Shown here: positions 1 through 64,000 of the stretch, piece by piece
Numbering within the stretch: position 1 is the first letter of the stretch
How the letters are laid out: the number at the start of each line of letters is the position of its first letter
Assembly (NCBI GenBank): GCA_963755695.1
Contig: CAVWLB010000010.1
Span: 1,002,952-1,066,951, forward strand
DNA length: 64,000 bases
Origin: an uncultured Acidobacteriota bacterium
GTDB taxonomy: Bacteria > Acidobacteriota > Vicinamibacteria > Vicinamibacterales > 2-12-FULL-66-21
Direction: 5' to 3'
Made by a program: the position numbers and the translations under genes
Notes under the pieces: generated by a model
What the model saw: only the letters and a program-made list of their open reading frames with translations
What the model was told of the DNA's origin: nothing
The model's database searches: none

Positions 1-571
1 CGCCGTAGAACCGAAGATGGCGGCCGCGCGCAACGCGATGGGTGTCGTCGCCCTGAACGAAGGGGACCTCGCCCGTGCGGAAGCCGAAATTGGGCAGGCG
101 CTCGCCCTCAAAGCTGACGTTCGCCTGGCGCACTACAACCTGGCGCTGGTCGCCGAGAAGCGAGGCGACTTCAATCGCGCCGAGCAGGAGTACCAGCGCG
201 AGCTCGAACTGCACTCGAACAACTACAAGGCCGCGTTCAATCTCGGCAAACTCTACGAAGCGGCGCGTCGCCCTGCTGAACAGGAGGCCGCGTTTCGAAA
301 AGCGATCGAAGCCAACCCGGAGTTCGGCGAAGGATATTTCTATCTCGCCAAGCTTTACCTCGATCAAGGACGACAATTCGACGCAGCCGTTTCGCTCGCG
401 CGCAAAGGACTGGAGGTTGCACCCAGGTCGGAGTATGCGCCGCTGGGGCACTATGTGCTCGCCGACCTGTATAGCCGCATGGGACGTGCCGCGGATGCGG
501 CAACCGAAGCGCAGCGCGGACGCGCGCTCGAAGCACGACCTGCGAGCCCGACGAAGGACCCGATGCGATAA
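1..571 (+). CDS. TPR-repeat protein, 5-prime truncated by the window edge
   Basis: The frame of ORF 17..571 stays open to the window start. Successive ~34-aa helical units (AHYNLALVAEKRGDFNRAEQEYQRELEL; YKAAFNLGKLYEAARRPAEQEAAFRKAIEANP; GEGYFYLAKLYLDQGRQFDAA) are typical TPR. Confidence 0.7.
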   Translation, partial: AVEPKMAAARNAMGVVALNEGDLARAEAEIGQALALKADVRLAHYNLALVAEKRGDFNRAEQEYQRELELHSNNYKAAFNLGKLYEAARRPAEQEAAFRKAIEANPEFGEGYFYLAKLYLDQGRQFDAAVSLARKGLEVAPRSEYAPLGHYVLADLYSRMGRAADAATEAQRGRALEARPASPTKDPMR

Positions 572-673
572 AGACGAGAGCTGACGAAAATAAATCCAGA
601 AGATGGAAGGCAGAAGTTTTCTTGATGGCGTTTTCCCTTCAAAATTGCTGATCACCTGCTACACTGAGAAGTT

Positions 674-2401
674 GTGCCAACTACGAAAAAGACTGCTCCA
701 GAACCACAGACCCTTCACATACTGATGGTGACGCCCGAGGCGCGTCCCTTCAAGACGACCGGCGGGCTTGCCGAAGTGGCCGGCACGCTGCCGCACGCGC
801 TTGCGCGCCTCGGACATCGAGTCACGCTCGTCATGCCGCGCTATCGCGGCGTCGACGTTTCCGGTGCCTCGACACAATCGGCGAACGTGCCGTTCGGACC
901 AAACCTCTATCCCGTCACGTTTCACGTTGGCCCCCCGCAGGCGCGCGAGGTGAGCCATGAATCAAAAGGCGCGGCCGTGGCCTCCAAGGTATCGAGTCGT
1001 GCGCCGCGTGTCGCGAGCGATTCCGCGAAGGCTGCAACACGGGGGAGTGCCCCGGCGAAAGCCCCCTCGCGATCCGCGAAGGCGAAGCCTGTCGGCAGCG
1101 TGACGCCGGTGTTCATCGACGCGCCCGATCTCTTCGATCGGGACGGCTTGTATGGCGATGCTGGCGGGGAATACACCGACAATGCGTTCCGCTTCGCCGT
1201 GCTGTCGCGGGGCGCCCTCGAATACGCTCGGCTCACCGGCGATCGTCCGTCGGTGATCCACGCGCACGAATGGCAGACCGGTCTGGTGCCGCTCTATCTG
1301 CGCACGGTTCTCGCCGACGATCCCGTTTTGGGCGGCGTGCCATCCGTCTTCACGATCCACAACGTCGCGTTCCAGGGCTTGTTTGCCCCCGACATGCTGC
1401 GATGGATCGACATCTCGCCGGAGCTGTATAGCGCCGAAGGCCTCGAGTTCTATGGGCGCGCCAGCCTGCTCAAGGCAGGCACGCTCTTCAGCGACAAGGT
1501 GACGACCGTCAGCCCAAGCTACGCGCGGGAGCTGTTGACGCCCGGCTACGACTTCGCGTTCGGGTTCGAAGGCATTCTTGCCAGCCGAAGCGCCGACTTC
1601 AGCGGAATTCTGAACGGCATCGACACGAACCTCTGGAATCCGGAGAACGATCGATTCATTCCGAAGCCGTTCAACGCTTCGACGCCGGAGGGGAAGCTCG
1701 AAGCCAAACGAGCACTGCTCAGCCTTGTCGGTCTTCCCACCGACGAGGCGTCCCTTTCGCGGCCGACTATCGGCCTGCTCTCGCGACTGACCTATCAGAA
1801 GGGGTTCGACCTGCTGAGCGCCGTGGCGGAATCGCTGATGAAGCTCGACGCGAACTGGGTTCTTCTTGGCGATGGCAACCGGCAGAACGAGGAGCGCTGG
1901 ACGGCGCTGGCCGAGAAGCATCCCGGTCTCGCGACCCACATCGGCTTCGACGAAGAACTGGCGCACCTCATCCACGCTGGATCCGACCTGTTCCTGATGC
2001 CCTCCCGGTACGAACCATGCGGGCTGAATCAGATGTATGCGATGCGGTACGGCACGCTGCCCGTGGTGCGCGCCACCGGCGGACTCGAGGATACCGTTCA
2101 GGATGCCGACGAAGTACCCAAAGGGGCAACCGGCTTCCGTTTCCGGGAGTTCACGGCCGAGTCGCTCCTCGACGCACTTCATCGGAGCATCGCCGCGTTC
2201 CGCAACCGGCAGCGATGGAAGACGCTTCAGCGAAACGCCATGAAGCGCGACCATTCCTGGGACGTTTCAGCCCGGGAGTATGTCAAAGTGTACAGGGGAT
2301 TGGAGAACCGAGAGGACAGACATGGCATCCGAAAAGGTACAGACGCTGACGGACGGGAACTTCGAACAGACAATCAACAGCGGAAGAGTCGTGCTCGTTG
2401 A
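674..2401 (+). CDS. glgA: glycogen (starch) synthase, GT5 family
   Basis: LHILMVTPEARPFKTTGGLAEV at the N-terminus, plus HAHEWQTGLVP, SRLTYQKGFDL and PSRYEPCGLNQMYAMRYGT. GTG start at 674. The last 80 nt overlap trxA, so the true 3-prime end is uncertain. Confidence 0.88.
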   Translation: MPTTKKTAPEPQTLHILMVTPEARPFKTTGGLAEVAGTLPHALARLGHRVTLVMPRYRGVDVSGASTQSANVPFGPNLYPVTFHVGPPQAREVSHESKGAAVASKVSSRAPRVASDSAKAATRGSAPAKAPSRSAKAKPVGSVTPVFIDAPDLFDRDGLYGDAGGEYTDNAFRFAVLSRGALEYARLTGDRPSVIHAHEWQTGLVPLYLRTVLADDPVLGGVPSVFTIHNVAFQGLFAPDMLRWIDISPELYSAEGLEFYGRASLLKAGTLFSDKVTTVSPSYARELLTPGYDFAFGFEGILASRSADFSGILNGIDTNLWNPENDRFIPKPFNASTPEGKLEAKRALLSLVGLPTDEASLSRPTIGLLSRLTYQKGFDLLSAVAESLMKLDANWVLLGDGNRQNEERWTALAEKHPGLATHIGFDEELAHLIHAGSDLFLMPSRYEPCGLNQMYAMRYGTLPVVRATGGLEDTVQDADEVPKGATGFRFREFTAESLLDALHRSIAAFRNRQRWKTLQRNAMKRDHSWDVSAREYVKVYRGLENREDRHGIRKGTDADGRELRTDNQQRKSRAR

Positions 2402-2651
2402 TTTCTGGGCGCAATGGTGTGGCCCGTGCCGCCGGCTGGCGCCAACGGTCGACGAGCTTGCGACCGATTACGACGGCAAGCTGGTCGTCGCGAAGATGGA
2501 CGTCGACGAGAATCCCAACACGCCGAATCGCTTCAGCGTGCGCGGCATCCCGACGCTGCTCCTGTTCAAGGGGGGCCAGGTCGTCGAGCAGGTCGTCGGG
2601 CTGACCGACAAGGATTCGTTGAAGAAGGTCATCGACAAGCACGTGGCCTGA
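2322..2651 (+). CDS. trxA: thioredoxin
   Basis: VLVDFWAQWCGPCRRLAP active-site WCGPC motif and an RGIPTLLLFKGG segment. Internal ATG at 2322 is preceded by GAGAGGA. ORF track frame 2280..2651. Confidence 0.92.
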   Translation: MASEKVQTLTDGNFEQTINSGRVVLVDFWAQWCGPCRRLAPTVDELATDYDGKLVVAKMDVDENPNTPNRFSVRGIPTLLLFKGGQVVEQVVGLTDKDSLKKVIDKHVA

Positions 2652-2711
2652 GGGTTGACTCAAGGAACGCGTGAGACCCGCGCAAGGCGCCGAGCGCGCG
2701 ACCACTGATTA

Positions 2712-3680
2712 ATGCCTGAAAGAAACGTCATCATCATCGGGTCAGGGCCTGCCGGGCTGACCGCCGCGCTCTATGCGGCGCGCGCCAACCTGAAGCCGCT
2801 GGTCATCGAGGGTCTCGAGGCCGGTGGTCAGCTGATGCTCACCACGCTGGTCGAGAACTGGCCCGGGTATCGCGATGGGATCATGGGGCCCGAGCTGATG
2901 GCGGAGATGCGCGCCCAGGCGGAGCGTTTCGGCGCCGAAATCGTCCGCGGTCACGTGTCGGCTGTCGACCTCATGTCGAGGCCTCACACGGTGACTACCT
3001 CGGAGGGCACGTTCTCGGCGCGGTCGCTGGTGATCGCCACGGGCGCATCGGCACGGCTCCTCGGTCTGACGTCCGAGCGCGCGTTGATCGGCCACGGCGT
3101 GTCCACCTGCGCGACCTGCGATGGCTATTTCTTCCGCGGGAAGCCAATCGCCGTGGTCGGCGGCGGCGACTCCGCCATGGAAGAAGCGGTGTTCCTCACG
3201 CGGTTCGCCTCGCACGTCACCGTGGTCCATCGCCGCGACACGCTCCGCGCGTCGAAAATCATGCAGGACAAGGCGTTCGCGAACCCGAAGATCTCGTTCG
3301 AGTGGAATGCCGAGGTCGAAGAGATCAAGGACACGGGCAAGGGGGAAGTGACGGCGATGGTGCTGCAAAACAAGGTCACCGGCGAGCGCAAGCAGCTCTC
3401 TGTCGAAGGCGTGTTCGTCGCCATCGGCCACACCCCGAACACGGCCCTCTTCCACGGACAGCTGGAAATGGACGCGAACGGCTACATCGTCACGCATGCC
3501 GGGTCGCGAACCAGCATCCCCGGCGTGTTCGCGTGCGGCGACGTGCAGGATCACGTCTATCGTCAGGCGATCACTGCGGCCGGATCCGGGTGCATGGCGG
3601 CAATTGACGCGGAAAAGTACCTGGAAGGGCTTCCCCAGCATCTCGGGGAAGCGACGTTGGAGTCCCGCGCGATCGGATGA
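2712..3680 (+). CDS. trxB: thioredoxin-disulfide reductase
   Basis: [21 protein letters not shown] motif, redox-active [23 protein letters not shown] motif and FACGDVQD. Confidence 0.93.
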
Positions 3681-3682
3681 TG

Positions 3683-3835
3683 TGATTTGGTGAATTGGTG
3701 ATTCAGTAATTTGGTAATTTGGCCTGCGGCGGCTCCCGCCGCCGCTTCAAAGCTCCACCGCCAACTTCAAAAGGACGCGCGGTAGCGCGTCCGAAGCCAA
3801 TCACCAAATCCCTGAATCACCAATTCACCAAATCA
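3683..3835. repeat. family-A hairpin element, copy 1 (MITE/REP-like)
   Basis: Perfect 23-bp terminal inverted repeat: gatttggtgaattggtgattcag at 3684-3706 against 3812-3834. Internal perfect hairpins GCGGCGG/CCGCCGC (3726-3745) and GGACGCGC-ggta-GCGCGTCC (3773-3792). It fills the trxB-mnmA gap and overlaps the mnmA stop. Confidence 0.85.
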
Positions 3836-4891
3836 GTCGATCCACCCTCCCCCAACTACATAGTCACCCTCGTAGAACACCACCGCCTGTCCTGGCGTAA
3901 TCGCGCTCTGCGGCTCGTCGAACGTGACCGTCACTCGCGCGTCGGGGTGCGGTATTACCGTAGCGGCGGCCTCCCGATGACGATAGCGGATCCGTACGTG
4001 TGCGCGAATTGGTGCCGACGGTGTGTCGCCACTGATCCAGTTCACACGTGACGCGGTCAATGTCGTGCGCTCGAGCGCCTCGCGCGGGCCAACCGTCACC
4101 GTCGCAGACTCGGCGTCGATGCCGACGACGTAGAGGGGAATTGCGGCGGAGACCCCGAGTCCTTTCCGCTGTCCGATCGTGAAGCGATGCACTCCCTCGT
4201 GCCGGGCGAGGACACGCCCGTCCTGATCTCGGACGACGCCTGCTGGAAGCGCCGCGCGCTTCTGGACGAAGTCGGCATGCTCGCCGGCCGCGACGAAACA
4301 GATCTCCTGGCTGTCGTGCTTCTCGGCGACGGAGAGTCCGAGGCGTCGCGCCGCCTCCCGGACCGCCGGCTTGTCGAGTGCGCCAACAGGAAAGCACGCC
4401 CGGGCGAGTTGCGACTGGGTCAGGGTGAAAAGGAAGTACGACTGGTCCTTTGCCCGATCGACGCCACCCTTCAGCCGATACCGACCGGTCACCGGATCCC
4501 GATCGACCTGCGCGTAATGTCCCGTCGCCACCGCCTCGGCACCGAAACCCTCGCCGCGCTCCACGAGTGAAGCGAACTTCAGATCGCCATTGCAGTGAAC
4601 ACACGGAATCGGCGTCCGCCCCGCAGCGTACTCGCGGACGAAGTCGGACACCACGTGATCCTCGAATCGCCGCTCGAAATTGACGATGTAGTGGGGGATG
4701 CCGATCGTCCGCGCAACGCGGCGGGCGTCGTAGAGATCGTCGAGCGTGCAGCAGCTCCCGAAGCGGATCTCGCCCTGCTGCTGATCGTACAGCTGCATGG
4801 AAAGGCCGATCACGTCGTGACCGTCGCGGGCCAGCAGCGCCGCGGCCACCGACGAATCGACGCCGCCTGACATCGCGACGACGACGCGCAT
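3833..4891 (-). CDS. mnmA: tRNA 2-thiouridine(34) synthase
   Basis: MRVVVAMSGGVDSSVAAALL PP-loop motif, catalytic-Cys context CVHCNG, full-length 352 aa. Confidence 0.92.
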   Translation of the reverse strand: MRVVVAMSGGVDSSVAAALLARDGHDVIGLSMQLYDQQQGEIRFGSCCTLDDLYDARRVARTIGIPHYIVNFERRFEDHVVSDFVREYAAGRTPIPCVHCNGDLKFASLVERGEGFGAEAVATGHYAQVDRDPVTGRYRLKGGVDRAKDQSYFLFTLTQSQLARACFPVGALDKPAVREAARRLGLSVAEKHDSQEICFVAAGEHADFVQKRAALPAGVVRDQDGRVLARHEGVHRFTIGQRKGLGVSAAIPLYVVGIDAESATVTVGPREALERTTLTASRVNWISGDTPSAPIRAHVRIRYRHREAAATVIPHPDARVTVTFDEPQSAITPGQAVVFYEGDYVVGGGWID

Positions 4892-5027
4892 GATGCTGGA
4901 ATTGGTGAATTGGTAATTCAGTGGTCTGGTAATTTTGCTTGCGGCGGCTCCCGCCGCCGCTTCAAAGGACGCGCGGTAGCGAGTCCGAAGCCAATCACCA
5001 ACTTACTGAATCACCACTTCATCAGAT
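4892..5027. repeat. family-A hairpin element, copy 2
   Basis: Shares the core tgcggcggctcccgccgccgcttcaaag...gacgcgcggtagcg.gtccgaagccaatcaccaa with copy 1, in the same orientation. It lacks a 19-21 nt internal duplication present in copy 1. Arms are built from ttggtga/tcaccaa words. Confidence 0.85.
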
Positions 5028-5030
5028 TCA

Positions 5031-6185
5031 CTACCTCCTGACCAGAGCGCGGAGCTTTTCGACGACGGAGGGAAGCTTCGCGATGAGACTGTCGACCTGG
5101 GTTTCGGTGTTGCCCGCGCCCAGGCTGAAACGGATCGAGTTCTGCGTGCGATGCGTGGGGAGTCCCATCGCGCGCAAGACGTGCGACGGCTCCAGTGTGC
5201 CGGACGAGCAGGCTGATCCGGTCGAGACCGCAAAGCCTTCGAGATCGAGCGCGATCAGCAACGATTCCGCTTCGACCCCGTCGAAGCTGATGTTCGTCGT
5301 ATTCGGCACTCGCGGCGTTGGCGCACCGTTCACCTGAGTCCCCGGCACGCGCTCGACAATTCCACGCTCGAGACGGTCGCGCAGCGCGGCGATGCGAAGG
5401 CCCTCGGCCGAAAGTTTCTTCTGCGCGAGACGCGCGGCAACGCCGAGGCCGGCGTGTCCCGGGACATTCTCGGTGCCGCCGCGGCGATTGCGTTCGTGCT
5501 TGCCGCCGGTCATGGTTGCGACCATGCGGGTGCCCCGCTTGATCCATAGCGCGCCGGATCCTTTCGGGCCGTTGAACTTGTGCGCGGAGAGCGACAGCAG
5601 ATCGACACCGAGCGTGCGCACGTTGACGGGAACCTTGCCCGCGGTCTGTACCGCGTCGGTATGAAACAGCGCGCCACGGGCATGAGCGATCGAGGCCAGC
5701 GATTCGATCGGCTGAATCGTGCCGATCTCGTTGTTCGCGTGCATCACCGAGACGATCGCGGTTTCGTCGTTGATCACGTCCTCGAGCGCCGAGGGAGCGA
5801 CGAGACCGCTGGCATCCACTGGCAACAACGTGACCGACCAGCCGCGCCGCGACAGCGCCTTCACCGTGTTCAGGACCGCCTCGTGTTCGATGCTGCTGGT
5901 AATCAGGCGCCGGCGTCCGCTCGGCTCGAGCGGTTCCGCGGCACCGCGAAGCGCCAGATTGTCGGCCTCGGTGCCACCGCTGGTGAGCACGATTTCCGCC
6001 GCTTCGGCCCCGATGAGATCCGCCACCGCCGATCGTGCCTCGTCCAGCACGGCCTTGGCGCGCTGCCCGAAGTGGTGCACACTCGATGGATTGCCGAAAT
6101 CGTCGGTCAGCGCACGATGGACCGCCTCGATGACCGCGGGATCTGGCGGCGTGGTCGCGTTGTGGTCAAAGTAGCAGCGAGACAT
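5031..6185 (-). CDS. cysteine desulfurase (NifS/IscS-type class V aminotransferase)
   Basis: Has the SAHKFNGPKG PLP-lysine region and the STGSACSSG active-site Cys loop. 384 aa. Sits upstream of mnmA on the same strand. Confidence 0.9.
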   Translation of the reverse strand: MSRCYFDHNATTPPDPAVIEAVHRALTDDFGNPSSVHHFGQRAKAVLDEARSAVADLIGAEAAEIVLTSGGTEADNLALRGAAEPLEPSGRRRLITSSIEHEAVLNTVKALSRRGWSVTLLPVDASGLVAPSALEDVINDETAIVSVMHANNEIGTIQPIESLASIAHARGALFHTDAVQTAGKVPVNVRTLGVDLLSLSAHKFNGPKGSGALWIKRGTRMVATMTGGKHERNRRGGTENVPGHAGLGVAARLAQKKLSAEGLRIAALRDRLERGIVERVPGTQVNGAPTPRVPNTTNISFDGVEAESLLIALDLEGFAVSTGSACSSGTLEPSHVLRAMGLPTHRTQNSIRFSLGAGNTETQVDSLIAKLPSVVEKLRALVRR

Positions 6186-6388
6186 GACGGTTTTTGTTTA
6201 GTTGACCGCACGATGCGGGCCAATTTCGGTACTCGGCAGTCTCCGATTGTACCATTCCACCGTAACCCTCAGCAATAAAAGGACTAGACACGGTCGAGCA
6301 AGCGGTGCCATACTGGCTGGACCGCTGCCCAGCGAACGATAATGAGACACCCTGCGAGGTCACTTTCGATAGGTGGAGAGGTAAAGCC

Positions 6389-6955
6389 ATGTGGAAACGG
6401 GATGACGCGGTAAAGCCGACACCCCCTGCCGGGAGCGGCCCCGCGACGGGCCAGAGCGGCGCGAGTACGTCTGTCACGCCGTCATCGGTAGATCCGGTGC
6501 GGACCGTCAATGAACCTCATCGAGGATTGGAGAGGACGACCGTGAACATCGGAAAATCCGTCGTGATTAAAGGTGAGCTCAGCGGCAGCGAGGATCTCAC
6601 CATCGAGGGGCAGGTCGAAGGCAAGATCGAGCTTCGCCAGAACATCCTGACGATTGGTCCGAACGCGCGTATCAAAGCGCAGGTGTTCGCCAAAGGGGTC
6701 GTCATCCTGGGGGAAATCACCGGCAACGTCACGGCCACCGAGAAGGTGGACATCCGCGACAACGGATCGGTGGATGGCGACATTGCCGCCCCGCGCGTGG
6801 CGATCGCCGAAGGCGCGCACTTCCGCGGAAGCATCGATATGCAGCGCGCCGGCGGAAAGCCGGAAGCGAAGACCGAGCCGAAGCCGGCCGCGGCCTCGAC
6901 CGCCGCGCAGCAGCCAACCCACGCCCCGGCCCCCGCGGGTGCGGGATCGCGCTGA
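6389..6955 (+). CDS. bactofilin-family cytoskeletal protein
   Basis: Beta-helical DUF583 core: IGKSVVIKGELSGSEDLTIEGQVEGKIEL...ITGNVTATEKVDIRDNGSVDGDIAAPRVAIAEGAHFRGSIDM. Pro/Ala-rich tail. ATG at 6389 is preceded by GGAGAG. Confidence 0.85.
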   Translation: MWKRDDAVKPTPPAGSGPATGQSGASTSVTPSSVDPVRTVNEPHRGLERTTVNIGKSVVIKGELSGSEDLTIEGQVEGKIELRQNILTIGPNARIKAQVFAKGVVILGEITGNVTATEKVDIRDNGSVDGDIAAPRVAIAEGAHFRGSIDMQRAGGKPEAKTEPKPAAASTAAQQPTHAPAPAGAGSR

Positions 6956-6961
6956 GCGGAT

Positions 6962-7100
6962 ACCGGCAGTCCGCGGCACCAATCAGCGGTTCGCGCCAAA
7001 AGTCCGCAGTCGGCAGCAGGTAGCGTCATCGCGCTGCTGACTGCGAACTGCACTTGCAGACGGCAGGTCGCCGGCTACAGACCGCAGTCCGCAGACTGCC
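6962..7100. repeat. intergenic word-repeat/hairpin array (CCGCAGT/GCAGAC words)
   Basis: ccgcagtc occurs at 7004-7011 and 7082-7089, and cagtccgc at 6967 and 7085. Imperfect hairpin cgcagtcggcagcagg...ctgctgactgcg lies at 7005-7045. Confidence 0.7.
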
Positions 7101-7112
7101 ACCGATACCGAC

Positions 7113-7781
7113 GTGTCCATTTCTGACCTTTTGAAATTCGGCGGCAAGCGGCCAAACCAGAGCACCGGCGCGGGCAACGACGTGTCGGCTGCCACGGGCG
7201 CCGATTCGACCGTGGTGTCGAAGGCGCTGCCGAAGTTCATTGCCGCGCTCTCGAGCACCCAGTCGCCGATGCTCATTGATTTCGGTCCGGTCATCGGTCC
7301 GAATGTCGCGTTCTTCGGCGAGACGCTCGGGTGCAAGCTGTTCATCGAGGATCTCGCCAAGGATCTCGAGCGGCACACACGCGCCGGCACCCGCGAAGAG
7401 TTGCCGGACTTGTTCGCCAAACGCTTCTCACAAGCGGACGGAAGCGTCGACGGCGTGCTCTGCTGGGATATCTTCGATTTTCTCGAACGTCCCGCCGCGC
7501 AGGCGCTCGCCAAGGAAGTCGTGCGGGTGCTGAAGCCGGGTGGTGTCGCCATGGGGTTCTTCTGCAGCTCGATGGTGGGCGTTCCCCCTCAATCGCCATT
7601 CACGAAATTCGAGATCGTCGAAGACACGACCTTGCGCCAGCGCTCTCACCCGGGCGCCAGCGGACCGAAGTTCGTACTGCAGAACCGCGACATCATCAGG
7701 ATGTTCGAGGGGCTGTCGGTCGCCGACTCGTTCCTTCTGAAGAGCAACACCCGGGAAATGCTGCTGCGCAAGCGGGCGTAA
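7113..7781 (+). CDS. class I SAM-dependent methyltransferase
   Basis: LIDFGPVIGPN (motif I-like), VDGVLCWDIFDFLE and VLKPGGVAMGFF. GTG start. Confidence 0.7.
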   Translation: MSISDLLKFGGKRPNQSTGAGNDVSAATGADSTVVSKALPKFIAALSSTQSPMLIDFGPVIGPNVAFFGETLGCKLFIEDLAKDLERHTRAGTREELPDLFAKRFSQADGSVDGVLCWDIFDFLERPAAQALAKEVVRVLKPGGVAMGFFCSSMVGVPPQSPFTKFEIVEDTTLRQRSHPGASGPKFVLQNRDIIRMFEGLSVADSFLLKSNTREMLLRKRA

Positions 7782-7782
7782 C

Positions 7783-8571
7783 GTGCGTCCCGTTCTTGCG
7801 TTCCTGACCGACTTCGGCACACGTGACCACTACGCGGGAACGATGAAGGCGGTCGCGCTCGGCATCTGTCCCGACGCGACCCTGCTCGACATCACCCATG
7901 ACGTCCCGCCGCACGACATCCTGGCGGGAGCGATGGAACTCGCGGCTGCCTACCGGTACTTTCCCGCGGGGACGATCTTCGTCGCGGTGGTTGATCCGGG
8001 GGTCGGTTCGGCGCGCCGCGGCATCGCGGCGGAAACGGCCGACTACAAGTTCGTCGCGCCCGACAACGGCGTCCTCACGGCTGTGCTCCGCGAGACGCCG
8101 CCGAAAAAGACCGTGGAGCTCACCGAGCGACGCTACGCGCGACCCACCGTCAGCCGCACGTTCGAAGGCCGGGATCGCTTCGCGCCGGCGGCGGCATGGC
8201 TGGCCAAGGGCATTCAGCTCTCTGCGCTCGGCCGCCCCGTCGCCGAGATTCAGCGCATCGAGATCCCGGTCCCGGAGGTGTCAGCCGACGCGGTCACCGG
8301 AATAGTGCTTCGCGTCGATCGATTCGGCAACCTGGTCACGAACATCGATCGCAAGACCATCGAGCGCCTCGCCCAGGGGAACGTGATCGAGATTGATGCG
8401 GGCGGGCAGCGCATCGAACGGCTGGTTGCAACCTACGCGGAGCTTCCCGTGGAGGGTGTCGGGGCGCTCTTCGGCAGCACCGATCATCTCGAACTGGCGG
8501 CCCCGTCCTCCAGCGCCGCGGATCGCCTGGCCCTGGCCCGCGGCGCCATCGTCAAAATCACCCGGCGGTAA
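7783..8571 (+). CDS. SAM hydrolase / SAM hydroxide adenosyltransferase family (DUF62)
   Basis: LAFLTDFGTRDHYAGTMKAV, DITHDVPPHDI, VAVVDPGVGS, VAPDNGVL and RFGNLVTNI are the conserved blocks of the fluorinase-related DUF62 family. Confidence 0.85.
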   Translation: MRPVLAFLTDFGTRDHYAGTMKAVALGICPDATLLDITHDVPPHDILAGAMELAAAYRYFPAGTIFVAVVDPGVGSARRGIAAETADYKFVAPDNGVLTAVLRETPPKKTVELTERRYARPTVSRTFEGRDRFAPAAAWLAKGIQLSALGRPVAEIQRIEIPVPEVSADAVTGIVLRVDRFGNLVTNIDRKTIERLAQGNVIEIDAGGQRIERLVATYAELPVEGVGALFGSTDHLELAAPSSSAADRLALARGAIVKITRR

Positions 8572-8579
8572 AACCTCAC

Positions 8580-8784
8580 AATCGAAGAGTCGAAGGACGA
8601 GCGAAGGGTTCGAGGGAACGCCGGAACTCGTTTCTAATCGAAGGGCGAACCTCGAAGGTCGAAGCGTCGAAGGTTGAAGCAGCCGAGAGCGTCAATTCGG
8701 TCCGAACCCGTCGAGCGATTCAGGGCAAACACCTGATCGGGTCTCCTTCGATTCCTTGGGTCCTCCTTCGATTCCTTCGATTTT
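8580..8784. repeat. intergenic word-repeat/hairpin array (TCGAAGG on the left, CCTTCGA on the right)
   Basis: At least seven tcgaag-type words at 8582-8675 and three ccttcgatt words at 8745-8784, so the two halves are reverse complements. Confidence 0.8.
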
Positions 8785-8839
8785 CAAAAGCGCCCTCTCA
8801 TGAAAGAATAGCGGTTTCTATCTTTCAGAGGACGGCTTC

Positions 8840-10042
8840 ATGCTTGATTTCGATCTCACTGAGGAACACCGGATCCTCGAACAAACGGTTCGCGAGTGGG
8901 GCGCCCGCGAGGTGGCCCCGAAGATTCACGATCTGGATCGCGAGCATCGTTTCGATCGCAACTACCTCAAACACATGGCGGACATGGGTCTGCTCGGCTG
9001 CTCGGTGCCGCAGGAATACGGCGGCGCGGGAATGGACTACATCAGCCTCGGCCTCGTGAGTGAGGAACTGGAGTACCTCGACACGTCACTCCGCGTGATC
9101 ATGTCGGTGCACGCCGGGCTCAACTGCCTGACGCTGCTCACGTGGGGGACGGAAGACCAGAAGAGGCGGTATCTGGTCCCGCAGGCTCAAGGTAAGAAGA
9201 TTGCAACCTACGGGTTGACTGAGCCTGCTGCGGGCAGCGATGTTCGAGGGATCCAGACCACCGCCGTCAAGAAGGGGGATCGCTATTTCCTCACCGGCGA
9301 GAAGATGTGGATTTCGCTGGCGGACGTGGCCGACAACTTCCTGGTGTTCGCCTGGACGGATGCCGAGAAGAAGAAGCAGAAAGATCCCTCGGGGATCAGC
9401 GCCTTCATCATCGAACGGGAGTTCAAGGGATTCTCGAGCGGCACGCTGAAAGAGAAGTGGGGAATCCTCGCCGGCAACACCGGCTTCTTCAAGATGGACG
9501 AGGTCGACGTGCCGGAGGCCAATCTGGTTGGGCGTCCTGGTGAGGGTTTCAAGATCGCGATGTTTGCCCTCGACCAGGGACGGTACACCGTTGCCGCCGG
9601 GGCGACGGGGTTGGTCCGCGCGTGCCGCGACGCCAGTGTGAAATACGCCAAGGAGCGCAAGACCTTCGGCGTCGAGATCGGCCAGCACCAGTTGGTGAAG
9701 GAAATGATCGCGCAGATGGAATCGGACTATCAGGCCGCCCGGTTGTTGTGGATGCGTGCCGGAGTTCTGAAGAACGCGGGCCGCCGCAATACACGCGAGA
9801 CCGGCCTGGCGAAGTGGTTCTCGACGGTGGCATCCGAGCGCGCCGCCGGGGATTGCGTGCAGGTGCACGGCGCCAATGGCTATTCCGATGAATATCCGGC
9901 CGGCCGCTTCTATCGCAACTGCAAGGGCGCGGTGATCTACGAAGGAACGCGCGAGATTCACAAGGTCATGCAGGCGGACTACGTGCTGGGCTATCGGCAA
10001 GACAAGCCCACGCGGTGTGAATTGCCGCCCCATCGATCGTGA
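8840..10042 (+). CDS. acyl-CoA dehydrogenase
   Basis: [58 protein letters not shown]. 400 aa. Confidence 0.9.
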
Positions 10043-10098
10043 CTACCGGATGAGCAGGAGCACGGCCGACTTCACGGTCGGTTCTAGAGGGAGCCGGA

Positions 10099-11088
10099 AT
10101 GAATTCTGATCTCTCGCTCGACTTTCTCCGCGTCGTCGAGCAGGCGGCAATCGCCTGCGCGCACACGATGGGCCAGGGAGACGGCCACAAGTCGGACCGG
10201 GCCGCCGTCGAGGCCATGCGGAGCTGCCTGGACACAGTGCCGATTGACGGGACGATCGTGATCGGCGAAGGGGAGCGCGACGAAGCACCGATGCTCTTTA
10301 TCGGCGAGAAAGTGGGAATGGGAGCGAAGCAGAAGCTTCCGTTCGGCATCGAGTTTCCCTCCGTCGACATTGCGGTCGATCCACTCGAGGGGACCAACCT
10401 CTGTTCGACCGGAGCGCCGAACGCAATCGCGGTGCTGGCGGCGTCGAGCAAGGGCGGGCTGCTGCACGCGCCCGACCTCTACATGGAAAAGCTGGTGGTC
10501 GGACCCAGCGCGAAGCAGGCGGTGAGCCTCGACGCCACGGTCGCGGAGAACCTGCGGGCGATCGCTCGCTGCCTCGAGCGTGACGTCGCCGACCTGGTCG
10601 TGGTCGTCCTCGACCGGCCCCGCCACGTGCAACTCATCGAAGACATCCGCGCGACCGGCGCCCGTATTCGCCTGATCTCCGATGGCGACCTGTCGGCGGG
10701 CATTGCCGCCGCGGTCGTTGGCAGTGGTGTACATGCGGTGATGGGCACCGGAGGAGCGCCCGAAGGGGTGCTGACCGCCGCGGCGATGCGCTGCCTGAAC
10801 GGCGAAATCTTCGCGCGGCTGGTGATCAAGAAGCCGGAGGACGAGGAACGCTGCCGCGCGATGGGCGCCGATCCCAGGCGAGTCTACACCTCGAGGGATC
10901 TCGCGTCCGGCAAGGGGATCGTCTTCGCCGCCACTGGCGTGACCGACGGCACGCTGATGCGCGGGGTGCGCTTCTTCGGCGACGGCACCCGCACGAGCTC
11001 GCTCGTGATGCAGAGCGATCCCCCGCGGATCCGCTTCGTCGACACCATTCACGTCGAACAGTCACGGATGGTCAGAGTTCGATTCTAG
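10099..11088 (+). CDS. glpX: class II fructose-1,6-bisphosphatase
   Basis: [37 protein letters not shown] and [14 protein letters not shown] blocks characteristic of GlpX. Confidence 0.9.
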
Positions 11089-11353
11089 ACTGCAGACTGC
11101 AGACTGCAGACTGAAGATTGGTATTGCCGATTGATGATTGTAGATTCCATTGACGATTGGTGATTGTAGATTCCATTGACGATTGGCGATTGGCGATTGG
11201 CGATTGGCGATTGGCGCCAATTTACAATTAAATCATCAGTCACAATTCCAAAATCCTCGCTCCCCAATCATCAATCAGAATCGTCACTCGTCAATCCAAT
11301 CGACAATCTGCAATCCGCAATTAGAATCTGCATTCTGCAATCTGCAATCTGCA
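11089..11353. repeat. 265-nt nested tandem/mirror repeat array filling the whole glpX-MFS gap
   Basis: (GACTGCA)x3.5 at 11088-11115. Perfect 26-nt tandem duplication at 11135-11160 and 11161-11186. (CGATTGG)x5 at 11180-11214. GGCGCC centre. The right half is made of CAATC words and ends with (TCTGCAA)x3 at 11334-11354, running into the ATG. Confidence 0.9.
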
Positions 11354-12607
11354 ATGAATTATCGTCAGAACCTAGTGGCCGTGACCGCGGCCTCGTTCAT
11401 CGGGTTCATGGGCTTCACGCTCGTGATGCCGTTTCTTCCGCTCTACTTCCATCAACTCGGCGTAACCGATGTCGGCGAGGTCGCGACCTGGTCCGGCCTG
11501 TGCCTGGGGGTGACGCCCGCGCTCACGGCGCTGCTGGCGCCGGTCTGGGGACGGGTGGCCGATCGCTTCGGCCGGAAGATCATGGTCGTGCGCTCGCTGG
11601 CGAGCTTCGTGCTGGTGATGGGCGCGATGGGTGTAGTGACGCACGCGTGGCATGTGTTCGCGCTTCGCGCAGTCCAGGGACTGTTTGCCGGCTATGGCGC
11701 GCTCACCTTGACGATGGCGGCCGATTCGGCGCCGAAGGGGCGGATGGCTCAGGCGATTGGGACGGTGCAGACGGCGCAGCGGCTCGGCCCGGCGCTGGGA
11801 CCGGTATTCGGCGGGATCGTGGCCGCGCTGGTGGGTCTTCGCCGCGCCTTCTTCGTTGCGGCGGTGTGCTATCTCGTGGCGGTGGTGCTGGTGTTGCTGA
11901 TGTATCACGAGCCGCCGCGACATACACGCGCCGATGGAAGCGGCGGCACCGGGTCGACGGTCACCTTTCGCAACGTCCTGGCGTTCGAGAATTTCCTGCT
12001 GATGATGGCGGTGATCTTCGGGCTGCAGTTCGTCGATCGCAGTTTCGGACCGATCCTGCCGCTCTATGTGGGAGCACTCGGCATCGCTCCTGAGCGGATC
12101 CCGCTGACCTCAGGCGCGCTGTTTTCGATCGCTGCCGGGACCGGGGCGGTCGGTCATCATTACTGTGCGGCGCTGATGCGCCGGCGATCGCCGACCGCGA
12201 TCATCACCCTGGCGTGCGCGGTTGCGGCGGCCGGAGCCGCGGTGATCGTCATCGCGCGTGATGCGCGATGGCTGTTCGCGGGCGCACCACTCTTCGGCCT
12301 TGCGATTGGCGCCGGCATGACCGCCGCGTATACCGCAGCGGGGAGCGTGGTGCCGGCAAGCGCTCGGGGCGCGGGGTTTGGCCTTCTGACCACCTCGTCG
12401 CTGATCGGTCTCGCTTTGAGCCCGATCGTCAGCGGCCTGCTCGGCGCCACCTCCATTCGCGCGGTGTTCGCGCTCGACGTGGTCGGACTCGGTGCGCTGG
12501 CGATCGCCGTGCACCGCATCGGAGGCGACGAGCGCCCAAAGCAACCCATGGTGGTCGGCGAGGAGCCGAAGATCGCAGAGGAACCGTTACTGTCGGAAAC
12601 GGTGTAG
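11354..12607 (+). CDS. MFS transporter
   Basis: About 12 hydrophobic segments and a GRVADRFGRK loop 2-3 MFS signature. ATG 11354 was chosen because the upstream part of ORF 11183 is just the repeat array. Confidence 0.8.
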   Translation: MNYRQNLVAVTAASFIGFMGFTLVMPFLPLYFHQLGVTDVGEVATWSGLCLGVTPALTALLAPVWGRVADRFGRKIMVVRSLASFVLVMGAMGVVTHAWHVFALRAVQGLFAGYGALTLTMAADSAPKGRMAQAIGTVQTAQRLGPALGPVFGGIVAALVGLRRAFFVAAVCYLVAVVLVLLMYHEPPRHTRADGSGGTGSTVTFRNVLAFENFLLMMAVIFGLQFVDRSFGPILPLYVGALGIAPERIPLTSGALFSIAAGTGAVGHHYCAALMRRRSPTAIITLACAVAAAGAAVIVIARDARWLFAGAPLFGLAIGAGMTAAYTAAGSVVPASARGAGFGLLTTSSLIGLALSPIVSGLLGATSIRAVFALDVVGLGALAIAVHRIGGDERPKQPMVVGEEPKIAEEPLLSETV

Positions 12608-12657
12608 CGGCAATACTCGAACCGCGGCATGCGGCGATCACTGATAATCGAGCTTCA

Positions 12658-13269
12658 ATGCCAATGCTGCTCAGCACCGACGCGAGTGCGATTCGTGATG
12701 CCGCGCAGCTTCTGCGCGACGGGCGGGTCGTCGCCTACCCGACGGATACCCTGTACGGCCTTGCCGTCGATCCGCGAAATGTCGTGGCCGTGCGACGATT
12801 GTTCGAATTGAAGGGACGCGCGGAAACCACTGCGCTGACACTGATCGCTGCCGATCTCGCGCAAGCGGAGGCGGCAGGCGACTTCAACCCGCTTGCCTCG
12901 CGGCTTGCTGCACAGTGGTGGCCGGGCCCGCTCACGATTGTCGTGACGGCACGATCGATCATCGCGCGCGAGACGCTTGCCGGCGGCACAACCGTGGGCA
13001 TTCGCGTGCCTGCCCATGATGTGGCCCGAGCATTGGCAGGCGAATTCGGCTTCTGCATCACTGCAACGAGCGCGAACCGCTCGGGCGCGAATCCCGCGGT
13101 CGTCACCGCAGAGGTGATCGCGGCGCTGCCGCAGGTCGATGCGGTGATCGATGCAGGCGGCGTGAAAGGCGGCGCACCGTCGACGCTCGTCAGCGCGCAC
13201 GACGGGCGTGCAACGCTCGTTCGAGAAGGCGCGATCGCCTGGGACCACGTGATAAGATCGCTGCAGTGA
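12658..13269 (+). CDS. tsaC: L-threonylcarbamoyladenylate synthase (YrdC/TsaC type)
   Basis: VVAYPTDTLYGLAVDP, FELKGR, WPGPLTIV, VGIRVP and ATSANRSG motifs. Internal ATG of ORF 12268..13269. Confidence 0.85.
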   Translation: MPMLLSTDASAIRDAAQLLRDGRVVAYPTDTLYGLAVDPRNVVAVRRLFELKGRAETTALTLIAADLAQAEAAGDFNPLASRLAAQWWPGPLTIVVTARSIIARETLAGGTTVGIRVPAHDVARALAGEFGFCITATSANRSGANPAVVTAEVIAALPQVDAVIDAGGVKGGAPSTLVSAHDGRATLVREGAIAWDHVIRSLQ

Positions 13270-14531
13270 TGCGGGAAAGGGCGGCGCTCGTCGGCCTTAT
13301 CAACGACTCCCAGAGACCTTTCGACCCGGAACATTCCCTCGACGAACTGGCCGGGCTCGCGACGGCCGCGGGCGCCGACGTCGTGCTGCGCCTGCTGCAG
13401 GAGCGCGAGAAGCCGGATCCCGCAACCTTCCTCGGCAGCGGAAAGGTGCTCTCGCTCGCGCAGTCGTGCGAAGCGACCCGCGCCGATGTCGTCATCTTCG
13501 ACAACGAGCTGAGCCCGGCGCAACTGCGCAACCTCGAGCGCGCGCTCGATCGGAAGGTGATCGATCGTACGCAGCTCATTCTCGACATTTTCGCTGCCCG
13601 CGCGCGAACCCGCGAAGGCAAGCTCCAGGTGGAACTGGCGCAGCTCAAATACGTGATGCCGCGTCTGGTCGGTGCCGGCTCCGCGCTCTCGCGTCTCGGC
13701 GGCGGAATTGGCACCAGGGGTCCCGGGGAAACGAAACTCGAAACCGATCGTCGGCGGATCCGGCACCGGATCAGTATTCTGTCGAAGGAAATCGACGCCG
13801 TTCGCCGCCGCCGCTCGCAGCTGCGCGAGCGCCGCCACAAAGCCGCCGTGCCGACGGTGGCGCTGGTCGGTTACACCAACGCCGGAAAGACCACGCTCTT
13901 CAACACGCTCACCGGCGACGATGCGGTCGCGTCGGACGCGCTGTTTGTCACCCTCGATCCGCTGCTGCGCAAGGTGAAACTGCCGGATCGCCGCGAGCTG
14001 ATCGTGTCGGACACGGTCGGCTTCATCGATCGCCTGCCGCACACGCTCGTGGCCGCCTTCCGCGCAACGCTCGAGGAGGTCGCCGGAGCCGATCTGCTGC
14101 TTCACGTCATCGATGCGGCGGATCCCGAGCGCGAACGTCACGTCGACGCGGTGCGGACGGTGCTGGCGGAGGTCGGAGCCAATTGCGTGCCGGTGCTCGA
14201 CGTGTTCAACAAGACCGATCTTCTGGATCAGGCAGAGCGCGAACGGCTGTCGGCCGTCTACCCTGGAGTCTTGCGCGTATCGGCCCTCAGGGGCGACGGC
14301 CGCGATGAACTGATTGCCGCGATGGAGTCGCGGCTCGCACTCGACACCGCGAAGGTCACCTTCGAGTTCGACGCCGAGGACGACAGCAAACGTCACGAGA
14401 TCTCGCAACTCTATCGCCTTGGCCGCATTCTCCGGCACGCGGCGTCGGACGGCCACGTCACCATCGAAGCCGAGATCCCGCGGCGTCTGCTCGGACGCTT
14501 CCGCAGGGAAGGCTCGCGTGCGGGTGTGTAA
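13266..14531 (+). CDS. hflX: GTPase HflX
   Basis: LQVELAQLKYVMPRL, GGGIGTRGPGETKLETDRR, G1 GYTNAGKTTLFN, DTVGF and NKTD. Confidence 0.92.
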   Translation: MMRERAALVGLINDSQRPFDPEHSLDELAGLATAAGADVVLRLLQEREKPDPATFLGSGKVLSLAQSCEATRADVVIFDNELSPAQLRNLERALDRKVIDRTQLILDIFAARARTREGKLQVELAQLKYVMPRLVGAGSALSRLGGGIGTRGPGETKLETDRRRIRHRISILSKEIDAVRRRRSQLRERRHKAAVPTVALVGYTNAGKTTLFNTLTGDDAVASDALFVTLDPLLRKVKLPDRRELIVSDTVGFIDRLPHTLVAAFRATLEEVAGADLLLHVIDAADPERERHVDAVRTVLAEVGANCVPVLDVFNKTDLLDQAERERLSAVYPGVLRVSALRGDGRDELIAAMESRLALDTAKVTFEFDAEDDSKRHEISQLYRLGRILRHAASDGHVTIEAEIPRRLLGRFRREGSRAGV

Positions 14532-15885
14532 CCTCCGGAAACTGGCGGGTCTGCTCCTCGTGGCCATCCTGACGGCCTGCGCCCCGAAGCGGCTGCCGGC
14601 GCCAACGCCCGGCGTACAGCGATTTCCGGACTTCGTGTATCCAACTGCGCCAGAGGGGCTGGGAGAGCCGGGGATTCTCGAACAACACCAGACCGGGTGG
14701 CTCTACCTCCAGGCAGGCGATACGCGAAACGCGGACCGCGCCTTTTCAGCAATCGTCAAATCGTCGCCGGAGTTCTACCCGGCGGAAGCCGGCCTGGGCT
14801 ACGCGGCTCTGGCCCGCAAGGATGCACAGGCGGCGGTCAATTATTTCGATCGCGCGCTGGCCAAAAACACCTCCTACGCGCCGGCGCTGGCCGGCAAGGG
14901 AGACGCCCTGCTGTCGGCCGGGCGGACCGAGGCTGCGCTGGAGGCCTTCGAATCGGCGCTGAAGGCGGATCCGTCGATGACCGCGCTCCGCAGCCGGGTC
15001 GACGTGCTGCGTTTTCGTGACGCGCAGCAACAGATTGCCTCGGCCCGAAAGTCTGCAGACGCCGGGCAGTTCGATGAGTCGCGACGCGCCTACCTGGCCG
15101 CGATCGCGGCGTCACCGCAGAGCGCGTTCCTCTACCGCGAGCTTGCCGGCGTCGATCGGCGCGCGGGCGACCTGGCCTCGGCGCTGATCCACGCCCAGCA
15201 GGCCGTCACCCTCGATCCGTCGGATGCGCGCGCGCTGACCCTGGTCGCGGAGATTTACGAGGCCAATCACGACTGGACCAAGGCCGCCGACGCGTACACC
15301 GCGGCAAGCGCCATCGAGCCGGGTGATGCGCTGGCGGCCAAGGCGGACGCCATGCGCGAGCGAGCGGCCTTCGACACGATGCCCGAGGAGTACCGCACGA
15401 TCGAGAGCGCGGAAACCATCACCCGGGCGCAACTCGCGGCCCTGCTCGCGGTGCGGCTCGAGGATCTGCTGCGCCGCGCGCGATCGTCGGGCGCGGTCGT
15501 TCTCACCGACACCCGCGGCAACTGGGCGGCGCCGTGGATCCTTGCCATCACCCGCGCCGGGGTCATGGACGCATTTCCAAACCACACCTTTCAGCCATCG
15601 ACCGTGGTCCGGCGCGTCGACCTCGCACAGGCGGCCAACCACGTCTTGACGTTGATTGCAGCGGAGAAGCCGCGCGTCGCCGCGAGGTGGAGTGATGCCC
15701 ACCCACATTTTCCGGATGTGTCTCCCTCGCACCTGAGCTATCCAGCGGCAGCCAGCGCGGTGGCATCTGGCGTGATGACCACCGACGAAGGGGGCGCCTT
15801 TCAGTTGACTCGCCCGGTGACAGGCGCCGAGGCGCTCACCACGGTGTCGCACCTCGCAGCGCTCGCCGGGGGCACGTCGAGATGA
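14518..15885 (+). CDS. lipoprotein with TPR repeats and C-terminal SLH-like repeats
   Basis: Signal plus lipobox LLLVAILTAC. TPR units in the middle. C-terminal GNWAAPWILAITRAGVMDAF...F.P and FPDVSPSHLSYPAAASAVASGVM resemble S-layer homology repeats. GTG start overlaps the hflX end. Confidence 0.65.
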   Translation: MRVCNLRKLAGLLLVAILTACAPKRLPAPTPGVQRFPDFVYPTAPEGLGEPGILEQHQTGWLYLQAGDTRNADRAFSAIVKSSPEFYPAEAGLGYAALARKDAQAAVNYFDRALAKNTSYAPALAGKGDALLSAGRTEAALEAFESALKADPSMTALRSRVDVLRFRDAQQQIASARKSADAGQFDESRRAYLAAIAASPQSAFLYRELAGVDRRAGDLASALIHAQQAVTLDPSDARALTLVAEIYEANHDWTKAADAYTAASAIEPGDALAAKADAMRERAAFDTMPEEYRTIESAETITRAQLAALLAVRLEDLLRRARSSGAVVLTDTRGNWAAPWILAITRAGVMDAFPNHTFQPSTVVRRVDLAQAANHVLTLIAAEKPRVAARWSDAHPHFPDVSPSHLSYPAAASAVASGVMTTDEGGAFQLTRPVTGAEALTTVSHLAALAGGTSR

Positions 15886-16427
15886 GCCTGACGGCGGCGA
15901 ACCAGCTCACGATCACGCGAATGCTGCTGATTCCGGCGTTCGTGATCCTGCTGATGTACGGCTATCGGGGATGGGCACTGCTCACGTTTTTCGGCGCCGC
16001 GCTCACCGACCTCTTCGATGGGCTGATCGCGCGATGGACCGGCCAGAAGACCACCCTTGGGGCCTGGCTCGACCCGATGGCCGACAAGCTGTTGCTGGTG
16101 ACGATGTTCGTGATGCTGACGCTTCCGGACATCGGCGCGCCGAATCGGCTTCCGCTCTGGTTCACGGTCCTCGTCATCAGCCGTGACGTCTGCATCGTTG
16201 CGACGGTAGCGGTGTTCAACCTGGCGCTGGGGCGCCGGACGTTCCGCCCGTCGATGTTCGGCAAGGTCGCAACCGCGACCTACATCGTGACCGGCGTGGC
16301 GGCCTTGTATTTCAACTATCTGAATCAGCCGTCCCAACTGGTTCAGGCACTGATTTACGCGTCGCTTGCCATTACCGTCATTTCAGCAGGCCATTACGCC
16401 GTCCAGGTCGCGCGCATGGGACACTGA
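15882..16427 (+). CDS. pgsA: CDP-alcohol phosphatidyltransferase (PgsA-like)
   Basis: DLFDGLIARWTGQKTTLGAWLDPMADKLL matches the D-G-x2-A-R-x8-G-x3-D-x3-D signature. 181 aa, multi-TM. Confidence 0.8.
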   Translation: MSLTAANQLTITRMLLIPAFVILLMYGYRGWALLTFFGAALTDLFDGLIARWTGQKTTLGAWLDPMADKLLLVTMFVMLTLPDIGAPNRLPLWFTVLVISRDVCIVATVAVFNLALGRRTFRPSMFGKVATATYIVTGVAALYFNYLNQPSQLVQALIYASLAITVISAGHYAVQVARMGH

Positions 16428-16485
16428 GAAAAAGAAGACGGAAGACAGAAGGCGGGAAAAAGCAACCGGAAGGCGGAAGCTGGAC

Positions 16486-17415
16486 CTACACCTTCCCGCG
16501 GAAGTATGCGAGAGTTTTCGTCAGGCCTTCTTCGAGGCCGACTTTCGGTTCCCAGCCGAGGATGGCCCGTGCCCGCGCGATATCGGGCTGACGCACTTTG
16601 GGATCGTCTTCCGGCAGCGGCCGGTAGACGATCTGGCTCTGCGATTTGGTCATGCGGATGATCGCTCGCGCGATGTCCTCGATGGTCATCTCGCGAGGGT
16701 TGCCGATGTTGACCGGATCGTTCTCCTTCGACTCCATCAGCCGGACGATCCCCTCGACCAGATCGCTGACGTAACAGAAGCTGCGCGTCTGCTTGCCGCT
16801 GCCGAAGATCGTGACCTCCTCGCCGCGCAGCGCCTGGCTCATGAACGCGGGGACCGCCCGGCCGTCGTGCAATCGCATGCGGGGGCCGTAGGTGTTGAAG
16901 ATCCGCACAATCTTCGTGTCCAGCGCGTGGTACCGGTGATAGGCCATGGTCATCGCCTCGGCGAAGCGCTTGGCTTCGTCGTAGACGCCGCGTGGACCGA
17001 CGGGATTGACGTTGCCCCAGTAGGTTTCTGTCTGGGGATGCTCGAGCGGGTCGCCATAGACCTCGGAGGTCGAGGCCAGCACGAACTTGGATCCCTTCGC
17101 CTTTGCCAGTCCCAGCGCCTTGTGCGTGCCGAGCGCCCCGACTTTCAACGTCGGGATCGGCAGTTCGAGGTAGTCAATCGGGCTGGCCGGGCTGGCCCAG
17201 TGAAGAACCACATCGACCGGGCCGTCAATGTAGATGTAATTGGTGACGTCGTGCTTGATGAACGTGAAGTCGCGCCCGTGCAGGTGCGAGATGTTGTCGG
17301 TATTTCCCGTCAACAGGTTGTCGACGCCAATGACCGAATACCCCCGGTCGAGGAGGGCCTCGGACAGGTGCGACCCGATGAATCCGGCTGCGCCGGTAAT
17401 GACTGCGCGAGGCAT
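16486..17415 (-). CDS. UDP-glucuronate decarboxylase (UDP-xylose synthase), SDR family
   Basis: [31 protein letters not shown] and the overall UXS-like sequence. Confidence 0.85.
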
Positions 17416-17432
17416 GCGACGGGCGTCAGGCG

Positions 17433-18866
17433 CTAGTAGGCGTGCCGGTGAAAGCCTCTAATCACCGTCAGCCACATGATCTTGAGATCCAACGACACGG
17501 ACCAGTTCTCGATGTAATAGAGGTCGTACTCGATGCGCTTCTCGAGCGAGGTGTTGCCGCGCCAGCCGTTGACCTGGGCCCAGCCGGTAATGCCCGCCTT
17601 CACTTTGTGACGCAGCATGTATTGCGGGATTCGATGCTTGAACTGCTCGACGAAGTAGGGACGCTCGGGGCGCGGACCGACGATCGACATGTCGCCGCGG
17701 AAGACGTTCCAGAGTTGCGGCAGTTCGTCGATATCGAAGCGCCGCAGCCATTTGCCGATCGGCGTGCACCGCGGGTCGTCGTCGCGCGCCCACACCGGGC
17801 CGGTCTCGTCCTCGGCTCCCTCATACATTGACCGGAACTTGTAAACGTTGAACGCGTTTCCGTCGAGTCCCATCCGCTCCTGCGTGTAGAACACGGGACC
17901 GCTGGAACTCCGCTTGATGATCAAGGCGATGAGCGCGAAGGGAATCGCCATGCCGGTCAGGGCGGCGCCGGAGATCGCGACGTCGATGGCGCGTTTCAGA
18001 AGGCTGTTGAACCCGCGCAGCGGAACGTCATTGAGGCTGATGATCGGAACGCCGTCGAGATTCTCGAGGCGCGCCCGCAGCGCGATGAACTGCAGCAGGT
18101 CGGGCACCACGTGCACGTCGACCCCTTCGCGGTTGGTCGCCTCGACCAGGCCGAGCATCTTGACGTGCTCTTCGAGCGGCAGAGCGACATAGACGTGATC
18201 GATCCGCTCCCGACGGATGATGTCGTCCGCCTCGCCGAGCATGCCGAGCAGCGGGATCCCGCGGTAGCCGATGTGGTCGCCGCCCGCCCGATCGTCGAGG
18301 AAACCGACAACCTTGAAGCCGAGTTCGCGATGCTCCAGCACCTTGTCGGCGACGACCCGTCCGAGATCACCGGCGCCGGCGATGAGGACCCGCTTCAGCC
18401 CGATGCCGGCACGCCAGCGGCGTTCGAGCGCTTCGCGAACCAGCTCGCGCGACGCGTAGGAGAACGCCACGTTGACCACCAGGAACAGCAGCCAGACGAA
18501 CTGCGAGACTTCGTACTGGCCGAGGTCCTTGGCGGCTTCGGAAACGTAATAGGTCTGGAAATACAGGGTGCCGCCGATCCCGAGCACGACGGTCAGGATG
18601 CTGCCGACGAACACGCCGAAGAAATCATCGACCCGCGACCGGCCGCGCCGCAGGCGGTAGAGGCCCTGCACCTGAAACGCCAGCGGGATCAGCACGCCAA
18701 TGAACGGAGCGAGCCGAAGGTAATTGGCAAACGGCGGGTATCCCTTGAAGACCGGGAGCCCGCTTTCGAAGCGAAGCAGGTAGGCGACCAGGAACGCCGC
18801 CATGCCGAGAAGGGCATCGCTGATGACGAAGAAGGCAACCAGCAGCCTGTTGTACCGGCGAATCAT
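17433..18866 (-). CDS. polyprenyl glycosylphosphotransferase (WbaP/EpsB-like priming enzyme)
   Basis: N-terminal TM segments, a central NAD-like domain, and a C-terminal bacterial sugar transferase block [21 protein letters not shown]...[11 protein letters not shown] 18866 overlaps the stop of the upstream GT by 4 nt. Confidence 0.88.
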
Positions 18867-20210
18867 CGCGCGTCCTCGCGGGCGGCAACGTTGCGGCAGT
18901 CCCGGCCGTGGCCAGGCCCTTGCGGTGATCGGCGGGTTTTGCAAGCAATCAGACTGGCGACCTGCTCCTGCAATTCCCGTTGGAAACGGGGACGCGAAAA
19001 TGACTCGGCATGCCGACGGATCGCGCCAGGGTCGAAATCGCGCGACGTGACGGCGCGGAGGGCGTCGGCGAAGCCGTCCGCCGACGGGTCGTTCACGAGC
19101 ACACCTGTTGTTCCATCAATCACGCTCTCGAGCGCTCCACCTTCCGCGTATGCCACCACCGGACGGCCGCACGCCTGCGCCTCGACCGGCACCATCCCGA
19201 AATCTTCGACGCCCGGCATCAGAACGGCCAGGCAGTCCTGATAGAGCACCCGGATCGCATCATCGGTCAACCACCCGAGGAACTGCACGCGGCTGCCGCC
19301 TTGCGCGCGCAACCGGCCCTCCTCCGGGCCACGGCCCACGACCTTCAGCGGGATCCCCACAGCCTCGCAGGCGCGGATCGCGACCTCGAGCCGCTTGTAG
19401 GGCACCAGGGCCGAGACGACCAGAAAGAACGGTTCGGGGCGCCGAGCGGGATCCGGCTGGTAAAACTCTGTATCGACAGGGGGATACACGACGGCCGCCT
19501 CGCGATTATAGTATCGGCCGATCCTCCCCGCAACATATTGAGAGTTCGCCACAAAGCGGTCCACCCGCGAGGCGGTGGCGGCGTCCCACCGGGCAAGCCT
19601 GGCGAGCACCGGTCGCAGCAGGCGGGATCGGGTGGGGCCGACCTGATCCTTTCCGAAGTACGCCGGGAACTGATCCCACGCATACCGCATTGGCGAGTGG
19701 CAATAGCAGAGGTGGCGTGCCCGACCGGGTACTACCACCGATTTCGCGGCACAGTGACTGGTGCTGATGACCAGGTCGTACGCGTCGAAACCGAACTGCT
19801 CGATCGCAGTGGGGAACAGTGGCAAGTAGCTCCGATAATGGACGCGCCGACCCGGGCAGCCACTGAACGAACGAACAGATGATCCGGCGTCGTTCCAGCG
19901 CGGGAGAGACCGACCCCTTCACGTGCAGGAGCGTATAGATCGGCGCCTCGGGATAGAGCTCGGCAATCGCTTCAAGGACTTTTTCGCCGCCGCGCATGCC
20001 GGTCAACCAGTCGTGGACGAGCGCGACCCGAAGACTGAGGCTCGAGGTCTGACGCCGGTCCGAGGCCCGAGGCCCGAGGTCCGCGGTTCGGGGTACGAGA
20101 TCCGACGTTCGAGATTCGAGGCCCGCAGTCTGTCGTCCGAGGCTGGTGGAATGCGCGGTATTTTCCGGACCTCGGACCTCGGCCCTCGGTACTCGGCTGA
20201 GAATGCTCAC
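18863..20210 (-). CDS. GT4 glycosyltransferase, frame broken once (about 19851-19856)
   Basis: The N-terminal block VALVHDWLTGMRGGEKVLE...RRRIICSFVQWLPG is in the frame of ORF 19506..20264. The continuation VHYRSYLPLFPTAIEQF...SHCAAKSV is in ORF 18863..19825. The frames join if one base of the CCCGGG run is removed. Candidate GTG start at 20210 in a GTGA overlap. Confidence 0.75.
20038..20196. repeat. heptamer mirror-repeat array between two GT genes
   Basis: (CCGAGGC)x3 at 20060-20080 and its complement (GACCTCG-type)x4 at 20168-20195, with further cgagg words in between. Confidence 0.85.
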
Positions 20211-21325
20211 CCCGTCATGACCTCGCTGTAGATCTGCCGGACGCGTGCGATCGAACGCTCCCATGAGAACTCGCGGGCGCGGGCGAGACCGCGGGTGCGG
20301 AGCGACAACCGCAGTTCCGGCTGCGTGAGCACCCGGTACATCGCTTCGGCAATCGCCTGCGGCTCGTATGGATCGATCATCAGCGCCGCATCGCCAACCA
20401 CCTCCGGCAGCGACGACACGTTCGAGGTGATGACCGGTGTCCCGCTGGCCATCGCTTCCAGGGGCGGCAGACCGAAACCTTCGTAAAGAGAGGGGAACAC
20501 GAACGCGTCGGCAAGACGGTAAAGCGCGGCGAGCGTCTGGTCGGGCACGAACCCGAAGAAGCGCACGTGCTTGTGCAGCTTGTGCCGGTGCACGGCGCGG
20601 CGCAGCGTGGCGTACTTCGAGATCTCGTCGCCGATGATGAGCATCTGCACGTCCTTGAGATCCGGCCGCTCATGACGGAGCAGGTGAAAGGAATCGATCA
20701 GCCGTTCGAGATTCTTGTGGGGTTTGATGTTGCCGGCGTAGAGAACGAAGGGAGCCGTCAGCTGGTACCGCTCGCGCACCCGTTCCATGTCCTCGGCGGC
20801 GGGCTCCTGCCAGTAACGATCGTCGATAGCGTTGTAGATGACGTCGATGCGCGACTCCGGCACGCGAAAGTAGCGAAGAATGTCGCGCTTTGATGCCTCC
20901 GACACGGTGATCACCCGTGCCGCGCGATGCGTGGCGGTCCAGAGCGCCGCGCGCGCGTAGGCGTATCCCAGACGGCTCGGCAGGTACTGAGGGAAGCGAA
21001 GGTGAATGCAGTCGTGAATCGTCACCACGGCGCGACACGGGGTCAACGGCGGCAATACGTAATGGGGCGCGTGAAAGAGGTCCGCCTGCTCGCGGCGCAG
21101 ATCGAGCGGCACCGAAAACTGTTCGCGCACGGAGTACCCGGCGGCCTTGTCCGGCACCGCGCGAAAGTTGGGCCCGAGCTGGCTGGCAATGCCGCAATCC
21201 GGTTCATTGCAGATCAACAAGTACTCGGTTGCGGGATCCTGTCTCGCCAGCTGCCGAAGCAGGTTCCGCACGTAGGTGCCAATCCCGTAATCGCGTAGTT
21301 TGCGCGCATCAATGGCGATTCGCAC
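20207..21325 (-). CDS. GT4 glycosyltransferase
   Basis: [10 protein letters not shown]-terminus and a C-terminal [25 protein letters not shown] (EX7E region). GTG start. Confidence 0.88.
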
Positions 21326-21374
21326 GGCTACCTATCATAGTCGGTGGTGGGTTAGCGGTCTGCGGCTCGCAGTT

Positions 21375-21402
21375 GATGGTTCGCGGTCTATCGCGAACCA
21401 TC
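21375..21402. other. perfect 11-bp stem / 6-nt loop hairpin between GT2 and GT4 genes
   Basis: GATGGTTCGCG-gtctat-CGCGAACCATC, flanked by gcagtt/ctgcag. Confidence 0.7.
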
Positions 21403-21415
21403 TGCAGCAAACCGT

Positions 21416-22234
21416 CTACTTCGTCCTCTTGCCTCGCACGCGCAAGTACAGCTTCAAGATCGGGGCCCACTTAGGGTGATGCTTCTCATAGAAAGCAATC
21501 TGGCTTCGCCGGTAGGCCAGATCGCTTGCCTTCGAGGCGCTAGCCCGCGAGCGGCCGCGCAGGTGAACGATCTCGGCTGACGGTGTGAACAGCACGCGAT
21601 AGCCGAGTGCTCGAACGGCGTGGCAGAAGTCGACGTCTTCGGTATAGAGGAAGAAGCGCTCATCGAGCAGCCCCGCTGATTCCGCGGCGCTGCGTCTGGC
21701 GAGCAGGCACGCACCGCTGACCCAGTCGACGAGTCGTTCGCGCCGTGTCTCGCGTTCCACGAAGTGGACGACGGGACCCACCTGCGCCTCATACAGCCTT
21801 CCAAGAATCTTCTGGCGCGCCTCGTTGAGCGGCGAAATCATCCGGCCGAACGACAGTTCCGCGCGCCCCTCGCCATTGACCAGCCGCGGTCCGACGATGC
21901 CCACGGTGGTGTCCTTCATCAGGCGATCGACGAGACGGTCGACCGCCCCCGCCGGCACGATCGTGTCGCTGTTCAAGAGCAACAGCAGCTCGCCAGAGGA
22001 ACTGCGAATGCCGACGTTGTTCGCGGCAGCGAAGCCCGCATTTCGCGGCATGTTGATCACTCGGACGGGAGGAAAGTTTCCGGCCGCATCGGCACTGCCG
22101 TCGGTCGAGGCATTGTCGACGACAACGATTTCATGAGGCGTCGCCGGGGGTGCTGCGGCGAGCGATTCGAGGCACCCGACCAGATCCCTTCGCGCGTTGA
22201 AGCTGACGATCACGATCGAAAGGCGCGGCGTCAT
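21416..22234 (-). CDS. GT2 glycosyltransferase
   Basis: LSIVIVSFNARRDL...VVVDNASTDGS, plus a LLLNSDT DXD-like motif. ATG 22234 forms an ATGA overlap with the upstream stop. Confidence 0.88.
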   Translation of the reverse strand: MTPRLSIVIVSFNARRDLVGCLESLAAAPPATPHEIVVVDNASTDGSADAAGNFPPVRVINMPRNAGFAAANNVGIRSSSGELLLLLNSDTIVPAGAVDRLVDRLMKDTTVGIVGPRLVNGEGRAELSFGRMISPLNEARQKILGRLYEAQVGPVVHFVERETRRERLVDWVSGACLLARRSAAESAGLLDERFFLYTEDVDFCHAVRALGYRVLFTPSAEIVHLRGRSRASASKASDLAYRRSQIAFYEKHHPKWAPILKLYLRVRGKRTK

Positions 22235-23340
22235 GGCCTCGCGATGGCGTGGATGGCGGCGAGCGTCTGTTCGGCAGCCCTCTCCCAGGAGTACCGGCTC
22301 AGTATCGCCGGCGCGTGCGAGAGCAGCCGATCGGCTTCGCGCCGATCGTTGAGCAGCACCTGGATGGCGCGGCCCGCGCCGCGAACCGTGTCGTCGCGGT
22401 CGACGTACCACGCCGCCTCGCCATACACCTCGCGCGCGACCGGCGTATCGAGCACCACGATTGGCACGCCCGCCGAGAGCGCTTCCAGCGGGGTGAGCCC
22501 GAAGCCTTCGTACTCCGAGAGAAAGACGAAGACCGACGCGCGCGCATACAGGCTATTGAGGGCCGCCTCGGTCACGTAGCTGAGGAGTTCGACGCGCGAG
22601 CTGATGCCGGCCGAGCGTGTCAGCGCGTCGAAATTGATCGGCGGATAGCTTCGGTCGGCTCCTGCGATGATGAAGCGCGCATCAGGGCGCCCCGCGGTGG
22701 CTTCCGAAAATGCCGTCAACGCGGCGGGGAGCCGCCGGCGATTGAAGATCGATCCGACAAAGAGCACGAGCGGTTCACGAACCGGCGGCGTGGATGATTC
22801 GCGCGGGGTGATCCCCGGACGGATGACTCGCAGGCGTTCGGGGGCTGCGCCGAGCCGCTCCACGATCTCGTGACACGAGAATTCGGAGTCCGTGAAGATC
22901 ACCGATGCGGCGCGGGCGGCCTGGCGCGTGAGCAGCCGCCGCCGCGCGCCTTCTCGCGGCGTGAACCACTCGGGATGTGCCGCAAATGACACATCGTGGA
23001 TCGTGACCGCCAGGGGCAGGCCGAGCGCGAGCGGCGCAGTATAGGCACCCGCGAAGAACACATCCGGCGCATCGCGGAGGACCGCGCGGCGCAGGTGCGT
23101 TTGCTCCCACCACGTACCACGGCCACTGCCGGCGACAACTTCGTGCAGCCGCACTCCCGAGGGCACCGTCTTCACGAACCCAAGAGGCTCAGGCGTGTAG
23201 AGCATCAACGTGCGTTGCTCCGCGTCGTGCCGCTGCACCCAGCGACGCAGCAGCTCGCCCAGATACCGGCCGACGCCCGTCGTATCCCCGAGCAGTTCGC
23301 GCGCGTCGATGCCGATCCGGAGTGAGCCGTCAGTGCTCAT
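22231..23340 (-). CDS. GT4 glycosyltransferase
   Basis: LRIGIDARELL N-terminus and FVFLSEYEGFGLTPLEALSAGVPIVV. ATGA overlap at 23337-23340. Confidence 0.88.
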   Translation of the reverse strand: MSTDGSLRIGIDARELLGDTTGVGRYLGELLRRWVQRHDAEQRTLMLYTPEPLGFVKTVPSGVRLHEVVAGSGRGTWWEQTHLRRAVLRDAPDVFFAGAYTAPLALGLPLAVTIHDVSFAAHPEWFTPREGARRRLLTRQAARAASVIFTDSEFSCHEIVERLGAAPERLRVIRPGITPRESSTPPVREPLVLFVGSIFNRRRLPAALTAFSEATAGRPDARFIIAGADRSYPPINFDALTRSAGISSRVELLSYVTEAALNSLYARASVFVFLSEYEGFGLTPLEALSAGVPIVVLDTPVAREVYGEAAWYVDRDDTVRGAGRAIQVLLNDRREADRLLSHAPAILSRYSWERAAEQTLAAIHAIARP

Positions 23341-24470
23341 GCGGCGTCGCCCCGGCGCTCTCGAATCGCGCTTCGGTACACCTCCAGAAGTATTCGCGCG
23401 CTCGCGTCCCATGAATACGCCTGGGCCCGCCGTCGTCCGCGCTCGATGGCCGCCTCCGCCAGCGCCGGATCGCCGAGGTACTTGCTGATGGCAGCGGCGA
23501 GCCCGTCGACGTCATCCGGCTCAATCGCAACGGCGGCGTCGCCGCCCACCTCCGGCAGCGCGCCGCGACGGCTGACGATGACCGGAACGCCAATGGTCAT
23601 GGCCTCGAGCACGGGCAGGCCGAAACCCTCCAGATACGATGGCAACACCAGCATCGACGCGCTGGCATACAGGTCGCGACGCTTGTCCGGCTCAAGGTAG
23701 CCCAGATGCTCCACCCGTCCCTGCAGCGGCGGCTGCGAGATCTCGTGCAGCCACCCCTGGGCTGCCGGTGTCGCCGTTCCCGCGAGCACGAGCCGTGGTG
23801 CGGACGGCATCGCGTCGATCACTCGCGCGTAGGCGCGCAGCAGCAGTCCGACGTTCTTTCGAGGCTCGAGGGTCCCCATGAAAAGGATGGGGCCGTCAGG
23901 ACGCGGTTCAGAGCGCGGCGCCCATCCCGGCGCACCAGGACTGACGATGGTGATCCGATCGCGCGCGACATCGAGTCGCCGGACGATCTCGCCGGCGGTG
24001 AAGGCCGAAACCGTCACCACGCGGTCCGCGCGTTGGGCGTGGCTGCGGGCCAGCGCGGGGTAGTCGCGGCGGATCTCCGCCTTCGTTCGTTCGGGGTGAT
24101 CGAGGAAATCGAGGTCGTGGATGGTGATCACGCGGGCCGCACGACGGCTGGGTATCATCAGCGGATGCATCGCATGCACGACATCGGCCGGTCCGGACAG
24201 CGACTCAATTGCCGGCCACTCCAGCCGATGCCAGGCGTAGTTCAGTACCCGCACCGGCACCCGCGCGTCGACGACCTGTGCCCCCGGAACGACGGACGGG
24301 GGCATTCGATCCTTCCAGGAGCTCGAGAATAACGTCAGCGTATCGGATGCAGCGAGCTGGCGTTCGAGAGCCGCCGCCAGCTCGTGGACATATTCACCGA
24401 CCCCCGAGCGCTGCCGAAGCGCCGGCCGATAGTCCAGCAGAATGCGCAATCGCCGGCCATCGTAACACAA
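23337..24470 (-). CDS. GT4 glycosyltransferase
   Basis: LRILLDYRPAL N-terminus and LVLPSYLEGFGLPVLEAMTIGVPVIV. Confidence 0.88.
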   Translation of the reverse strand: MCYDGRRLRILLDYRPALRQRSGVGEYVHELAAALERQLAASDTLTLFSSSWKDRMPPSVVPGAQVVDARVPVRVLNYAWHRLEWPAIESLSGPADVVHAMHPLMIPSRRAARVITIHDLDFLDHPERTKAEIRRDYPALARSHAQRADRVVTVSAFTAGEIVRRLDVARDRITIVSPGAPGWAPRSEPRPDGPILFMGTLEPRKNVGLLLRAYARVIDAMPSAPRLVLAGTATPAAQGWLHEISQPPLQGRVEHLGYLEPDKRRDLYASASMLVLPSYLEGFGLPVLEAMTIGVPVIVSRRGALPEVGGDAAVAIEPDDVDGLAAAISKYLGDPALAEAAIERGRRRAQAYSWDASARILLEVYRSAIRERRGDAA

Positions 24471-24505
24471 CCTATTGGGGCCGTAAGGCCTTATACCTCA
24501 ATTAA

Positions 24506-24535
24506 TTGACACGATTTTTCTGAACGTGCTAGATT
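24506..24535 (+). promoter_or_regulatory. candidate sigma70-type promoter for ugd-galE-ABC
   Basis: TTGACA (24506-24511), an 18-nt spacer, then TAGATT (24530-24535). It sits in the 100-bp divergent gap, 36 nt upstream of the ugd ATG. Confidence 0.4.
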
Positions 24536-24570
24536 TAGGGGTTCGGCTCAGCCGGTTCGGAGTACCCCGG

Positions 24571-25869
24571 ATGAAAATCGCAGTGATTGGCAGCGGCTAT
24601 GTAGGGCTCGTCGCGGGCGCCTGTCTGGCCGAAAACGGCAACGACGTAGTGTGTGTCGACAAGGACGCAGCCAAGGTGCGGTTGCTGCAGCGTGGGCGCA
24701 TCCCAATCTACGAGCCGGGCCTCGAGGAGCTGGTCCGCCGGAACCGATCGGAGAAGCGGCTGACCTTTACCACGAACCTGGCGCGCGGCGTACGCAGCTC
24801 ACAGATCATCTTCATCGCCGTCGGCACTCCGACGGGTGAGGATGGCTCGGCCGACCTTCGACACGTGCTCGATGTAGCGCGCGAGATCGGACGCGCGATG
24901 AACGGCTATCGCGTGGTGGTCGACAAGAGTACGGTGCCTGTCGGCACCGCGGAGAAAGTCCGCGACACCATCCGTAAAGAGACGTCGCATCCGTTCAGCG
25001 TCGTCAGCAACCCCGAATTTTTGAAACAGGGCGCTGCCATTGACGACTTCATGAAGCCTGATCGTGTGGTCATCGGCGCGGAAGACTCGCGCGCGGCGGA
25101 GATCATGAAGGAGCTCTACGCGCCGTTCACACGCACCGGCGCGCCGATCCTGCTGATGGATTGCGCCAGCGCCGAGCTCTGCAAGTACGCGGCAAACGCC
25201 ATGCTCGCCACGCGCATCTCCTTCATGAACGAGGTGGCGAACGTGTGCGAGGTGGTGGGCGCCGATGTGGATCAGGTGCGTCGCGCGGTCGCATCCGATC
25301 GCCGGATCGGCCCGTCGTTCCTGTTTCCCGGCGTCGGCTACGGCGGCAGCTGCTTTCCGAAGGACGTCAAGGCGATGCTGAAGTTCGCCTCGGCGAAGAG
25401 CTACGACTTCCAGATTCTCAAGGCGGTCGAGTCGGTCAACGATCGCCAGAAGGTGCGGCTCCTCGCGAAAATTCAGAAGCATTTCGGATCGCTGCAAGGG
25501 AAGCGGATCGCGGTCTGGGGCCTCTCGTTCAAGCCCAAGACCGACGACATGCGTGAAGCGCCAGCCGTACCGTTCATCCAGGGGTTGATCGATGCGGGTG
25601 CGACGGTACAGGCCTACGACCCTGAAGCGATGAAGGTCGCGCGCACCATCTTCGCTGCGAAGGTGCAGTTGGCCGACAAGAGCTACGATGCGCTGAAAGG
25701 GGCCGACGCGCTGACGATCGTCACCGAGTGGAACGAGTTCCGTGAGCCGGACTTCACGCGCATCCGCAAGACGATGCGGACGCCGGTGATTTTCGACGGG
25801 CGCAACATCTACAATCCTGAGCAGATTCGCAGCCTCGGCTTTACCTACTACTCGATCGGCCGTCGATGA
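24571..25869 (+). CDS. ugd: UDP-glucose 6-dehydrogenase
   Basis: [14 protein letters not shown], catalytic region [10 protein letters not shown], and [15 protein letters not shown]. Confidence 0.92.
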
Positions 25870-26861
25870 GCACGGTGATCGTAACCGGCGGCGCGGGCTA
25901 CATCGGGAGCCATACTGTCAAGGCGCTCCGCGCGTCCGGAGCCAGTGTCGTGATCTACGACAATCTCAGCGCGGGCCACCGCGAAGCTGCCGTCCGCGCA
26001 GGGGCGGCTCTCGAAGTCGGAGACATTCACGATGTCGAGCGGCTTTCCACGGTGTTACGGACGCACCAGGCCGATGCCGTCATGCATTTTGCCGCGTGGC
26101 TCTCGGTGGGCGACTCGGTACGCGATCCGATTGCGTATTACCAGAACAACGTGACCGGCGCGCTGGCGGTGCTGCAGGCGATGGTCGCGACCGGCGCACG
26201 CCACTTCATCTTTTCATCGACGGCCGCGACGTTTGGAACTCCCGTCGAGACGCCGATCACCGAAGCGCATCCGCAGCGTCCGATCAACGCCTACGGCGAA
26301 ACCAAGCTTGCGATCGAGCGGGCGCTGCCGCATTTCGAGCGGGCCTACGGCATCAAATGGACGGCGCTTCGCTACTTCAACGCGGCCGGCGCGGATCCCG
26401 ACGGGGCACTCGGCGAAGACCATCACCCGGAAATTCACGTGATCCCGCGCGCGATTGACGCCGCCCTCGCCAGGGACTCCTTTGCCATCTTCGGCGACGA
26501 CTACGAGACGCCCGATGGCACCTGCCTGCGCGACTACATTCACGTGATGGACCTGGCCTCGGCACATATTGCGGCGCTCGACGCTCTCCGCGGGGGCGGT
26601 ACCTCCACGTCGTTCAATCTGGGGAACGGCCAACCCACATCGGTGCGAGACGTCGTGAACGCCGTCGAGCGGGTGACCGGGCGTCCGGTGCCGGTGACCA
26701 TCGGTCCACGGCGTCCGGGCGATCCCGGCGTGCTGTATGCCTCGAGCGAAAAGATCAAACGCGAGCTGGGCTGGCGGCCGCGGTTCGAGGAGATCGAGGT
26801 CATCGTCGAAACGGCCTACCGGTGGCGGAAGTCGCATCCGGACGGTTATCCGGAGGATTAG
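25866..26861 (+). CDS. galE: UDP-glucose 4-epimerase
   Basis: [22 protein letters not shown] (YxxxK) and [12 protein letters not shown]. Confidence 0.9.
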
Positions 26862-26875
26862 AATCGTCGTATCGA

Positions 26876-28664
26876 GTGAGCGAGCAACAGCACCCACTCT
26901 CACGCCTCTTTCGCTACTCGCGGCCATACCGCGGCCGGTTCGTGGCGGCCCTCGTCGCGATGCTGGCGTATGCGGGAGCCTCGGCTTACGTCGCCTACCT
27001 CATTAAGCCGATCATCAACAAGGTTCTTCCCGACGCGGACGGGATGGGGTTCTCGTTCTGGGCGGGCGCGATCGTCGCGGCCTATCTGGTCAAAGGATTG
27101 GGATCGTGACTTTTCGACCTACCTGATGACCGACATCGGCCAGCGGGTCGTCCGCGATCTTCGCAGCCAGCTCTTTCGCCACATCCTCAATCAGTCAGCG
27201 GCCTTCTTCAGCCGCCGGACCACCGGGGCGCTGATGTCGCGGATCACGAACGACGTCAACCAAGTGCAGCAGGCGGTCTCGGAGACGGCCGGCGATCTGC
27301 TGCGCGAAGGCTTGTCGGTCATCGGATATGCGTTCCTGATGTTCTACTTCGACTGGCGGCTCGCGCTGGTGGCGTTCACCGGTGCGCCGCTGGTCGTCTA
27401 TCCGCTGGTACGGCTCGGACAGCGCGTGCGACGGTCGACGCGACGCAGCCAGGAACAACTCGAGCATCTCTCGCATCTGACCGCCGAGGCCTTCACCGGT
27501 CATCGCATCGTCAAGGCATTCAGCGCGGAACAGCAGGAGGCCGACCGGTTCTCGACCGCGTCACACCGCCTGTACCGCACCAACCTCAAGGTCACGAGCA
27601 CGGTCTCGCTGCTGCCGCCGATCATGGAGTTTCTCGGTGGCATCGCCATCGTCGGCCTGCTGGCGTATGGCCGGCACAAGATCAGCGCGGGCGCGCTCAC
27701 GTCCGGCGATTTCCTGGCATTCATCTTCGCGGCGTTCATGCTGTACACGCCGATCAAGCGTTTGAGCCGGGTCAACGCGAACCTGCAACAGGCAAACGCC
27801 GCCGCGCAGCGGATCTTCGAAATGCTCGACACCCACTCGGAAGTGGTCGAGCGGCCCCACGCCCAGCCGCTTGCGAAGGTCGCGCGCAGTATCGAGTTCC
27901 GCGACGTCAGCTTTGCTTACGACGATGGCGCGGGAAAGGTGGTGCTGAGGAACGTATCCTTCAGCGCGGCCGCCGGGCAGGTAATCGCGATCGTCGGTCT
28001 GAGCGGCGCAGGAAAGACCACGCTGGTGAATTTGCTGCCCCGGTTCTATGACGTGACCGGCGGCGCAATTCTGATCGACGGCGTTGATATCCGCGACGTC
28101 ACCTTGAGCTCGCTCCGCGATCAGATTGGCATCGTCACACAGGATACGGTGCTGTTTGACGACACGATCGCCCGCAACATTGCCTACGGTGCGCCGCGGG
28201 CGACGGGTGAAGCGATCGAAGAGGCCTCGCGCGCGGCCCACGCCCACGAGTTCATTCAGACCTTGCCCGACAAGTATGACACCCGGATCGGCGAACGCGG
28301 GCAGCGGCTGTCGGGCGGCCAGCGGCAGCGCCTCGCGATCGCGCGGGCGCTGTTGAAGAACTCACCGATCCTGATTCTGGACGAAGCCACCTCGTCACTT
28401 GATGCCGAGTCGGAGCTGCTGGTTCAGGATGCGCTCGCGAACCTGATGCGCAACCGGACGGCATTCGTCATCGCGCACCGGCTCTCGACGGTCCGACGTG
28501 CGGACGCGATCGTCGCTCTCGAGCGTGGAAGAGTCGCAGAGAAGGGCCGCCACGACGAGCTCCTCGCGCGGCCCGGAGGCGTCTATGCGAAGCTGTATGC
28601 GCTGCAATTGTTCGATCAACGGCGGGAACCGGCTCAGGCCGTGAGCACGGGGCGCGATGATTAA
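26876..28664 (+). CDS. MsbA-like ABC exporter (TMD-NBD fusion), frame broken once near 27107
   Basis: N-terminus LFRYSRPYRGRF...AAYLVKGLGS stops at TGA 27107-27109. The next frame continues FSTYLMTDIGQRVVRDLR. Walker A GLSGAGKTT, signature LSGGQRQR and Walker B ILILDEATS are present. Confidence 0.8.
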
Positions 28665-29544
28665 GTCGATGACCGGCTTCGCCTCCCTGACCCGCGACGA
28701 GGAATCGGCGACGCTCAGTGTGACCATCCGCGCGGTCAACCATCGATTTCTCGACGTGCAGCTGCGCACACCCTCGTCGCTCGCACCGATCGAGCCGCGG
28801 CTGCGGGCGATCGTGCAGCAGCGGGTGGCGCGCGGACGGGTGGAAGTCTCGCTCTCGGTTCAATCGCGAAAGCCCCCCGCCGTCGACGTCGAAGTGAACG
28901 AGGCCGTGATCGAAGGTCTGTCAGCGGCGCTCGAGCGCGCACGCCAACGTGGGCTCGTCAACGGCGCGCTGGCGCCCGGCGACGTGCTCAGATTCCCGCA
29001 GGCCGTGACCGTCCGCGAGCGCCAGGAGGTACCGGACAGCGATGGAGCGTTGGCCGCTGCCGTCGAAGCGGCGTTGAGCGATGCTGTCGATCAGCTCGAC
29101 GGCATGCGTGTCAGTGAAGGACACCATCTGCGTGCCGAGCTCGACGCCAGACGAACCCAGCTTGGGGATCTCTTCGAGCGCGCAGCCGCGGCCGCCGAGG
29201 CAGGGTCCACGGCGCTTCGTGCGCGGCTCGCGGAGAGAGTTCGCGAGCTTCAGACCGACGCCAGCGTCGAGGAAGCGAGCATCGCTCAGGAAATCGTCCG
29301 CTTCGCGAATCGATCCGATATCACGGAGGAGACCGTCAGGTTTCGCGCTCACATCGAGCACTGGCGGGCGCTGTCCGACGGGTCGGAGCCCTGCGGCCGA
29401 AAGCTCGACTTCCTGCTGCAGGAGATGAACCGCGAAGTAAATACCCTCGGATCGAAGGCTGAAGGGCCGGGCGTGCCGGAGCTGGTCGTGTCTCTGAAAG
29501 CGGAGCTCGAGAAGATGCGCGAGCAGGTTCAGAATGTCGAATGA
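28657..29544 (+). CDS. yicC: YicC-family stress-induced protein
   Basis: MIKSMTGFA...AVNHRFLDV N-terminus and C-terminal DITEETVRFRAH...DFLLQEMNREVNTLGSK. Confidence 0.88.
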   Translation: MIKSMTGFASLTRDEESATLSVTIRAVNHRFLDVQLRTPSSLAPIEPRLRAIVQQRVARGRVEVSLSVQSRKPPAVDVEVNEAVIEGLSAALERARQRGLVNGALAPGDVLRFPQAVTVRERQEVPDSDGALAAAVEAALSDAVDQLDGMRVSEGHHLRAELDARRTQLGDLFERAAAAAEAGSTALRARLAERVRELQTDASVEEASIAQEIVRFANRSDITEETVRFRAHIEHWRALSDGSEPCGRKLDFLLQEMNREVNTLGSKAEGPGVPELVVSLKAELEKMREQVQNVE

Positions 29545-30232
29545 CCCGCGGAGGGGGCGCCTGTTCGTTGTCTCGGCGCCATCCGGTACCGGCAAGACGA
29601 CCGTGGTCGAGCGGCTCGTTCAGGTCGTCCCGGACCTGGTCATGTCCCGTTCTTACACTTCCAGGGCGATTCGGAAAGGGGAACGGGACGGCGTGGACTA
29701 TAATTTCATTACACGCGCACGGTTCGAGCAGCTCATCGCGGGGAACGCCTTCCTCGAGTGGGCCAACGTGTTCGGCAACCTCTACGGGACCTGCGCCGCC
29801 GACACCGAGTGCGAGCTGGCTGCCGGCCGGGACCTCGTGCTCGTGATCGACGTCCAGGGTGCCAGAAAGGTGCGGAGCCGCGGGCTCGAGACCGTGAGCA
29901 TCTTCGTGCTGCCTCCCTCCTTCGAAACGCTCGAGCGGCGGTTGCGCGGGCGCAGCAAGGACAGTGAAGAAGCCATTCGGCGCCGCCTGGCGACGGCGCG
30001 TGCCGAAATCGATGCTGTCGTGGCCTACGACTACGTGGTGGTGAACGACGAGCTCGAAGCGTGCGTCGATCGAATCCGGGCGATCGTGCTCGCTGAACGG
30101 GCACGTCTGCACTCGATGAATGCAGCGATCGCGGAAATCGTGAACTCGTTTGCAACCAGCGAACGAGCGGCGGCGAGTGAGGTACGTGATCCGCCTTCGC
30201 GCTTCGCGGCTCCGGCGGACAAGGCGGAGTGA
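29534..30232 (+). CDS. gmk: guanylate kinase
   Basis: FVVSAPSGTGKTT P-loop, TSRAIRKGERDGVDYNF and LEWANVFGNLYGT. About 30 aa of C-terminal extension. Confidence 0.9.
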   Translation: MSNDPRRGRLFVVSAPSGTGKTTVVERLVQVVPDLVMSRSYTSRAIRKGERDGVDYNFITRARFEQLIAGNAFLEWANVFGNLYGTCAADTECELAAGRDLVLVIDVQGARKVRSRGLETVSIFVLPPSFETLERRLRGRSKDSEEAIRRRLATARAEIDAVVAYDYVVVNDELEACVDRIRAIVLAERARLHSMNAAIAEIVNSFATSERAAASEVRDPPSRFAAPADKAE

Positions 30233-30336
30233 ACGGACATCCGCGAGCTAGCCGGGGTGCAGGGGTTTCCGGCGATCTAAGACGTGTAGGGGGGCGCGCG
30301 GGGCGAAGCCCCCGCTTGATATCGAAAGGAAATCGT

Positions 30337-30492
30337 GTGAACAAGTTCGAGTTCGTGATCGTGTCGGGTGCTCGCGCCAAGCAGCTGCTGAAGGGTTGCA
30401 CGCCGAAGACCACCGGCAGCGAGAAACCGGTGCGCTTGGCCATGAAGGAAGTCAAAGAGCAGAAGGTCGAGGCGCTCAAGCCGGCCGAATGA
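30337..30492 (+). CDS. rpoZ: RNA polymerase omega subunit (short form)
   Basis: NKFEFVIVSGARAKQLLKG matches the omega N-terminal helix motif. gmk-rpoZ synteny. GTG 30337 is preceded by AAAGGA. Confidence 0.65.
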   Translation: MNKFEFVIVSGARAKQLLKGCTPKTTGSEKPVRLAMKEVKEQKVEALKPAE

Positions 30493-30499
30493 GCCGCGC

Positions 30500-31714
30500 A
30501 TGCTGATTGCTCTCGGAGTCACCGGCGGGATCGGCGCCTACAAGGCGGTCGAGGTCGCGCGCGGGCTGCAGAAGCGCGGCCACGACGTCGCGGCGATCAT
30601 GACGCGCTCGGCGCGGCGATTCGTTGGTGAGGTGACTTTCGAAGCCATCACGCGGCGTCCGGTCATCACCGACCAGTTCGCGCGCGGCCTGAATGCCGAC
30701 ATCGAGCACATCGCGCTCGCGACCGACGCGTCGCTGCTGCTGGTCGCGCCGGCGACGGCGAACGTCATCGGCAAGTTCGCCAACGGCATTGCCGATGATT
30801 TCCTGACCTCGCTCTATCTCGCCACGCGCGCAGCGGTGCTGATGGCTCCGGCCATGAACACCAACATGCTCGATCATGCCGCCGTGCAGCAGAACCTGCA
30901 AACGCTTGCGTCTCGAGGCGTGCGGTTTGTCGAGCCGGGCGAAGGCTTCCTCGCCTGCGGATGGATTGGCAAGGGGCGCCTTGCCGAGCCCGAAGTCATC
31001 GTCGAGGCCGCCGAGCGCATGCTGCGGCCGTCAGGGTCGCTCCTGGGGCGGCGGATCGTGATTTCGGCCGGCCCCACGTTCGAGGACCTGGATCCGGTCC
31101 GCTTCATCGGCAATCGATCCAGCGGGCGCATGGGTTATGCGCTCGCGGCCGAGGCCGCGCGCCGCGGCGCGCACGTGGTGCTCGTATCGGGTCCGACGAG
31201 GCTCGATCCTCCTGCCGGTGTACTCGTCGAGCAGGTCCGGAGCGCGGCGCAGATGGCCAAGGCGATGACCCAACACGCGGCGGCAGCCGACGCGGTCATC
31301 ATGGCGGCTGCAGTCGCCGACTACACGCCAGAGCACCCTCTCGATTCGAAGCTGCCCAAGGGTGACGGACCGCTGCAGGTGACACTGGTCCGGACCCGCG
31401 ACATCCTGGCCGAACTCGGGCGTCAGCGGGGCGACGCGCCGTTACCCGTGCTGGTGGGCTTTGCCGCGGAGACTGGCGACCCGCGTCCGCGTGCCCGGCA
31501 GAAGCTGCACGCAAAGCAGGTGGACCTGATCGTCGCAAACGACGTCTCACGAGCGGACGCCGGCTTCGAGGTCGATACCAACGCAGCGATCTTGATCACC
31601 GCCGACGGCGAGGTCGAGACTCCGGTTCAGCTCAAGACCGAGCTCGCGTCGAGCATCGTCGATCGGATCGAACAACTGCTCTCCACGCGTGCGGCGGCGG
31701 CAAAGCAATCGTGA
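30500..31714 (+). CDS. coaBC: bifunctional phosphopantothenoylcysteine decarboxylase / phosphopantothenate-cysteine ligase
   Basis: GVTGGIGAYKA flavoprotein N-terminus, PAMNTNM, and the CoaB part ISAGPTFEDLDPVRFIGNRSSGRMG. Confidence 0.92.
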   Translation: MLIALGVTGGIGAYKAVEVARGLQKRGHDVAAIMTRSARRFVGEVTFEAITRRPVITDQFARGLNADIEHIALATDASLLLVAPATANVIGKFANGIADDFLTSLYLATRAAVLMAPAMNTNMLDHAAVQQNLQTLASRGVRFVEPGEGFLACGWIGKGRLAEPEVIVEAAERMLRPSGSLLGRRIVISAGPTFEDLDPVRFIGNRSSGRMGYALAAEAARRGAHVVLVSGPTRLDPPAGVLVEQVRSAAQMAKAMTQHAAAADAVIMAAAVADYTPEHPLDSKLPKGDGPLQVTLVRTRDILAELGRQRGDAPLPVLVGFAAETGDPRPRARQKLHAKQVDLIVANDVSRADAGFEVDTNAAILITADGEVETPVQLKTELASSIVDRIEQLLSTRAAAAKQS

Positions 31715-32508
31715 CCGATATCAACGGTCAGCTCGCCGAACATCTTCGCTTTTACGACGAACTGGGCGTGACCGGCATCAGCCGCGACGCGGCGTGGCGC
31801 AGGCGACAGGCAGCGGATCTACCGACGCCCGCCTCCGCCTCGGCCGACTCCTGCGTTCCGGCTCCGGCTGCGGATCAGCGGGACCACGCCGTCGATCGAA
31901 CTTCGGAGGCCCCGACACCTCTCGTCCAGATCGCCCGCTCGGCGCAGGAAATGCTCGACGCGATTCGCGCGGATATCGGTCCCAACTGTTCGCGTTGCAA
32001 GCTCCACACGCTCGGACGGCGACAGGTCGTGTTCGGTGTCGGCAATCCCGATGCGGACCTGATGTTCGTCGGGGAAGCCCCCGGTGGTGACGAGGACATC
32101 CAGGGGATACCCTTCGTCGGCCGCGCGGGGCAGCTCCTCACCAAGATGATCAACGCGATTCAGATCGAGCGTGATGATGTGTACATCGCGAATGTGATCA
32201 AGTGCCGGCCGCCGCAGAACCGCAATCCGGACCCGGACGAAGTCGAGACGTGCGAGCCGTTCCTCTTCCAGCAGATCGACGCGATCAAGCCGAAGGTGAT
32301 CGTCGCGCTGGGATCGTTTGCCGCCAAGACACTCCTTCGCACGCAGGATCCGATTTCGCGTCTGCGCGGGCGCATCTACGAGTTCCGGGGCGCGAAGTTG
32401 ATTCCGACATTCCATCCGGCGTTTCTGCTGCGCAGCCCCGATCGCAAGCGCGACGCGTGGGAAGATCTTAAGAAGGCGCGCGCTATCCTGCAGGACCGCG
32501 ACGAGTAG
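31711..32508 (+). CDS. uracil-DNA glycosylase, family 4
   Basis: CSRCKL, VFGVGNPDADLMFVGEAPGGDEDIQGIPFVGRAGQLL and HPAFLLR motifs. Confidence 0.88.
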   Translation: MTDINGQLAEHLRFYDELGVTGISRDAAWRRRQAADLPTPASASADSCVPAPAADQRDHAVDRTSEAPTPLVQIARSAQEMLDAIRADIGPNCSRCKLHTLGRRQVVFGVGNPDADLMFVGEAPGGDEDIQGIPFVGRAGQLLTKMINAIQIERDDVYIANVIKCRPPQNRNPDPDEVETCEPFLFQQIDAIKPKVIVALGSFAAKTLLRTQDPISRLRGRIYEFRGAKLIPTFHPAFLLRSPDRKRDAWEDLKKARAILQDRDE

Positions 32509-32512
32509 CCCT

Positions 32513-35075
32513 ATGTCCGCGACGAGCGGAGCGGGGCCTTGGGTCCCCGCGAGCGACGAGCCTGGCGGCGTGCAGGGGTCCCCGCCGTTCAAGAAAGTGT
32601 CGGTGGCCGTACCGGTGCCCGGCCTCGGGCCGCTGACTTACAGCGTACCAGACGGCATGCCGGCCCCCCTCGTCGGCGCGCGCGTGCTGGTCCCGCTCGG
32701 CACCCGCACGGTGACCGGAATCTGTCTGGGGTCAGACCCCGTGGGTCTGACCCCAATGGAGACCCGGGGGGGTCAGACCCACGGGGTCTGACCCCAACCG
32801 ACAGCCCGAGTCCGACCCCAAAGCCAGCGCGACCCGCCACGTGGTCGATGTTCTCGACGACGCCCCTTTTCTGCCCGCTGACGTAGTCAACCTGGCCGTT
32901 TGGGTCGCCGAGTACTACGCGTGCGGCGTCGGCGAGGCAATCGCGACGGCCATGCCACCGCACGCATGGATCGAGACCGAACGCCATGCTCGGATCACGG
33001 AGTTGGGTGAGGCACGGCTGCTCACTGAGCGAGGGCTCCGGCGCGAGGTGCTCGAGAGGCTCGTCGGTGGGCGCATTGTTTCGGTCGAAGCGCTCTCGAA
33101 GAAATCCCGCGGCGCCCAGGGCGCGCTGCAGACACTGGCGCAGGACGGCCTGATCACCCTGACCCGGCCGCTCACCGGACGCGCGGATGCGTCGCGCACG
33201 GTGCGCGTCGCCGTGCTGACCGCGCAGGGGAACGAGAGCCTCGGTGAACGTCCACGTCTGGGACCGCGACAGCGGACCGCGCTGGATCTCCTGCGCGGCG
33301 TTCCCGACGGCCTGCTGGTCAGCGAGCTCTCCGAGCGCGGCATTCCCAGTGCCTCGGTAGAAGGCCTCGTCCGACTGGGGCTGGTCACCATTGAACGGCG
33401 CCGCATCGTGCGCGATCCATTCGACGGCGATTCACACACGTCACCGGCCCGGCCAGCGATCGTGCAGTTGACCGCCGAGCAGGAATCGGCCTTGGCGCGT
33501 CTCTGCGATCTTTCAACGCGCGGCTGCTTCGAAACCGCGCTGTTGCATGGGGTAACCGGCAGCGGAAAGACCGAGATCTATCTGCGTCTCGCGAAGCAGG
33601 CGCAGGCGGGCGGCCGCGGCGTATTACTGATGGTGCCAGAGATTGCATTGACGCCGGCCGCCGCCGCGATCTTCCGCGCCGCCTTCGGCCCGCGCGTCGC
33701 AATTCAACACAGTGGACTCTCCGACGGCGAACGCTACGATCAGTGGCAACGCATCAGGCGCGGGGAGGTCGACGTTGTCGTCGGCACGCGAAGCGCCGTC
33801 TTCACGCCGCTCGCCGATCTCGGGTTGATCGTCGTGGACGAAGAGCACGACGGATCGTACAAGCAGGAAGAAAGCCCCCGCTATAACGGACGCGACGTGG
33901 CGGTCGTGCGTGCGCGCGCCGCGAACGCGCTGGTCGTGCTCGGCTCGGCAACGCCGTCGCTCGAGAGCTACTTCAACGCGCGGAACGGCCGGTACGCGCT
34001 CGTCGCTCTCGAGCGGCGGGTGTTGGATCGCCCCCTGGCCAACGTCATCATCGTCGATATGCGCGCGGAGTACGCCACGGAAGGACCTGACGTCGTGTTG
34101 AGCCGTACGCTGCGGGAGGCGCTCGCCAGCCGGCTCCAACGCCGCGAACAGTCGATCGTGCTGTTGAATCGTCGAGGATTTGCGACCGCCGTGTTCTGCC
34201 GTGAATGCGGGGACACCTTCGAGTGTCCGAACTGCAGCGTCTCGTTGACGGTGCACAAGGCCGCCGGCCGCGCGCGCTGCCATTACTGCAATTACTCTCT
34301 GGCGCTGCCGAAGGTCTGCGCGAAATGCGCCGGCCCGTATCTCGAGCAGCTTGGTTTCGGAACCGAGCGGATCGAACAGGAGATTCGGGATCTGTTTCCC
34401 CGGGCACGTGTCGGCCGGGTCGACCGCGACACCATCCGTCGCCGCGGCGCGATCGCGGCGCTGCTTGGCCGTTTTGCGGCAGGGGAGATCGATGTCCTCG
34501 TCGGTACGCAAATGATTGCCAAAGGGCACGACTTTCCACGCGTCACGCTCGTGGGGGTGGTCAGCGCCGATGTTGGCTTGGGCCTCGCCGACTTCCGGGC
34601 GGCGGAGCGTACGTTCCAGTTGCTGACGCAGGTCGCAGGACGCGCCGGACGGGGTGAAATGGCCGGCGAGGCGATCGTCCAGACACTTCATCCGAATCAC
34701 TACAGCATCCGTCACGCGTGCCGGCAGGACTACGCATCGTTCTACGCAGACGAACTCCACTTCCGCCAATCGATGCGGTATCCGCCGTCGGTCGCGCTGA
34801 TCAACGTCATTGTCAAGGGAAAGTCGCGCGCCGAAGCCATGGAGGATGCCGGCGGGATTGCAGCGGCATTGCGGCTGCCCGGTATCGACGCTTACAGGAT
34901 TCTCGGCCCCGCGCCCGCGCCCCTCGGCCGGTTGAAAGGGGAGCACCGCTCGCAGCTGTTCATCAAGGGCACCCATCGCAAGACCATGCGGCAGGCCGTG
35001 CGGACAGTGCTCGACTCTCATCCGGAGCTCAAACGGCGAACCATCGTCGACGTCGATCCGATGTCGGTGCTCTGA
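32513..35075 (+). CDS. priA: primosomal helicase PriA, frame broken once inside an embedded hairpin repeat
   Basis: N-terminal VAVPVPGLGPLTYSVP...VLVPLGTRTVTGICLG is in ORF 32513..32791. The remainder is in ORF 32841..35075: VLDDAPFLP..., Walker A GVTGSGKTE, DEEHD, and the Cys cluster CRECGDTFECPNC...CHYC...CAKC. The frames join if the G7 run at 32766-32772 is read as G6. Confidence 0.85.
32728..32795. repeat. two tandem GGGTCAGACCC/GGGTCTGACCC hairpins inside priA
   Basis: ggggtcagacccc-gt-gggtctgacccc at 32728-32754 and gggggggtcagaccc-ac-ggggtctgacccc at 32766-32795. Confidence 0.85.
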
Positions 35076-35280
35076 CGCGGAATTCAGCCTTCGGCCATCG
35101 GGCTTCGGGCTCCGGGAAGACGCGCTCAATGGGGTTCCTACATTTTTGTTGTACCGATTCGTCATCGCGACAAATCTGTCCAACCGACCGCCGACTCGGC
35201 AGGAGTGTAGAGGGGGCGGACGCTTTCCGCCCGCGGTGGGTCGCCGGGCCGATCCGACCGAAGTGTTCGTTTGATGAGAC

Positions 35281-35302
35281 CGATCGACAAAAATGTCGAT
35301 CG
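35281..35302. promoter_or_regulatory. perfect 9-4-9 palindrome upstream of amt (candidate regulator/enhancer site)
   Basis: CGATCGACA-aaaa-TGTCGATCG, about 50 nt upstream of the sigma54-like element. Confidence 0.35.
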
Positions 35303-35340
35303 CCCGATCCGATTTCCCGCCTAGATCCGCCGATTTTCCG

Positions 35341-35356
35341 TGGCGGCGCTGTTGCT
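35341..35356 (+). promoter_or_regulatory. candidate sigma54 (-24/-12) promoter of amt
   Basis: TGGCggcgctgTTGCt has the GG and GC dinucleotides at the canonical spacing of TGGCAC-N5-TTGCW. It lies 58 nt upstream of the amt ATG. Confidence 0.5.
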
Positions 35357-35413
35357 CATTCGAACCGCGATGTCTTTTCCGGCAAATGGCCGTTCGCATG
35401 TGAGGAGTTGTCG

Positions 35414-36697
35414 ATGAATCAGGCAGATACCGCATGGATGCTCGTGTCTACCGCGCTCGTGTTGCTCATGACTCCGGCGCTGGCGTTCTTCTACGGCGGC
35501 CTCGTCCGGCCGAAGAACGCGCTCAATACGATGATGATGAGTTTCATCTCATTGGGCTTCGTCTGTGTCGCGTGGGCGGTGGTTGGCTATTCTCTGGCGT
35601 TCGCCCCCGGAAATGCGCTGATCGGGGATCTCTCGCGCTTCTTACTGCACGGCGTCGGCCTCGACCCGAACGGCACCATCCCGCATCTGCTCTTCATGTG
35701 CTATCAGGCGACGTTCTGCATCATCACGGCGGCGCTCATCTCCGGGGCGGTCGTCGAGCGCATGCGATTTCCGGCCTACATCGCCTTCATTACACTGTGG
35801 TCGATCCTCGTCTACGCGCCGATCGCGCACTGGGTCTGGGGTGGCGGCTGGCTGGCGAAGCTGGGGGCGCTTGATTTCGCCGGCGGCACGGTCGTTCACG
35901 TGAACGCCGGGGTTGCGGCGCTGGTGGCGGCAATGGTGGTCGGGAAGCGGCGCGACTATCAGTCGGCTTCGCTCCTGCCGCACAACGTGCCGTTCACGCT
36001 GCTCGGCGCGGGCCTGCTCTGGTTCGGATGGTTTGGTTTCAACGCGGGAAGCGCCCTCGCGGCGAACGGCATCGCCGCCCTGGCCTTCACCAGCACGATG
36101 CTGGCCCCGGCGGGCACGCTGGTCGTCTGGACGCTGCTCGACCTGGCCCGCTCGCGCCGGTCGACCGCGGTCGGCGCCGCGACCGCCATCGTCGTCGGCC
36201 TCGTCGCCGTGACCCCCGCGGCAGGATTCGTCGGGCCGATGAGCGCGATTGTGCTCGGCGCCGTCGCGGCGCTTCCCAGCTATGCGGGCCTCCTCATCCG
36301 CGCGCGCACGTCGCTCGACGATTCACTCGATGTCGTCGCCGCACACGGCCTTGGCGGTACCGTGGGCGCGTTGCTCACGGGTGTGTTCGCGCAGAAGGCG
36401 CTCAATGGCGTTGCCGACGGCGCGCTGTTTGGAAATCCCTCGCAGCTCCTGATCCAGGGGCTGGCGGTGCTCGCCACCATCGCGTACAGCGGCGCCCTCA
36501 GCTTCGTCCTGCTGAAGGCGATCGGTCTGGTCACGCCGCTGCGCGCTGGGGTCAACGAGGAGAGTGCCGGGCTGGATGTCACCCAGCACGGTGAGGAAGC
36601 TTACGTGCATGCGGGCGGTTCGACCGAACTTCCCGCCGCGGCGATCGACGTGCCGGCAGGGAGCGTCGTCGCCGCGCCATCTCCGGCGGTCTCTTAG
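35414..36697 (+). CDS. amt: ammonium transporter
   Basis: DTAWMLVSTALVLLMTPALAFFYGGL, DFAGGTVVHVNAG and FGWFGFNAGS motifs. ATG 35414 is preceded by GAGGAG. Confidence 0.92.
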   Translation: MNQADTAWMLVSTALVLLMTPALAFFYGGLVRPKNALNTMMMSFISLGFVCVAWAVVGYSLAFAPGNALIGDLSRFLLHGVGLDPNGTIPHLLFMCYQATFCIITAALISGAVVERMRFPAYIAFITLWSILVYAPIAHWVWGGGWLAKLGALDFAGGTVVHVNAGVAALVAAMVVGKRRDYQSASLLPHNVPFTLLGAGLLWFGWFGFNAGSALAANGIAALAFTSTMLAPAGTLVVWTLLDLARSRRSTAVGAATAIVVGLVAVTPAAGFVGPMSAIVLGAVAALPSYAGLLIRARTSLDDSLDVVAAHGLGGTVGALLTGVFAQKALNGVADGALFGNPSQLLIQGLAVLATIAYSGALSFVLLKAIGLVTPLRAGVNEESAGLDVTQHGEEAYVHAGGSTELPAAAIDVPAGSVVAAPSPAVS

Positions 36698-36706
36698 GCC
36701 GGAACC

Positions 36707-36754
36707 GCGCGGTCCGGGGCTGGGACTCCTCCCCAGCCTCCGGACCGCGCTTTT
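36707..36754 (+). terminator. rho-independent terminator after amt
   Basis: GCGCGGTCCGG...CCGGACCGCGC long stem with an inner GGGCTGGGA/TCCCCAGCC pairing, followed by TTTT (36751-36754). A second GC hairpin lies at 36761-36783. Confidence 0.7.
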
Positions 36755-36797
36755 CGATATCGGCGGGGCCTCACGCCCCGCCGCACTCACCTCTGAT

Positions 36798-38269
36798 ATG
36801 GAACGACCTGTCAAATACTCCGATTCTCTGTAAGAGCCCAGAGAGCAGCATCGAAGGCGATCGAGGCAGCTATCGCGACGGTTGATCACTCTGATATTCG
36901 CGGGTCGAGCCGCATAATCGTGATCCGTCGGGAGCTACCTCGGACTAAACGCGCGGGTCGCTGTCACCGCCTAGAGGTGTCGAGGGTTCTCCTTTCCGTG
37001 TGCCCCTCGATCGCCATCGTTGCCGCCCGCTCGAGTTCGGTCGGTCCATTACGCGGCGTCCGCGGACGACATCTGCCGATGCTCGCGCTCCACGGTGACG
37101 CCGATCGCCCAGATGAAACCCAGGAGCTCCCGGCCGACCGCGGTCACGACCTGCGGGTGGCACTTGCCACGACCCAACAGCGCTCGGTAGCGCGCGTGCA
37201 GCCGCAGTTGCGCTTTCCACCCGATCGCCTTGACGGCCTCACTCAGCGTCGCTTGGCGTTTCCGGAGCACGCCGCCGCAGGCCGGCCGGTGCCGATACGC
37301 CCACGCACTCTCAATCGTGATCCGTCGCAGGTGCGCGTTCCCGACCTTGGTAATGCCCCCCCGCCGGATGGACCGCCCGCTGGAGTGCTCGCGCGCGCCC
37401 AGCCCGGCATAGCCCATCAGCTGCCGGGCCCGGCGGAAGCGGGACAAGTCGCCGACTTCCGCGACGATGGTGACCGCCGCGGTCTGGGCAATCCCGCGCA
37501 GCGCCTGCAGCGCCTCAATCACCGCTCGCATCGCCGCGGGGCCGGCTTTGACCGCGGCCTCGATCGCGCGATCGAGCTGCGCGATCCGTTCGGCCATGTG
37601 CTCGACTTCGTGCACGTAGTCCAGTCGCGTCGCCTCCTGCGCCGGTTGCTCAAACCGCACCTGGCCGACCCACCGGAGGTGACGCTGGGTCCACGGCGTC
37701 ATCTTCGTCGCCGGACGACGCCCGTGCCGCAGCAGAAATTTGCCCAGTCGATGGCGCGCCCGCAACTGGTCTTTCTTCGCCGCCTCCCGCGCACGCACGA
37801 GATCGCGCAGCGCTTCGTGCGCGGCATCGGGCACCCACACCGGCGTCAGATCACCGGCGCGATAGCACCGCGCCAGTTTCGTCGCATCCCGCCGGTCCGT
37901 CTTGACGCGATCGCCCGCCTTGACCGGCACCAGCGTCGGGGCGACGACCTCGCAGCGCACCCCGAGCTGCGTTAGCTGCCAATACAGGCCATATCCGGTG
38001 GGACCCGCTTCGTAACACACCCGCAACGACTCCGCGGGACCGAGGGTATTCATCAATTTCCGCATGGATTCCGGGTGATTGGGAATCACCCCAGCGATCG
38101 GACCTCCCCGGTTGGTTCCGCAACCGCGATCGCAATCGTCTCCGCATGGACATCCAAGCCTATAAATCGTACCTTCGCCATGACCGGCTCCCTTCGCATG
38201 TGGCTCTGCGCTTGAGCCTTCCAACTCGCAGCGTAATCCACGAGCTGCGCTCGGAGCTGGTCGTTCCAT
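36798..38269 (-). mobile_element. IS110-family insertion sequence (about 1.47 kb)
   Basis: 11-bp perfect terminal inverted repeat ATGGAACGACC (36798-36808) / GGTCGTTCCAT (38259-38269). Flanked by tctgat (36792-36797) and tctgac (38270-38275) as a possible duplication. Carries an IS110-type transposase. Confidence 0.75.
37049..38181 (-). CDS. IS110-family transposase, frame broken once at 38089-38092
   Basis: The true N-terminus MAKVRFIGLDVHAETIAIAVAEPTGEVRSLG (ATG 38181) is one frame off from the 406-aa ORF, which carries VIPNHPESMRKLMNTLGP...YEAGPTGYGLY...KTDRRDATKLA. The frames join if the G4 run (minus strand) is read as G5. Confidence 0.8.
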
Positions 38270-38274
38270 TCTGA

Positions 38275-39228
38275 CTAAAACGAGAATGGCGCCGGCGTGA
38301 AGCAGACGATCAGGATGAGGAGCGCGAGTACCGCGATGGCGACTCGCTGAGTGCCGAGCGGTTCGTATTCGTTTCTGACCGGAGGATGTTCACGTCCCAC
38401 CACCTTCAGCATTATCAGCATCATCGCGGCAAGCACCAGCCAGACGCTGACTGACACGAAGACGACGAGGCCGATGACGGCGGTGAAGGTAATCATCGAG
38501 ATCATCGACGACTTCCGCCCGAACAATGCATAAGTGACGTGCCCGCCATCGAGCTGCCCGAACGGTAACAGATTGAGCGCCGTCGCGAGCATGCCAAACC
38601 ACGCGGCAAAGACCATCGGGTGAATGTTCAGCGTTTCAGCACCGGGAATCGTCCCGAACATGAGATGCGCGGCAAGCTTGAACAGGAGCGGCTCGCCCAG
38701 CCACGCCGTTGGCCCTTCCGGCGCGTGCACCACGGTTGACATCGCCAGCCCCACGAACAGGGCCGGCACCAGCACCACAAATCCTGCAATCGGTCCCGCC
38801 ACGCCGATGTCGAACAGCACGGCGCGACTGGGAAATTGCTCGCGGATTCGGATCACCGCCCCGAGCGTGCCGGTCGGTGGAAGCGGGAGTGGAAGGAAGT
38901 AGGGCAACGACGCATCGACTCGATAGATGCGACAGGCGAGATAGTGTCCCATCTCGTGCGCGCCAAGGATCGCAATGATCGTCCCGCTATACCAGAGCCC
39001 GCTCGTCAGAAAAGCGCGCAGGTCCAGGTGCGGGTCGACGCGTCCGAAGTTCGAGACGAATGAAAGATAATGGAGGCCGCCGATGGCGGTCGTCGTCAGA
39101 ACCGTGGCAACGAAGAGCAGCGTGTGCAGCCACCACCGGTTCTGAAACCGTCGCGGGGGCGCGTAGACGGGCTCGAACGGCTCGGAGGAATAGCCAGCCC
39201 GGGGAAACCGGAAATCGCCGTCGGCCAT
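38275..39228 (-). CDS. M50-family (site-2 protease-like) membrane metalloprotease
   Basis: HEMGHYLACR HExxH in a TM helix, an LNLLPFGQLDGGH second motif, and multiple TM segments. Confidence 0.85.
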   Translation of the reverse strand: MADGDFRFPRAGYSSEPFEPVYAPPRRFQNRWWLHTLLFVATVLTTTAIGGLHYLSFVSNFGRVDPHLDLRAFLTSGLWYSGTIIAILGAHEMGHYLACRIYRVDASLPYFLPLPLPPTGTLGAVIRIREQFPSRAVLFDIGVAGPIAGFVVLVPALFVGLAMSTVVHAPEGPTAWLGEPLLFKLAAHLMFGTIPGAETLNIHPMVFAAWFGMLATALNLLPFGQLDGGHVTYALFGRKSSMISMITFTAVIGLVVFVSVSVWLVLAAMMLIMLKVVGREHPPVRNEYEPLGTQRVAIAVLALLILIVCFTPAPFSF

Positions 39229-39500
39229 CAGCCCCCGATGTTCTGGAGGTCCTTGCCCGGCTTGAAGCGGATGGTGCGCCCCGGCGGGATTCGCACTTCC
39301 TTACCGGTCCGGGGATTACGGCCGATGCCGCGCTTACGGGGCTTCACCTGGAACACGCCAAAGCCACGCAGCTCGATTCGCTCGCCACGCTGCATCGACA
39401 AGCGCATCGCCTCGAACACAGCATCGACAGCCACCTCGGCCTTGACCTTGGTGATATCGGCGACACGCGACACCTCATTGACGATGTCGACCTTGATCAT
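39228..39500 (-). CDS. HU/IHF-family DNA-binding protein
   Basis: IELRGFGVFQVKPRKRGIGRNPRTGKEVRIPPGRTIRFKPG beta-arm motif. ATG 39500 is preceded by AGGAG. Its stop overlaps the M50 start (TGATG). Confidence 0.88.
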   Translation of the reverse strand: MIKVDIVNEVSRVADITKVKAEVAVDAVFEAMRLSMQRGERIELRGFGVFQVKPRKRGIGRNPRTGKEVRIPPGRTIRFKPGKDLQNIGG

Positions 39501-39582
39501 GCTTAGGCGCTCCTGGGGAAGTCTAACTAGCATATCTACTGTTATTTACACTGTCAATACTGGAGCTAACTGAATTTCTGAC

Positions 39583-40935
39583 ATGACCCAGAAACGCCCC
39601 GCAGCGGGCCCAACGGTCGTGCTGGTCGGCCGTCCGAACGTTGGAAAGTCGACCTTGTTCAATCGAATCACCGGATCTCGGCGCGCCATCGTGACGCCTA
39701 TGCCTGGGACGACGCGTGACACGATTGCCGAGCCCGCCGAGTGGCAGGGAACCCCGTTTTCGTTGGTTGATACCGGGGGGATGTTTGGAGCGACCGCCGA
39801 CCCCCTGCACGAACTGGTCGTGGAGCACGGGCGTCGCGCTATCCGGTCGGCAGATGTCATTGTCTTCATCGTGGATGGCCGGGAGGGACTGGTCTCAGGC
39901 GACGAGGAGATCGCCGGCGCCCTGCGCGCGGCGCATGCCCCCGTGGTGATGGCGGTCAACAAGACCGATGACCGGCGCGCGCGCGGCCGTGCGCTCGAGT
40001 TCTACCGCCTCGGATTCGAGCCCGTGATCGAGATGGCCGCCGAACACGGCGAAGGCGTCGGCGACCTGCTTGACGAAGTCGTGCATCGTTTTCCGGCGGT
40101 CCGCCGCGACGGCAAGATGAGCGCCCCGGAACCGGAAACCGCGGTCGCCATCGTCGGTCGGCCGAATGTCGGCAAGTCCTCGCTTCTGAATCGTCTTCTG
40201 CGTGCCGAGCGATCGATCGTCAGCGACCTTCCGGGTACGACCCGGGACACGGTTGACGCGATCCTCAAATGGCACAAGCGTACCTATCGCATCCTCGACA
40301 CTGCCGGGATCAGGCGCCCGGGGCGCGTCGCGCGATCGGGGCAGGTCGAGTCGATCAGCGTGATCGTGGCGCGCCGCGCGATCGAGAAAGCAGACGTCGC
40401 CGTGCTCGTCATTGATTCGGTGGAGGGCGCAACCGATCAGGATGCTGCGATTGCTGGAGAAGCGGACAGGACCGGGTGCGGCATCATCATTGCCGCCAAC
40501 AAGTGGGACCTGATGAAGGGACGGGGAGCGGACTTCGTCAAGGAGTTCGACGGCAAGCTGCGTCGGCAGCTCAAGTTCCTCGATTACGCCCCGGTGCTTC
40601 ACCTTTCCGCGCTGACCGGGGATCGGACGCCAAAGCTGCTTGAAACCATCGACAAGGTCACCGAGGCGCGGAATCGGCGGATTGCCACGGCGGAGTTGAA
40701 TCGCTTCGTTCAGGCGGTGACGGCCGCGCATCCGCCCGCGAGCCCCGGACGCCGCGAGGTGCGGATTCTTTATGCCGCGCAAACCGGCGTGGCGCCACCG
40801 ACCTTCGTGTTCTTCACCAACGTCGCCACCTCGTTCCATTTCTCCTACGAGCGTTTCCTCGTCAACCGGCTGCGGGAATCGTTCGGGTTGGCAGGGACGC
40901 CAGTCAGGATCCACGTGCGACGGCGGGAAAAGTAA
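39583..40935 (+). CDS. der: ribosome-biogenesis GTPase Der (EngA)
   Basis: Two G domains (GRPNVGKSTLFN and GRPNVGKSSLLN, each with DTGG/DTAG and NKxD) plus a KH-like C-terminus. Confidence 0.93.
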   Translation: MTQKRPAAGPTVVLVGRPNVGKSTLFNRITGSRRAIVTPMPGTTRDTIAEPAEWQGTPFSLVDTGGMFGATADPLHELVVEHGRRAIRSADVIVFIVDGREGLVSGDEEIAGALRAAHAPVVMAVNKTDDRRARGRALEFYRLGFEPVIEMAAEHGEGVGDLLDEVVHRFPAVRRDGKMSAPEPETAVAIVGRPNVGKSSLLNRLLRAERSIVSDLPGTTRDTVDAILKWHKRTYRILDTAGIRRPGRVARSGQVESISVIVARRAIEKADVAVLVIDSVEGATDQDAAIAGEADRTGCGIIIAANKWDLMKGRGADFVKEFDGKLRRQLKFLDYAPVLHLSALTGDRTPKLLETIDKVTEARNRRIATAELNRFVQAVTAAHPPASPGRREVRILYAAQTGVAPPTFVFFTNVATSFHFSYERFLVNRLRESFGLAGTPVRIHVRRREK

Positions 40936-40939
40936 AGGG

Positions 40940-43666
40940 TCAGTCCAGCAGCCGCCTCCCCAGGAGCGGCTCGCCGCCACGGGAGATGTAGAACCCGTAG
41001 CAGGCCAGCACCGCCGGGATCATCATCAGGAGCAGCGAGTCCCAGAAAAACCATTTCGACGCGTCGAACGTGACAATCGCGTTCGAGATGATGAAGTTGA
41101 CCAGGAACAACACCATCGCCGCCAGCAGTCCCAGGTGTTGAATCGTGAGGACGATGATCGTGATGAAGACGACCAGGGTGATGAGAACCAGCCAGACCGG
41201 TCCCGAGTCGATCATCCCGCGAGCCGACGTGAACGTCATCAACGCGACCGCAAGGGCCCCCGCGACGAGTTCCCGGCGGACCAGAATCTTCAGAAAGACC
41301 ATCCCGAACACCGAGAAGAGCGCATTTAGTACCGCGTTGAACACCTGGTTCAGGACGCGCGCGATGACGATATGAGTCCCGAGCAGTTCGCCCAGGTCGG
41401 GAAAGTCAGGGGTCAGGGCGTACCCGAACGCGTGCACCGTCAGGAGATGGGCGAGATAGATCACGTGGACGGTGATACCGAGCGCGACCGCGAACAGGAT
41501 GTCGCGGCCCACGAGCGGATCCCGCCACTGCCGCGCCATCAGGCGCGACCACGAGACGACCGTCGTCGGCCAGAATCGACGGACGTACGGTTCGATTGCC
41601 AGGTAGAGGAGCCACAGCATCCCTGCCGCCCACAGGGGCTGACCGCTGAAAAAGCGGCCCATCTCGATGTCGGGATTGGCGACGTGCTTGCTGTCGAGGA
41701 GCCAGACGCCGAATGCGACGATCGACACGAAGGTGGCGAGCTGCAGCGCACCACGCCGATCGCCGCGTCCCTTCCGCAGATTGTGACGGGCGACGAGCGC
41801 GGCGGCCACGAACAACGAAAACACCGCCAGGGTGCCAAGCGCGGACCAGATCGAGACGGGGCGATCTCCGGTGACCTCGGCGAGCCGGGTGGCGCGTGTC
41901 CATGGGGCAATCTGTTGAAAGGCGACTGCCCGTCCGTGGTACGCCGCCGCCTCGATGCGAAGCGGCTGATCCTTCAGGCCCGACAGCGGACCCGTCCACG
42001 CGGCGCGGGCGTCCGCGTAGACCCTCGGCGTCCATTGAGGCACCGCCGGTGAGAAGCTCGCGTAATCAAGCCCGGCAGCACGGAAGAGCGGCGTCCAGTC
42101 AACCGTCGCCGGTTTGGATTCGGGATCCACCTGCGCCGGCACGACGGCGAGTTCGAGCAGTCGGCCGTCCGGATCAAGTTTCACCAGCGTCATCCCCGAC
42201 AGCGATAACGGCGGATCGGTCAGGGTCACGCGCGGCTTGTCGCCGGTTGGAATCAGGATGGACGGACTGCCGCGCCACCAGAACTGAAGCAGCCTCGGCG
42301 TTCCGGTGCTCAGGTGCTCGCGAGTTGCGAGTTCAGGATGATTGCGCAGGTACTCCATCGCGCCGTCAGGGACGTTGAATCCGTGTGCCGAATCAACGGC
42401 ATCGGCTGCGTAGCCGAGCGATCCGAGAATCTCTTTCGCCCGCTCGGCCAGCAGCAGCGGCGGCTTGGGCAGCGGTATCACGTTGGTCAGCAGCACTCGA
42501 TCCGCCAGTGCAACACAGAGGGCCAGAACGCCAAGCGTCGCGGCGAGGGCGGCCACGGCCGCGACTGGTTGCAAGGCGCTCGACTCTCCGGCAGCGGCGA
42601 CCATTTCAGGTGACGGGGTTTCACCCGCGGCGAGCGCGGCGGCCAGCGGATCACCTCCGGGCAGCGCGGCGGCCACTGCCAGGGCGGACGAGGGACGCCT
42701 GGCCGGGTCGGGTTCCAGGCATCGCATGATCGCGCGTTCAATTGCCGGATCGAGATCCCGGACGAACTCCGAAGGACGGGTGATGCCTGCCTGCTCGCGC
42801 TTGGCGATCAGCTCGGCGAGGTTATTTCCCTCCAGCGCGCGGTGTCCCGTGAACAACTCGAACAGCACCAGGCCGAGCGCATAGAGGTCGCTCCTGGGCG
42901 TGACCTCTCCGCCCGCGAGTTGCTCCGGCGACATGTACGCGGGCGTCCCCGCTCGCAGCGACTCCCCGGCCGCGCCGGCCAGACCGAAGTCGGTGACGCG
43001 AATGGTGCCGTTGCCGTCGAGCATGATGTTGGCCGGCTTCAGATCCCGATGCACGACGCCGCGATCGTGCGCGGCGGCGAGGCCGGCACAGATCTGACGC
43101 GCAAGCTCCATCGCGCGATCCTGCGGGAAGCGGCCAATGCGTCGAATGAGCGACGCGAGATCCTCGCCGTCCACGTACTCCATCGAGAGAAACGTGTGCC
43201 CCTCGTACTCCGCCACGTCGTACACGCGGCAGACGTTGGGGTGGGAGACCTGACGCGCCATCCGCACTTCCATGTGGAGCTGCGTGAGACGTGCCGGGTC
43301 CTTGTCGACGGCTTCGGGCAGGAATTTCAGGGCGACCGGCTGTCCGAGCTTCAGGTCGTCTGCACGGAATACCTCGCCCATCCCGCCGCGGCCGAGCCGG
43401 CCGACGATCCGGTAGCGTCCCTCGAGGAGCGCTCCCGGCGCGAACCGCCCGTGATCGATCGCGTCGGTGCTAGTGAGCCACGCTGTCGAGGAGCTTCGAC
43501 TTGCGCCGGTCGGGGATCCGATCTCGTGATTTCCGCTTGCTGCCGATCGCGATGCTGCATCGGCGAGCGTGGTCTCGTCAGAAGACCACGACAGCGGGGT
43601 CAAACATCTCGGACAGAGTGATGTCGACCCGGGTAGTTCGATGGAGCAGGCAGGACAGGCAGGCAT
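40940..43666 (-). CDS. zinc-ribbon Ser/Thr protein kinase with extracytoplasmic domain and polytopic membrane C-terminus
   Basis: CPAC...CPRC N-terminus. Hanks kinase (GRGGMGEVF, HRDLKPANIM, DFG, GTPAYMSPE). Pro/Ala linker, TM, a soluble region of about 190 aa, then about 7-8 TM segments. Confidence 0.88.
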   Translation of the reverse strand: MPACPACSIELPGSTSLCPRCLTPLSWSSDETTLADAASRSAASGNHEIGSPTGASRSSSTAWLTSTDAIDHGRFAPGALLEGRYRIVGRLGRGGMGEVFRADDLKLGQPVALKFLPEAVDKDPARLTQLHMEVRMARQVSHPNVCRVYDVAEYEGHTFLSMEYVDGEDLASLIRRIGRFPQDRAMELARQICAGLAAAHDRGVVHRDLKPANIMLDGNGTIRVTDFGLAGAAGESLRAGTPAYMSPEQLAGGEVTPRSDLYALGLVLFELFTGHRALEGNNLAELIAKREQAGITRPSEFVRDLDPAIERAIMRCLEPDPARRPSSALAVAAALPGGDPLAAALAAGETPSPEMVAAAGESSALQPVAAVAALAATLGVLALCVALADRVLLTNVIPLPKPPLLLAERAKEILGSLGYAADAVDSAHGFNVPDGAMEYLRNHPELATREHLSTGTPRLLQFWWRGSPSILIPTGDKPRVTLTDPPLSLSGMTLVKLDPDGRLLELAVVPAQVDPESKPATVDWTPLFRAAGLDYASFSPAVPQWTPRVYADARAAWTGPLSGLKDQPLRIEAAAYHGRAVAFQQIAPWTRATRLAEVTGDRPVSIWSALGTLAVFSLFVAAALVARHNLRKGRGDRRGALQLATFVSIVAFGVWLLDSKHVANPDIEMGRFFSGQPLWAAGMLWLLYLAIEPYVRRFWPTTVVSWSRLMARQWRDPLVGRDILFAVALGITVHVIYLAHLLTVHAFGYALTPDFPDLGELLGTHIVIARVLNQVFNAVLNALFSVFGMVFLKILVRRELVAGALAVALMTFTSARGMIDSGPVWLVLITLVVFITIIVLTIQHLGLLAAMVLFLVNFIISNAIVTFDASKWFFWDSLLLMMIPAVLACYGFYISRGGEPLLGRRLLD

Positions 43667-43672
43667 ATAAGA

Positions 43673-46426
43673 TCAGGCTGTGCGCGGCGCCGTGGGCTGA
43701 GCCGCGCCGGATGCGACGTAGCAACCGAACATTCCGGCGGCGACGATTGCGCCAATGAAGACGAGACTGGTCGGACCCCGCCACGACGAGACATCCGTCG
43801 TCAGCGGCGCACCCATGAGAATGAGATGCGCGCTGAGCGTCGCGATCGTCGCAAGCAGGCCGATCCACGCGACGACGGCCACGAAAATCGTGACCATCAC
43901 GATCGCCATCGCAACGTCGAGTATCGGCGTGTCGCCAGGAAACATTCCGTTCAGCACGACCGGCGTGTAGCAGGCGAGTGCGGCCAGCGCCGCAACCCAT
44001 GTCCGTTTCGCGAGGATCCGGAACGCGACGAAGCCGGCCATCCCCAGCATCCCGTCCGTGATCGCCGCCTGCGTGCGATCGAGGACCGCGGCGAAGGAGT
44101 GGTGGAATGCCATGAATACCGACGGGTCCGAGATCAAGGGCGGTGGTCCCGGTCGTCCGGCGATGACCGGGACAACGTTGTGCAGGGCGTAAGCGAGAGT
44201 CATGGCGAGACCCGCCGAGATACCGATAACGATGTCGCGGCCCACGTGGGGATCGCGCCAGCCGCCGCCGAGCAACCGCGTCCACCCGATCAGGCTCGAA
44301 GGAGAGAACCGCCGCACGTAGGGCTCCAGTCCGAGATACGTGACCCAGAGCAGGCCGGCATTGAACAATCCCTCGCCGATCGCGCCGAAAAAGCGGCGGA
44401 TCTCGCTGTTGACCGCGCTGACGTGACGATCCCCGAGCAGCCACGCGATCATGAGAATGCAGAAGACCGCCGTCGCCGCTCGGTACGCACCGGCGCGGTC
44501 GCCGCGTCCGAGGCGCAGGTTCCTCCGCGCCAGCGCCACTGCACACAGCATCAATCCCGGCATGATGAACGACGTCAGCAGGCCGGTCGCCCGCTCTAGC
44601 CAGGACGTGGCACCGGCGGATGGCATGCGGGACGAACGGGTCCAGGGACCCGTGATACCGAAGAACACGGGCTTCCCGGCGTAGCCTGCAGCCTCCACGC
44701 GCACCGTCAGATCCGGACGCTCAGGGAGACGGCCCTCCCACGCCATGCGCTCGTCGGCATACACGGTCGGAAGCCATCGGGGGGCCACCGGCGTGAAGCC
44801 GGTCATCGAGAGACCTGCCGCATCGAACAGCGTCGACCAGTTGGTATGCGCGGCGTGCGGCGGGTTGGTCTCGATCGGCTGCGGCACGGCCGCGAACTCG
44901 CTGAGCCTGCCGTTGGGATCGACGATGACGAGCGTCATGCCGCTCGTGGTCAGCGGCGGATTGAGAGCGTCGGTGCGATTCTCGTCTCCGAACGGAATCA
45001 GCGGTCTCGGGCTTGTCCGGTACCACAGGACGTGGGTTTCCGGACGCGGCGTTTCGAGTTCCTTCCACCGATCGGGTGACGTGTTGTTGGCTGCAATGTA
45101 CCGCACCCAGTCGAGTGAAGTGGTCAACCCCGCCGCGGAGTAGGACCCCTGATCGCCGTACCCGAGCTTCTGCGCGATCTCCTGTGCGCGATCGATCAAC
45201 GCCACCGGCGGTCTCGTCAGCGGTGCGCGGTTGATCAGCATTACGCGCTGATAGAGTGCGAGCAGGACGATCGACGAGAGGGTAATCCATGCAATCGCCG
45301 CAGCCAGCTTGGCTGTGGACAGGGCTTCGGTCGTCGATGCGGCGGCGGCAACCATCTCCGGCGATGGGGTCTCGCCCGCGGCCAGCGCCGCGGCAATCGG
45401 ATCACCACCCGGCAATGCGGCGGTGACCGCCAGTGCCGAGCGGGGACGCCGCGCGGGATCCGGATCCAGGCAACGGAAGATGACGTCCTCGATCGCGGGA
45501 TCGAGATCGTGGACGATCGTCGTTGGCGGCGTGATGCCCGCTTGCTCGCGCTTGGCGATGAGCTCAGCCAGGTTCGAGCCCTCGAGCGCCCGTTGTCCGG
45601 TGAACAGTTCGTAGAGCACGAGTCCCACCGAGTAGATGTCGCTACGCGGCGTAACCGCGGCGCCCGAAAGTTGTTCGGGCGCCATGTACGCGGGCGTGCC
45701 CGCGCGCAGGACTTCACCAGTGGCTCCCGCGAGACCGAAGTCGGTGATCCGGATCCGGCCGTTGGCGTCGAGCATGATATTGGCCGGTTTCAGATCGCGA
45801 TGGACGACCCCGCGGTCGTGTGCCGCGGCCAGGCCGGCGCAAATCTGCCGCGACAGCTCGATCGCGCGGTCCTGTGGAAACCGGCCGATGCGGCGGAGCA
45901 GCAGCGCAAGATCCTCGCCGTCCACGTACTCCATCGACAGAAACGTGTGTCCCTCGAACTCGCCGACGTCGTAGACGCGACACACGTTGGGATGCGAGAC
46001 CTGCCGCGCCATGCGCACTTCGGCGTGCAGTTGCGTCAGGCGGGCGGGATCTCGGTCGACGTCATCGGCAAGAAATTTCAGAGCGACCGCCTGCCCGAGC
46101 CGTAAATCGTCGGCGCGATAGATCTCGCCCATTCCGCCGCGGCCGATGCGGCCGACGATGCGATAGCGTCCATCCAGGAGCGCGCCTGGCTCGAATTTGC
46201 CGTGATCGATCGCGTCGGTCCCGGCGGGCCAACTGGTGCTGGGAGAGGTGATCGGCTTTCGCTGCTGTGCCAGTCGGGAGCCCGGGCTCATCGCCCGCGC
46301 GACCTTCTCCTTCGACACGTCTGCCAAGCGGGTCACGTCCGCATGCCACGGGATGTCCGTCTCGCACGCGGGGCACGTCGTGATGGTTTCGTCGATTGGC
46401 AGGCCGCACGACGGGCAGCGGGGCAC
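43673..46426 (-). CDS. paralogous zinc-ribbon Ser/Thr protein kinase, same architecture
   Basis: CPSC...CPAC. The kinase domain is nearly colinear with the neighbour. It shares the NLRxGRGDRxGA, EPYVRRF and WRDPxVGRDI motifs in the membrane domain. Confidence 0.88.
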   Translation of the reverse strand: MPRCPSCGLPIDETITTCPACETDIPWHADVTRLADVSKEKVARAMSPGSRLAQQRKPITSPSTSWPAGTDAIDHGKFEPGALLDGRYRIVGRIGRGGMGEIYRADDLRLGQAVALKFLADDVDRDPARLTQLHAEVRMARQVSHPNVCRVYDVGEFEGHTFLSMEYVDGEDLALLLRRIGRFPQDRAIELSRQICAGLAAAHDRGVVHRDLKPANIMLDANGRIRITDFGLAGATGEVLRAGTPAYMAPEQLSGAAVTPRSDIYSVGLVLYELFTGQRALEGSNLAELIAKREQAGITPPTTIVHDLDPAIEDVIFRCLDPDPARRPRSALAVTAALPGGDPIAAALAAGETPSPEMVAAAASTTEALSTAKLAAAIAWITLSSIVLLALYQRVMLINRAPLTRPPVALIDRAQEIAQKLGYGDQGSYSAAGLTTSLDWVRYIAANNTSPDRWKELETPRPETHVLWYRTSPRPLIPFGDENRTDALNPPLTTSGMTLVIVDPNGRLSEFAAVPQPIETNPPHAAHTNWSTLFDAAGLSMTGFTPVAPRWLPTVYADERMAWEGRLPERPDLTVRVEAAGYAGKPVFFGITGPWTRSSRMPSAGATSWLERATGLLTSFIMPGLMLCAVALARRNLRLGRGDRAGAYRAATAVFCILMIAWLLGDRHVSAVNSEIRRFFGAIGEGLFNAGLLWVTYLGLEPYVRRFSPSSLIGWTRLLGGGWRDPHVGRDIVIGISAGLAMTLAYALHNVVPVIAGRPGPPPLISDPSVFMAFHHSFAAVLDRTQAAITDGMLGMAGFVAFRILAKRTWVAALAALACYTPVVLNGMFPGDTPILDVAMAIVMVTIFVAVVAWIGLLATIATLSAHLILMGAPLTTDVSSWRGPTSLVFIGAIVAAGMFGCYVASGAAQPTAPRTA

Positions 46427-46439
46427 GGCAGGATTCTAA

Positions 46440-47008
46440 CAGCCTCGCCAGATCCAGTCGTTCCGGCGGCGAAATACAGTCTGGACAGGATGCGCACTGC
46501 GGCCGTTCTGCGGGTATCCTCGGTGCCTCCCCTGAGCAACAAGTCCATTCATCGGGAGCGGGCCGACGCGCGCGCTCCCCTTAAGCGCCTTCGCCGGCTG
46601 TCGGTGTTCAGCACCTGGAGCAGCGTGTTCCGGACTCGCTGATATGGCGTCGCAGATGCCCGATCCGCTCACGTTCTTCGGGCACGTCCAGCACCGGCAC
46701 GCATTCCTGCAGCGCCAGATCGGCCGCCCGGGCGCTTTCCTCGAGCTGATTCCGATAGTCGCGCGCGGTGGAGGGATCGGGATCGAGCAGCGCGTCGCGC
46801 ACGTAGATCGATCCCATCAACAGGTGGCGGCGAGCAGATCCTGTGCCCGCATGTAGCGGGTGTTAATCGCGGCCGATCGACGCTCGAGTTCCGCCATCCC
46901 GCCGGTGAAGTAGTAGCCGGCAAACAGCCAGATTCCGCCAATCAGGCCGAAGCCGATGAAGAGCGCCGCCTTGAAGGTGGGACCGACGAACCGGAAGCGA
47001 GAGGGCAC
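46440..47008 (-). pseudogene. decayed N-terminal fragment of a membrane sensor (four-helix-bundle-like)
   Basis: MPSRFRFVGPTFKAALFIGFGLIGGIWLF (TM) ...INTRYMRAQDLLAAT, then in another frame LLMGSIYVRDALLDPDPSTARDYRNQLEES...ERIGHLRR, then in a third frame QRVRNTLLQVLNTDS. There is no room for output domains before the kinase start at 46426. Confidence 0.5.
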
Positions 47009-47154
47009 CGGAGGTCATTGTAGTCGGAGGCGTGATTTTCCTCCGCATGCGATCCACGGGTTCATTTCAGATCGCGCGGTGCGTCACGGCCGCATCGCGT
47101 TTTTCGCGGCCGTCTGGCGCAAGTCTTTGATATACTGCCGCCTCAGCGCCGTTC

Positions 47155-47637
47155 ATGGTCTCAGTGGACACCGTCCAGATCCCCAACCGGTCGTTGTTCC
47201 GGCAACCTGAAATCTGCGAGATTGCGCAGGTGCAGCCGTACGTGCTGCGCTCGTGGGAAGCAGAGTTCCCGGATCTGGGCGTGGCGAAGACCGCGGGCGG
47301 CCCGCGGGTCTACCGGCGCGCGGACCTCGAGCGGGTCCTGCGAATCAAATACCTGCTGTTCGTCGAGGGTCTGACGCTCGCGGGCGCGCGGCGCCGGCTG
47401 GCAGACGAGCAGTTCACGCCGACGAGCGATCCGACGCCGCTCGACGATCTGCTGACCACCGACGCGCGCGAGCGCATCCGTCACGTGCGTCAGTCGCTCC
47501 GCGAGCTGGCCTCGATGCTCGCGAGGCGGCCTGGCGCGACCGGCGGTCACGCGGAGTTCGAGCTGGCCGCGCCGCCACCGGCAAAGAAGCGCGCGCCCGC
47601 GCCCAAGAAGGCGGCGGTCAAGGGCAGGAGACGGTAG
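47155..47637 (+). CDS. MerR-family transcriptional regulator
   Basis: LFRQPEICEIAQVQPYVLRSWEAEFPDLGVAKTAGGPRVYRRADLERVLRIKYLL is a MerR-type winged HTH. Basic Ala/Lys-rich tail. Confidence 0.8.
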   Translation: MVSVDTVQIPNRSLFRQPEICEIAQVQPYVLRSWEAEFPDLGVAKTAGGPRVYRRADLERVLRIKYLLFVEGLTLAGARRRLADEQFTPTSDPTPLDDLLTTDARERIRHVRQSLRELASMLARRPGATGGHAEFELAAPPPAKKRAPAPKKAAVKGRRR

Positions 47638-47685
47638 CCGGGTTTCCATCCCGGCATCTCAGATTGAGCCGGCATCACACCGACA

Positions 47686-47762
47686 CGGGATGTAGCGCAG
47701 CCTGGTAGCGCACCTGACTGGGGGTCAGGGGGTCCCGGGTTCGAATCCCGGCATCCCGACCA
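47686..47762 (+). tRNA. tRNA-Pro (anticodon GGG)
   Basis: Hand-folded cloverleaf. Acceptor CGGGATG/CATCCCG, D arm GCGC-agcctggta-GCGC, anticodon arm CCTGA-ctGGGgg-TCAGG, T arm CCGGG-ttcgaat-CCCGG, discriminator A, encoded CCA. Confidence 0.93.
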
Positions 47763-47778
47763 ATATTTTTAACAAGTT

Positions 47779-47805
47779 ACGGCCGGGAATTTCTCGGCCG
47801 TTTTT
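47779..47805 (+). terminator. rho-independent terminator after tRNA-Pro
   Basis: CGGCCG-ggaatttct-CGGCCG followed by TTTTT (47801-47805). Confidence 0.7.
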
Positions 47806-47918
47806 CTTGTGGGCACACTGTAGGCACAGCCGGTGGCCGATGCGACTCGGATGCCCTTTGAAGAAGCCAATGGATTCTCACGGACCTCCACAGCCCGATT
47901 CCTCGTCCCCGACTCTTC

Positions 47919-48056
47919 ATGTGGTTGACGTGGTTCTGTACGCTGGCAACCCTGATCTTCAGTATCAGCAACGCTGGAATGAGTTCGCTGACGTGGTCGA
48001 TGCTGGCCACGTTCGTGATCGTCACCGTGGCCCTGTACTACGCACCGGCGGAATGA
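47919..48056 (+). CDS. hypothetical small hydrophobic protein (45 aa)
   Basis: Hand translation gives MWLTWFCTLATLIFSISNAGMSSLTWSMLATFVIVTVALYYAPAE, i.e. two hydrophobic helices. It sits in the lower-GC spacer. No homology claimed. Confidence 0.25.
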   Translation: MWLTWFCTLATLIFSISNAGMSSLTWSMLATFVIVTVALYYAPAE

Positions 48057-48140
48057 GGGTGGGCACGGAGAGTCTCATTTGTTCAAGCATGGAGTCGTGA
48101 CGGAGTTTGTGATGGCGTTGCTGCGGGAAATGGGGCAAGT

Positions 48141-48329
48141 GTGGGGCAGGTGATCAATGACCTGTTGATGCTGTTGATGGCCTTGCTGTGGACGCTGTTT
48201 CAGGCGGTCCTGCAAGCTGCGATCATTCTTGTCGGCGTGTATTACGGGCTCCGGCTGGCGCTTAACCATCACCGGGGTCGGGGCGCCGATGAACCCGCTC
48301 CATGTGGCCAAATCTGGCGATGGCGATGA
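48141..48329 (+). CDS. hypothetical small hydrophobic protein (up to 62 aa)
   Basis: ORF-track product ...DLLMLLMALLWTLFQAVLQAAIILVGVYYGLRLALNHH... has one or two TM helices. Its V-x-YY ending resembles that of the preceding small ORF. Confidence 0.25.
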   Translation: MGQVINDLLMLLMALLWTLFQAVLQAAIILVGVYYGLRLALNHHRGRGADEPAPCGQIWRWR

Positions 48330-48420
48330 TTCCGTTCCAGTGTCCGCAGTCGCTCAGCCTGAGTAACCAGGTGGGCAGCCCGGGTTCCAGCGGGATTTCA
48401 GCACGAAGCTGCTCCCGAAC

Positions 48421-48831
48421 TCAGAGGAGCTCTTCGATCAGGTGAACCGGTCCGTCGGCGCGAATCTCGCCGGCGCCACCGGCAAGCAGCCTGTTCAGGA
48501 AGAAATACTTCGGTTCGGCCGTCTCGAAGCGCGGCACCGTACGAAAGTAGGGAGCGGCGGGCGCTCCGTCGTCACGAATGCCCTCGAACGTCACGTGGAT
48601 GAGGGCGCCGTCGTCGGTCTCCAGCGTGACGCGCAGGTCGAGTTCGACGACGCCGTCCGAGCGTTTTATCGTCCAATCGTCGCCGCCGGGCAGCACCTTA
48701 CCGCGAAGCCGCTCACCCTCGAACGACCCACCGGTTATCGGAAACGTGACACGTGTGCCGTAAGGTGCGGCGCCGATGTTTTGTATGGGTGCCGTGTTCA
48801 GACGAAGTGTCATCAGGGGACGCGATCGCAT
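48421..48831 (-). CDS. DUF3237 (UPF0311) family protein
   Basis: IGAAPYGTRVTFPITGGSFEGERLRGKVLPGGDDWTIKRSDGVVELDLRVTLETDDGALIHV...PRFETAEPKYFFLN. ATG 48831 is preceded by AGGAGA. Confidence 0.8.
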   Translation of the reverse strand: MRSRPLMTLRLNTAPIQNIGAAPYGTRVTFPITGGSFEGERLRGKVLPGGDDWTIKRSDGVVELDLRVTLETDDGALIHVTFEGIRDDGAPAAPYFRTVPRFETAEPKYFFLNRLLAGGAGEIRADGPVHLIEELL

Positions 48832-48952
48832 GGCAGTTCTCCTGTCGGTGGGCGATGGAGGATAAGTCGCGAGAGGCACGCGTCCGCATCCAGCGAGCGT
48901 CGCGAATCCGGCGACCTTGAGAACGGCTCTTCGTCGGGCATCCATAGCGGCC

Positions 48953-49402
48953 TCATAGGATCTCGTCGATCGTGTAGATCGGTCCTTCGGGGCGCCGATC
49001 GCCGCTTGATACCGCGACCAGGCGATTCAAGAACGCGTACTTTGGGTGCCCCGTCTCGAAGCGGGGCGTCGTCCGGAAGTAGTAGGTGGCGGGGTCGACG
49101 CTCTCGCCGCGCGCGAGTGCGGCGATCACGTCCGGCGGCCCGTGACGAAGCCCGAACGAAGTCATGTGGATGAGGGCGCCGTCGTCGGTCTCCAGCGTAG
49201 TGCGCAGGTCGAGCTCGAGGACGCCGTCTCCGCGAAGGAGCGTCCAGTCACCGCCGCCGGGCAGCACCTTCCCGCGGAGCCGCGGGCCCTCGAAGTGACC
49301 ACTCACTATCACCGCGGTCACGCGAGTGCCGTGAGGCACTGCGCCGATCTTCTGTACGGCGCCGACTGCGACCTGCAACGTCATCAACAAACGGAAGTTC
49401 AT
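48953..49402 (-). CDS. DUF3237 (UPF0311) family protein, tandem paralogue
   Basis: IGAVPHGTRVTAVIVSGHFEGPRLRGKVLPGGGDWTLLRGDGVLELDLRTTLETDDGALIHM...PRFETGHPKYAFLN. Confidence 0.8.
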   Translation of the reverse strand: MNFRLLMTLQVAVGAVQKIGAVPHGTRVTAVIVSGHFEGPRLRGKVLPGGGDWTLLRGDGVLELDLRTTLETDDGALIHMTSFGLRHGPPDVIAALARGESVDPATYYFRTTPRFETGHPKYAFLNRLVAVSSGDRRPEGPIYTIDEIL

Positions 49403-49846
49403 TTGTCTACCGGCCTTCGTCATTCGGTTGGATTGTCGCCCAGACCCGGCCTCAGCTTGTCGGGCGAGCGTGGGCAGTATTAGGGCTGCCTGGAAAGTCA
49501 CACACGGCGATTGAGCCAGAAGAGCGGTGACGGAATCTATAGGACGATCGTACAGGCGATACCCAGGTATCAGTTGCGGGTGGCACGATCAGAGAGTCAG
49601 ATGACCAACGAAAGCGGGCGCGCAAGCGCGCACAACTGATTGCAGAAAACAATCAGTGACGGAGTCGGGACATGGCGACGCTGATCTGCTCGAAGATCAC
49701 CTCGGTCGCCGGTTTCCTGAACCGCGGCGGTACCGGCGCCGGCCGAAAGCCTATATTCGGCTAAGCGAATAATTGACCGTCGCCGCCGTCGGACTGAACT
49801 TCACTCGCGAGGGCCACGCTGGTTCCCGAAACGCGCGCTGAACAAG

Positions 49847-51709
49847 TCAATTTTCCTTGGGTTTCTCAGCCTGGCGGATGACCAAGACTTCCACTGGACC
49901 TTGCTTCGGCTCCAGTCGCAAGCCGAGTTGTGTCTCGAGCGCCTTCAGCAGCGCAGGCGAAATCGGTGATGGAACTGCCGCTGCCGCGGAAGACGCGTTC
50001 GACACAGCAGGGGAGTCAGGTGTGTATTCGAGGTGGACATCAAATGCCCCTTCGAGTCCCGTCCGATCGCGGACCACGCGATTCAGTTTTCCCTCGTCCG
50101 AAAGCACACCAGCCAGTTGGGTCATCGTGATCTTCTTACCGGCCAGAAGACCCGGCGCATTCTGTGTGAGGCCGCACACTCGCTCGAGGTAGTGCTCTGG
50201 AGGTGGACTTGGACTTGTGGACAGGTCCACGCAATCCGCCGCAGACGGGCGGAGCCCTGCTCCCAGCTTGCGGTCGGTGTTCGCAAGAACGAGGTCAGCG
50301 AAGGGGAACTCCTTTGTTTGGCGAGACAGCTGGAGCCCGAACCGCTCTCCGACCAGCGTTTGCAGCATCGCCTTTACGCGGGGATGCCAACTCGCGCCAA
50401 AGGTCATGTCGCTGGGGACCTGAGCGTCGATATCGAAACGGTCGGCGTCGATCCACGCCGGGCCGCCGACGATCTGGTATGACAACAACGGAAACGCGGA
50501 GCCGTATGCGATGCGGATGAGATCCTTGAGCGTCAGCCCGCCCGCGGTGAACCGACCACTGATCAAGGGCGGGATGCCCGGTGGTTTGCCAGGCGTATGC
50601 GGCGTTACGGAAGCCTGCACGAACGAGGGAGCGGCATCGTGTTGTTCCGGTGCCTGGATCGCCGCGCCTGCGCCAGCATCGGACATGGCTTTCAGTGGCG
50701 AAATACAGACGGCGAGCGCCACGGCGAGGCCTACGGTCACGCCGCCAGACAGCACTCCGATGCGACCTCTGGCCTGATTCGCGTCGAGAACGGCGGCCAC
50801 TCGAGCCTTCAGGTCGCCGCGATTGGCCATCGACAGCACCGGCGCAGGAGCGCGTCTCGACAGCCTTCGGGCGAGCGCGACCAGTTGCTCGGCATACCCG
50901 ATCCCCTCGGCTGAGCGGACCACGGCGTCGTCGCACGCCCGCTCGGACTCCAGGCAGAAGTGACGCCACGCGATCCAGACCAACGGGTGGAACCAATACA
51001 ACGAACAGACGACCCGTGCCATCACGTGCACGGGCCAGTCGCCGCGGCGCACGTGTTCGAGCTCGTGGACCAGCGCCCGGCGGACTTCGGCGTCCGTCCA
51101 CTCCTGCGCATCCCCGGGCATCACGATCGCGGGCCGCACCAATCCATACGTGAACGGAACCGCGAGATCTTCATGAACGAGCAAGTCCACGTGACGGCTG
51201 AGACCAGCCTCTCGAGAGAGGTTGCGCACCAGCGTTTCGCGCTTCAGCCACCGCCGCGAACTGCCTCGCATGCGACGGAGGCGACGAAGCGTCTCGATCA
51301 CGGGGGCCATGAAGAGCAGGGCTCCTGTGGCCCATCCCGTGATCAGCAGCAGCCGTACTGGTACACGCGTGCGATTCGCTACGGAGTTCGCGGAGCGATC
51401 GGTTCGAGCCGCAACCGGGTGCTCGTTGCGAACCGAGGCGGTTGCAGCCGAGAGGTTCTGGGGCTCAGGCTGGACTGCAACGGACCCAACGTCCAGCGCG
51501 ACAGGCGGCATTGACACCACCGCTATCGGCAGAATCATCAAGGTGCCGAACGTTGAGGCAAGTATCACCGACCGAACCGACGCGGAAACCCGCCGCAACA
51601 TGCGCAGCGCGACCAGGGCGAGCACGAGGATCGACGTGGCTTTCGCGAGAATCGACAGTTCAGCCGAACCGCCGATCGCCAGCATGATTTCGGTCGGGAT
51701 CTCGCTCAT
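49847..51709 (-). CDS. BlaR1/MecR1-like M56 peptidase fused to a TIGR03435-type C-terminal domain
   Basis: N-terminal TM helices with ALVHELEHVRRGDW (HExxH). The C-terminal half PSFVQASVTPH...LKDLIRIAYG...YQIVGGPAWIDADRFDI...LEPKQGPVEVLVI matches the Solibacter-type TIGR03435 domain as I recall it. Confidence 0.82.
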   Translation of the reverse strand: MSEIPTEIMLAIGGSAELSILAKATSILVLALVALRMLRRVSASVRSVILASTFGTLMILPIAVVSMPPVALDVGSVAVQPEPQNLSAATASVRNEHPVAARTDRSANSVANRTRVPVRLLLITGWATGALLFMAPVIETLRRLRRMRGSSRRWLKRETLVRNLSREAGLSRHVDLLVHEDLAVPFTYGLVRPAIVMPGDAQEWTDAEVRRALVHELEHVRRGDWPVHVMARVVCSLYWFHPLVWIAWRHFCLESERACDDAVVRSAEGIGYAEQLVALARRLSRRAPAPVLSMANRGDLKARVAAVLDANQARGRIGVLSGGVTVGLAVALAVCISPLKAMSDAGAGAAIQAPEQHDAAPSFVQASVTPHTPGKPPGIPPLISGRFTAGGLTLKDLIRIAYGSAFPLLSYQIVGGPAWIDADRFDIDAQVPSDMTFGASWHPRVKAMLQTLVGERFGLQLSRQTKEFPFADLVLANTDRKLGAGLRPSAADCVDLSTSPSPPPEHYLERVCGLTQNAPGLLAGKKITMTQLAGVLSDEGKLNRVVRDRTGLEGAFDVHLEYTPDSPAVSNASSAAAAVPSPISPALLKALETQLGLRLEPKQGPVEVLVIRQAEKPKEN

Positions 51710-52098
51710 GACGATTTCCTTTCACCGCGAATCCGCTCAATCTCCGATTGCAGCTCCTCGAGCTCGCCCTCCGTCCATGCTTCCTGGCGCAGAAGGGCGG
51801 TCAGCATCCGACTACGGGAGCCACCAAAGAACGTCCGAAGATACTGCCCCAACGCGGCACGCCTGGCCGCTGCCTGTGAGGTGGTCGCCGAATAAACGTA
51901 CCGATTGGCCTCCTGGGAATGTCGGACGTAACCCTTTTGCTCGAGCCGCGCGAGCATGGTCCGGACGGCCGAGTAGCTGGGCGAATTGGTGAGTCGGGCC
52001 CGGACATCCTCAGCCGAGGCGCGATTGGCGAGCGCGAACAGGATGTTCATGATCTCACGCTCGCGACGGGTCAATTTCTCGAGTGGCGACTTCGCCAT
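51706..52098 (-). CDS. BlaI/MecI/CopY-family transcriptional repressor
   Basis: LTRREREIMNILFALANRASAEDVRARL...YSAVRTMLARLEQKGYVRH winged helix. Overlaps the blaR1-like start by 4 nt. Confidence 0.88.
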   Translation of the reverse strand: MAKSPLEKLTRREREIMNILFALANRASAEDVRARLTNSPSYSAVRTMLARLEQKGYVRHSQEANRYVYSATTSQAAARRAALGQYLRTFFGGSRSRMLTALLRQEAWTEGELEELQSEIERIRGERKSS

Positions 52099-52103
52099 AT
52101 CGT

Positions 52104-52139
52104 GCTACAGGCGTAGCACATTACTGCTACAGATGTAGC
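52104..52139. promoter_or_regulatory. two tandem TACA/TGTA-type dyads (candidate BlaI operator)
   Basis: GCTACA-gg-CGTAGC (52104-52117) and perfect GCTACA-ga-TGTAGC (52126-52139). Centres are 22 bp apart, 6-41 nt upstream of the blaI-like start. Confidence 0.6.
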
Positions 52140-52192
52140 ATGTCAAGCGGCCGGCTCGGACGACGGGTGGGCTGGATTTATGGAATCCGGGC

Positions 52193-54928
52193 TCAGGCGG
52201 CAGAGCCTTCGCGGACCGTCTGCCGGGCCTCCAGATCAGCGAGCGATTTCCGCGCGGCCTCGCAGAGCGCCTCGGCATCGCGGAAGTTTCTGAGTCCAGC
52301 CGCAACCGACAACACGCTGTGAAAGCCGAGGGCGCGGTAGCTTTCGAACCGCGCCTCGTCGAAGAACTGGTTGCCTGTCGAGTCGTGGGGGAAGGTGGGG
52401 TCGATCAGCGCGAAATTCTTCACGTCGACCGGTTCGTCTCCCGACAGCGTCGCCTTGAAATAGAGGATCGTTCCATCGGGGGTCTCAGGACCGTCCACGA
52501 CGCTATAGCGAATCTTCCCGATCGCGGCATGTGGATTCGCACGTCCCTGGCCGGCGCGCGTGACATGGATCGGCGGGAATTGGATCGGGATGCCGAGGTC
52601 GAGCCGGATCCGCCGCACGGCGTTCGCCAGATCGTCGAAGGAGTACTCCGGATCGCAGCCGGCGTCGGAGACGATGATGAACCGGCAGCGGCGCGCGACC
52701 ATTTCCCAGAGGCCGAGATTCTCGTAGTGCCCGCCGTCCGAGAGATAGACGTACGGATTGTCATCGGTCGTCAGGCCCAGCAACTCCCGCAGGACCGGCC
52801 CGACGCCGAGAGGCGGTTCGCTGGTGCTCCATGCATGGTCCTTTTTAGTGTTGCCGAACCAGACGCCGAGCCGCGCGTTGGCCAGCGTCAGCAGGAAGGC
52901 GCGGGCCTTCGTCGAATACATGCCCATCTCGGGGCTCGCCGCCGCTCCCGATATCGCCAGCGCCATTCCCAGCGACACGCCGGTCCCTCTCGCCCCGCGA
53001 TCGGATCCGTATTCAGCCGCGGGACGGTAACCAAGGTGGTGGTTTCCAACGTGCAGCGGCGAAAAAGTGAAGGATTGGGCTTTGGTCTCGTGGCGGCCGA
53101 CGTGCGTTGACGACACGGCGTTCAGCGTGGTGTTGATGACGTGCAGCGGCCGCACGTCCGCGAGGTGATGGACCAGCAGATCGTCCTTCGAGTCGAAGCC
53201 GGTGAACTGGTTGGGATGCCGATTGCGCCGCGAGGCGCCGAGGAAGGTTCGAATCAGCCGTTGCTGATACATGCCGTGCAACGAGAAGCGATTCACCGGC
53301 ACGAACCAGCTCATGATCAAGCCGAAGGCCGCGAGACTCGCTGCCAGCAACACGTTCTCGCCGAGACCGGCTCCAGTTGCGTGGCAAGGCAAGCCTGCTC
53401 CCGGCGAGCACCGCGTCGTCGCATTGAGCCAGTGGTACTCGATTGACTCGGTTATCCGAAGATTGCCCCACGCGATCGCCGAGAGCAGGACGAAGATGAT
53501 CGCGGGAAGCGCCAGCCGCTGTGCGGCAACCCGCCACCCGGAAGGGCGGCCTGGTCCGTTCGAGCGCGTCGCCAGCCCCGCCAGGGAGCTGAGAAGCGGC
53601 ACCAGCGTGGCCACGGCCGCCGAGGAAACTTTCCGATCCATCGACAGCATCCGTTCCATGGCATTGACGCCGGTTTCAATCACGCTCGCCATGTAGAACA
53701 CGACGAGGCCGGCCGCCATCCAGAGCGTGGCGGCGATGGCGATCCATGCCGCGGCCCTGCTCCACCACTCGAGCACGGCGTCGTCAAGTTCGCTGCTGGC
53801 GAGACCGATGAACACCGTCATCTGGGTCAGAACCAGCGCAAGCACGATCGGCACCGCGAAGATGGCGTACAGCTCGCGCATCGCGTCTCCCGCGCCGAAG
53901 CCGTAGTCGAAGCTTCCGAACCACCACATGCCCGCTCCGAGAATCGGGCCAGCCGCCAATGCCGCGGCAACGATGCCGGGGCCGACTCTCACGCGCAGCA
54001 CGCTGCCGTCATTTACGCTCATCCGCCTCCAGACCCGTGGTGCCACCGCCCCGAGCAGGATCCATCCGGCCGCTGGAATCACGGATGAAAGCAGCAGCGA
54101 GTTCCGAAGACTAATCGCACACGGGTATGCCGACCAGAAGAACGTCATCGCGATCGCGCCGGCCAGCGATGGAACGAGGAACCATCCGAGGAATCGCATC
54201 TGCGACCAGGATCCGCCGAATCCCACGAGGTTCAGGACGAGATAGCCGGTGCCGACGGCGAACGCGACCAGCGCGACGAGGAACGACACCGATGCCGAGT
54301 CGCCCGGCACGGCGCAGGGCCCGGCGACGAATCCGTGTTCGACGAGGTGCACGCCCGAGTAGTAGAGCCGCGGCACCATCAACGCCGCGGCGAGCAGTGG
54401 CAGGATGACGAGCCAGTTGAGCGCCAGGTTCCTGGCCATTGTCATGATCAACGCCCAGACGTCGGCGGACACGAGCCCGCCGCGCGGCGCCAGATAACGG
54501 CAGGTGCGGCGCACTCGTTCGACGGGCGAGGCGTCGGACACGTCGCCGCACGACGTTTGGCGTTGTGGCTGGCCGGGATCGAGCGTGGCGAATACGCCGC
54601 GGCGACCGTTCGAGCCTTCGCGGTGCAGCCACGCGGTCAGCCATCCACCGATGTAGCCGCCTCCCGAGACGGTCGAAAGATAGTCGATGGAGCCGAGAAC
54701 GCCGACGTGAGCGAGGCCCTGGAGCACGCCAAGCGCAAAGGTGGCGCTCCGTATCCCGCCGCCCGACAGGCAGACGGCGCTCGGACCGCGCTCGTGAATG
54801 CGGCCGACAATCGCGCGCAGGCGTATATCACGATCGTCTGGCGTGGTGTCAGCGACTGGCGGCTCGCCGTAGAGGGCGCGATACTCGTCGGCCAACACCT
54901 CGTGCCACAGGAGCGGAGGGCTCGTCAC
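52193..54928 (-). CDS. patatin/cPLA2-like lipase whose catalytic halves are separated by a polytopic membrane region
   Basis: CLSGGGIRSA oxyanion motif and STVSGGGY nucleophile elbow near residues 55-90. SDGGHYENLG Asp motif near residue 731. Many hydrophobic helices in between. GTG start. Confidence 0.8.
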   Translation of the reverse strand: MTSPPLLWHEVLADEYRALYGEPPVADTTPDDRDIRLRAIVGRIHERGPSAVCLSGGGIRSATFALGVLQGLAHVGVLGSIDYLSTVSGGGYIGGWLTAWLHREGSNGRRGVFATLDPGQPQRQTSCGDVSDASPVERVRRTCRYLAPRGGLVSADVWALIMTMARNLALNWLVILPLLAAALMVPRLYYSGVHLVEHGFVAGPCAVPGDSASVSFLVALVAFAVGTGYLVLNLVGFGGSWSQMRFLGWFLVPSLAGAIAMTFFWSAYPCAISLRNSLLLSSVIPAAGWILLGAVAPRVWRRMSVNDGSVLRVRVGPGIVAAALAAGPILGAGMWWFGSFDYGFGAGDAMRELYAIFAVPIVLALVLTQMTVFIGLASSELDDAVLEWWSRAAAWIAIAATLWMAAGLVVFYMASVIETGVNAMERMLSMDRKVSSAAVATLVPLLSSLAGLATRSNGPGRPSGWRVAAQRLALPAIIFVLLSAIAWGNLRITESIEYHWLNATTRCSPGAGLPCHATGAGLGENVLLAASLAAFGLIMSWFVPVNRFSLHGMYQQRLIRTFLGASRRNRHPNQFTGFDSKDDLLVHHLADVRPLHVINTTLNAVSSTHVGRHETKAQSFTFSPLHVGNHHLGYRPAAEYGSDRGARGTGVSLGMALAISGAAASPEMGMYSTKARAFLLTLANARLGVWFGNTKKDHAWSTSEPPLGVGPVLRELLGLTTDDNPYVYLSDGGHYENLGLWEMVARRCRFIIVSDAGCDPEYSFDDLANAVRRIRLDLGIPIQFPPIHVTRAGQGRANPHAAIGKIRYSVVDGPETPDGTILYFKATLSGDEPVDVKNFALIDPTFPHDSTGNQFFDEARFESYRALGFHSVLSVAAGLRNFRDAEALCEAARKSLADLEARQTVREGSAA

Positions 54929-54975
54929 TCGGCGGAGTATAACCGTACCGGTGATAGGATCAGCTTAACCTCCGC

Positions 54976-57900
54976 ATGGAAGCTCGCACGCTTGGCCACT
55001 ATCGCCTCGACGCGCGCATCGGTGAAGGCGGCATGGGCGAAGTATTCCGCGCGTTTGACACGCGGCTGAAACGTCCGGTTGCCGTCAAATTGATGCGCCC
55101 CGACCGACATCTCGGATCGGTCGAAGGCTTCCTTCGCGAGGCGCGCGCGGCATCGGCGCTAAATCATCCCAACATCGTGATCATTCATGAAGTCGGCGAG
55201 ACGCCGACCGGCGATCACTTTCTCGTCCAGGAATTCATCGATGGGCGAACGCTGCGATCGGTGCTGGGCGAGCGACCGCCGCTGGAGATGCTGGTCGAGA
55301 TCGGACTGCAGGTCGCGCGGGCCCTCGCCGCTGCGCATGCGGCCGGCATCGTCCATCGAGACGTGAAGCCCGAGAACATCATGATCCGCCACGACGGGTT
55401 CGTGAAGGTCCTGGACTTCGGTCTGGCACGGAGGACGGAACAAGCGGATGCGGAAGTGACGACGCAAACCGCGAGAACCACGTTGCGGGGCACGCTGGCT
55501 GGAACCCCGGCGTATATCGCTCCCGAACAAGCAACTGGCGCCGCTGCTGGCCCCGCGGCTGACGTCTTCGCGCTTGGCGTCGGTACTGTACGAGATGGCG
55601 GCGGGGCAGCGCCCGTTCACGGCGGCGACCTCCGCCGGGATCATCGCCAGCATTCTCACCGACGAGCCCGTGCCGCTGACGCGGCTGAAGCCGGACATTC
55701 CGCGCGCGTTCGACGATCTCGTGCAGCAGATGTTGCGGAAGGAGCCGGATCGTCGTCCCACCGCGCTCGAAGTTGTACGGGAGCTGACGGCTTCGCAGCC
55801 CGGATTGGACGCGGCGGTGCCGCGCGTCCCGATCGTGCGCACGACGGTGGGTCGCGAAGCCCAGCGCGCCCACCTGCTGCGCGCATTTTCCCAGGTCAAG
55901 GAAGGGGCCGGCCGGATCGTGGCGTTGACCGGCGAGCCAGGAATCGGCAAGACCAGCCTGGTCGAAGATTTCTTGGGCGAGCTCACGGCGGGGGGCGAAC
56001 GCCCGACCATCGCTCGCGGACGCTGCTCGGAGAGTCTCGCCGGATCCGAAGCCTACCTTCCGATTCTGGAGATACTCGACGGCCTGCTGCACCGTCCGGA
56101 CGGGCGCTCGTTGACCACCCTCGTCAAGACCGTCGCTCCGACCTGGTACCTGCAGGTCGCGACCCCCTCGGTCGATGAGGGCTCGCTTGGAGAGTTGCGC
56201 GAGACGTCGCCGGCCGCATCGCCGGAGCGGATGAAGCGGGAACTGGGGGCGCTCCTTCAGGAGATCTCCCGCGCCCGGCCGGTCGTCCTGTTCATCGACG
56301 ACCTGCACTGGGCCGACGTGTCGACGGTCGACATCCTCAACTACCTCGCGGGACGTTTCACCGACATGCGCGTGCTCGTCATTACGAGCTACCGGCAGTC
56401 GGAGATGGCCCTGTCGAAGCATCCCTTCCTCGCTGTTCGGAACGACCTGCAGATGCGCGGCCTGTTTCAGGAGATTCCGCTGGGGTTTCTCCAGCCTCGC
56501 GACGTGGAGCAGTACCTGGCATTGCAGTTCCCCGGTCACGCTTTCCCGAAAGACTTTGCCGCGGCAATCCACGCAAAGACCGAGGGAAGCCCGTTGTTCA
56601 TGGCCGATCTCGTGCGCTATCTGCGCGACACGGGCGGCATCGTCGAAGAGGGCGGCACCTGGGTGCTGGCGCGCTCGATGCCCGACGTCCCGCGCGATCT
56701 CCCGGCATCGGTGCGAGGCATGATCGCGCGGAAGATCGACCGACTCGAAGAGGAGGATCGACGGCTGCTGCTCGCTGCCAGCGTGCAGGGAAGCGAGTTC
56801 GATTCTGCGATCCTCGTCGAGGCGCTGCAGATGGACGGGGCCGAAGTGGAGGATCGTCTCGAGACGCTGGAGCGCGTGCACGTGTTCCTCGAGCGCGGAG
56901 AGGAGCAGGAGTTCCCCGACGGCACGCTGACGCTGCGGTACCGGTTCGTCCACGTGCTCTACCAGAACGTGCTGTTCGCCTCGCTCCAACCGACCCGTCG
57001 GGTGTCGTTGGCCAAGGCGATCGTCCGGTCGCTCGCGTCGCACTACGGCGCCGACACAGCTGCGGTAGCGCCCCGGCTCGCCGTGCTCTACGAGACGGCC
57101 CGGGAGTTCGCATCGAGCGCGAAATTCTTCTTCATCGCGGCCACTCGCGCCGTCGCGCTGTTTGGCTTCCGCGAGGCGCTCTCGCTCGCAGAGCGAGGTC
57201 TCAATGGTTTGCGCACGATGCCCGATGAAGCCGAGCGGCAGCAACTCGAGCTCGGACTGCAGATGATTCGCGGTCTTGCGCTGCGCTCGGTGAAAGGATG
57301 GGCATCGCCGGAGCTCGAAGCGACCTTCGCGCGCGCGCGGCAGTTGTGCCAACTGCTGGAGAATCCGCCCGAGCTTTTCCCCGTTCTGTGGAACGTGACT
57401 TTTTTCAACATGATTCGGGGGGATCTCGCGCTGGTTCGCGAGCAAACGCCGACGCTCATGCGGCAGGCCGAGCAGGCGCACACGCCGGCCTATCTCATGG
57501 CCGTCTGCCACGTGGCAGGGGTCACGGCGGAGTTCACGGGGGACTTCGTCGAATCGAATCACCTGCTCGAGCGCGCCCGTGAACTGCACGACCCGGCGGA
57601 ACACGCGGCCTATACCGCCATGTTCGGGATCGATCCCGGCATGGTCGCTCGGGCGATGTCCAGCCGTCCTCTCTGGGCGCTCGGTTACCCGGATCAAGCG
57701 ATTGCGCGGAGTCGCGAGACGATCGCGCTCGGGCAATCGCAGCGCCAGCCAGTGACGCTGGTCTTCGCGCTGGTTGTCGCGCAGGGGATTCTTCTCTATC
57801 GCGGCGAGCTGGCCGCTGCCGTCAAGCTCGGCGACGAGATCATCGCGCTCTGCCGCGAGTACGAATTTCCACAGGAAGCCGAGTGGGCGCGGGGTTTTCA

Positions 57901-58393
57901 GGCTTCCGCCGTGGCGCGTCAAGGAAGGATCGAACAAGGCGTCGCCCAGCTCGGCGGCAGCCTGGCCGCGCTGCAGGCGCTCGGTTCGGGCCTGACGCGG
58001 ACGATGTTCTTGACCCTGTTTGGTGAGGCATTGCGGATCGCGGGCCGCGTCGACGATGGGCTTGCCGCGATCGAGGACGGCTTCGCGCACGCCGAGCGCA
58101 CGATCGAGCGCGGTTTCGTCGCCGAGCTTCATCGCGTCAAGGGAGAGCTGTTGCTGGTTGCCGGCAAGCCGACGGCCGCAGAAGAGAGTCTCCGCACCGC
58201 GCTGACGATCGCACGAGAGCAGCACGCGCGTGCGTTCGAGTTGCGCGCCGCCATCGCGCTCGCGCGTCTGCTGCAGCCGAAGTCCCGCGCCGAGGCGCGG
58301 GACATGCTGCAGCCTGTTTACCATTGGTTCACTGAAGGACACGACACGGCGGACCTGGCCGCGGCGCGGACGCTGCTGTCCGAGATCGGTTGA
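54976..58393 (+). CDS. Ser/Thr kinase - AAA/STAND ATPase - TPR protein (PknK-like), frame broken once near 55582
   Basis: Kinase motifs GEGGMGEVF, HRDVKPENIM, DFG and GTPAYIAPE. ...ADVFALGV then shifts frame to VLYEMAAGQRPF. Walker A GEPGIGKTS, Walker B VVLFIDDLHWAD, and a long TPR-like C-terminus. Confidence 0.82.
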
Positions 58394-58401
58394 GCGGATT
58401 G

Positions 58402-61400
58402 ATGGATTTCGAGCGAAAGCTTCCGACTGAGCAACAGGACATCGCCGACATCGTCGCCGGCATTCTCGCCGTGCAGACGCGATTCGCGGGCCGGCAGAAG
58501 CGGCCGCTGGGGCGCGGCACGCACACCAAGGGTGTCTGCGTGCGCGCGACCTTCGAAGTGTTCGACCTCGCGAAGACGATCGACGATGCGACGCTGGCCC
58601 GGCGTCTGGCGCGCGGCCTGTTCGCGAAACCTGGCGTGTATCCGGCAACCGCCCGGTTCGCGAACGCGGCGTCGACGTTCCGCCCGACTCGGACCCGGAC
58701 GTGCGCGCTCTGTCGTTCGCCGTGCAGGTCCCTGCCGGCGTCGTCGACGCGCAACCGGTGCGTTTCGATTTTTCGATGAACAACGCGCCGACCTTCCCGA
58801 TCAACGACGCGCACGCATTCGCGGCGTTCATGCGGGTGCAGGCGGCCAGCAGTCCCTTGGGGCAGTTGCGCAGGCTCCTGTCGCTGCCGTTTCGCGACTT
58901 GAAGGGCTTCTTCGCCACTGCGGCAAATGGACTGCGCCAGGAGCACACCGCGCTCAAGCCGTACCAGGTAACGCGCTACTGGAGCAACGTCCCGTTCCTC
59001 CACGGTGAGGATGAAGCGATCAAGTACTCGGCGGGGCCGCTTTCCGGCAATACAGGCCAGCCGCTGGCGAAGGGACAGAACGTGCTGCGCGATGAACTCG
59101 CGCGTCACGTGGCCGAGGACTCGCCAGCGGTGTTCGATTTCGCCCTGCAGTTGCTCGATGCGTCGAGGATGACCTTCAAGGGGCAAAGCAAGGAGCCGAG
59201 CTTCTGGATCGAGAACGCGAGCGTCGAGTGGCCTGAGGAACAGGCGCCGTTCCACGTCGTCGGCCGGTTGACGCTTCAAGCCGGGGCGCTCGTGCCGGAA
59301 GACGAGTGCCAGGCGATGTTCATCGACGTCACCAAGTACTCGCTGCCGCAGCACCGGCCGCTCGGCAGCATCAATCGTGCACGGCGGGTCGCCGAGTCGG
59401 CGAGCCGTAAGGCACGCCTCGGAGCCGCGCCGATCGTGATACCGGCCACGCCGCCGTCGCTCGCCCAACGGCTCGGGGCAATCACAATCGGATCGATCGC
59501 AAAAGCGGTCGGAGCCGCGGCCCTCCTCGCCGGACTACTCGTGTTGTTTCTCGCTGTCGTGCTCATCGTCCGGACGAACCGCGGCGACGGCATGTTGCCG
59601 CCTGAACGGGTGGAGCGGGTCATCTACCCCGATCAGGGATGGGGGCCTGGTCTCGAGTCGCAGACGCGGCAAACCTACTACTACACGGCGCAAGGGGCGG
59701 TCCTGAAAGACGTGCGCTACAGCTGGTTTCGCGCACTCGAGATGCCGTGGTCGAAGCGAAAGCTGTCGGACCCCGAGATCATGCGCCGTTACGGATTCCT
59801 GGTGGACCCAGCGACGCCAGCCAACCCGCACGGCTTACCAGTCGGCTTCACCAAGCACTACGACCAGGGCTTGAATGAAGAGCTGCTGGACATCACGTGC
59901 GCCGCCTGCCATACGGGACAGATCAACGTCACGCGCAACGGGCGAACCACGGCGCTCAGGATCGACGGCGGGTCGGCGCTGCACGCCTTCACCAATTCCG
60001 ACGTCGGCCACTTCGTGCCGACGCTGGCCGCGTCGCTCGTCGGAACGGTGGCCAATCCGTTCAAGTTCAATCGCTTCGCCAACGCCGTCCTCGGCGAAGG
60101 GCACCGCGGCGGACGCTGGGAGCTGCGCGCGCAAATGTTGAACGTCGCCGGTCAGTTCGGCAGGCTGGCCTGGAACGAGAAGGTGCACCGCCTGGTGCCG
60201 ACCGAAGAAGGTTACGGCCGCACCGACGCACTGGCGCGGATCGCGAACACCGTGTTCGGCGATCACATCGAGGCGCGCAACTACGCCGTGGCCAACGCTC
60301 CGGTGAATTACCCGCCCGTCTGGAACATCTGGAAGTTCGACTGGGTGCAGTACAACGCATCGGTCAGCCAGCCGATGGCGCGAAACATCGGCGAGACCAT
60401 GGGCACCGGCGCGAAGTATGCGCTGATGGATCGCTACGGACGGCCGCTGCCTCCGGATGAGCGGTACCGTTCCTCTACGATGCTCGAGAACCTCTACACG
60501 ATCGAGCAGACGATTCGCACGCTGCAGCCGCCGCAGTGGAACGAGGAGGTCCTTGGCCCGATCGATCGGGCGAAGGCCGCGCGCGGAAAGCAGCTCTTCG
60601 ATCAGCACTGCGTCGCCTGCCATGGGCCGCATATCGCGCCGCCGGCAATCAAGCTGCGCAACGCACCGGGGAAGGGTCCGAACGACCCCGAATGGCTCGT
60701 GAAGACGTTGTGTGTCGATGACATCGGCACCGATCCCAACACCGCCCTCAACTTCTACGACGCGCGCGTCGATCTCACGAGGACGGGCCTGACGGCCGAG
60801 GACCTTCGCAATGTGGCGCGGAAGGAGTACACGCTCTGGAACCAGCGTCAGGCGGATTACTTGAACAAGGAGATCACACGAGCGTCAAAGGCTCCGAACT
60901 CGAGCACCTACGTCGCGAGCCTGCAGAAGGAGCTCTCCGGGCTGAACGCTGGCATGGAGCAGGAGCTGTCAGAGATCAACCCGGCGTCGATGAGCGTCGG
61001 GGCAGGTCTCAGCTACCTCGGTATGATGATTCGAGAGAAGGCCTACGCCGAACGCCATTACACGGACGCGCAGCGCGCGGACTACGATGGTTTCGGCATA
61101 CTCGACATGCCGCAGGTGCTGCCATCCTACAAGCCGCGGCCGCTGGCCGGCATCTGGGCGTCGCCCCCGTTCCTGCACAACGGATCGGTGCCGACGATCT
61201 ACGATCTGCTGTCCCCGGTCAGCGAGCGGCCGAGGACGTTTCTAGTCGGGAGCCGCGAGTATGACCCGCAGAAGCTGGGCCTCGCACGGCCATCCGGGCG
61301 CTACTGGACGTTCGACACCTCGAAGGATGGAAACCACAATACCGGTCACGAGTTCAACACCGGTTACAAACCATGGAAGGACGGCGACCCGCCCGCGCAC

Positions 61401-61568
61401 GGTCTGATCGGGCCGCTGCTCACGCCCGACGAGCGGCTCGCGATCATCGAGCACCTGAAGGTTCGCAACGACGATGTCGATGGGCCGCAGGAACCCCACG
61501 TTCCGTTGCCGAGCGGGTGCACACCACCGCCGCGCCGGGCTGACGCGTCAAAGCGCCTGGTGTGGTAA
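58402..61568 (+). CDS. fusion protein: catalase-like (y4iL-type) domain + TM helix + di-haem cytochrome c (CCP/MauG/RoxA-like) domain; frame broken once near 58680
   Basis: N-terminus PLGRGTHTKGVCVRATFEV, DSDPDVRALSFAV, RFDFSMNNAPTFPI and HRPLGSINRARRV resemble the catalase core. TM at about 59472-59570. CAACH at 59898-59912 and CVACH at 60609-60623. PPFLHNGSVPT near the C-terminus. Confidence 0.7.
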
Positions 61569-61880
61569 ATGGTTCTCGGTTCGCAACCACAGAGGGCCGA
61601 GAAACGGGTACGAATACCTTCGGGGCCTGTGACGAGGCGGCCAACAGATTGTGGGGCGGGTCTTCAGAACCGTCGGATTCGTCTCTTCATTTCCTCTGTC
61701 AACCTGCTCCTAGAGCGACGTCGATATAACGGTCGCCGGCGTTCGAGGCGCCCCTGAGCCGGACGCGAGCCGGCGACCGCCCAGAGCACTCGAACCACCT
61801 CTCGTCCCAGCTTGCTTGCCCGGCGCCAGTCGCTGCCATAATCTCGGGCCGAGACTGAGTATTGAGGAGGACAACAAAAT

Positions 61881-63317
61881 ATGAGGCGCGCAATTGCGCT
61901 CGGCATCTGCACTGGCCTGGCCCTGATCTGCGGATGGGGTGACGTGGCGCCGCGGGTGGCCAGGGCCACACAAGCGGCGAGTTCGGCTCCGGCAACCGGT
62001 GGACGGCTGCAGGTGCCCGTGGAGTACTACAAGCTTTCGAATGGACTGAAGGTCGTGCTCTCGCGCGACACCACGTCGCCGACAGCGTGCATTGCGGTGT
62101 ATTACAACATCGGCTTCCGCAACGAACCGAAAGACCGGACGGGGTTCGCGCACCTGTTCGAGCACATGATGTTCCAGGGCTCGAAAAATCTCGGCAAGAT
62201 GGAATTTATTCGCCTGGTCGAGTCCAACGGCGGCCTGCTCAACGGCTCCACCCGTTTCGACTTCACGAACTACTTCCAGGTCGTGCCCTCGCACGTGCTC
62301 GAGCCGATTTTATGGGCCGAAGCCGACCGCATGCGCGGGCTGGACATCGACATCGAAAATTTGAAGAACCAGCAGGAGGTCGTCAAGAACGAGGTCAAGG
62401 TCAACGTGTTGAACCAGCCATACGGCAGCTTCCCGTGGATCGACCTGCCGATGGCGGCGAACGAGAACTGGTACAACGCGCACAACTTCTACGGCGACCT
62501 GGCGCACCTCGACGCGGCAACGCTGGAAGACGTACGGACATTCTTCAAAACCTACTACTCGCCCAACAACGCGGTAGTTGTCGTGACCGGCGATTTTGCG
62601 ATCGATCAAACCAAGGCCTGGATCGAAAAGTACTTTGCCGACATTCCGGCCGCAAAACTCCCGGCTCCGCCTGACCTGCGCGAGCCAAGACAAGAAAAGG
62701 AGAAACGTACCGGGCGGACCGACGCGCTCGCGAATCGCCCGGCGCTTGGCATCGCCTATCACACACCCGACCGCTTCACACCGGAATGGTTCGCCTTTGG
62801 ACTGCTCGACGAGGCGCTGGCGCAAGGACAGGATTCGCTCCTTTACGACGCCCTGGTTCGCAAGAAGGGGCTGACCGGCTCGGTCAATGCCGGCATCAAC
62901 TTTGGCCTCGGCAACATGTTCGATTACAGCGGCCCGATGCTCTGGATCGTGCAGTTCTTCCACGACACTTCCGTCCCCTCCGACAAGTTGCTCGCCGCGG
63001 TCAACGAAACGGTTGAAAAGGTGCGGAAGGAGGGACTCGATCAGGCGCTGCTCGACCGCGCACGGGTCAAGATGCGGTCCGACCTCTATTCCAACCTCGA
63101 ACAGTTCGCCGGCTTCGGGCGCGCGAACCTGCTCGCCTCCTTCGCCTTGTTCGACGATGACCCTTCACGAATCAATCAGCTCGAAGATGGGTTCGCCAAG
63201 GTCACGCCGGCAGTGGTTCAAAAGACGGCCGAGGAGTATCTCCGTCCGGGCAACCGCACAATCTATGTCATCACGCCAGGCAAGAGTGGAACGCCCGACG
63301 AGAAGGAGGGGCGATGA
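61881..63317 (+). CDS. M16-family zinc peptidase (active subunit)
   Basis: Signal-like N-terminus and GFAHLFEHMMFQGS (HxxEH inverted zincin motif). GAGGAGG RBS. Confidence 0.88.
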   Translation: MRRAIALGICTGLALICGWGDVAPRVARATQAASSAPATGGRLQVPVEYYKLSNGLKVVLSRDTTSPTACIAVYYNIGFRNEPKDRTGFAHLFEHMMFQGSKNLGKMEFIRLVESNGGLLNGSTRFDFTNYFQVVPSHVLEPILWAEADRMRGLDIDIENLKNQQEVVKNEVKVNVLNQPYGSFPWIDLPMAANENWYNAHNFYGDLAHLDAATLEDVRTFFKTYYSPNNAVVVVTGDFAIDQTKAWIEKYFADIPAAKLPAPPDLREPRQEKEKRTGRTDALANRPALGIAYHTPDRFTPEWFAFGLLDEALAQGQDSLLYDALVRKKGLTGSVNAGINFGLGNMFDYSGPMLWIVQFFHDTSVPSDKLLAAVNETVEKVRKEGLDQALLDRARVKMRSDLYSNLEQFAGFGRANLLASFALFDDDPSRINQLEDGFAKVTPAVVQKTAEEYLRPGNRTIYVITPGKSGTPDEKEGR

Positions 63318-64000
63318 CTCCTCGCATGTCGCGGCAAGCCTCGACGGTCTTGTCGACGCTCGCTCTCACCGCTCTCGTGACTGCCCCCCCGAGCGCACAG
63401 CAGAAGCCGCCCGAGGCCGGCACGCCCAAGGATTTCGTACTGCCGACGGCGCGGCGTTTCACGCTGGCCAACGGCTTGCCGGTGACGATGGTCCCGTTTG
63501 GCCAGGTTCCAAAGGTCGCGATTCGGCTGGTCGTGGCCGCGGCAAACGTCAATGAAGGCAAGGATGAAGTCTGGCTGGCCGACCTCACCGGCAGCATGAT
63601 GCGCGAAGGCACAACCGCGAAGACCGCGGACGTGGTCGCGAGCGAGTTCGCCGGCATGGGCGGCGAACTCGGGATCAACGTAGGGCCGGACACGACATCG
63701 ATTTCCGCCGAGGTCCTTTCGGAGCGAGGAGCGGACGTCGTCCGGCTGCTCGCCGACGTCGCTGAACGTCCGCGTCTGCCGGAATCGGAACTGGAGCGCG
63801 TGAAGGGGAACCTGTTGCGGAACCTGGCGATTCAGAAGAGTTCGCCTCAGTCCATCGCACAGGAAAGATTCGCGCAGCTGTTGTACGGCGAGCATCCTTA
63901 CGGACGTCTGTTTCCAACGGAGGCCGCGCTCAAGGGCTACACGATCGATCAGGTTCGCAGCTTCCACAAAAACTTCTTCAGCGCCGGACGGGCGAGGCTC
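63314..64000 (+). CDS. M16-family peptidase (non-catalytic partner), 3-prime truncated by the window edge
   Basis: ATGA overlap with the previous gene. Hand translation gives MTPRMSRQASTVLSTLALTAL...FTLANGLPVTMVP...MREGTTAKTA...PRLPESELERVKGNLL, with no HxxEH. The frame is open to the window end. Confidence 0.75.
   Translation, partial: MTPRMSRQASTVLSTLALTALVTAPPSAQQKPPEAGTPKDFVLPTARRFTLANGLPVTMVPFGQVPKVAIRLVVAAANVNEGKDEVWLADLTGSMMREGTTAKTADVVASEFAGMGGELGINVGPDTTSISAEVLSERGADVVRLLADVAERPRLPESELERVKGNLLRNLAIQKSSPQSIAQERFAQLLYGEHPYGRLFPTEAALKGYTIDQVRSFHKNFFSAGRARL

Follow-up and report, generated by a model that had tools for sequence, protein, structure and literature searches.

Two open reading frames (ORFs) on the forward strand of the window (the whole 64-kb stretch of DNA analysed here) raised the question of whether they form one gene for a two-domain, membrane-bound haem protein and, if so, in which metabolism such a protein would act. 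The sequence-only reading had joined them across a single-base break into one gene of about 1055 codons.

Reading frames of the fusion gene and of the adjacent kinase gene

The ORFs 58390..58779 and 58701..61568 lie in frames that differ by −1 and contribute the parts 58402..58686 and 58687..61568 to the fusion gene. A kinase gene precedes them.

54976..58393, + strand: Ser/Thr kinase fused to a STAND-type ATPase (Pkinase, AAA_16 and TPR; Pfam, homologues)
55582-55583, + strand: break in the kinase gene, extra G (reading frame of homologues)
58402..58686, + strand: codons 1-95 of the fusion gene, first frame; the start codon agrees with the intact orthologue P0271
58513-58524, + strand: distal motif R38-G39-T40-H41, inside the first-frame part
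58686..58687, + strand: single-base break, one G missing, frame shift of −1 at codon 96 (Asp) (homologue sequence, ORF frames)
58687..61568, + strand: codons 96-1055 and stop codon of the fusion gene, second frame (ORF and translation)

Homologues read ...RFANAASTFRPDSDPDVRAL... at the break site and TFRPDSDPDV across it; therefore the window lacks one G between 58686 and 58687 (CCG/GAC became CCGAC). The break noted earlier was thus confirmed; it had been placed near 58680 and does not fall exactly there. The repaired product has 1055 aa (ATG at 58402, stop codon at 61566-61568). An orthologue from another metagenome (P0271) is intact, equally 1055 aa long and 98.6% identical, with 15 substitutions and zero gaps. 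Moreover, more than 100 single-ORF homologues of 1045-1090 aa cover 97-100% of the fusion protein, and the full-length ones matched at E = 0, far beyond chance. As judged by these homologues, the two ORFs of the window are one gene split by a missing G. Programmed −1 frameshifting was rejected because every homologue, including the 98.6%-identical one, is a plain single ORF.

The kinase gene is interrupted in a similar way. Positions 1-185 of the Pkinase profile lie in the ORF starting at 54976 and positions 185-259 in the ORF starting at 55574, where homologues read DVFALGVVLYEM. In the syntenic contig of the 98.6%-identical strain this gene is intact (1138 aa). The kinase gene ends 8 nt before the fusion start in the window, and the two genes overlap by 4 nt in locus L002. 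A window-wide but not exhaustive search for further frameshifts by GC3 and overlapping ORFs returned nine other candidates, which were dismissed as separate complete genes (HflX, a TPR protein, a CDP-alcohol transferase, two GT4 glycosyltransferases, CoaBC, UDG, PriA and Amt). Scans for promoters and terminators gave matches at chance level only.

The kinase and fusion genes could be a decaying pseudogene pair in this genome, with real frameshifts in place of sequencing errors. Such decay would fit the two indels in two adjacent genes of one operon, the intact state of the nine other overlapping-ORF genes in the window and the 93%-identical fragment P0003, which lacks about 68 residues of the N-terminal domain. 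However, each indel adds or removes one G within a short run of G, the contig of origin is 3.2 Mb long, and both genes are intact and in the same synteny in the 98.6%-identical strain. Further stops or decay-type substitutions were not found, the 15 differences being conservative, and the patatin gene of L001, a related long-contig assembly, is split too. We regard real decay as an unlikely although serious alternative; the frameshifts in the two genes (each ±1 G) are probably assembly errors.

Catalase-fold and di-haem domains on a single membrane helix

The repaired protein divides into the following parts.

58402..59423, + strand: catalase-fold domain, aa 1-341, predicted cytoplasmic (Foldseek, hhalign against KatE, conservation)
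58704-58706, + strand: R102, key residue of the catalase-fold domain
58779-58781, + strand: N127, key residue of the catalase-fold domain
59394-59396, + strand: E332, key residue at the place of the proximal Tyr
59487..59579, + strand: single transmembrane (TM) helix, aa 363-393, signal anchor (AlphaFold helix; hydropathy and positive-inside bias in 46 homologues)
59658..61460, + strand: predicted periplasmic di-haem cytochrome c domain, aa 420-1020, NF040606 (NCBIfam profile, conservation)
59898-59912, + strand: first CxxCH site (CAACH, aa 500-504), invariant
60609-60623, + strand: second CxxCH site (CVACH, aa 737-741), invariant
61128-61241, + strand: PF21419 RoxA-like motif (Pfam)
61176-61178, + strand: H926 of the di-haem domain
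61347-61349, + strand: H983 (GNxNxGHxF alignment to RoxA H641)

Residues 1-341 (AlphaFold model with pLDDT of about 90) were compared with the PDB by Foldseek. The best match was 3e4y (E 9e-11, TM-score 0.75 relative to the target, 22% identity); dozens of true catalases came next, with E values of about 1e-9 to 1e-8. In profile searches, catalases among the PDB sequences were matched only weakly (E 0.028 and 0.011), and the Pfam catalase profile PF00199 scored 23.4 bits over aa 36-148, below its gathering score of 25; a precomputed PF00199 match exists for about one third of the full-length homologues. Global hhalign against E. coli KatE was unsuccessful. Local hhalign placed H41 on His128 and N127 on Asn201, and a sub-region alignment placed E332 on Tyr415. 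The claimed likeness to catalases was thereby supported.

The motifs RGTHTKG (R38-G44), MNNAPTF (N127) and INRARRVAESAS (E332) were all found and are conserved; T40-H41, R328 and R339 are further key residues. Across 68 full-length homologues H41, N127 and E332 are invariant, as is T40, which stands directly before the distal His. Of 179 family sequences, 175 keep H41; at position 127, 115 have Asn and 60 have Gln, and R38, R102 and R339 are invariant or nearly so in homologues and family sequences. The proximal Tyr had been reported missing. Its column holds Glu in 150 and Asp in 3 of 157 family sequences, within the motif R328-x-x-x-E332, and Tyr in the distant relatives P0270 and P0228. A haem would be expected in this domain; without the proximal Tyr, however, its chemistry could be unlike that of every characterised catalase-related enzyme, and the haem is perhaps not bound.

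The best structural match, 3e4w/3e4y, is a 33-kDa catalase-related protein from Mycobacterium avium subsp. paratuberculosis that consists of a minimal catalase core (about 300 aa) and lacks the additional domains found in true catalases. It is soluble and stand-alone, whereas the domain in the window is joined by a TM helix to a di-haem domain, and it has a proximal Tyr where the window protein has Glu332. A parallel in architecture is given by the coral proteins cAOS-LOX and cHPL-LOX (catalase-related allene oxide synthase, AOS, or hydroperoxide lyase, HPL, joined to lipoxygenase), in which an N-terminal catalase-related domain is likewise fused to a lipid dioxygenase-type domain. These fusions are eukaryotic and carry a non-haem-iron lipoxygenase on the same membrane side; in the window protein the partner is a di-haem c domain. 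The residues R38/T40/H41/R102/N127/R339 correspond to R64/T66/H67/R102/N137/R360 of cAOS, in which the three Arg contact the haem; for these Arg the agreement extends to position and spacing, and the spacing of 7 between E332 and R339 equals that between R360 and the proximal ligand Tyr353 of cAOS (PMC5617202, which has Tosha et al. among its references). Thr before the distal His is common to the window protein (T40) and cAOS (T66), whereas H2O2-dismutating catalases have Val, as in the V127-H128 pair of KatE at the place of T40-H41.

The C-terminal part was rightly taken for a di-haem c protein. NF040606 (“di-heme-cytochrome C peroxidase”) matched aa 420-1020 over profile positions 3-523 of 524 with 483.2 bits against a cut-off of 150 (E 1.4e-144), and it was also matched by all four scanned representatives with another domain order or a divergent di-haem part. 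The two CxxCH sites lie 237 residues apart in a post-helix domain of 661 aa. Their residues (C500/C503/H504 and C737/C740/H741) do not vary among 68 homologues and 32 locus sequences, some of them only 34-35% identical. The segment PPFLHNGSVPT, previously noted as reminiscent of RoxA, lies inside a Pfam PF21419 match at aa 910-947 (59.2 bits against a cut-off of 26.7, E 2.9e-16). RoxA (4b2n) was matched at the sequence level in the PDB with E 3.6e-7. The NCBIfam models of RoxA, RoxB and RoxC gave 30.9, 45.2 and 36.7 bits, all within a motif of about 38 aa, and the window protein did not reach their equivalog cut-offs (1000, 900 and 900 bits). With the model of this domain (pLDDT 82, pTM 0.86) Foldseek listed nothing below E = 1.7 in the PDB, 4b2n being absent; this negative result is weak because the model is without haems and rich in loops.

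RoxA, RoxB and RoxC share with the window protein two CxxCH sites and the ...WATxP(Y/F)xHNGSVP... motif, and in the GNxNxGHxF motif H983 aligns with RoxA H641, the sixth ligand of the second haem. Kinship to RoxA is suggested by these short motifs. RoxA is secreted and soluble, in contrast to the TM-anchored fusion. H641 has been singled out in the RoxA haem environment, and the CxxCH spacing of RoxA is 199, compared with 237 here (PMC4496055). The P. aeruginosa proteins PA2077/PA2078 (“FadCcp”; oleate 10S-dioxygenase and 7,10-diol synthase) are periplasmic di-haem proteins of about 65 kDa from the RoxA branch with CxxCH spacings of 245/235, and their substrates are a fatty acid and its hydroperoxide (PMC4496055). 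By these published values, the domain in the window (spacing 237, 661 aa) fits PA2077/PA2078 in spacing and size; unlike the window protein, they carry a signal peptide and lack a catalase-like domain. The substrates of the characterised di-haem relatives, RoxA and PA2077/PA2078, are isoprenoid or fatty-acid chains and fatty-acid hydroperoxides. The di-haem c proteins of the cytochrome c peroxidase/MauG group (PF03150) also contain the P(Y/F)xH(D/N)GS block, but the di-haem domain of the window protein is about twice their size.

A single hydrophobic segment occurs at the same place in 46 fusion ORFs and coincides with the AlphaFold helix 363-393. An N-terminal signal peptide is absent, as had been stated, and the charge bias around the helix (positive-inside rule) predicts an N-in/C-out orientation. 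The proposed arrangement of a catalase-like head inside and a di-haem head outside is supported by this bias, but it is not the sole one. In P0249 and the type C loci described below both domains are predicted periplasmic, so the layout on opposite sides is the common solution but has exceptions. In the common architecture the membrane separates the two catalytic domains, which makes direct channelling between them impossible.

The domains taken by themselves might suggest two-sided peroxide detoxification, with a cytoplasmic H2O2 catalase/peroxidase, a periplasmic cytochrome c peroxidase fed by periplasmic donors, and a fusion that serves co-expression and anchoring. The full-length match to NF040606 and its name, the catalase fold with distal His and Asn, and the deposition of 3e4y/3e4w as a catalase-related protein agree with this. 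However, PF03150 (CCP_MauG) had no match in the window protein at E ≤ 1, Glu replaces the proximal Tyr, and the residue before the distal His is the cAOS-type Thr instead of Val; cAOS reportedly does not scavenge H2O2 (PMC5617202). Detoxification would also leave the conserved patatin-like lipase and STAND kinase genes unexplained, and we give it a rather low probability.

Linked loci and conserved neighbour genes

A third gene of the locus is transcribed divergently.

52193..54928, − strand: 911-aa membrane patatin-like phospholipase (invariant motifs, Pfam in orthologues, VipD alignment)

The protein has an SGGGIRS oxyanion loop (aa 55-61), the nucleophile Ser88 in STVSGGG and a DGG motif (731-733) with the catalytic Asp, which is the patatin pattern of a GGGxR/K loop, a Ser about 30 aa further on and DGG. 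S55-G-G-G-x-R60, S88 and D731-G-G are invariant in 14 orthologues, and S88 aligns with the GASAG serine of VipD. Pfam Patatin (PF01734) matched 8 of the 14 orthologues at E ≤ 1 (best 5.4e-10) but not the window protein, and NCBIfam had no match for it. A long hydrophobic membrane insert divides the patatin domain. The split of this gene in assembly L001 was mentioned above.

The fusion architecture was found in many genomes of Acidobacteriota and Gemmatimonadota. At least four kinds of linkage between the two domains occur: catalase-like–TM–di-haem, TM–di-haem–TM–catalase-like, signal peptide–catalase-like–di-haem, and adjacent genes. Of 60 linked loci, 59 contain the di-haem domain, 56 the kinase and 34 the patatin-like gene; for loci with at least 9 kb of flank on both sides the counts were 34/34, 32/34 and 22/34. 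The kinase gene lies directly upstream of the fusion gene in most fusion loci. The module is conserved at 45-80% identity across the two phyla. Clustering of neighbour genes revealed no fourth conserved partner family, and no lipoxygenase was present in the window flanks or the conserved neighbour families. In the type C loci (L040, L041, L048 and L050), where the catalase-like protein has a predicted periplasmic location or a gene of its own, the kinase is kept.

The catalase-like clade itself is large, with 2678 cluster representatives at E ≤ 1e-3 and members spread over 538 species genomes. Its stand-alone relatives number more than 2700 and are mostly labelled “hypothetical protein”; NCBIfam scans of stand-alone proteins gave no match, and in 22 loci such genes stand without the partners. 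Both halves of the fusion belong to known superfamilies, and the fusion is not rare in databases, where NCBI names its homologues “di-heme-cytochrome C peroxidase”. This name, for which no experimental basis was found, fits only half of the protein: NF040606 covers the C-terminal half, and the name ignores the catalase-like domain, the TM helix and the gene neighbourhood. The fusion had been thought undescribed. This holds for the literature, in which our searches found no paper on the fusion, the Tyr-to-Glu catalase-like clade, its repeated link to NF040606 di-haem domains or the three-gene module with patatin and STAND kinase, but not for the databases.

The nearly obligate adjacency of the STAND kinase gene (56 of 60 loci, with the 8-nt gap or 4-nt overlap) and the single-pass topology, which is typical of receptors, might point to a transmembrane haem sensor. 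In this case the di-haem domain would sense redox state, O2, NO or peroxide and signal through the helix and the catalase-like domain to the TPR/STAND kinase and from there to the patatin lipase. The strict conservation of catalytic-type residues in both domains argues against a sensor, as does the occurrence of the catalase-like clade alone in 22 loci. Moreover, since the kinase linkage is kept in the type C loci, a cytoplasmic output domain is not required. A sensor role was considered improbable.

A conflict or abortive-infection system, in which a STAND NTPase-kinase sensor triggers a membrane-lytic patatin effector and the haem fusion adds oxidative membrane damage, is very improbable: STAND ATPases and patatin phospholipases are frequent in defence systems and the kinase domain matched PADLOC kinase models such as PD-T4-6, but these matches were generic, PADLOC had none for the patatin-like or fusion protein, housekeeping genes surround the module, its synteny is kept in the second strain, no other conserved neighbour family was found, and the module is broadly conserved, not patchy.

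A possible role in lipid-hydroperoxide or oxylipin metabolism

The reading that we prefer, with a probability of roughly 0.4, is that of a haem enzyme which is tethered to the membrane, takes part in the metabolism of lipid hydroperoxides or oxylipins and acts in a module with a lipase and a kinase. The fusion would be a bitopic inner-membrane haem protein of 1055 aa with a cytoplasmic catalase-related domain, a TM helix and a periplasmic NF040606/RoxA-like di-haem domain, in a conserved module with the integral-membrane patatin-like phospholipase and the Ser/Thr kinase-STAND-type ATPase. The lipase would cleave acyl chains, unsaturated or oxidised, off membrane phospholipid. In the periplasm the di-haem domain would oxygenate these chains or reduce their peroxides, the tethered catalase-related domain would convert a membrane-permeant fatty-acid hydroperoxide at the inner face, and the kinase may regulate or sense the pathway. 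Catalase-related AOS, HPL and peroxidase enzymes carry out the same kind of fatty-acid hydroperoxide chemistry. The catalase-like domain lies on either side of the membrane, depending on the lineage, yet it is always tethered or encoded beside the di-haem gene, which argues for a membrane-permeant, lipid-like substrate. Haem binding by the catalase-related domain, the substrates of both domains and the role of the kinase are our inferences.

Several observations weaken this assignment to lipid metabolism. The PF00199 score stays below its gathering score and the proximal Tyr is absent; the model of the C-terminal domain gave no fold match in the PDB, and this domain fails the RoxA, RoxB and RoxC cut-offs and lacks a PF03150 match at E ≤ 1. 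The patatin-like gene is absent from 12 of the 34 fully flanked loci, and the stand-alone catalase-like genes of 22 loci are partnerless. Finally, the common architecture puts the two catalytic domains on opposite sides of the membrane, and both genes are frame-broken in the window.

A more far-reaching proposal is speculative and, in our estimate, unlikely to hold in full. The large, unannotated catalase-fold clade with the carboxylate of Glu for the proximal tyrosinate might have a new type of active site, with haem or even without it. In Acidobacteriota and Gemmatimonadota this domain would work together with a di-haem oxygenase of RoxA-like type, a patatin phospholipase in the membrane and a STAND Ser/Thr kinase. 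The four might be the prokaryotic equivalent of a eukaryotic cascade in which phospholipase A2, a dioxygenase and a hydroperoxide-converting enzyme act, and they might produce or remove oxidised lipids at either face of the inner membrane.

The conserved lipase and signalling kinase neighbours point to a pathway of lipid peroxides or oxylipins that has not been described in soil bacteria, and the carriers of the module belong to soil phyla that are dominant but little studied. If this reading is true, the module would represent a new route by which bacteria make or repair oxidised membrane lipids, and the N-terminal domain of the fusion a new axial-ligand chemistry in the catalase fold.

Reading frames of the fusion gene and its neighbours

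The fusion gene, whose product joins a catalase-like domain, a TM helix and a di-haem cytochrome c domain, was represented in the window by two plus-strand ORFs (58390..58779 and 58701..61568) with frames offset by -1. Homologues read ...RFANAASTFRPDSDPDVRALSFAV... across the junction; therefore, the window is one G short between 58686 and 58687 (CCG GAC read as CCGAC). With this G restored, the gene starts at the ATG at 58402, stops at 61566-61568 and specifies a protein of 1055 aa, to which the residue numbers below refer. P0271, a relative from the same 90% cluster, is an intact 1055-aa protein (98.6% identity, 15 substitutions, no gaps) encoded on a metagenome contig of 73 kb whose gene order is that of the window, and over 100 other homologues (1045-1090 aa) share 54-84% identity with 97-100% query coverage. 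Comparison with these proteins confirmed the claim of the sequence-only reading that a genuine single ORF spans a single-base break. Another relative, P0003 (JGI contig of 3653 bp; 93% identity), is missing some 68 residues from the catalase-like domain (approximately aa 120-187), the distal Asn among them; its sequence reads ...VVDAQPFQITRYW..., the result of either a true in-frame deletion or an assembly artefact.

Three-gene module in the window
52193..54928, minus strand: patatin-like phospholipase gene, divergent from the kinase gene
54976..58393, plus strand: Ser/Thr kinase-AAA_16-TPR gene (STAND-type ATPase), directly upstream of the fusion gene, with an extra G at 55582-55583
58402..61568, plus strand: fusion gene, following the kinase gene

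The extra G splits the Pkinase match of the kinase gene (profile 1-185 in ORF 54976.., 185-259 in ORF 55574..). Because homologues have DVFALGVVLYEM, GTCGGTACTG in this gene should be GTCGTACTG, and in the syntenic contig the gene is intact (1138 aa). The kinase and fusion genes are each frameshifted, so this assembly carries neither gene of the operon intact. Each of the two indels involves one G (+/-1) within a short run, and the contig measures 3.2 Mb; assembly error is the explanation that we favour, with some confidence, over recent pseudogenisation. In L001, from a related metagenome assembly of long contigs, the orthologue of the patatin-like gene (7175-9890, minus strand) was called as two genes of 536 and 381 aa that together correspond to the 911-aa protein of the window; a frameshift is probable here too. 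Nine other overlapping-ORF candidates for frameshifts in the window all proved to be separate complete genes. A 1192-aa antisense ORF (55379..58957, minus strand) runs across the kinase gene and into the beginning of the fusion gene. With a GC3 of 0.70, compared with 0.81 in the sense genes, it is more likely to be an artefact of high GC content than a real gene.

Domains and topology of the fusion protein

From sequence, the assignment of the N-terminal domain (aa 1-341) to the catalases is weak: the Pfam Catalase score was 23.4 bits, under the threshold of 25, and profile searches against PDB gave E values of 0.028 for catalase and 0.011 for 3e4w. The AlphaFold model (pLDDT ~90) firmly places the predicted domain in the catalase fold, as had been proposed. 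Its best Foldseek match and closest structure was 3e4y, a 33-kDa catalase-related protein from M. avium subsp. paratuberculosis (E 9e-11, TM-score 0.75 on target); numerous true catalases came next. Alignment with E. coli KatE by hhalign placed H41 on the distal His128 and N127 on Asn201. In homologues a Thr (T40) invariably precedes the distal His; T40-H41 resembles T66-H67 of coral allene oxide synthase (cAOS), whereas KatE has Val127 (PMC5617202). R38, R102 and R339 match R64, R102 and R360, the haem-contacting Arg residues of cAOS (PMC5617202).

The spacing R328-x-x-x-E332, with R339 seven residues on, is that of the proximal helix R-x-x-x-Y...R (PMC5617202), so Glu332 replaces the proximal Tyr, the absence of which had been claimed. 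A KatE sub-alignment likewise put E332 on Tyr415, a Tyr stands in this very column in the distantly related P0270 and P0228, and among 157 family sequences the position is occupied by Glu in 150 and Asp in 3. We infer that the N-terminal domain binds haem. P0228, found in the representative search, is a 1223-aa protein with low-complexity and repeat regions and two tandem Tyr-type catalase-like domains; it may be eukaryotic.

The fusion protein has no N-terminal signal peptide and a single hydrophobic helix, modelled by AlphaFold at 363-393. Over 46 fusion ORFs, the 15 residues N-terminal of the helix contain on average 2.96 K+R and 0.26 D+E, and the 15 residues C-terminal of it 1.65 K+R and 1.65 D+E. 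This charge bias, together with the periplasmic attachment required for c-type haem, gives a predicted N-in/C-out topology, in agreement with the proposed catalase-like head inside and di-haem head outside.

The C-terminal domain (aa 395-1055) matched NF040606, the NCBIfam 'di-heme-cytochrome C peroxidase' family, over its whole length (483 bits, E 1.4e-144). Both expected CxxCH haem-c sites (500-504 and 737-741) are invariant, even in members only 34-35% identical. The suggested likeness to RoxA and CCP/MauG held in part. PF21419 (aa 910-947, E 2.9e-16) and the RoxA structure 4b2n (E 3.6e-7) were matched, and a weak alignment of GNHNTGHEF with RoxA GNDNGGHDF sets the invariant H983 on RoxA H641, the residue that supplies the second haem with its sixth ligand. 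H641 has been singled out in the RoxA haem environment (PMC4496055). The spacing of 237 between the CxxCH sites is near that of the fatty-acid enzymes PA2077 and PA2078 (245 and 235), unlike the 199 of RoxA (PMC4496055). The domain fell below the RoxA, RoxB and RoxC equivalog cut-offs, the Pfam search gave no PF03150 match for the fusion protein, and Foldseek of the stand-alone C-domain model (pLDDT 82, pTM 0.86) against PDB returned no match at all. Kinship with RoxA thus appears limited to motifs.

Architectures, gene neighbourhood and spread

By tblastn and ORF parsing, 82 non-duplicate loci were analysed; the two domains are linked in several ways.

Architectures of catalase-like (cat) and di-haem domains
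Type A: cat-TM-dihaem, 46 ORFs
Type B: TM-dihaem-TM-cat, loci L035, L036, L038 and L049, and protein P0125
Type C: adjacent genes, the catalase-like protein with an RRR-plus-hydrophobic signal anchor, loci L040, L041, L048 and L050
P0249: signal peptide-cat-dihaem, TM helix absent, so both domains periplasmic

All four divergent or rearranged representatives scanned matched NF040606. Among the 60 loci with linked domains, 56 have the Pkinase-AAA_16-TPR gene, which in type A mostly lies directly upstream (8-nt gap to the fusion gene in the window, 4-nt overlap in L002). A membrane protein of ~900 aa with invariant patatin motifs (SGGGxRS, Ser88 nucleophile, DGG) accompanies 34 of the 60. Where at least 9 kb of flank was available on each side (n=34), the kinase gene was present in 32 loci and the patatin-like gene in 22; clustering of neighbour genes yielded no fourth conserved partner.

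In one relative (L003/L023, 13214-19793) the fusion gene is directly followed by ccmA/ccmB/ccmC-like and haem-biosynthesis genes (HEM4/TP_methylase, porphobilinogen deaminase, ALAD). Elsewhere in the window, two tandem paralogous proteins of ~910 aa each (40940..43666 and 43673..46426, minus strand) share one layout, judged from their translations: a segment at the N terminus is rich in Cys, another region resembles a Ser/Thr kinase, and the long C-terminal portion apparently crosses the membrane several times. A 620-aa BlaR1-like protein (49847..51709, minus strand) has a small ORF upstream; in the syntenic contig the orthologue of the BlaR1-like protein is annotated Peptidase_M56 + DUF3738, and after it comes a Penicillinase_R (BlaI-like) repressor of 130 aa.

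The clade of catalase-like proteins with Glu at the position of E332 is large. Among 1.84 billion cluster representatives searched, 2678 matched with E <= 1e-3, of which 170 reached E <= 1e-30, relatives of the domain were found in 538 species genomes, and a stand-alone Bradyrhizobium member used as query retrieved >2700 relatives, nearly all named 'hypothetical protein' with no Pfam domain recorded. In 22 loci, Burkholderia sp. OK233 and Bradyrhizobium sp. 143 among them, the Glu-type protein is cytoplasmic and stands alone, unaccompanied by any of the module partners; other stand-alone members carry signal peptides or lipoboxes. At L083 (4309-6756 and 15036-17522), L068 (12869-15331) and L077 (3557-6250), in Bradyrhizobium and Acidobacteriaceae, stand-alone Glu-type catalase-like genes have large secreted proteins encoded at most a few kb away; the secreted proteins have a common N-terminal motif ...QQV(T/N)GT(L/P)GSP.AT... 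and are possibly paralogues, putatively sulfatase-like.

The sequence-only reading knew of no described protein with this arrangement. As regards the literature this stands, since full-text searches found no paper describing the fusion, the Glu clade or the three-gene module; databases, however, hold many copies of the protein under a generic name.

Proposed function of the module

The analyses establish the gene structure, the nature of each domain, the Glu substitution, the topology signals, the recurrent linkage of the domains and the three-gene module; the function is inferred. The most economical reading of the module, drawn by analogy, is a lipid-(hydro)peroxide or oxylipin pathway, to which we assign a probability of roughly 0.4. 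The membrane phospholipase would free acyl chains, the periplasmic RoxA/FadCcp-like di-haem domain would oxygenate them or reduce their peroxides, and the membrane-tethered catalase-related domain, with its cAOS-type Thr-His-Asn distal set, would convert the hydroperoxides. It is unlikely that the two heads instead detoxify H2O2 on the two sides of the membrane. The STAND kinase might regulate or sense the lipid pathway; that the fusion protein is itself a transmembrane haem sensor feeding the kinase is distinctly doubtful. A conflict system is highly improbable; PADLOC gave generic kinase matches only.

For the lipid-(hydro)peroxide or oxylipin pathway, characterised non-canonical members of both superfamilies have lipid chains and their hydroperoxides as substrates (PMC4496055, PMC5617202), which supports a lipid-like substrate. 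The catalase-like domain can lie on either side of the membrane and still be attached to it, which would fit a membrane-permeant, lipid-like substrate.
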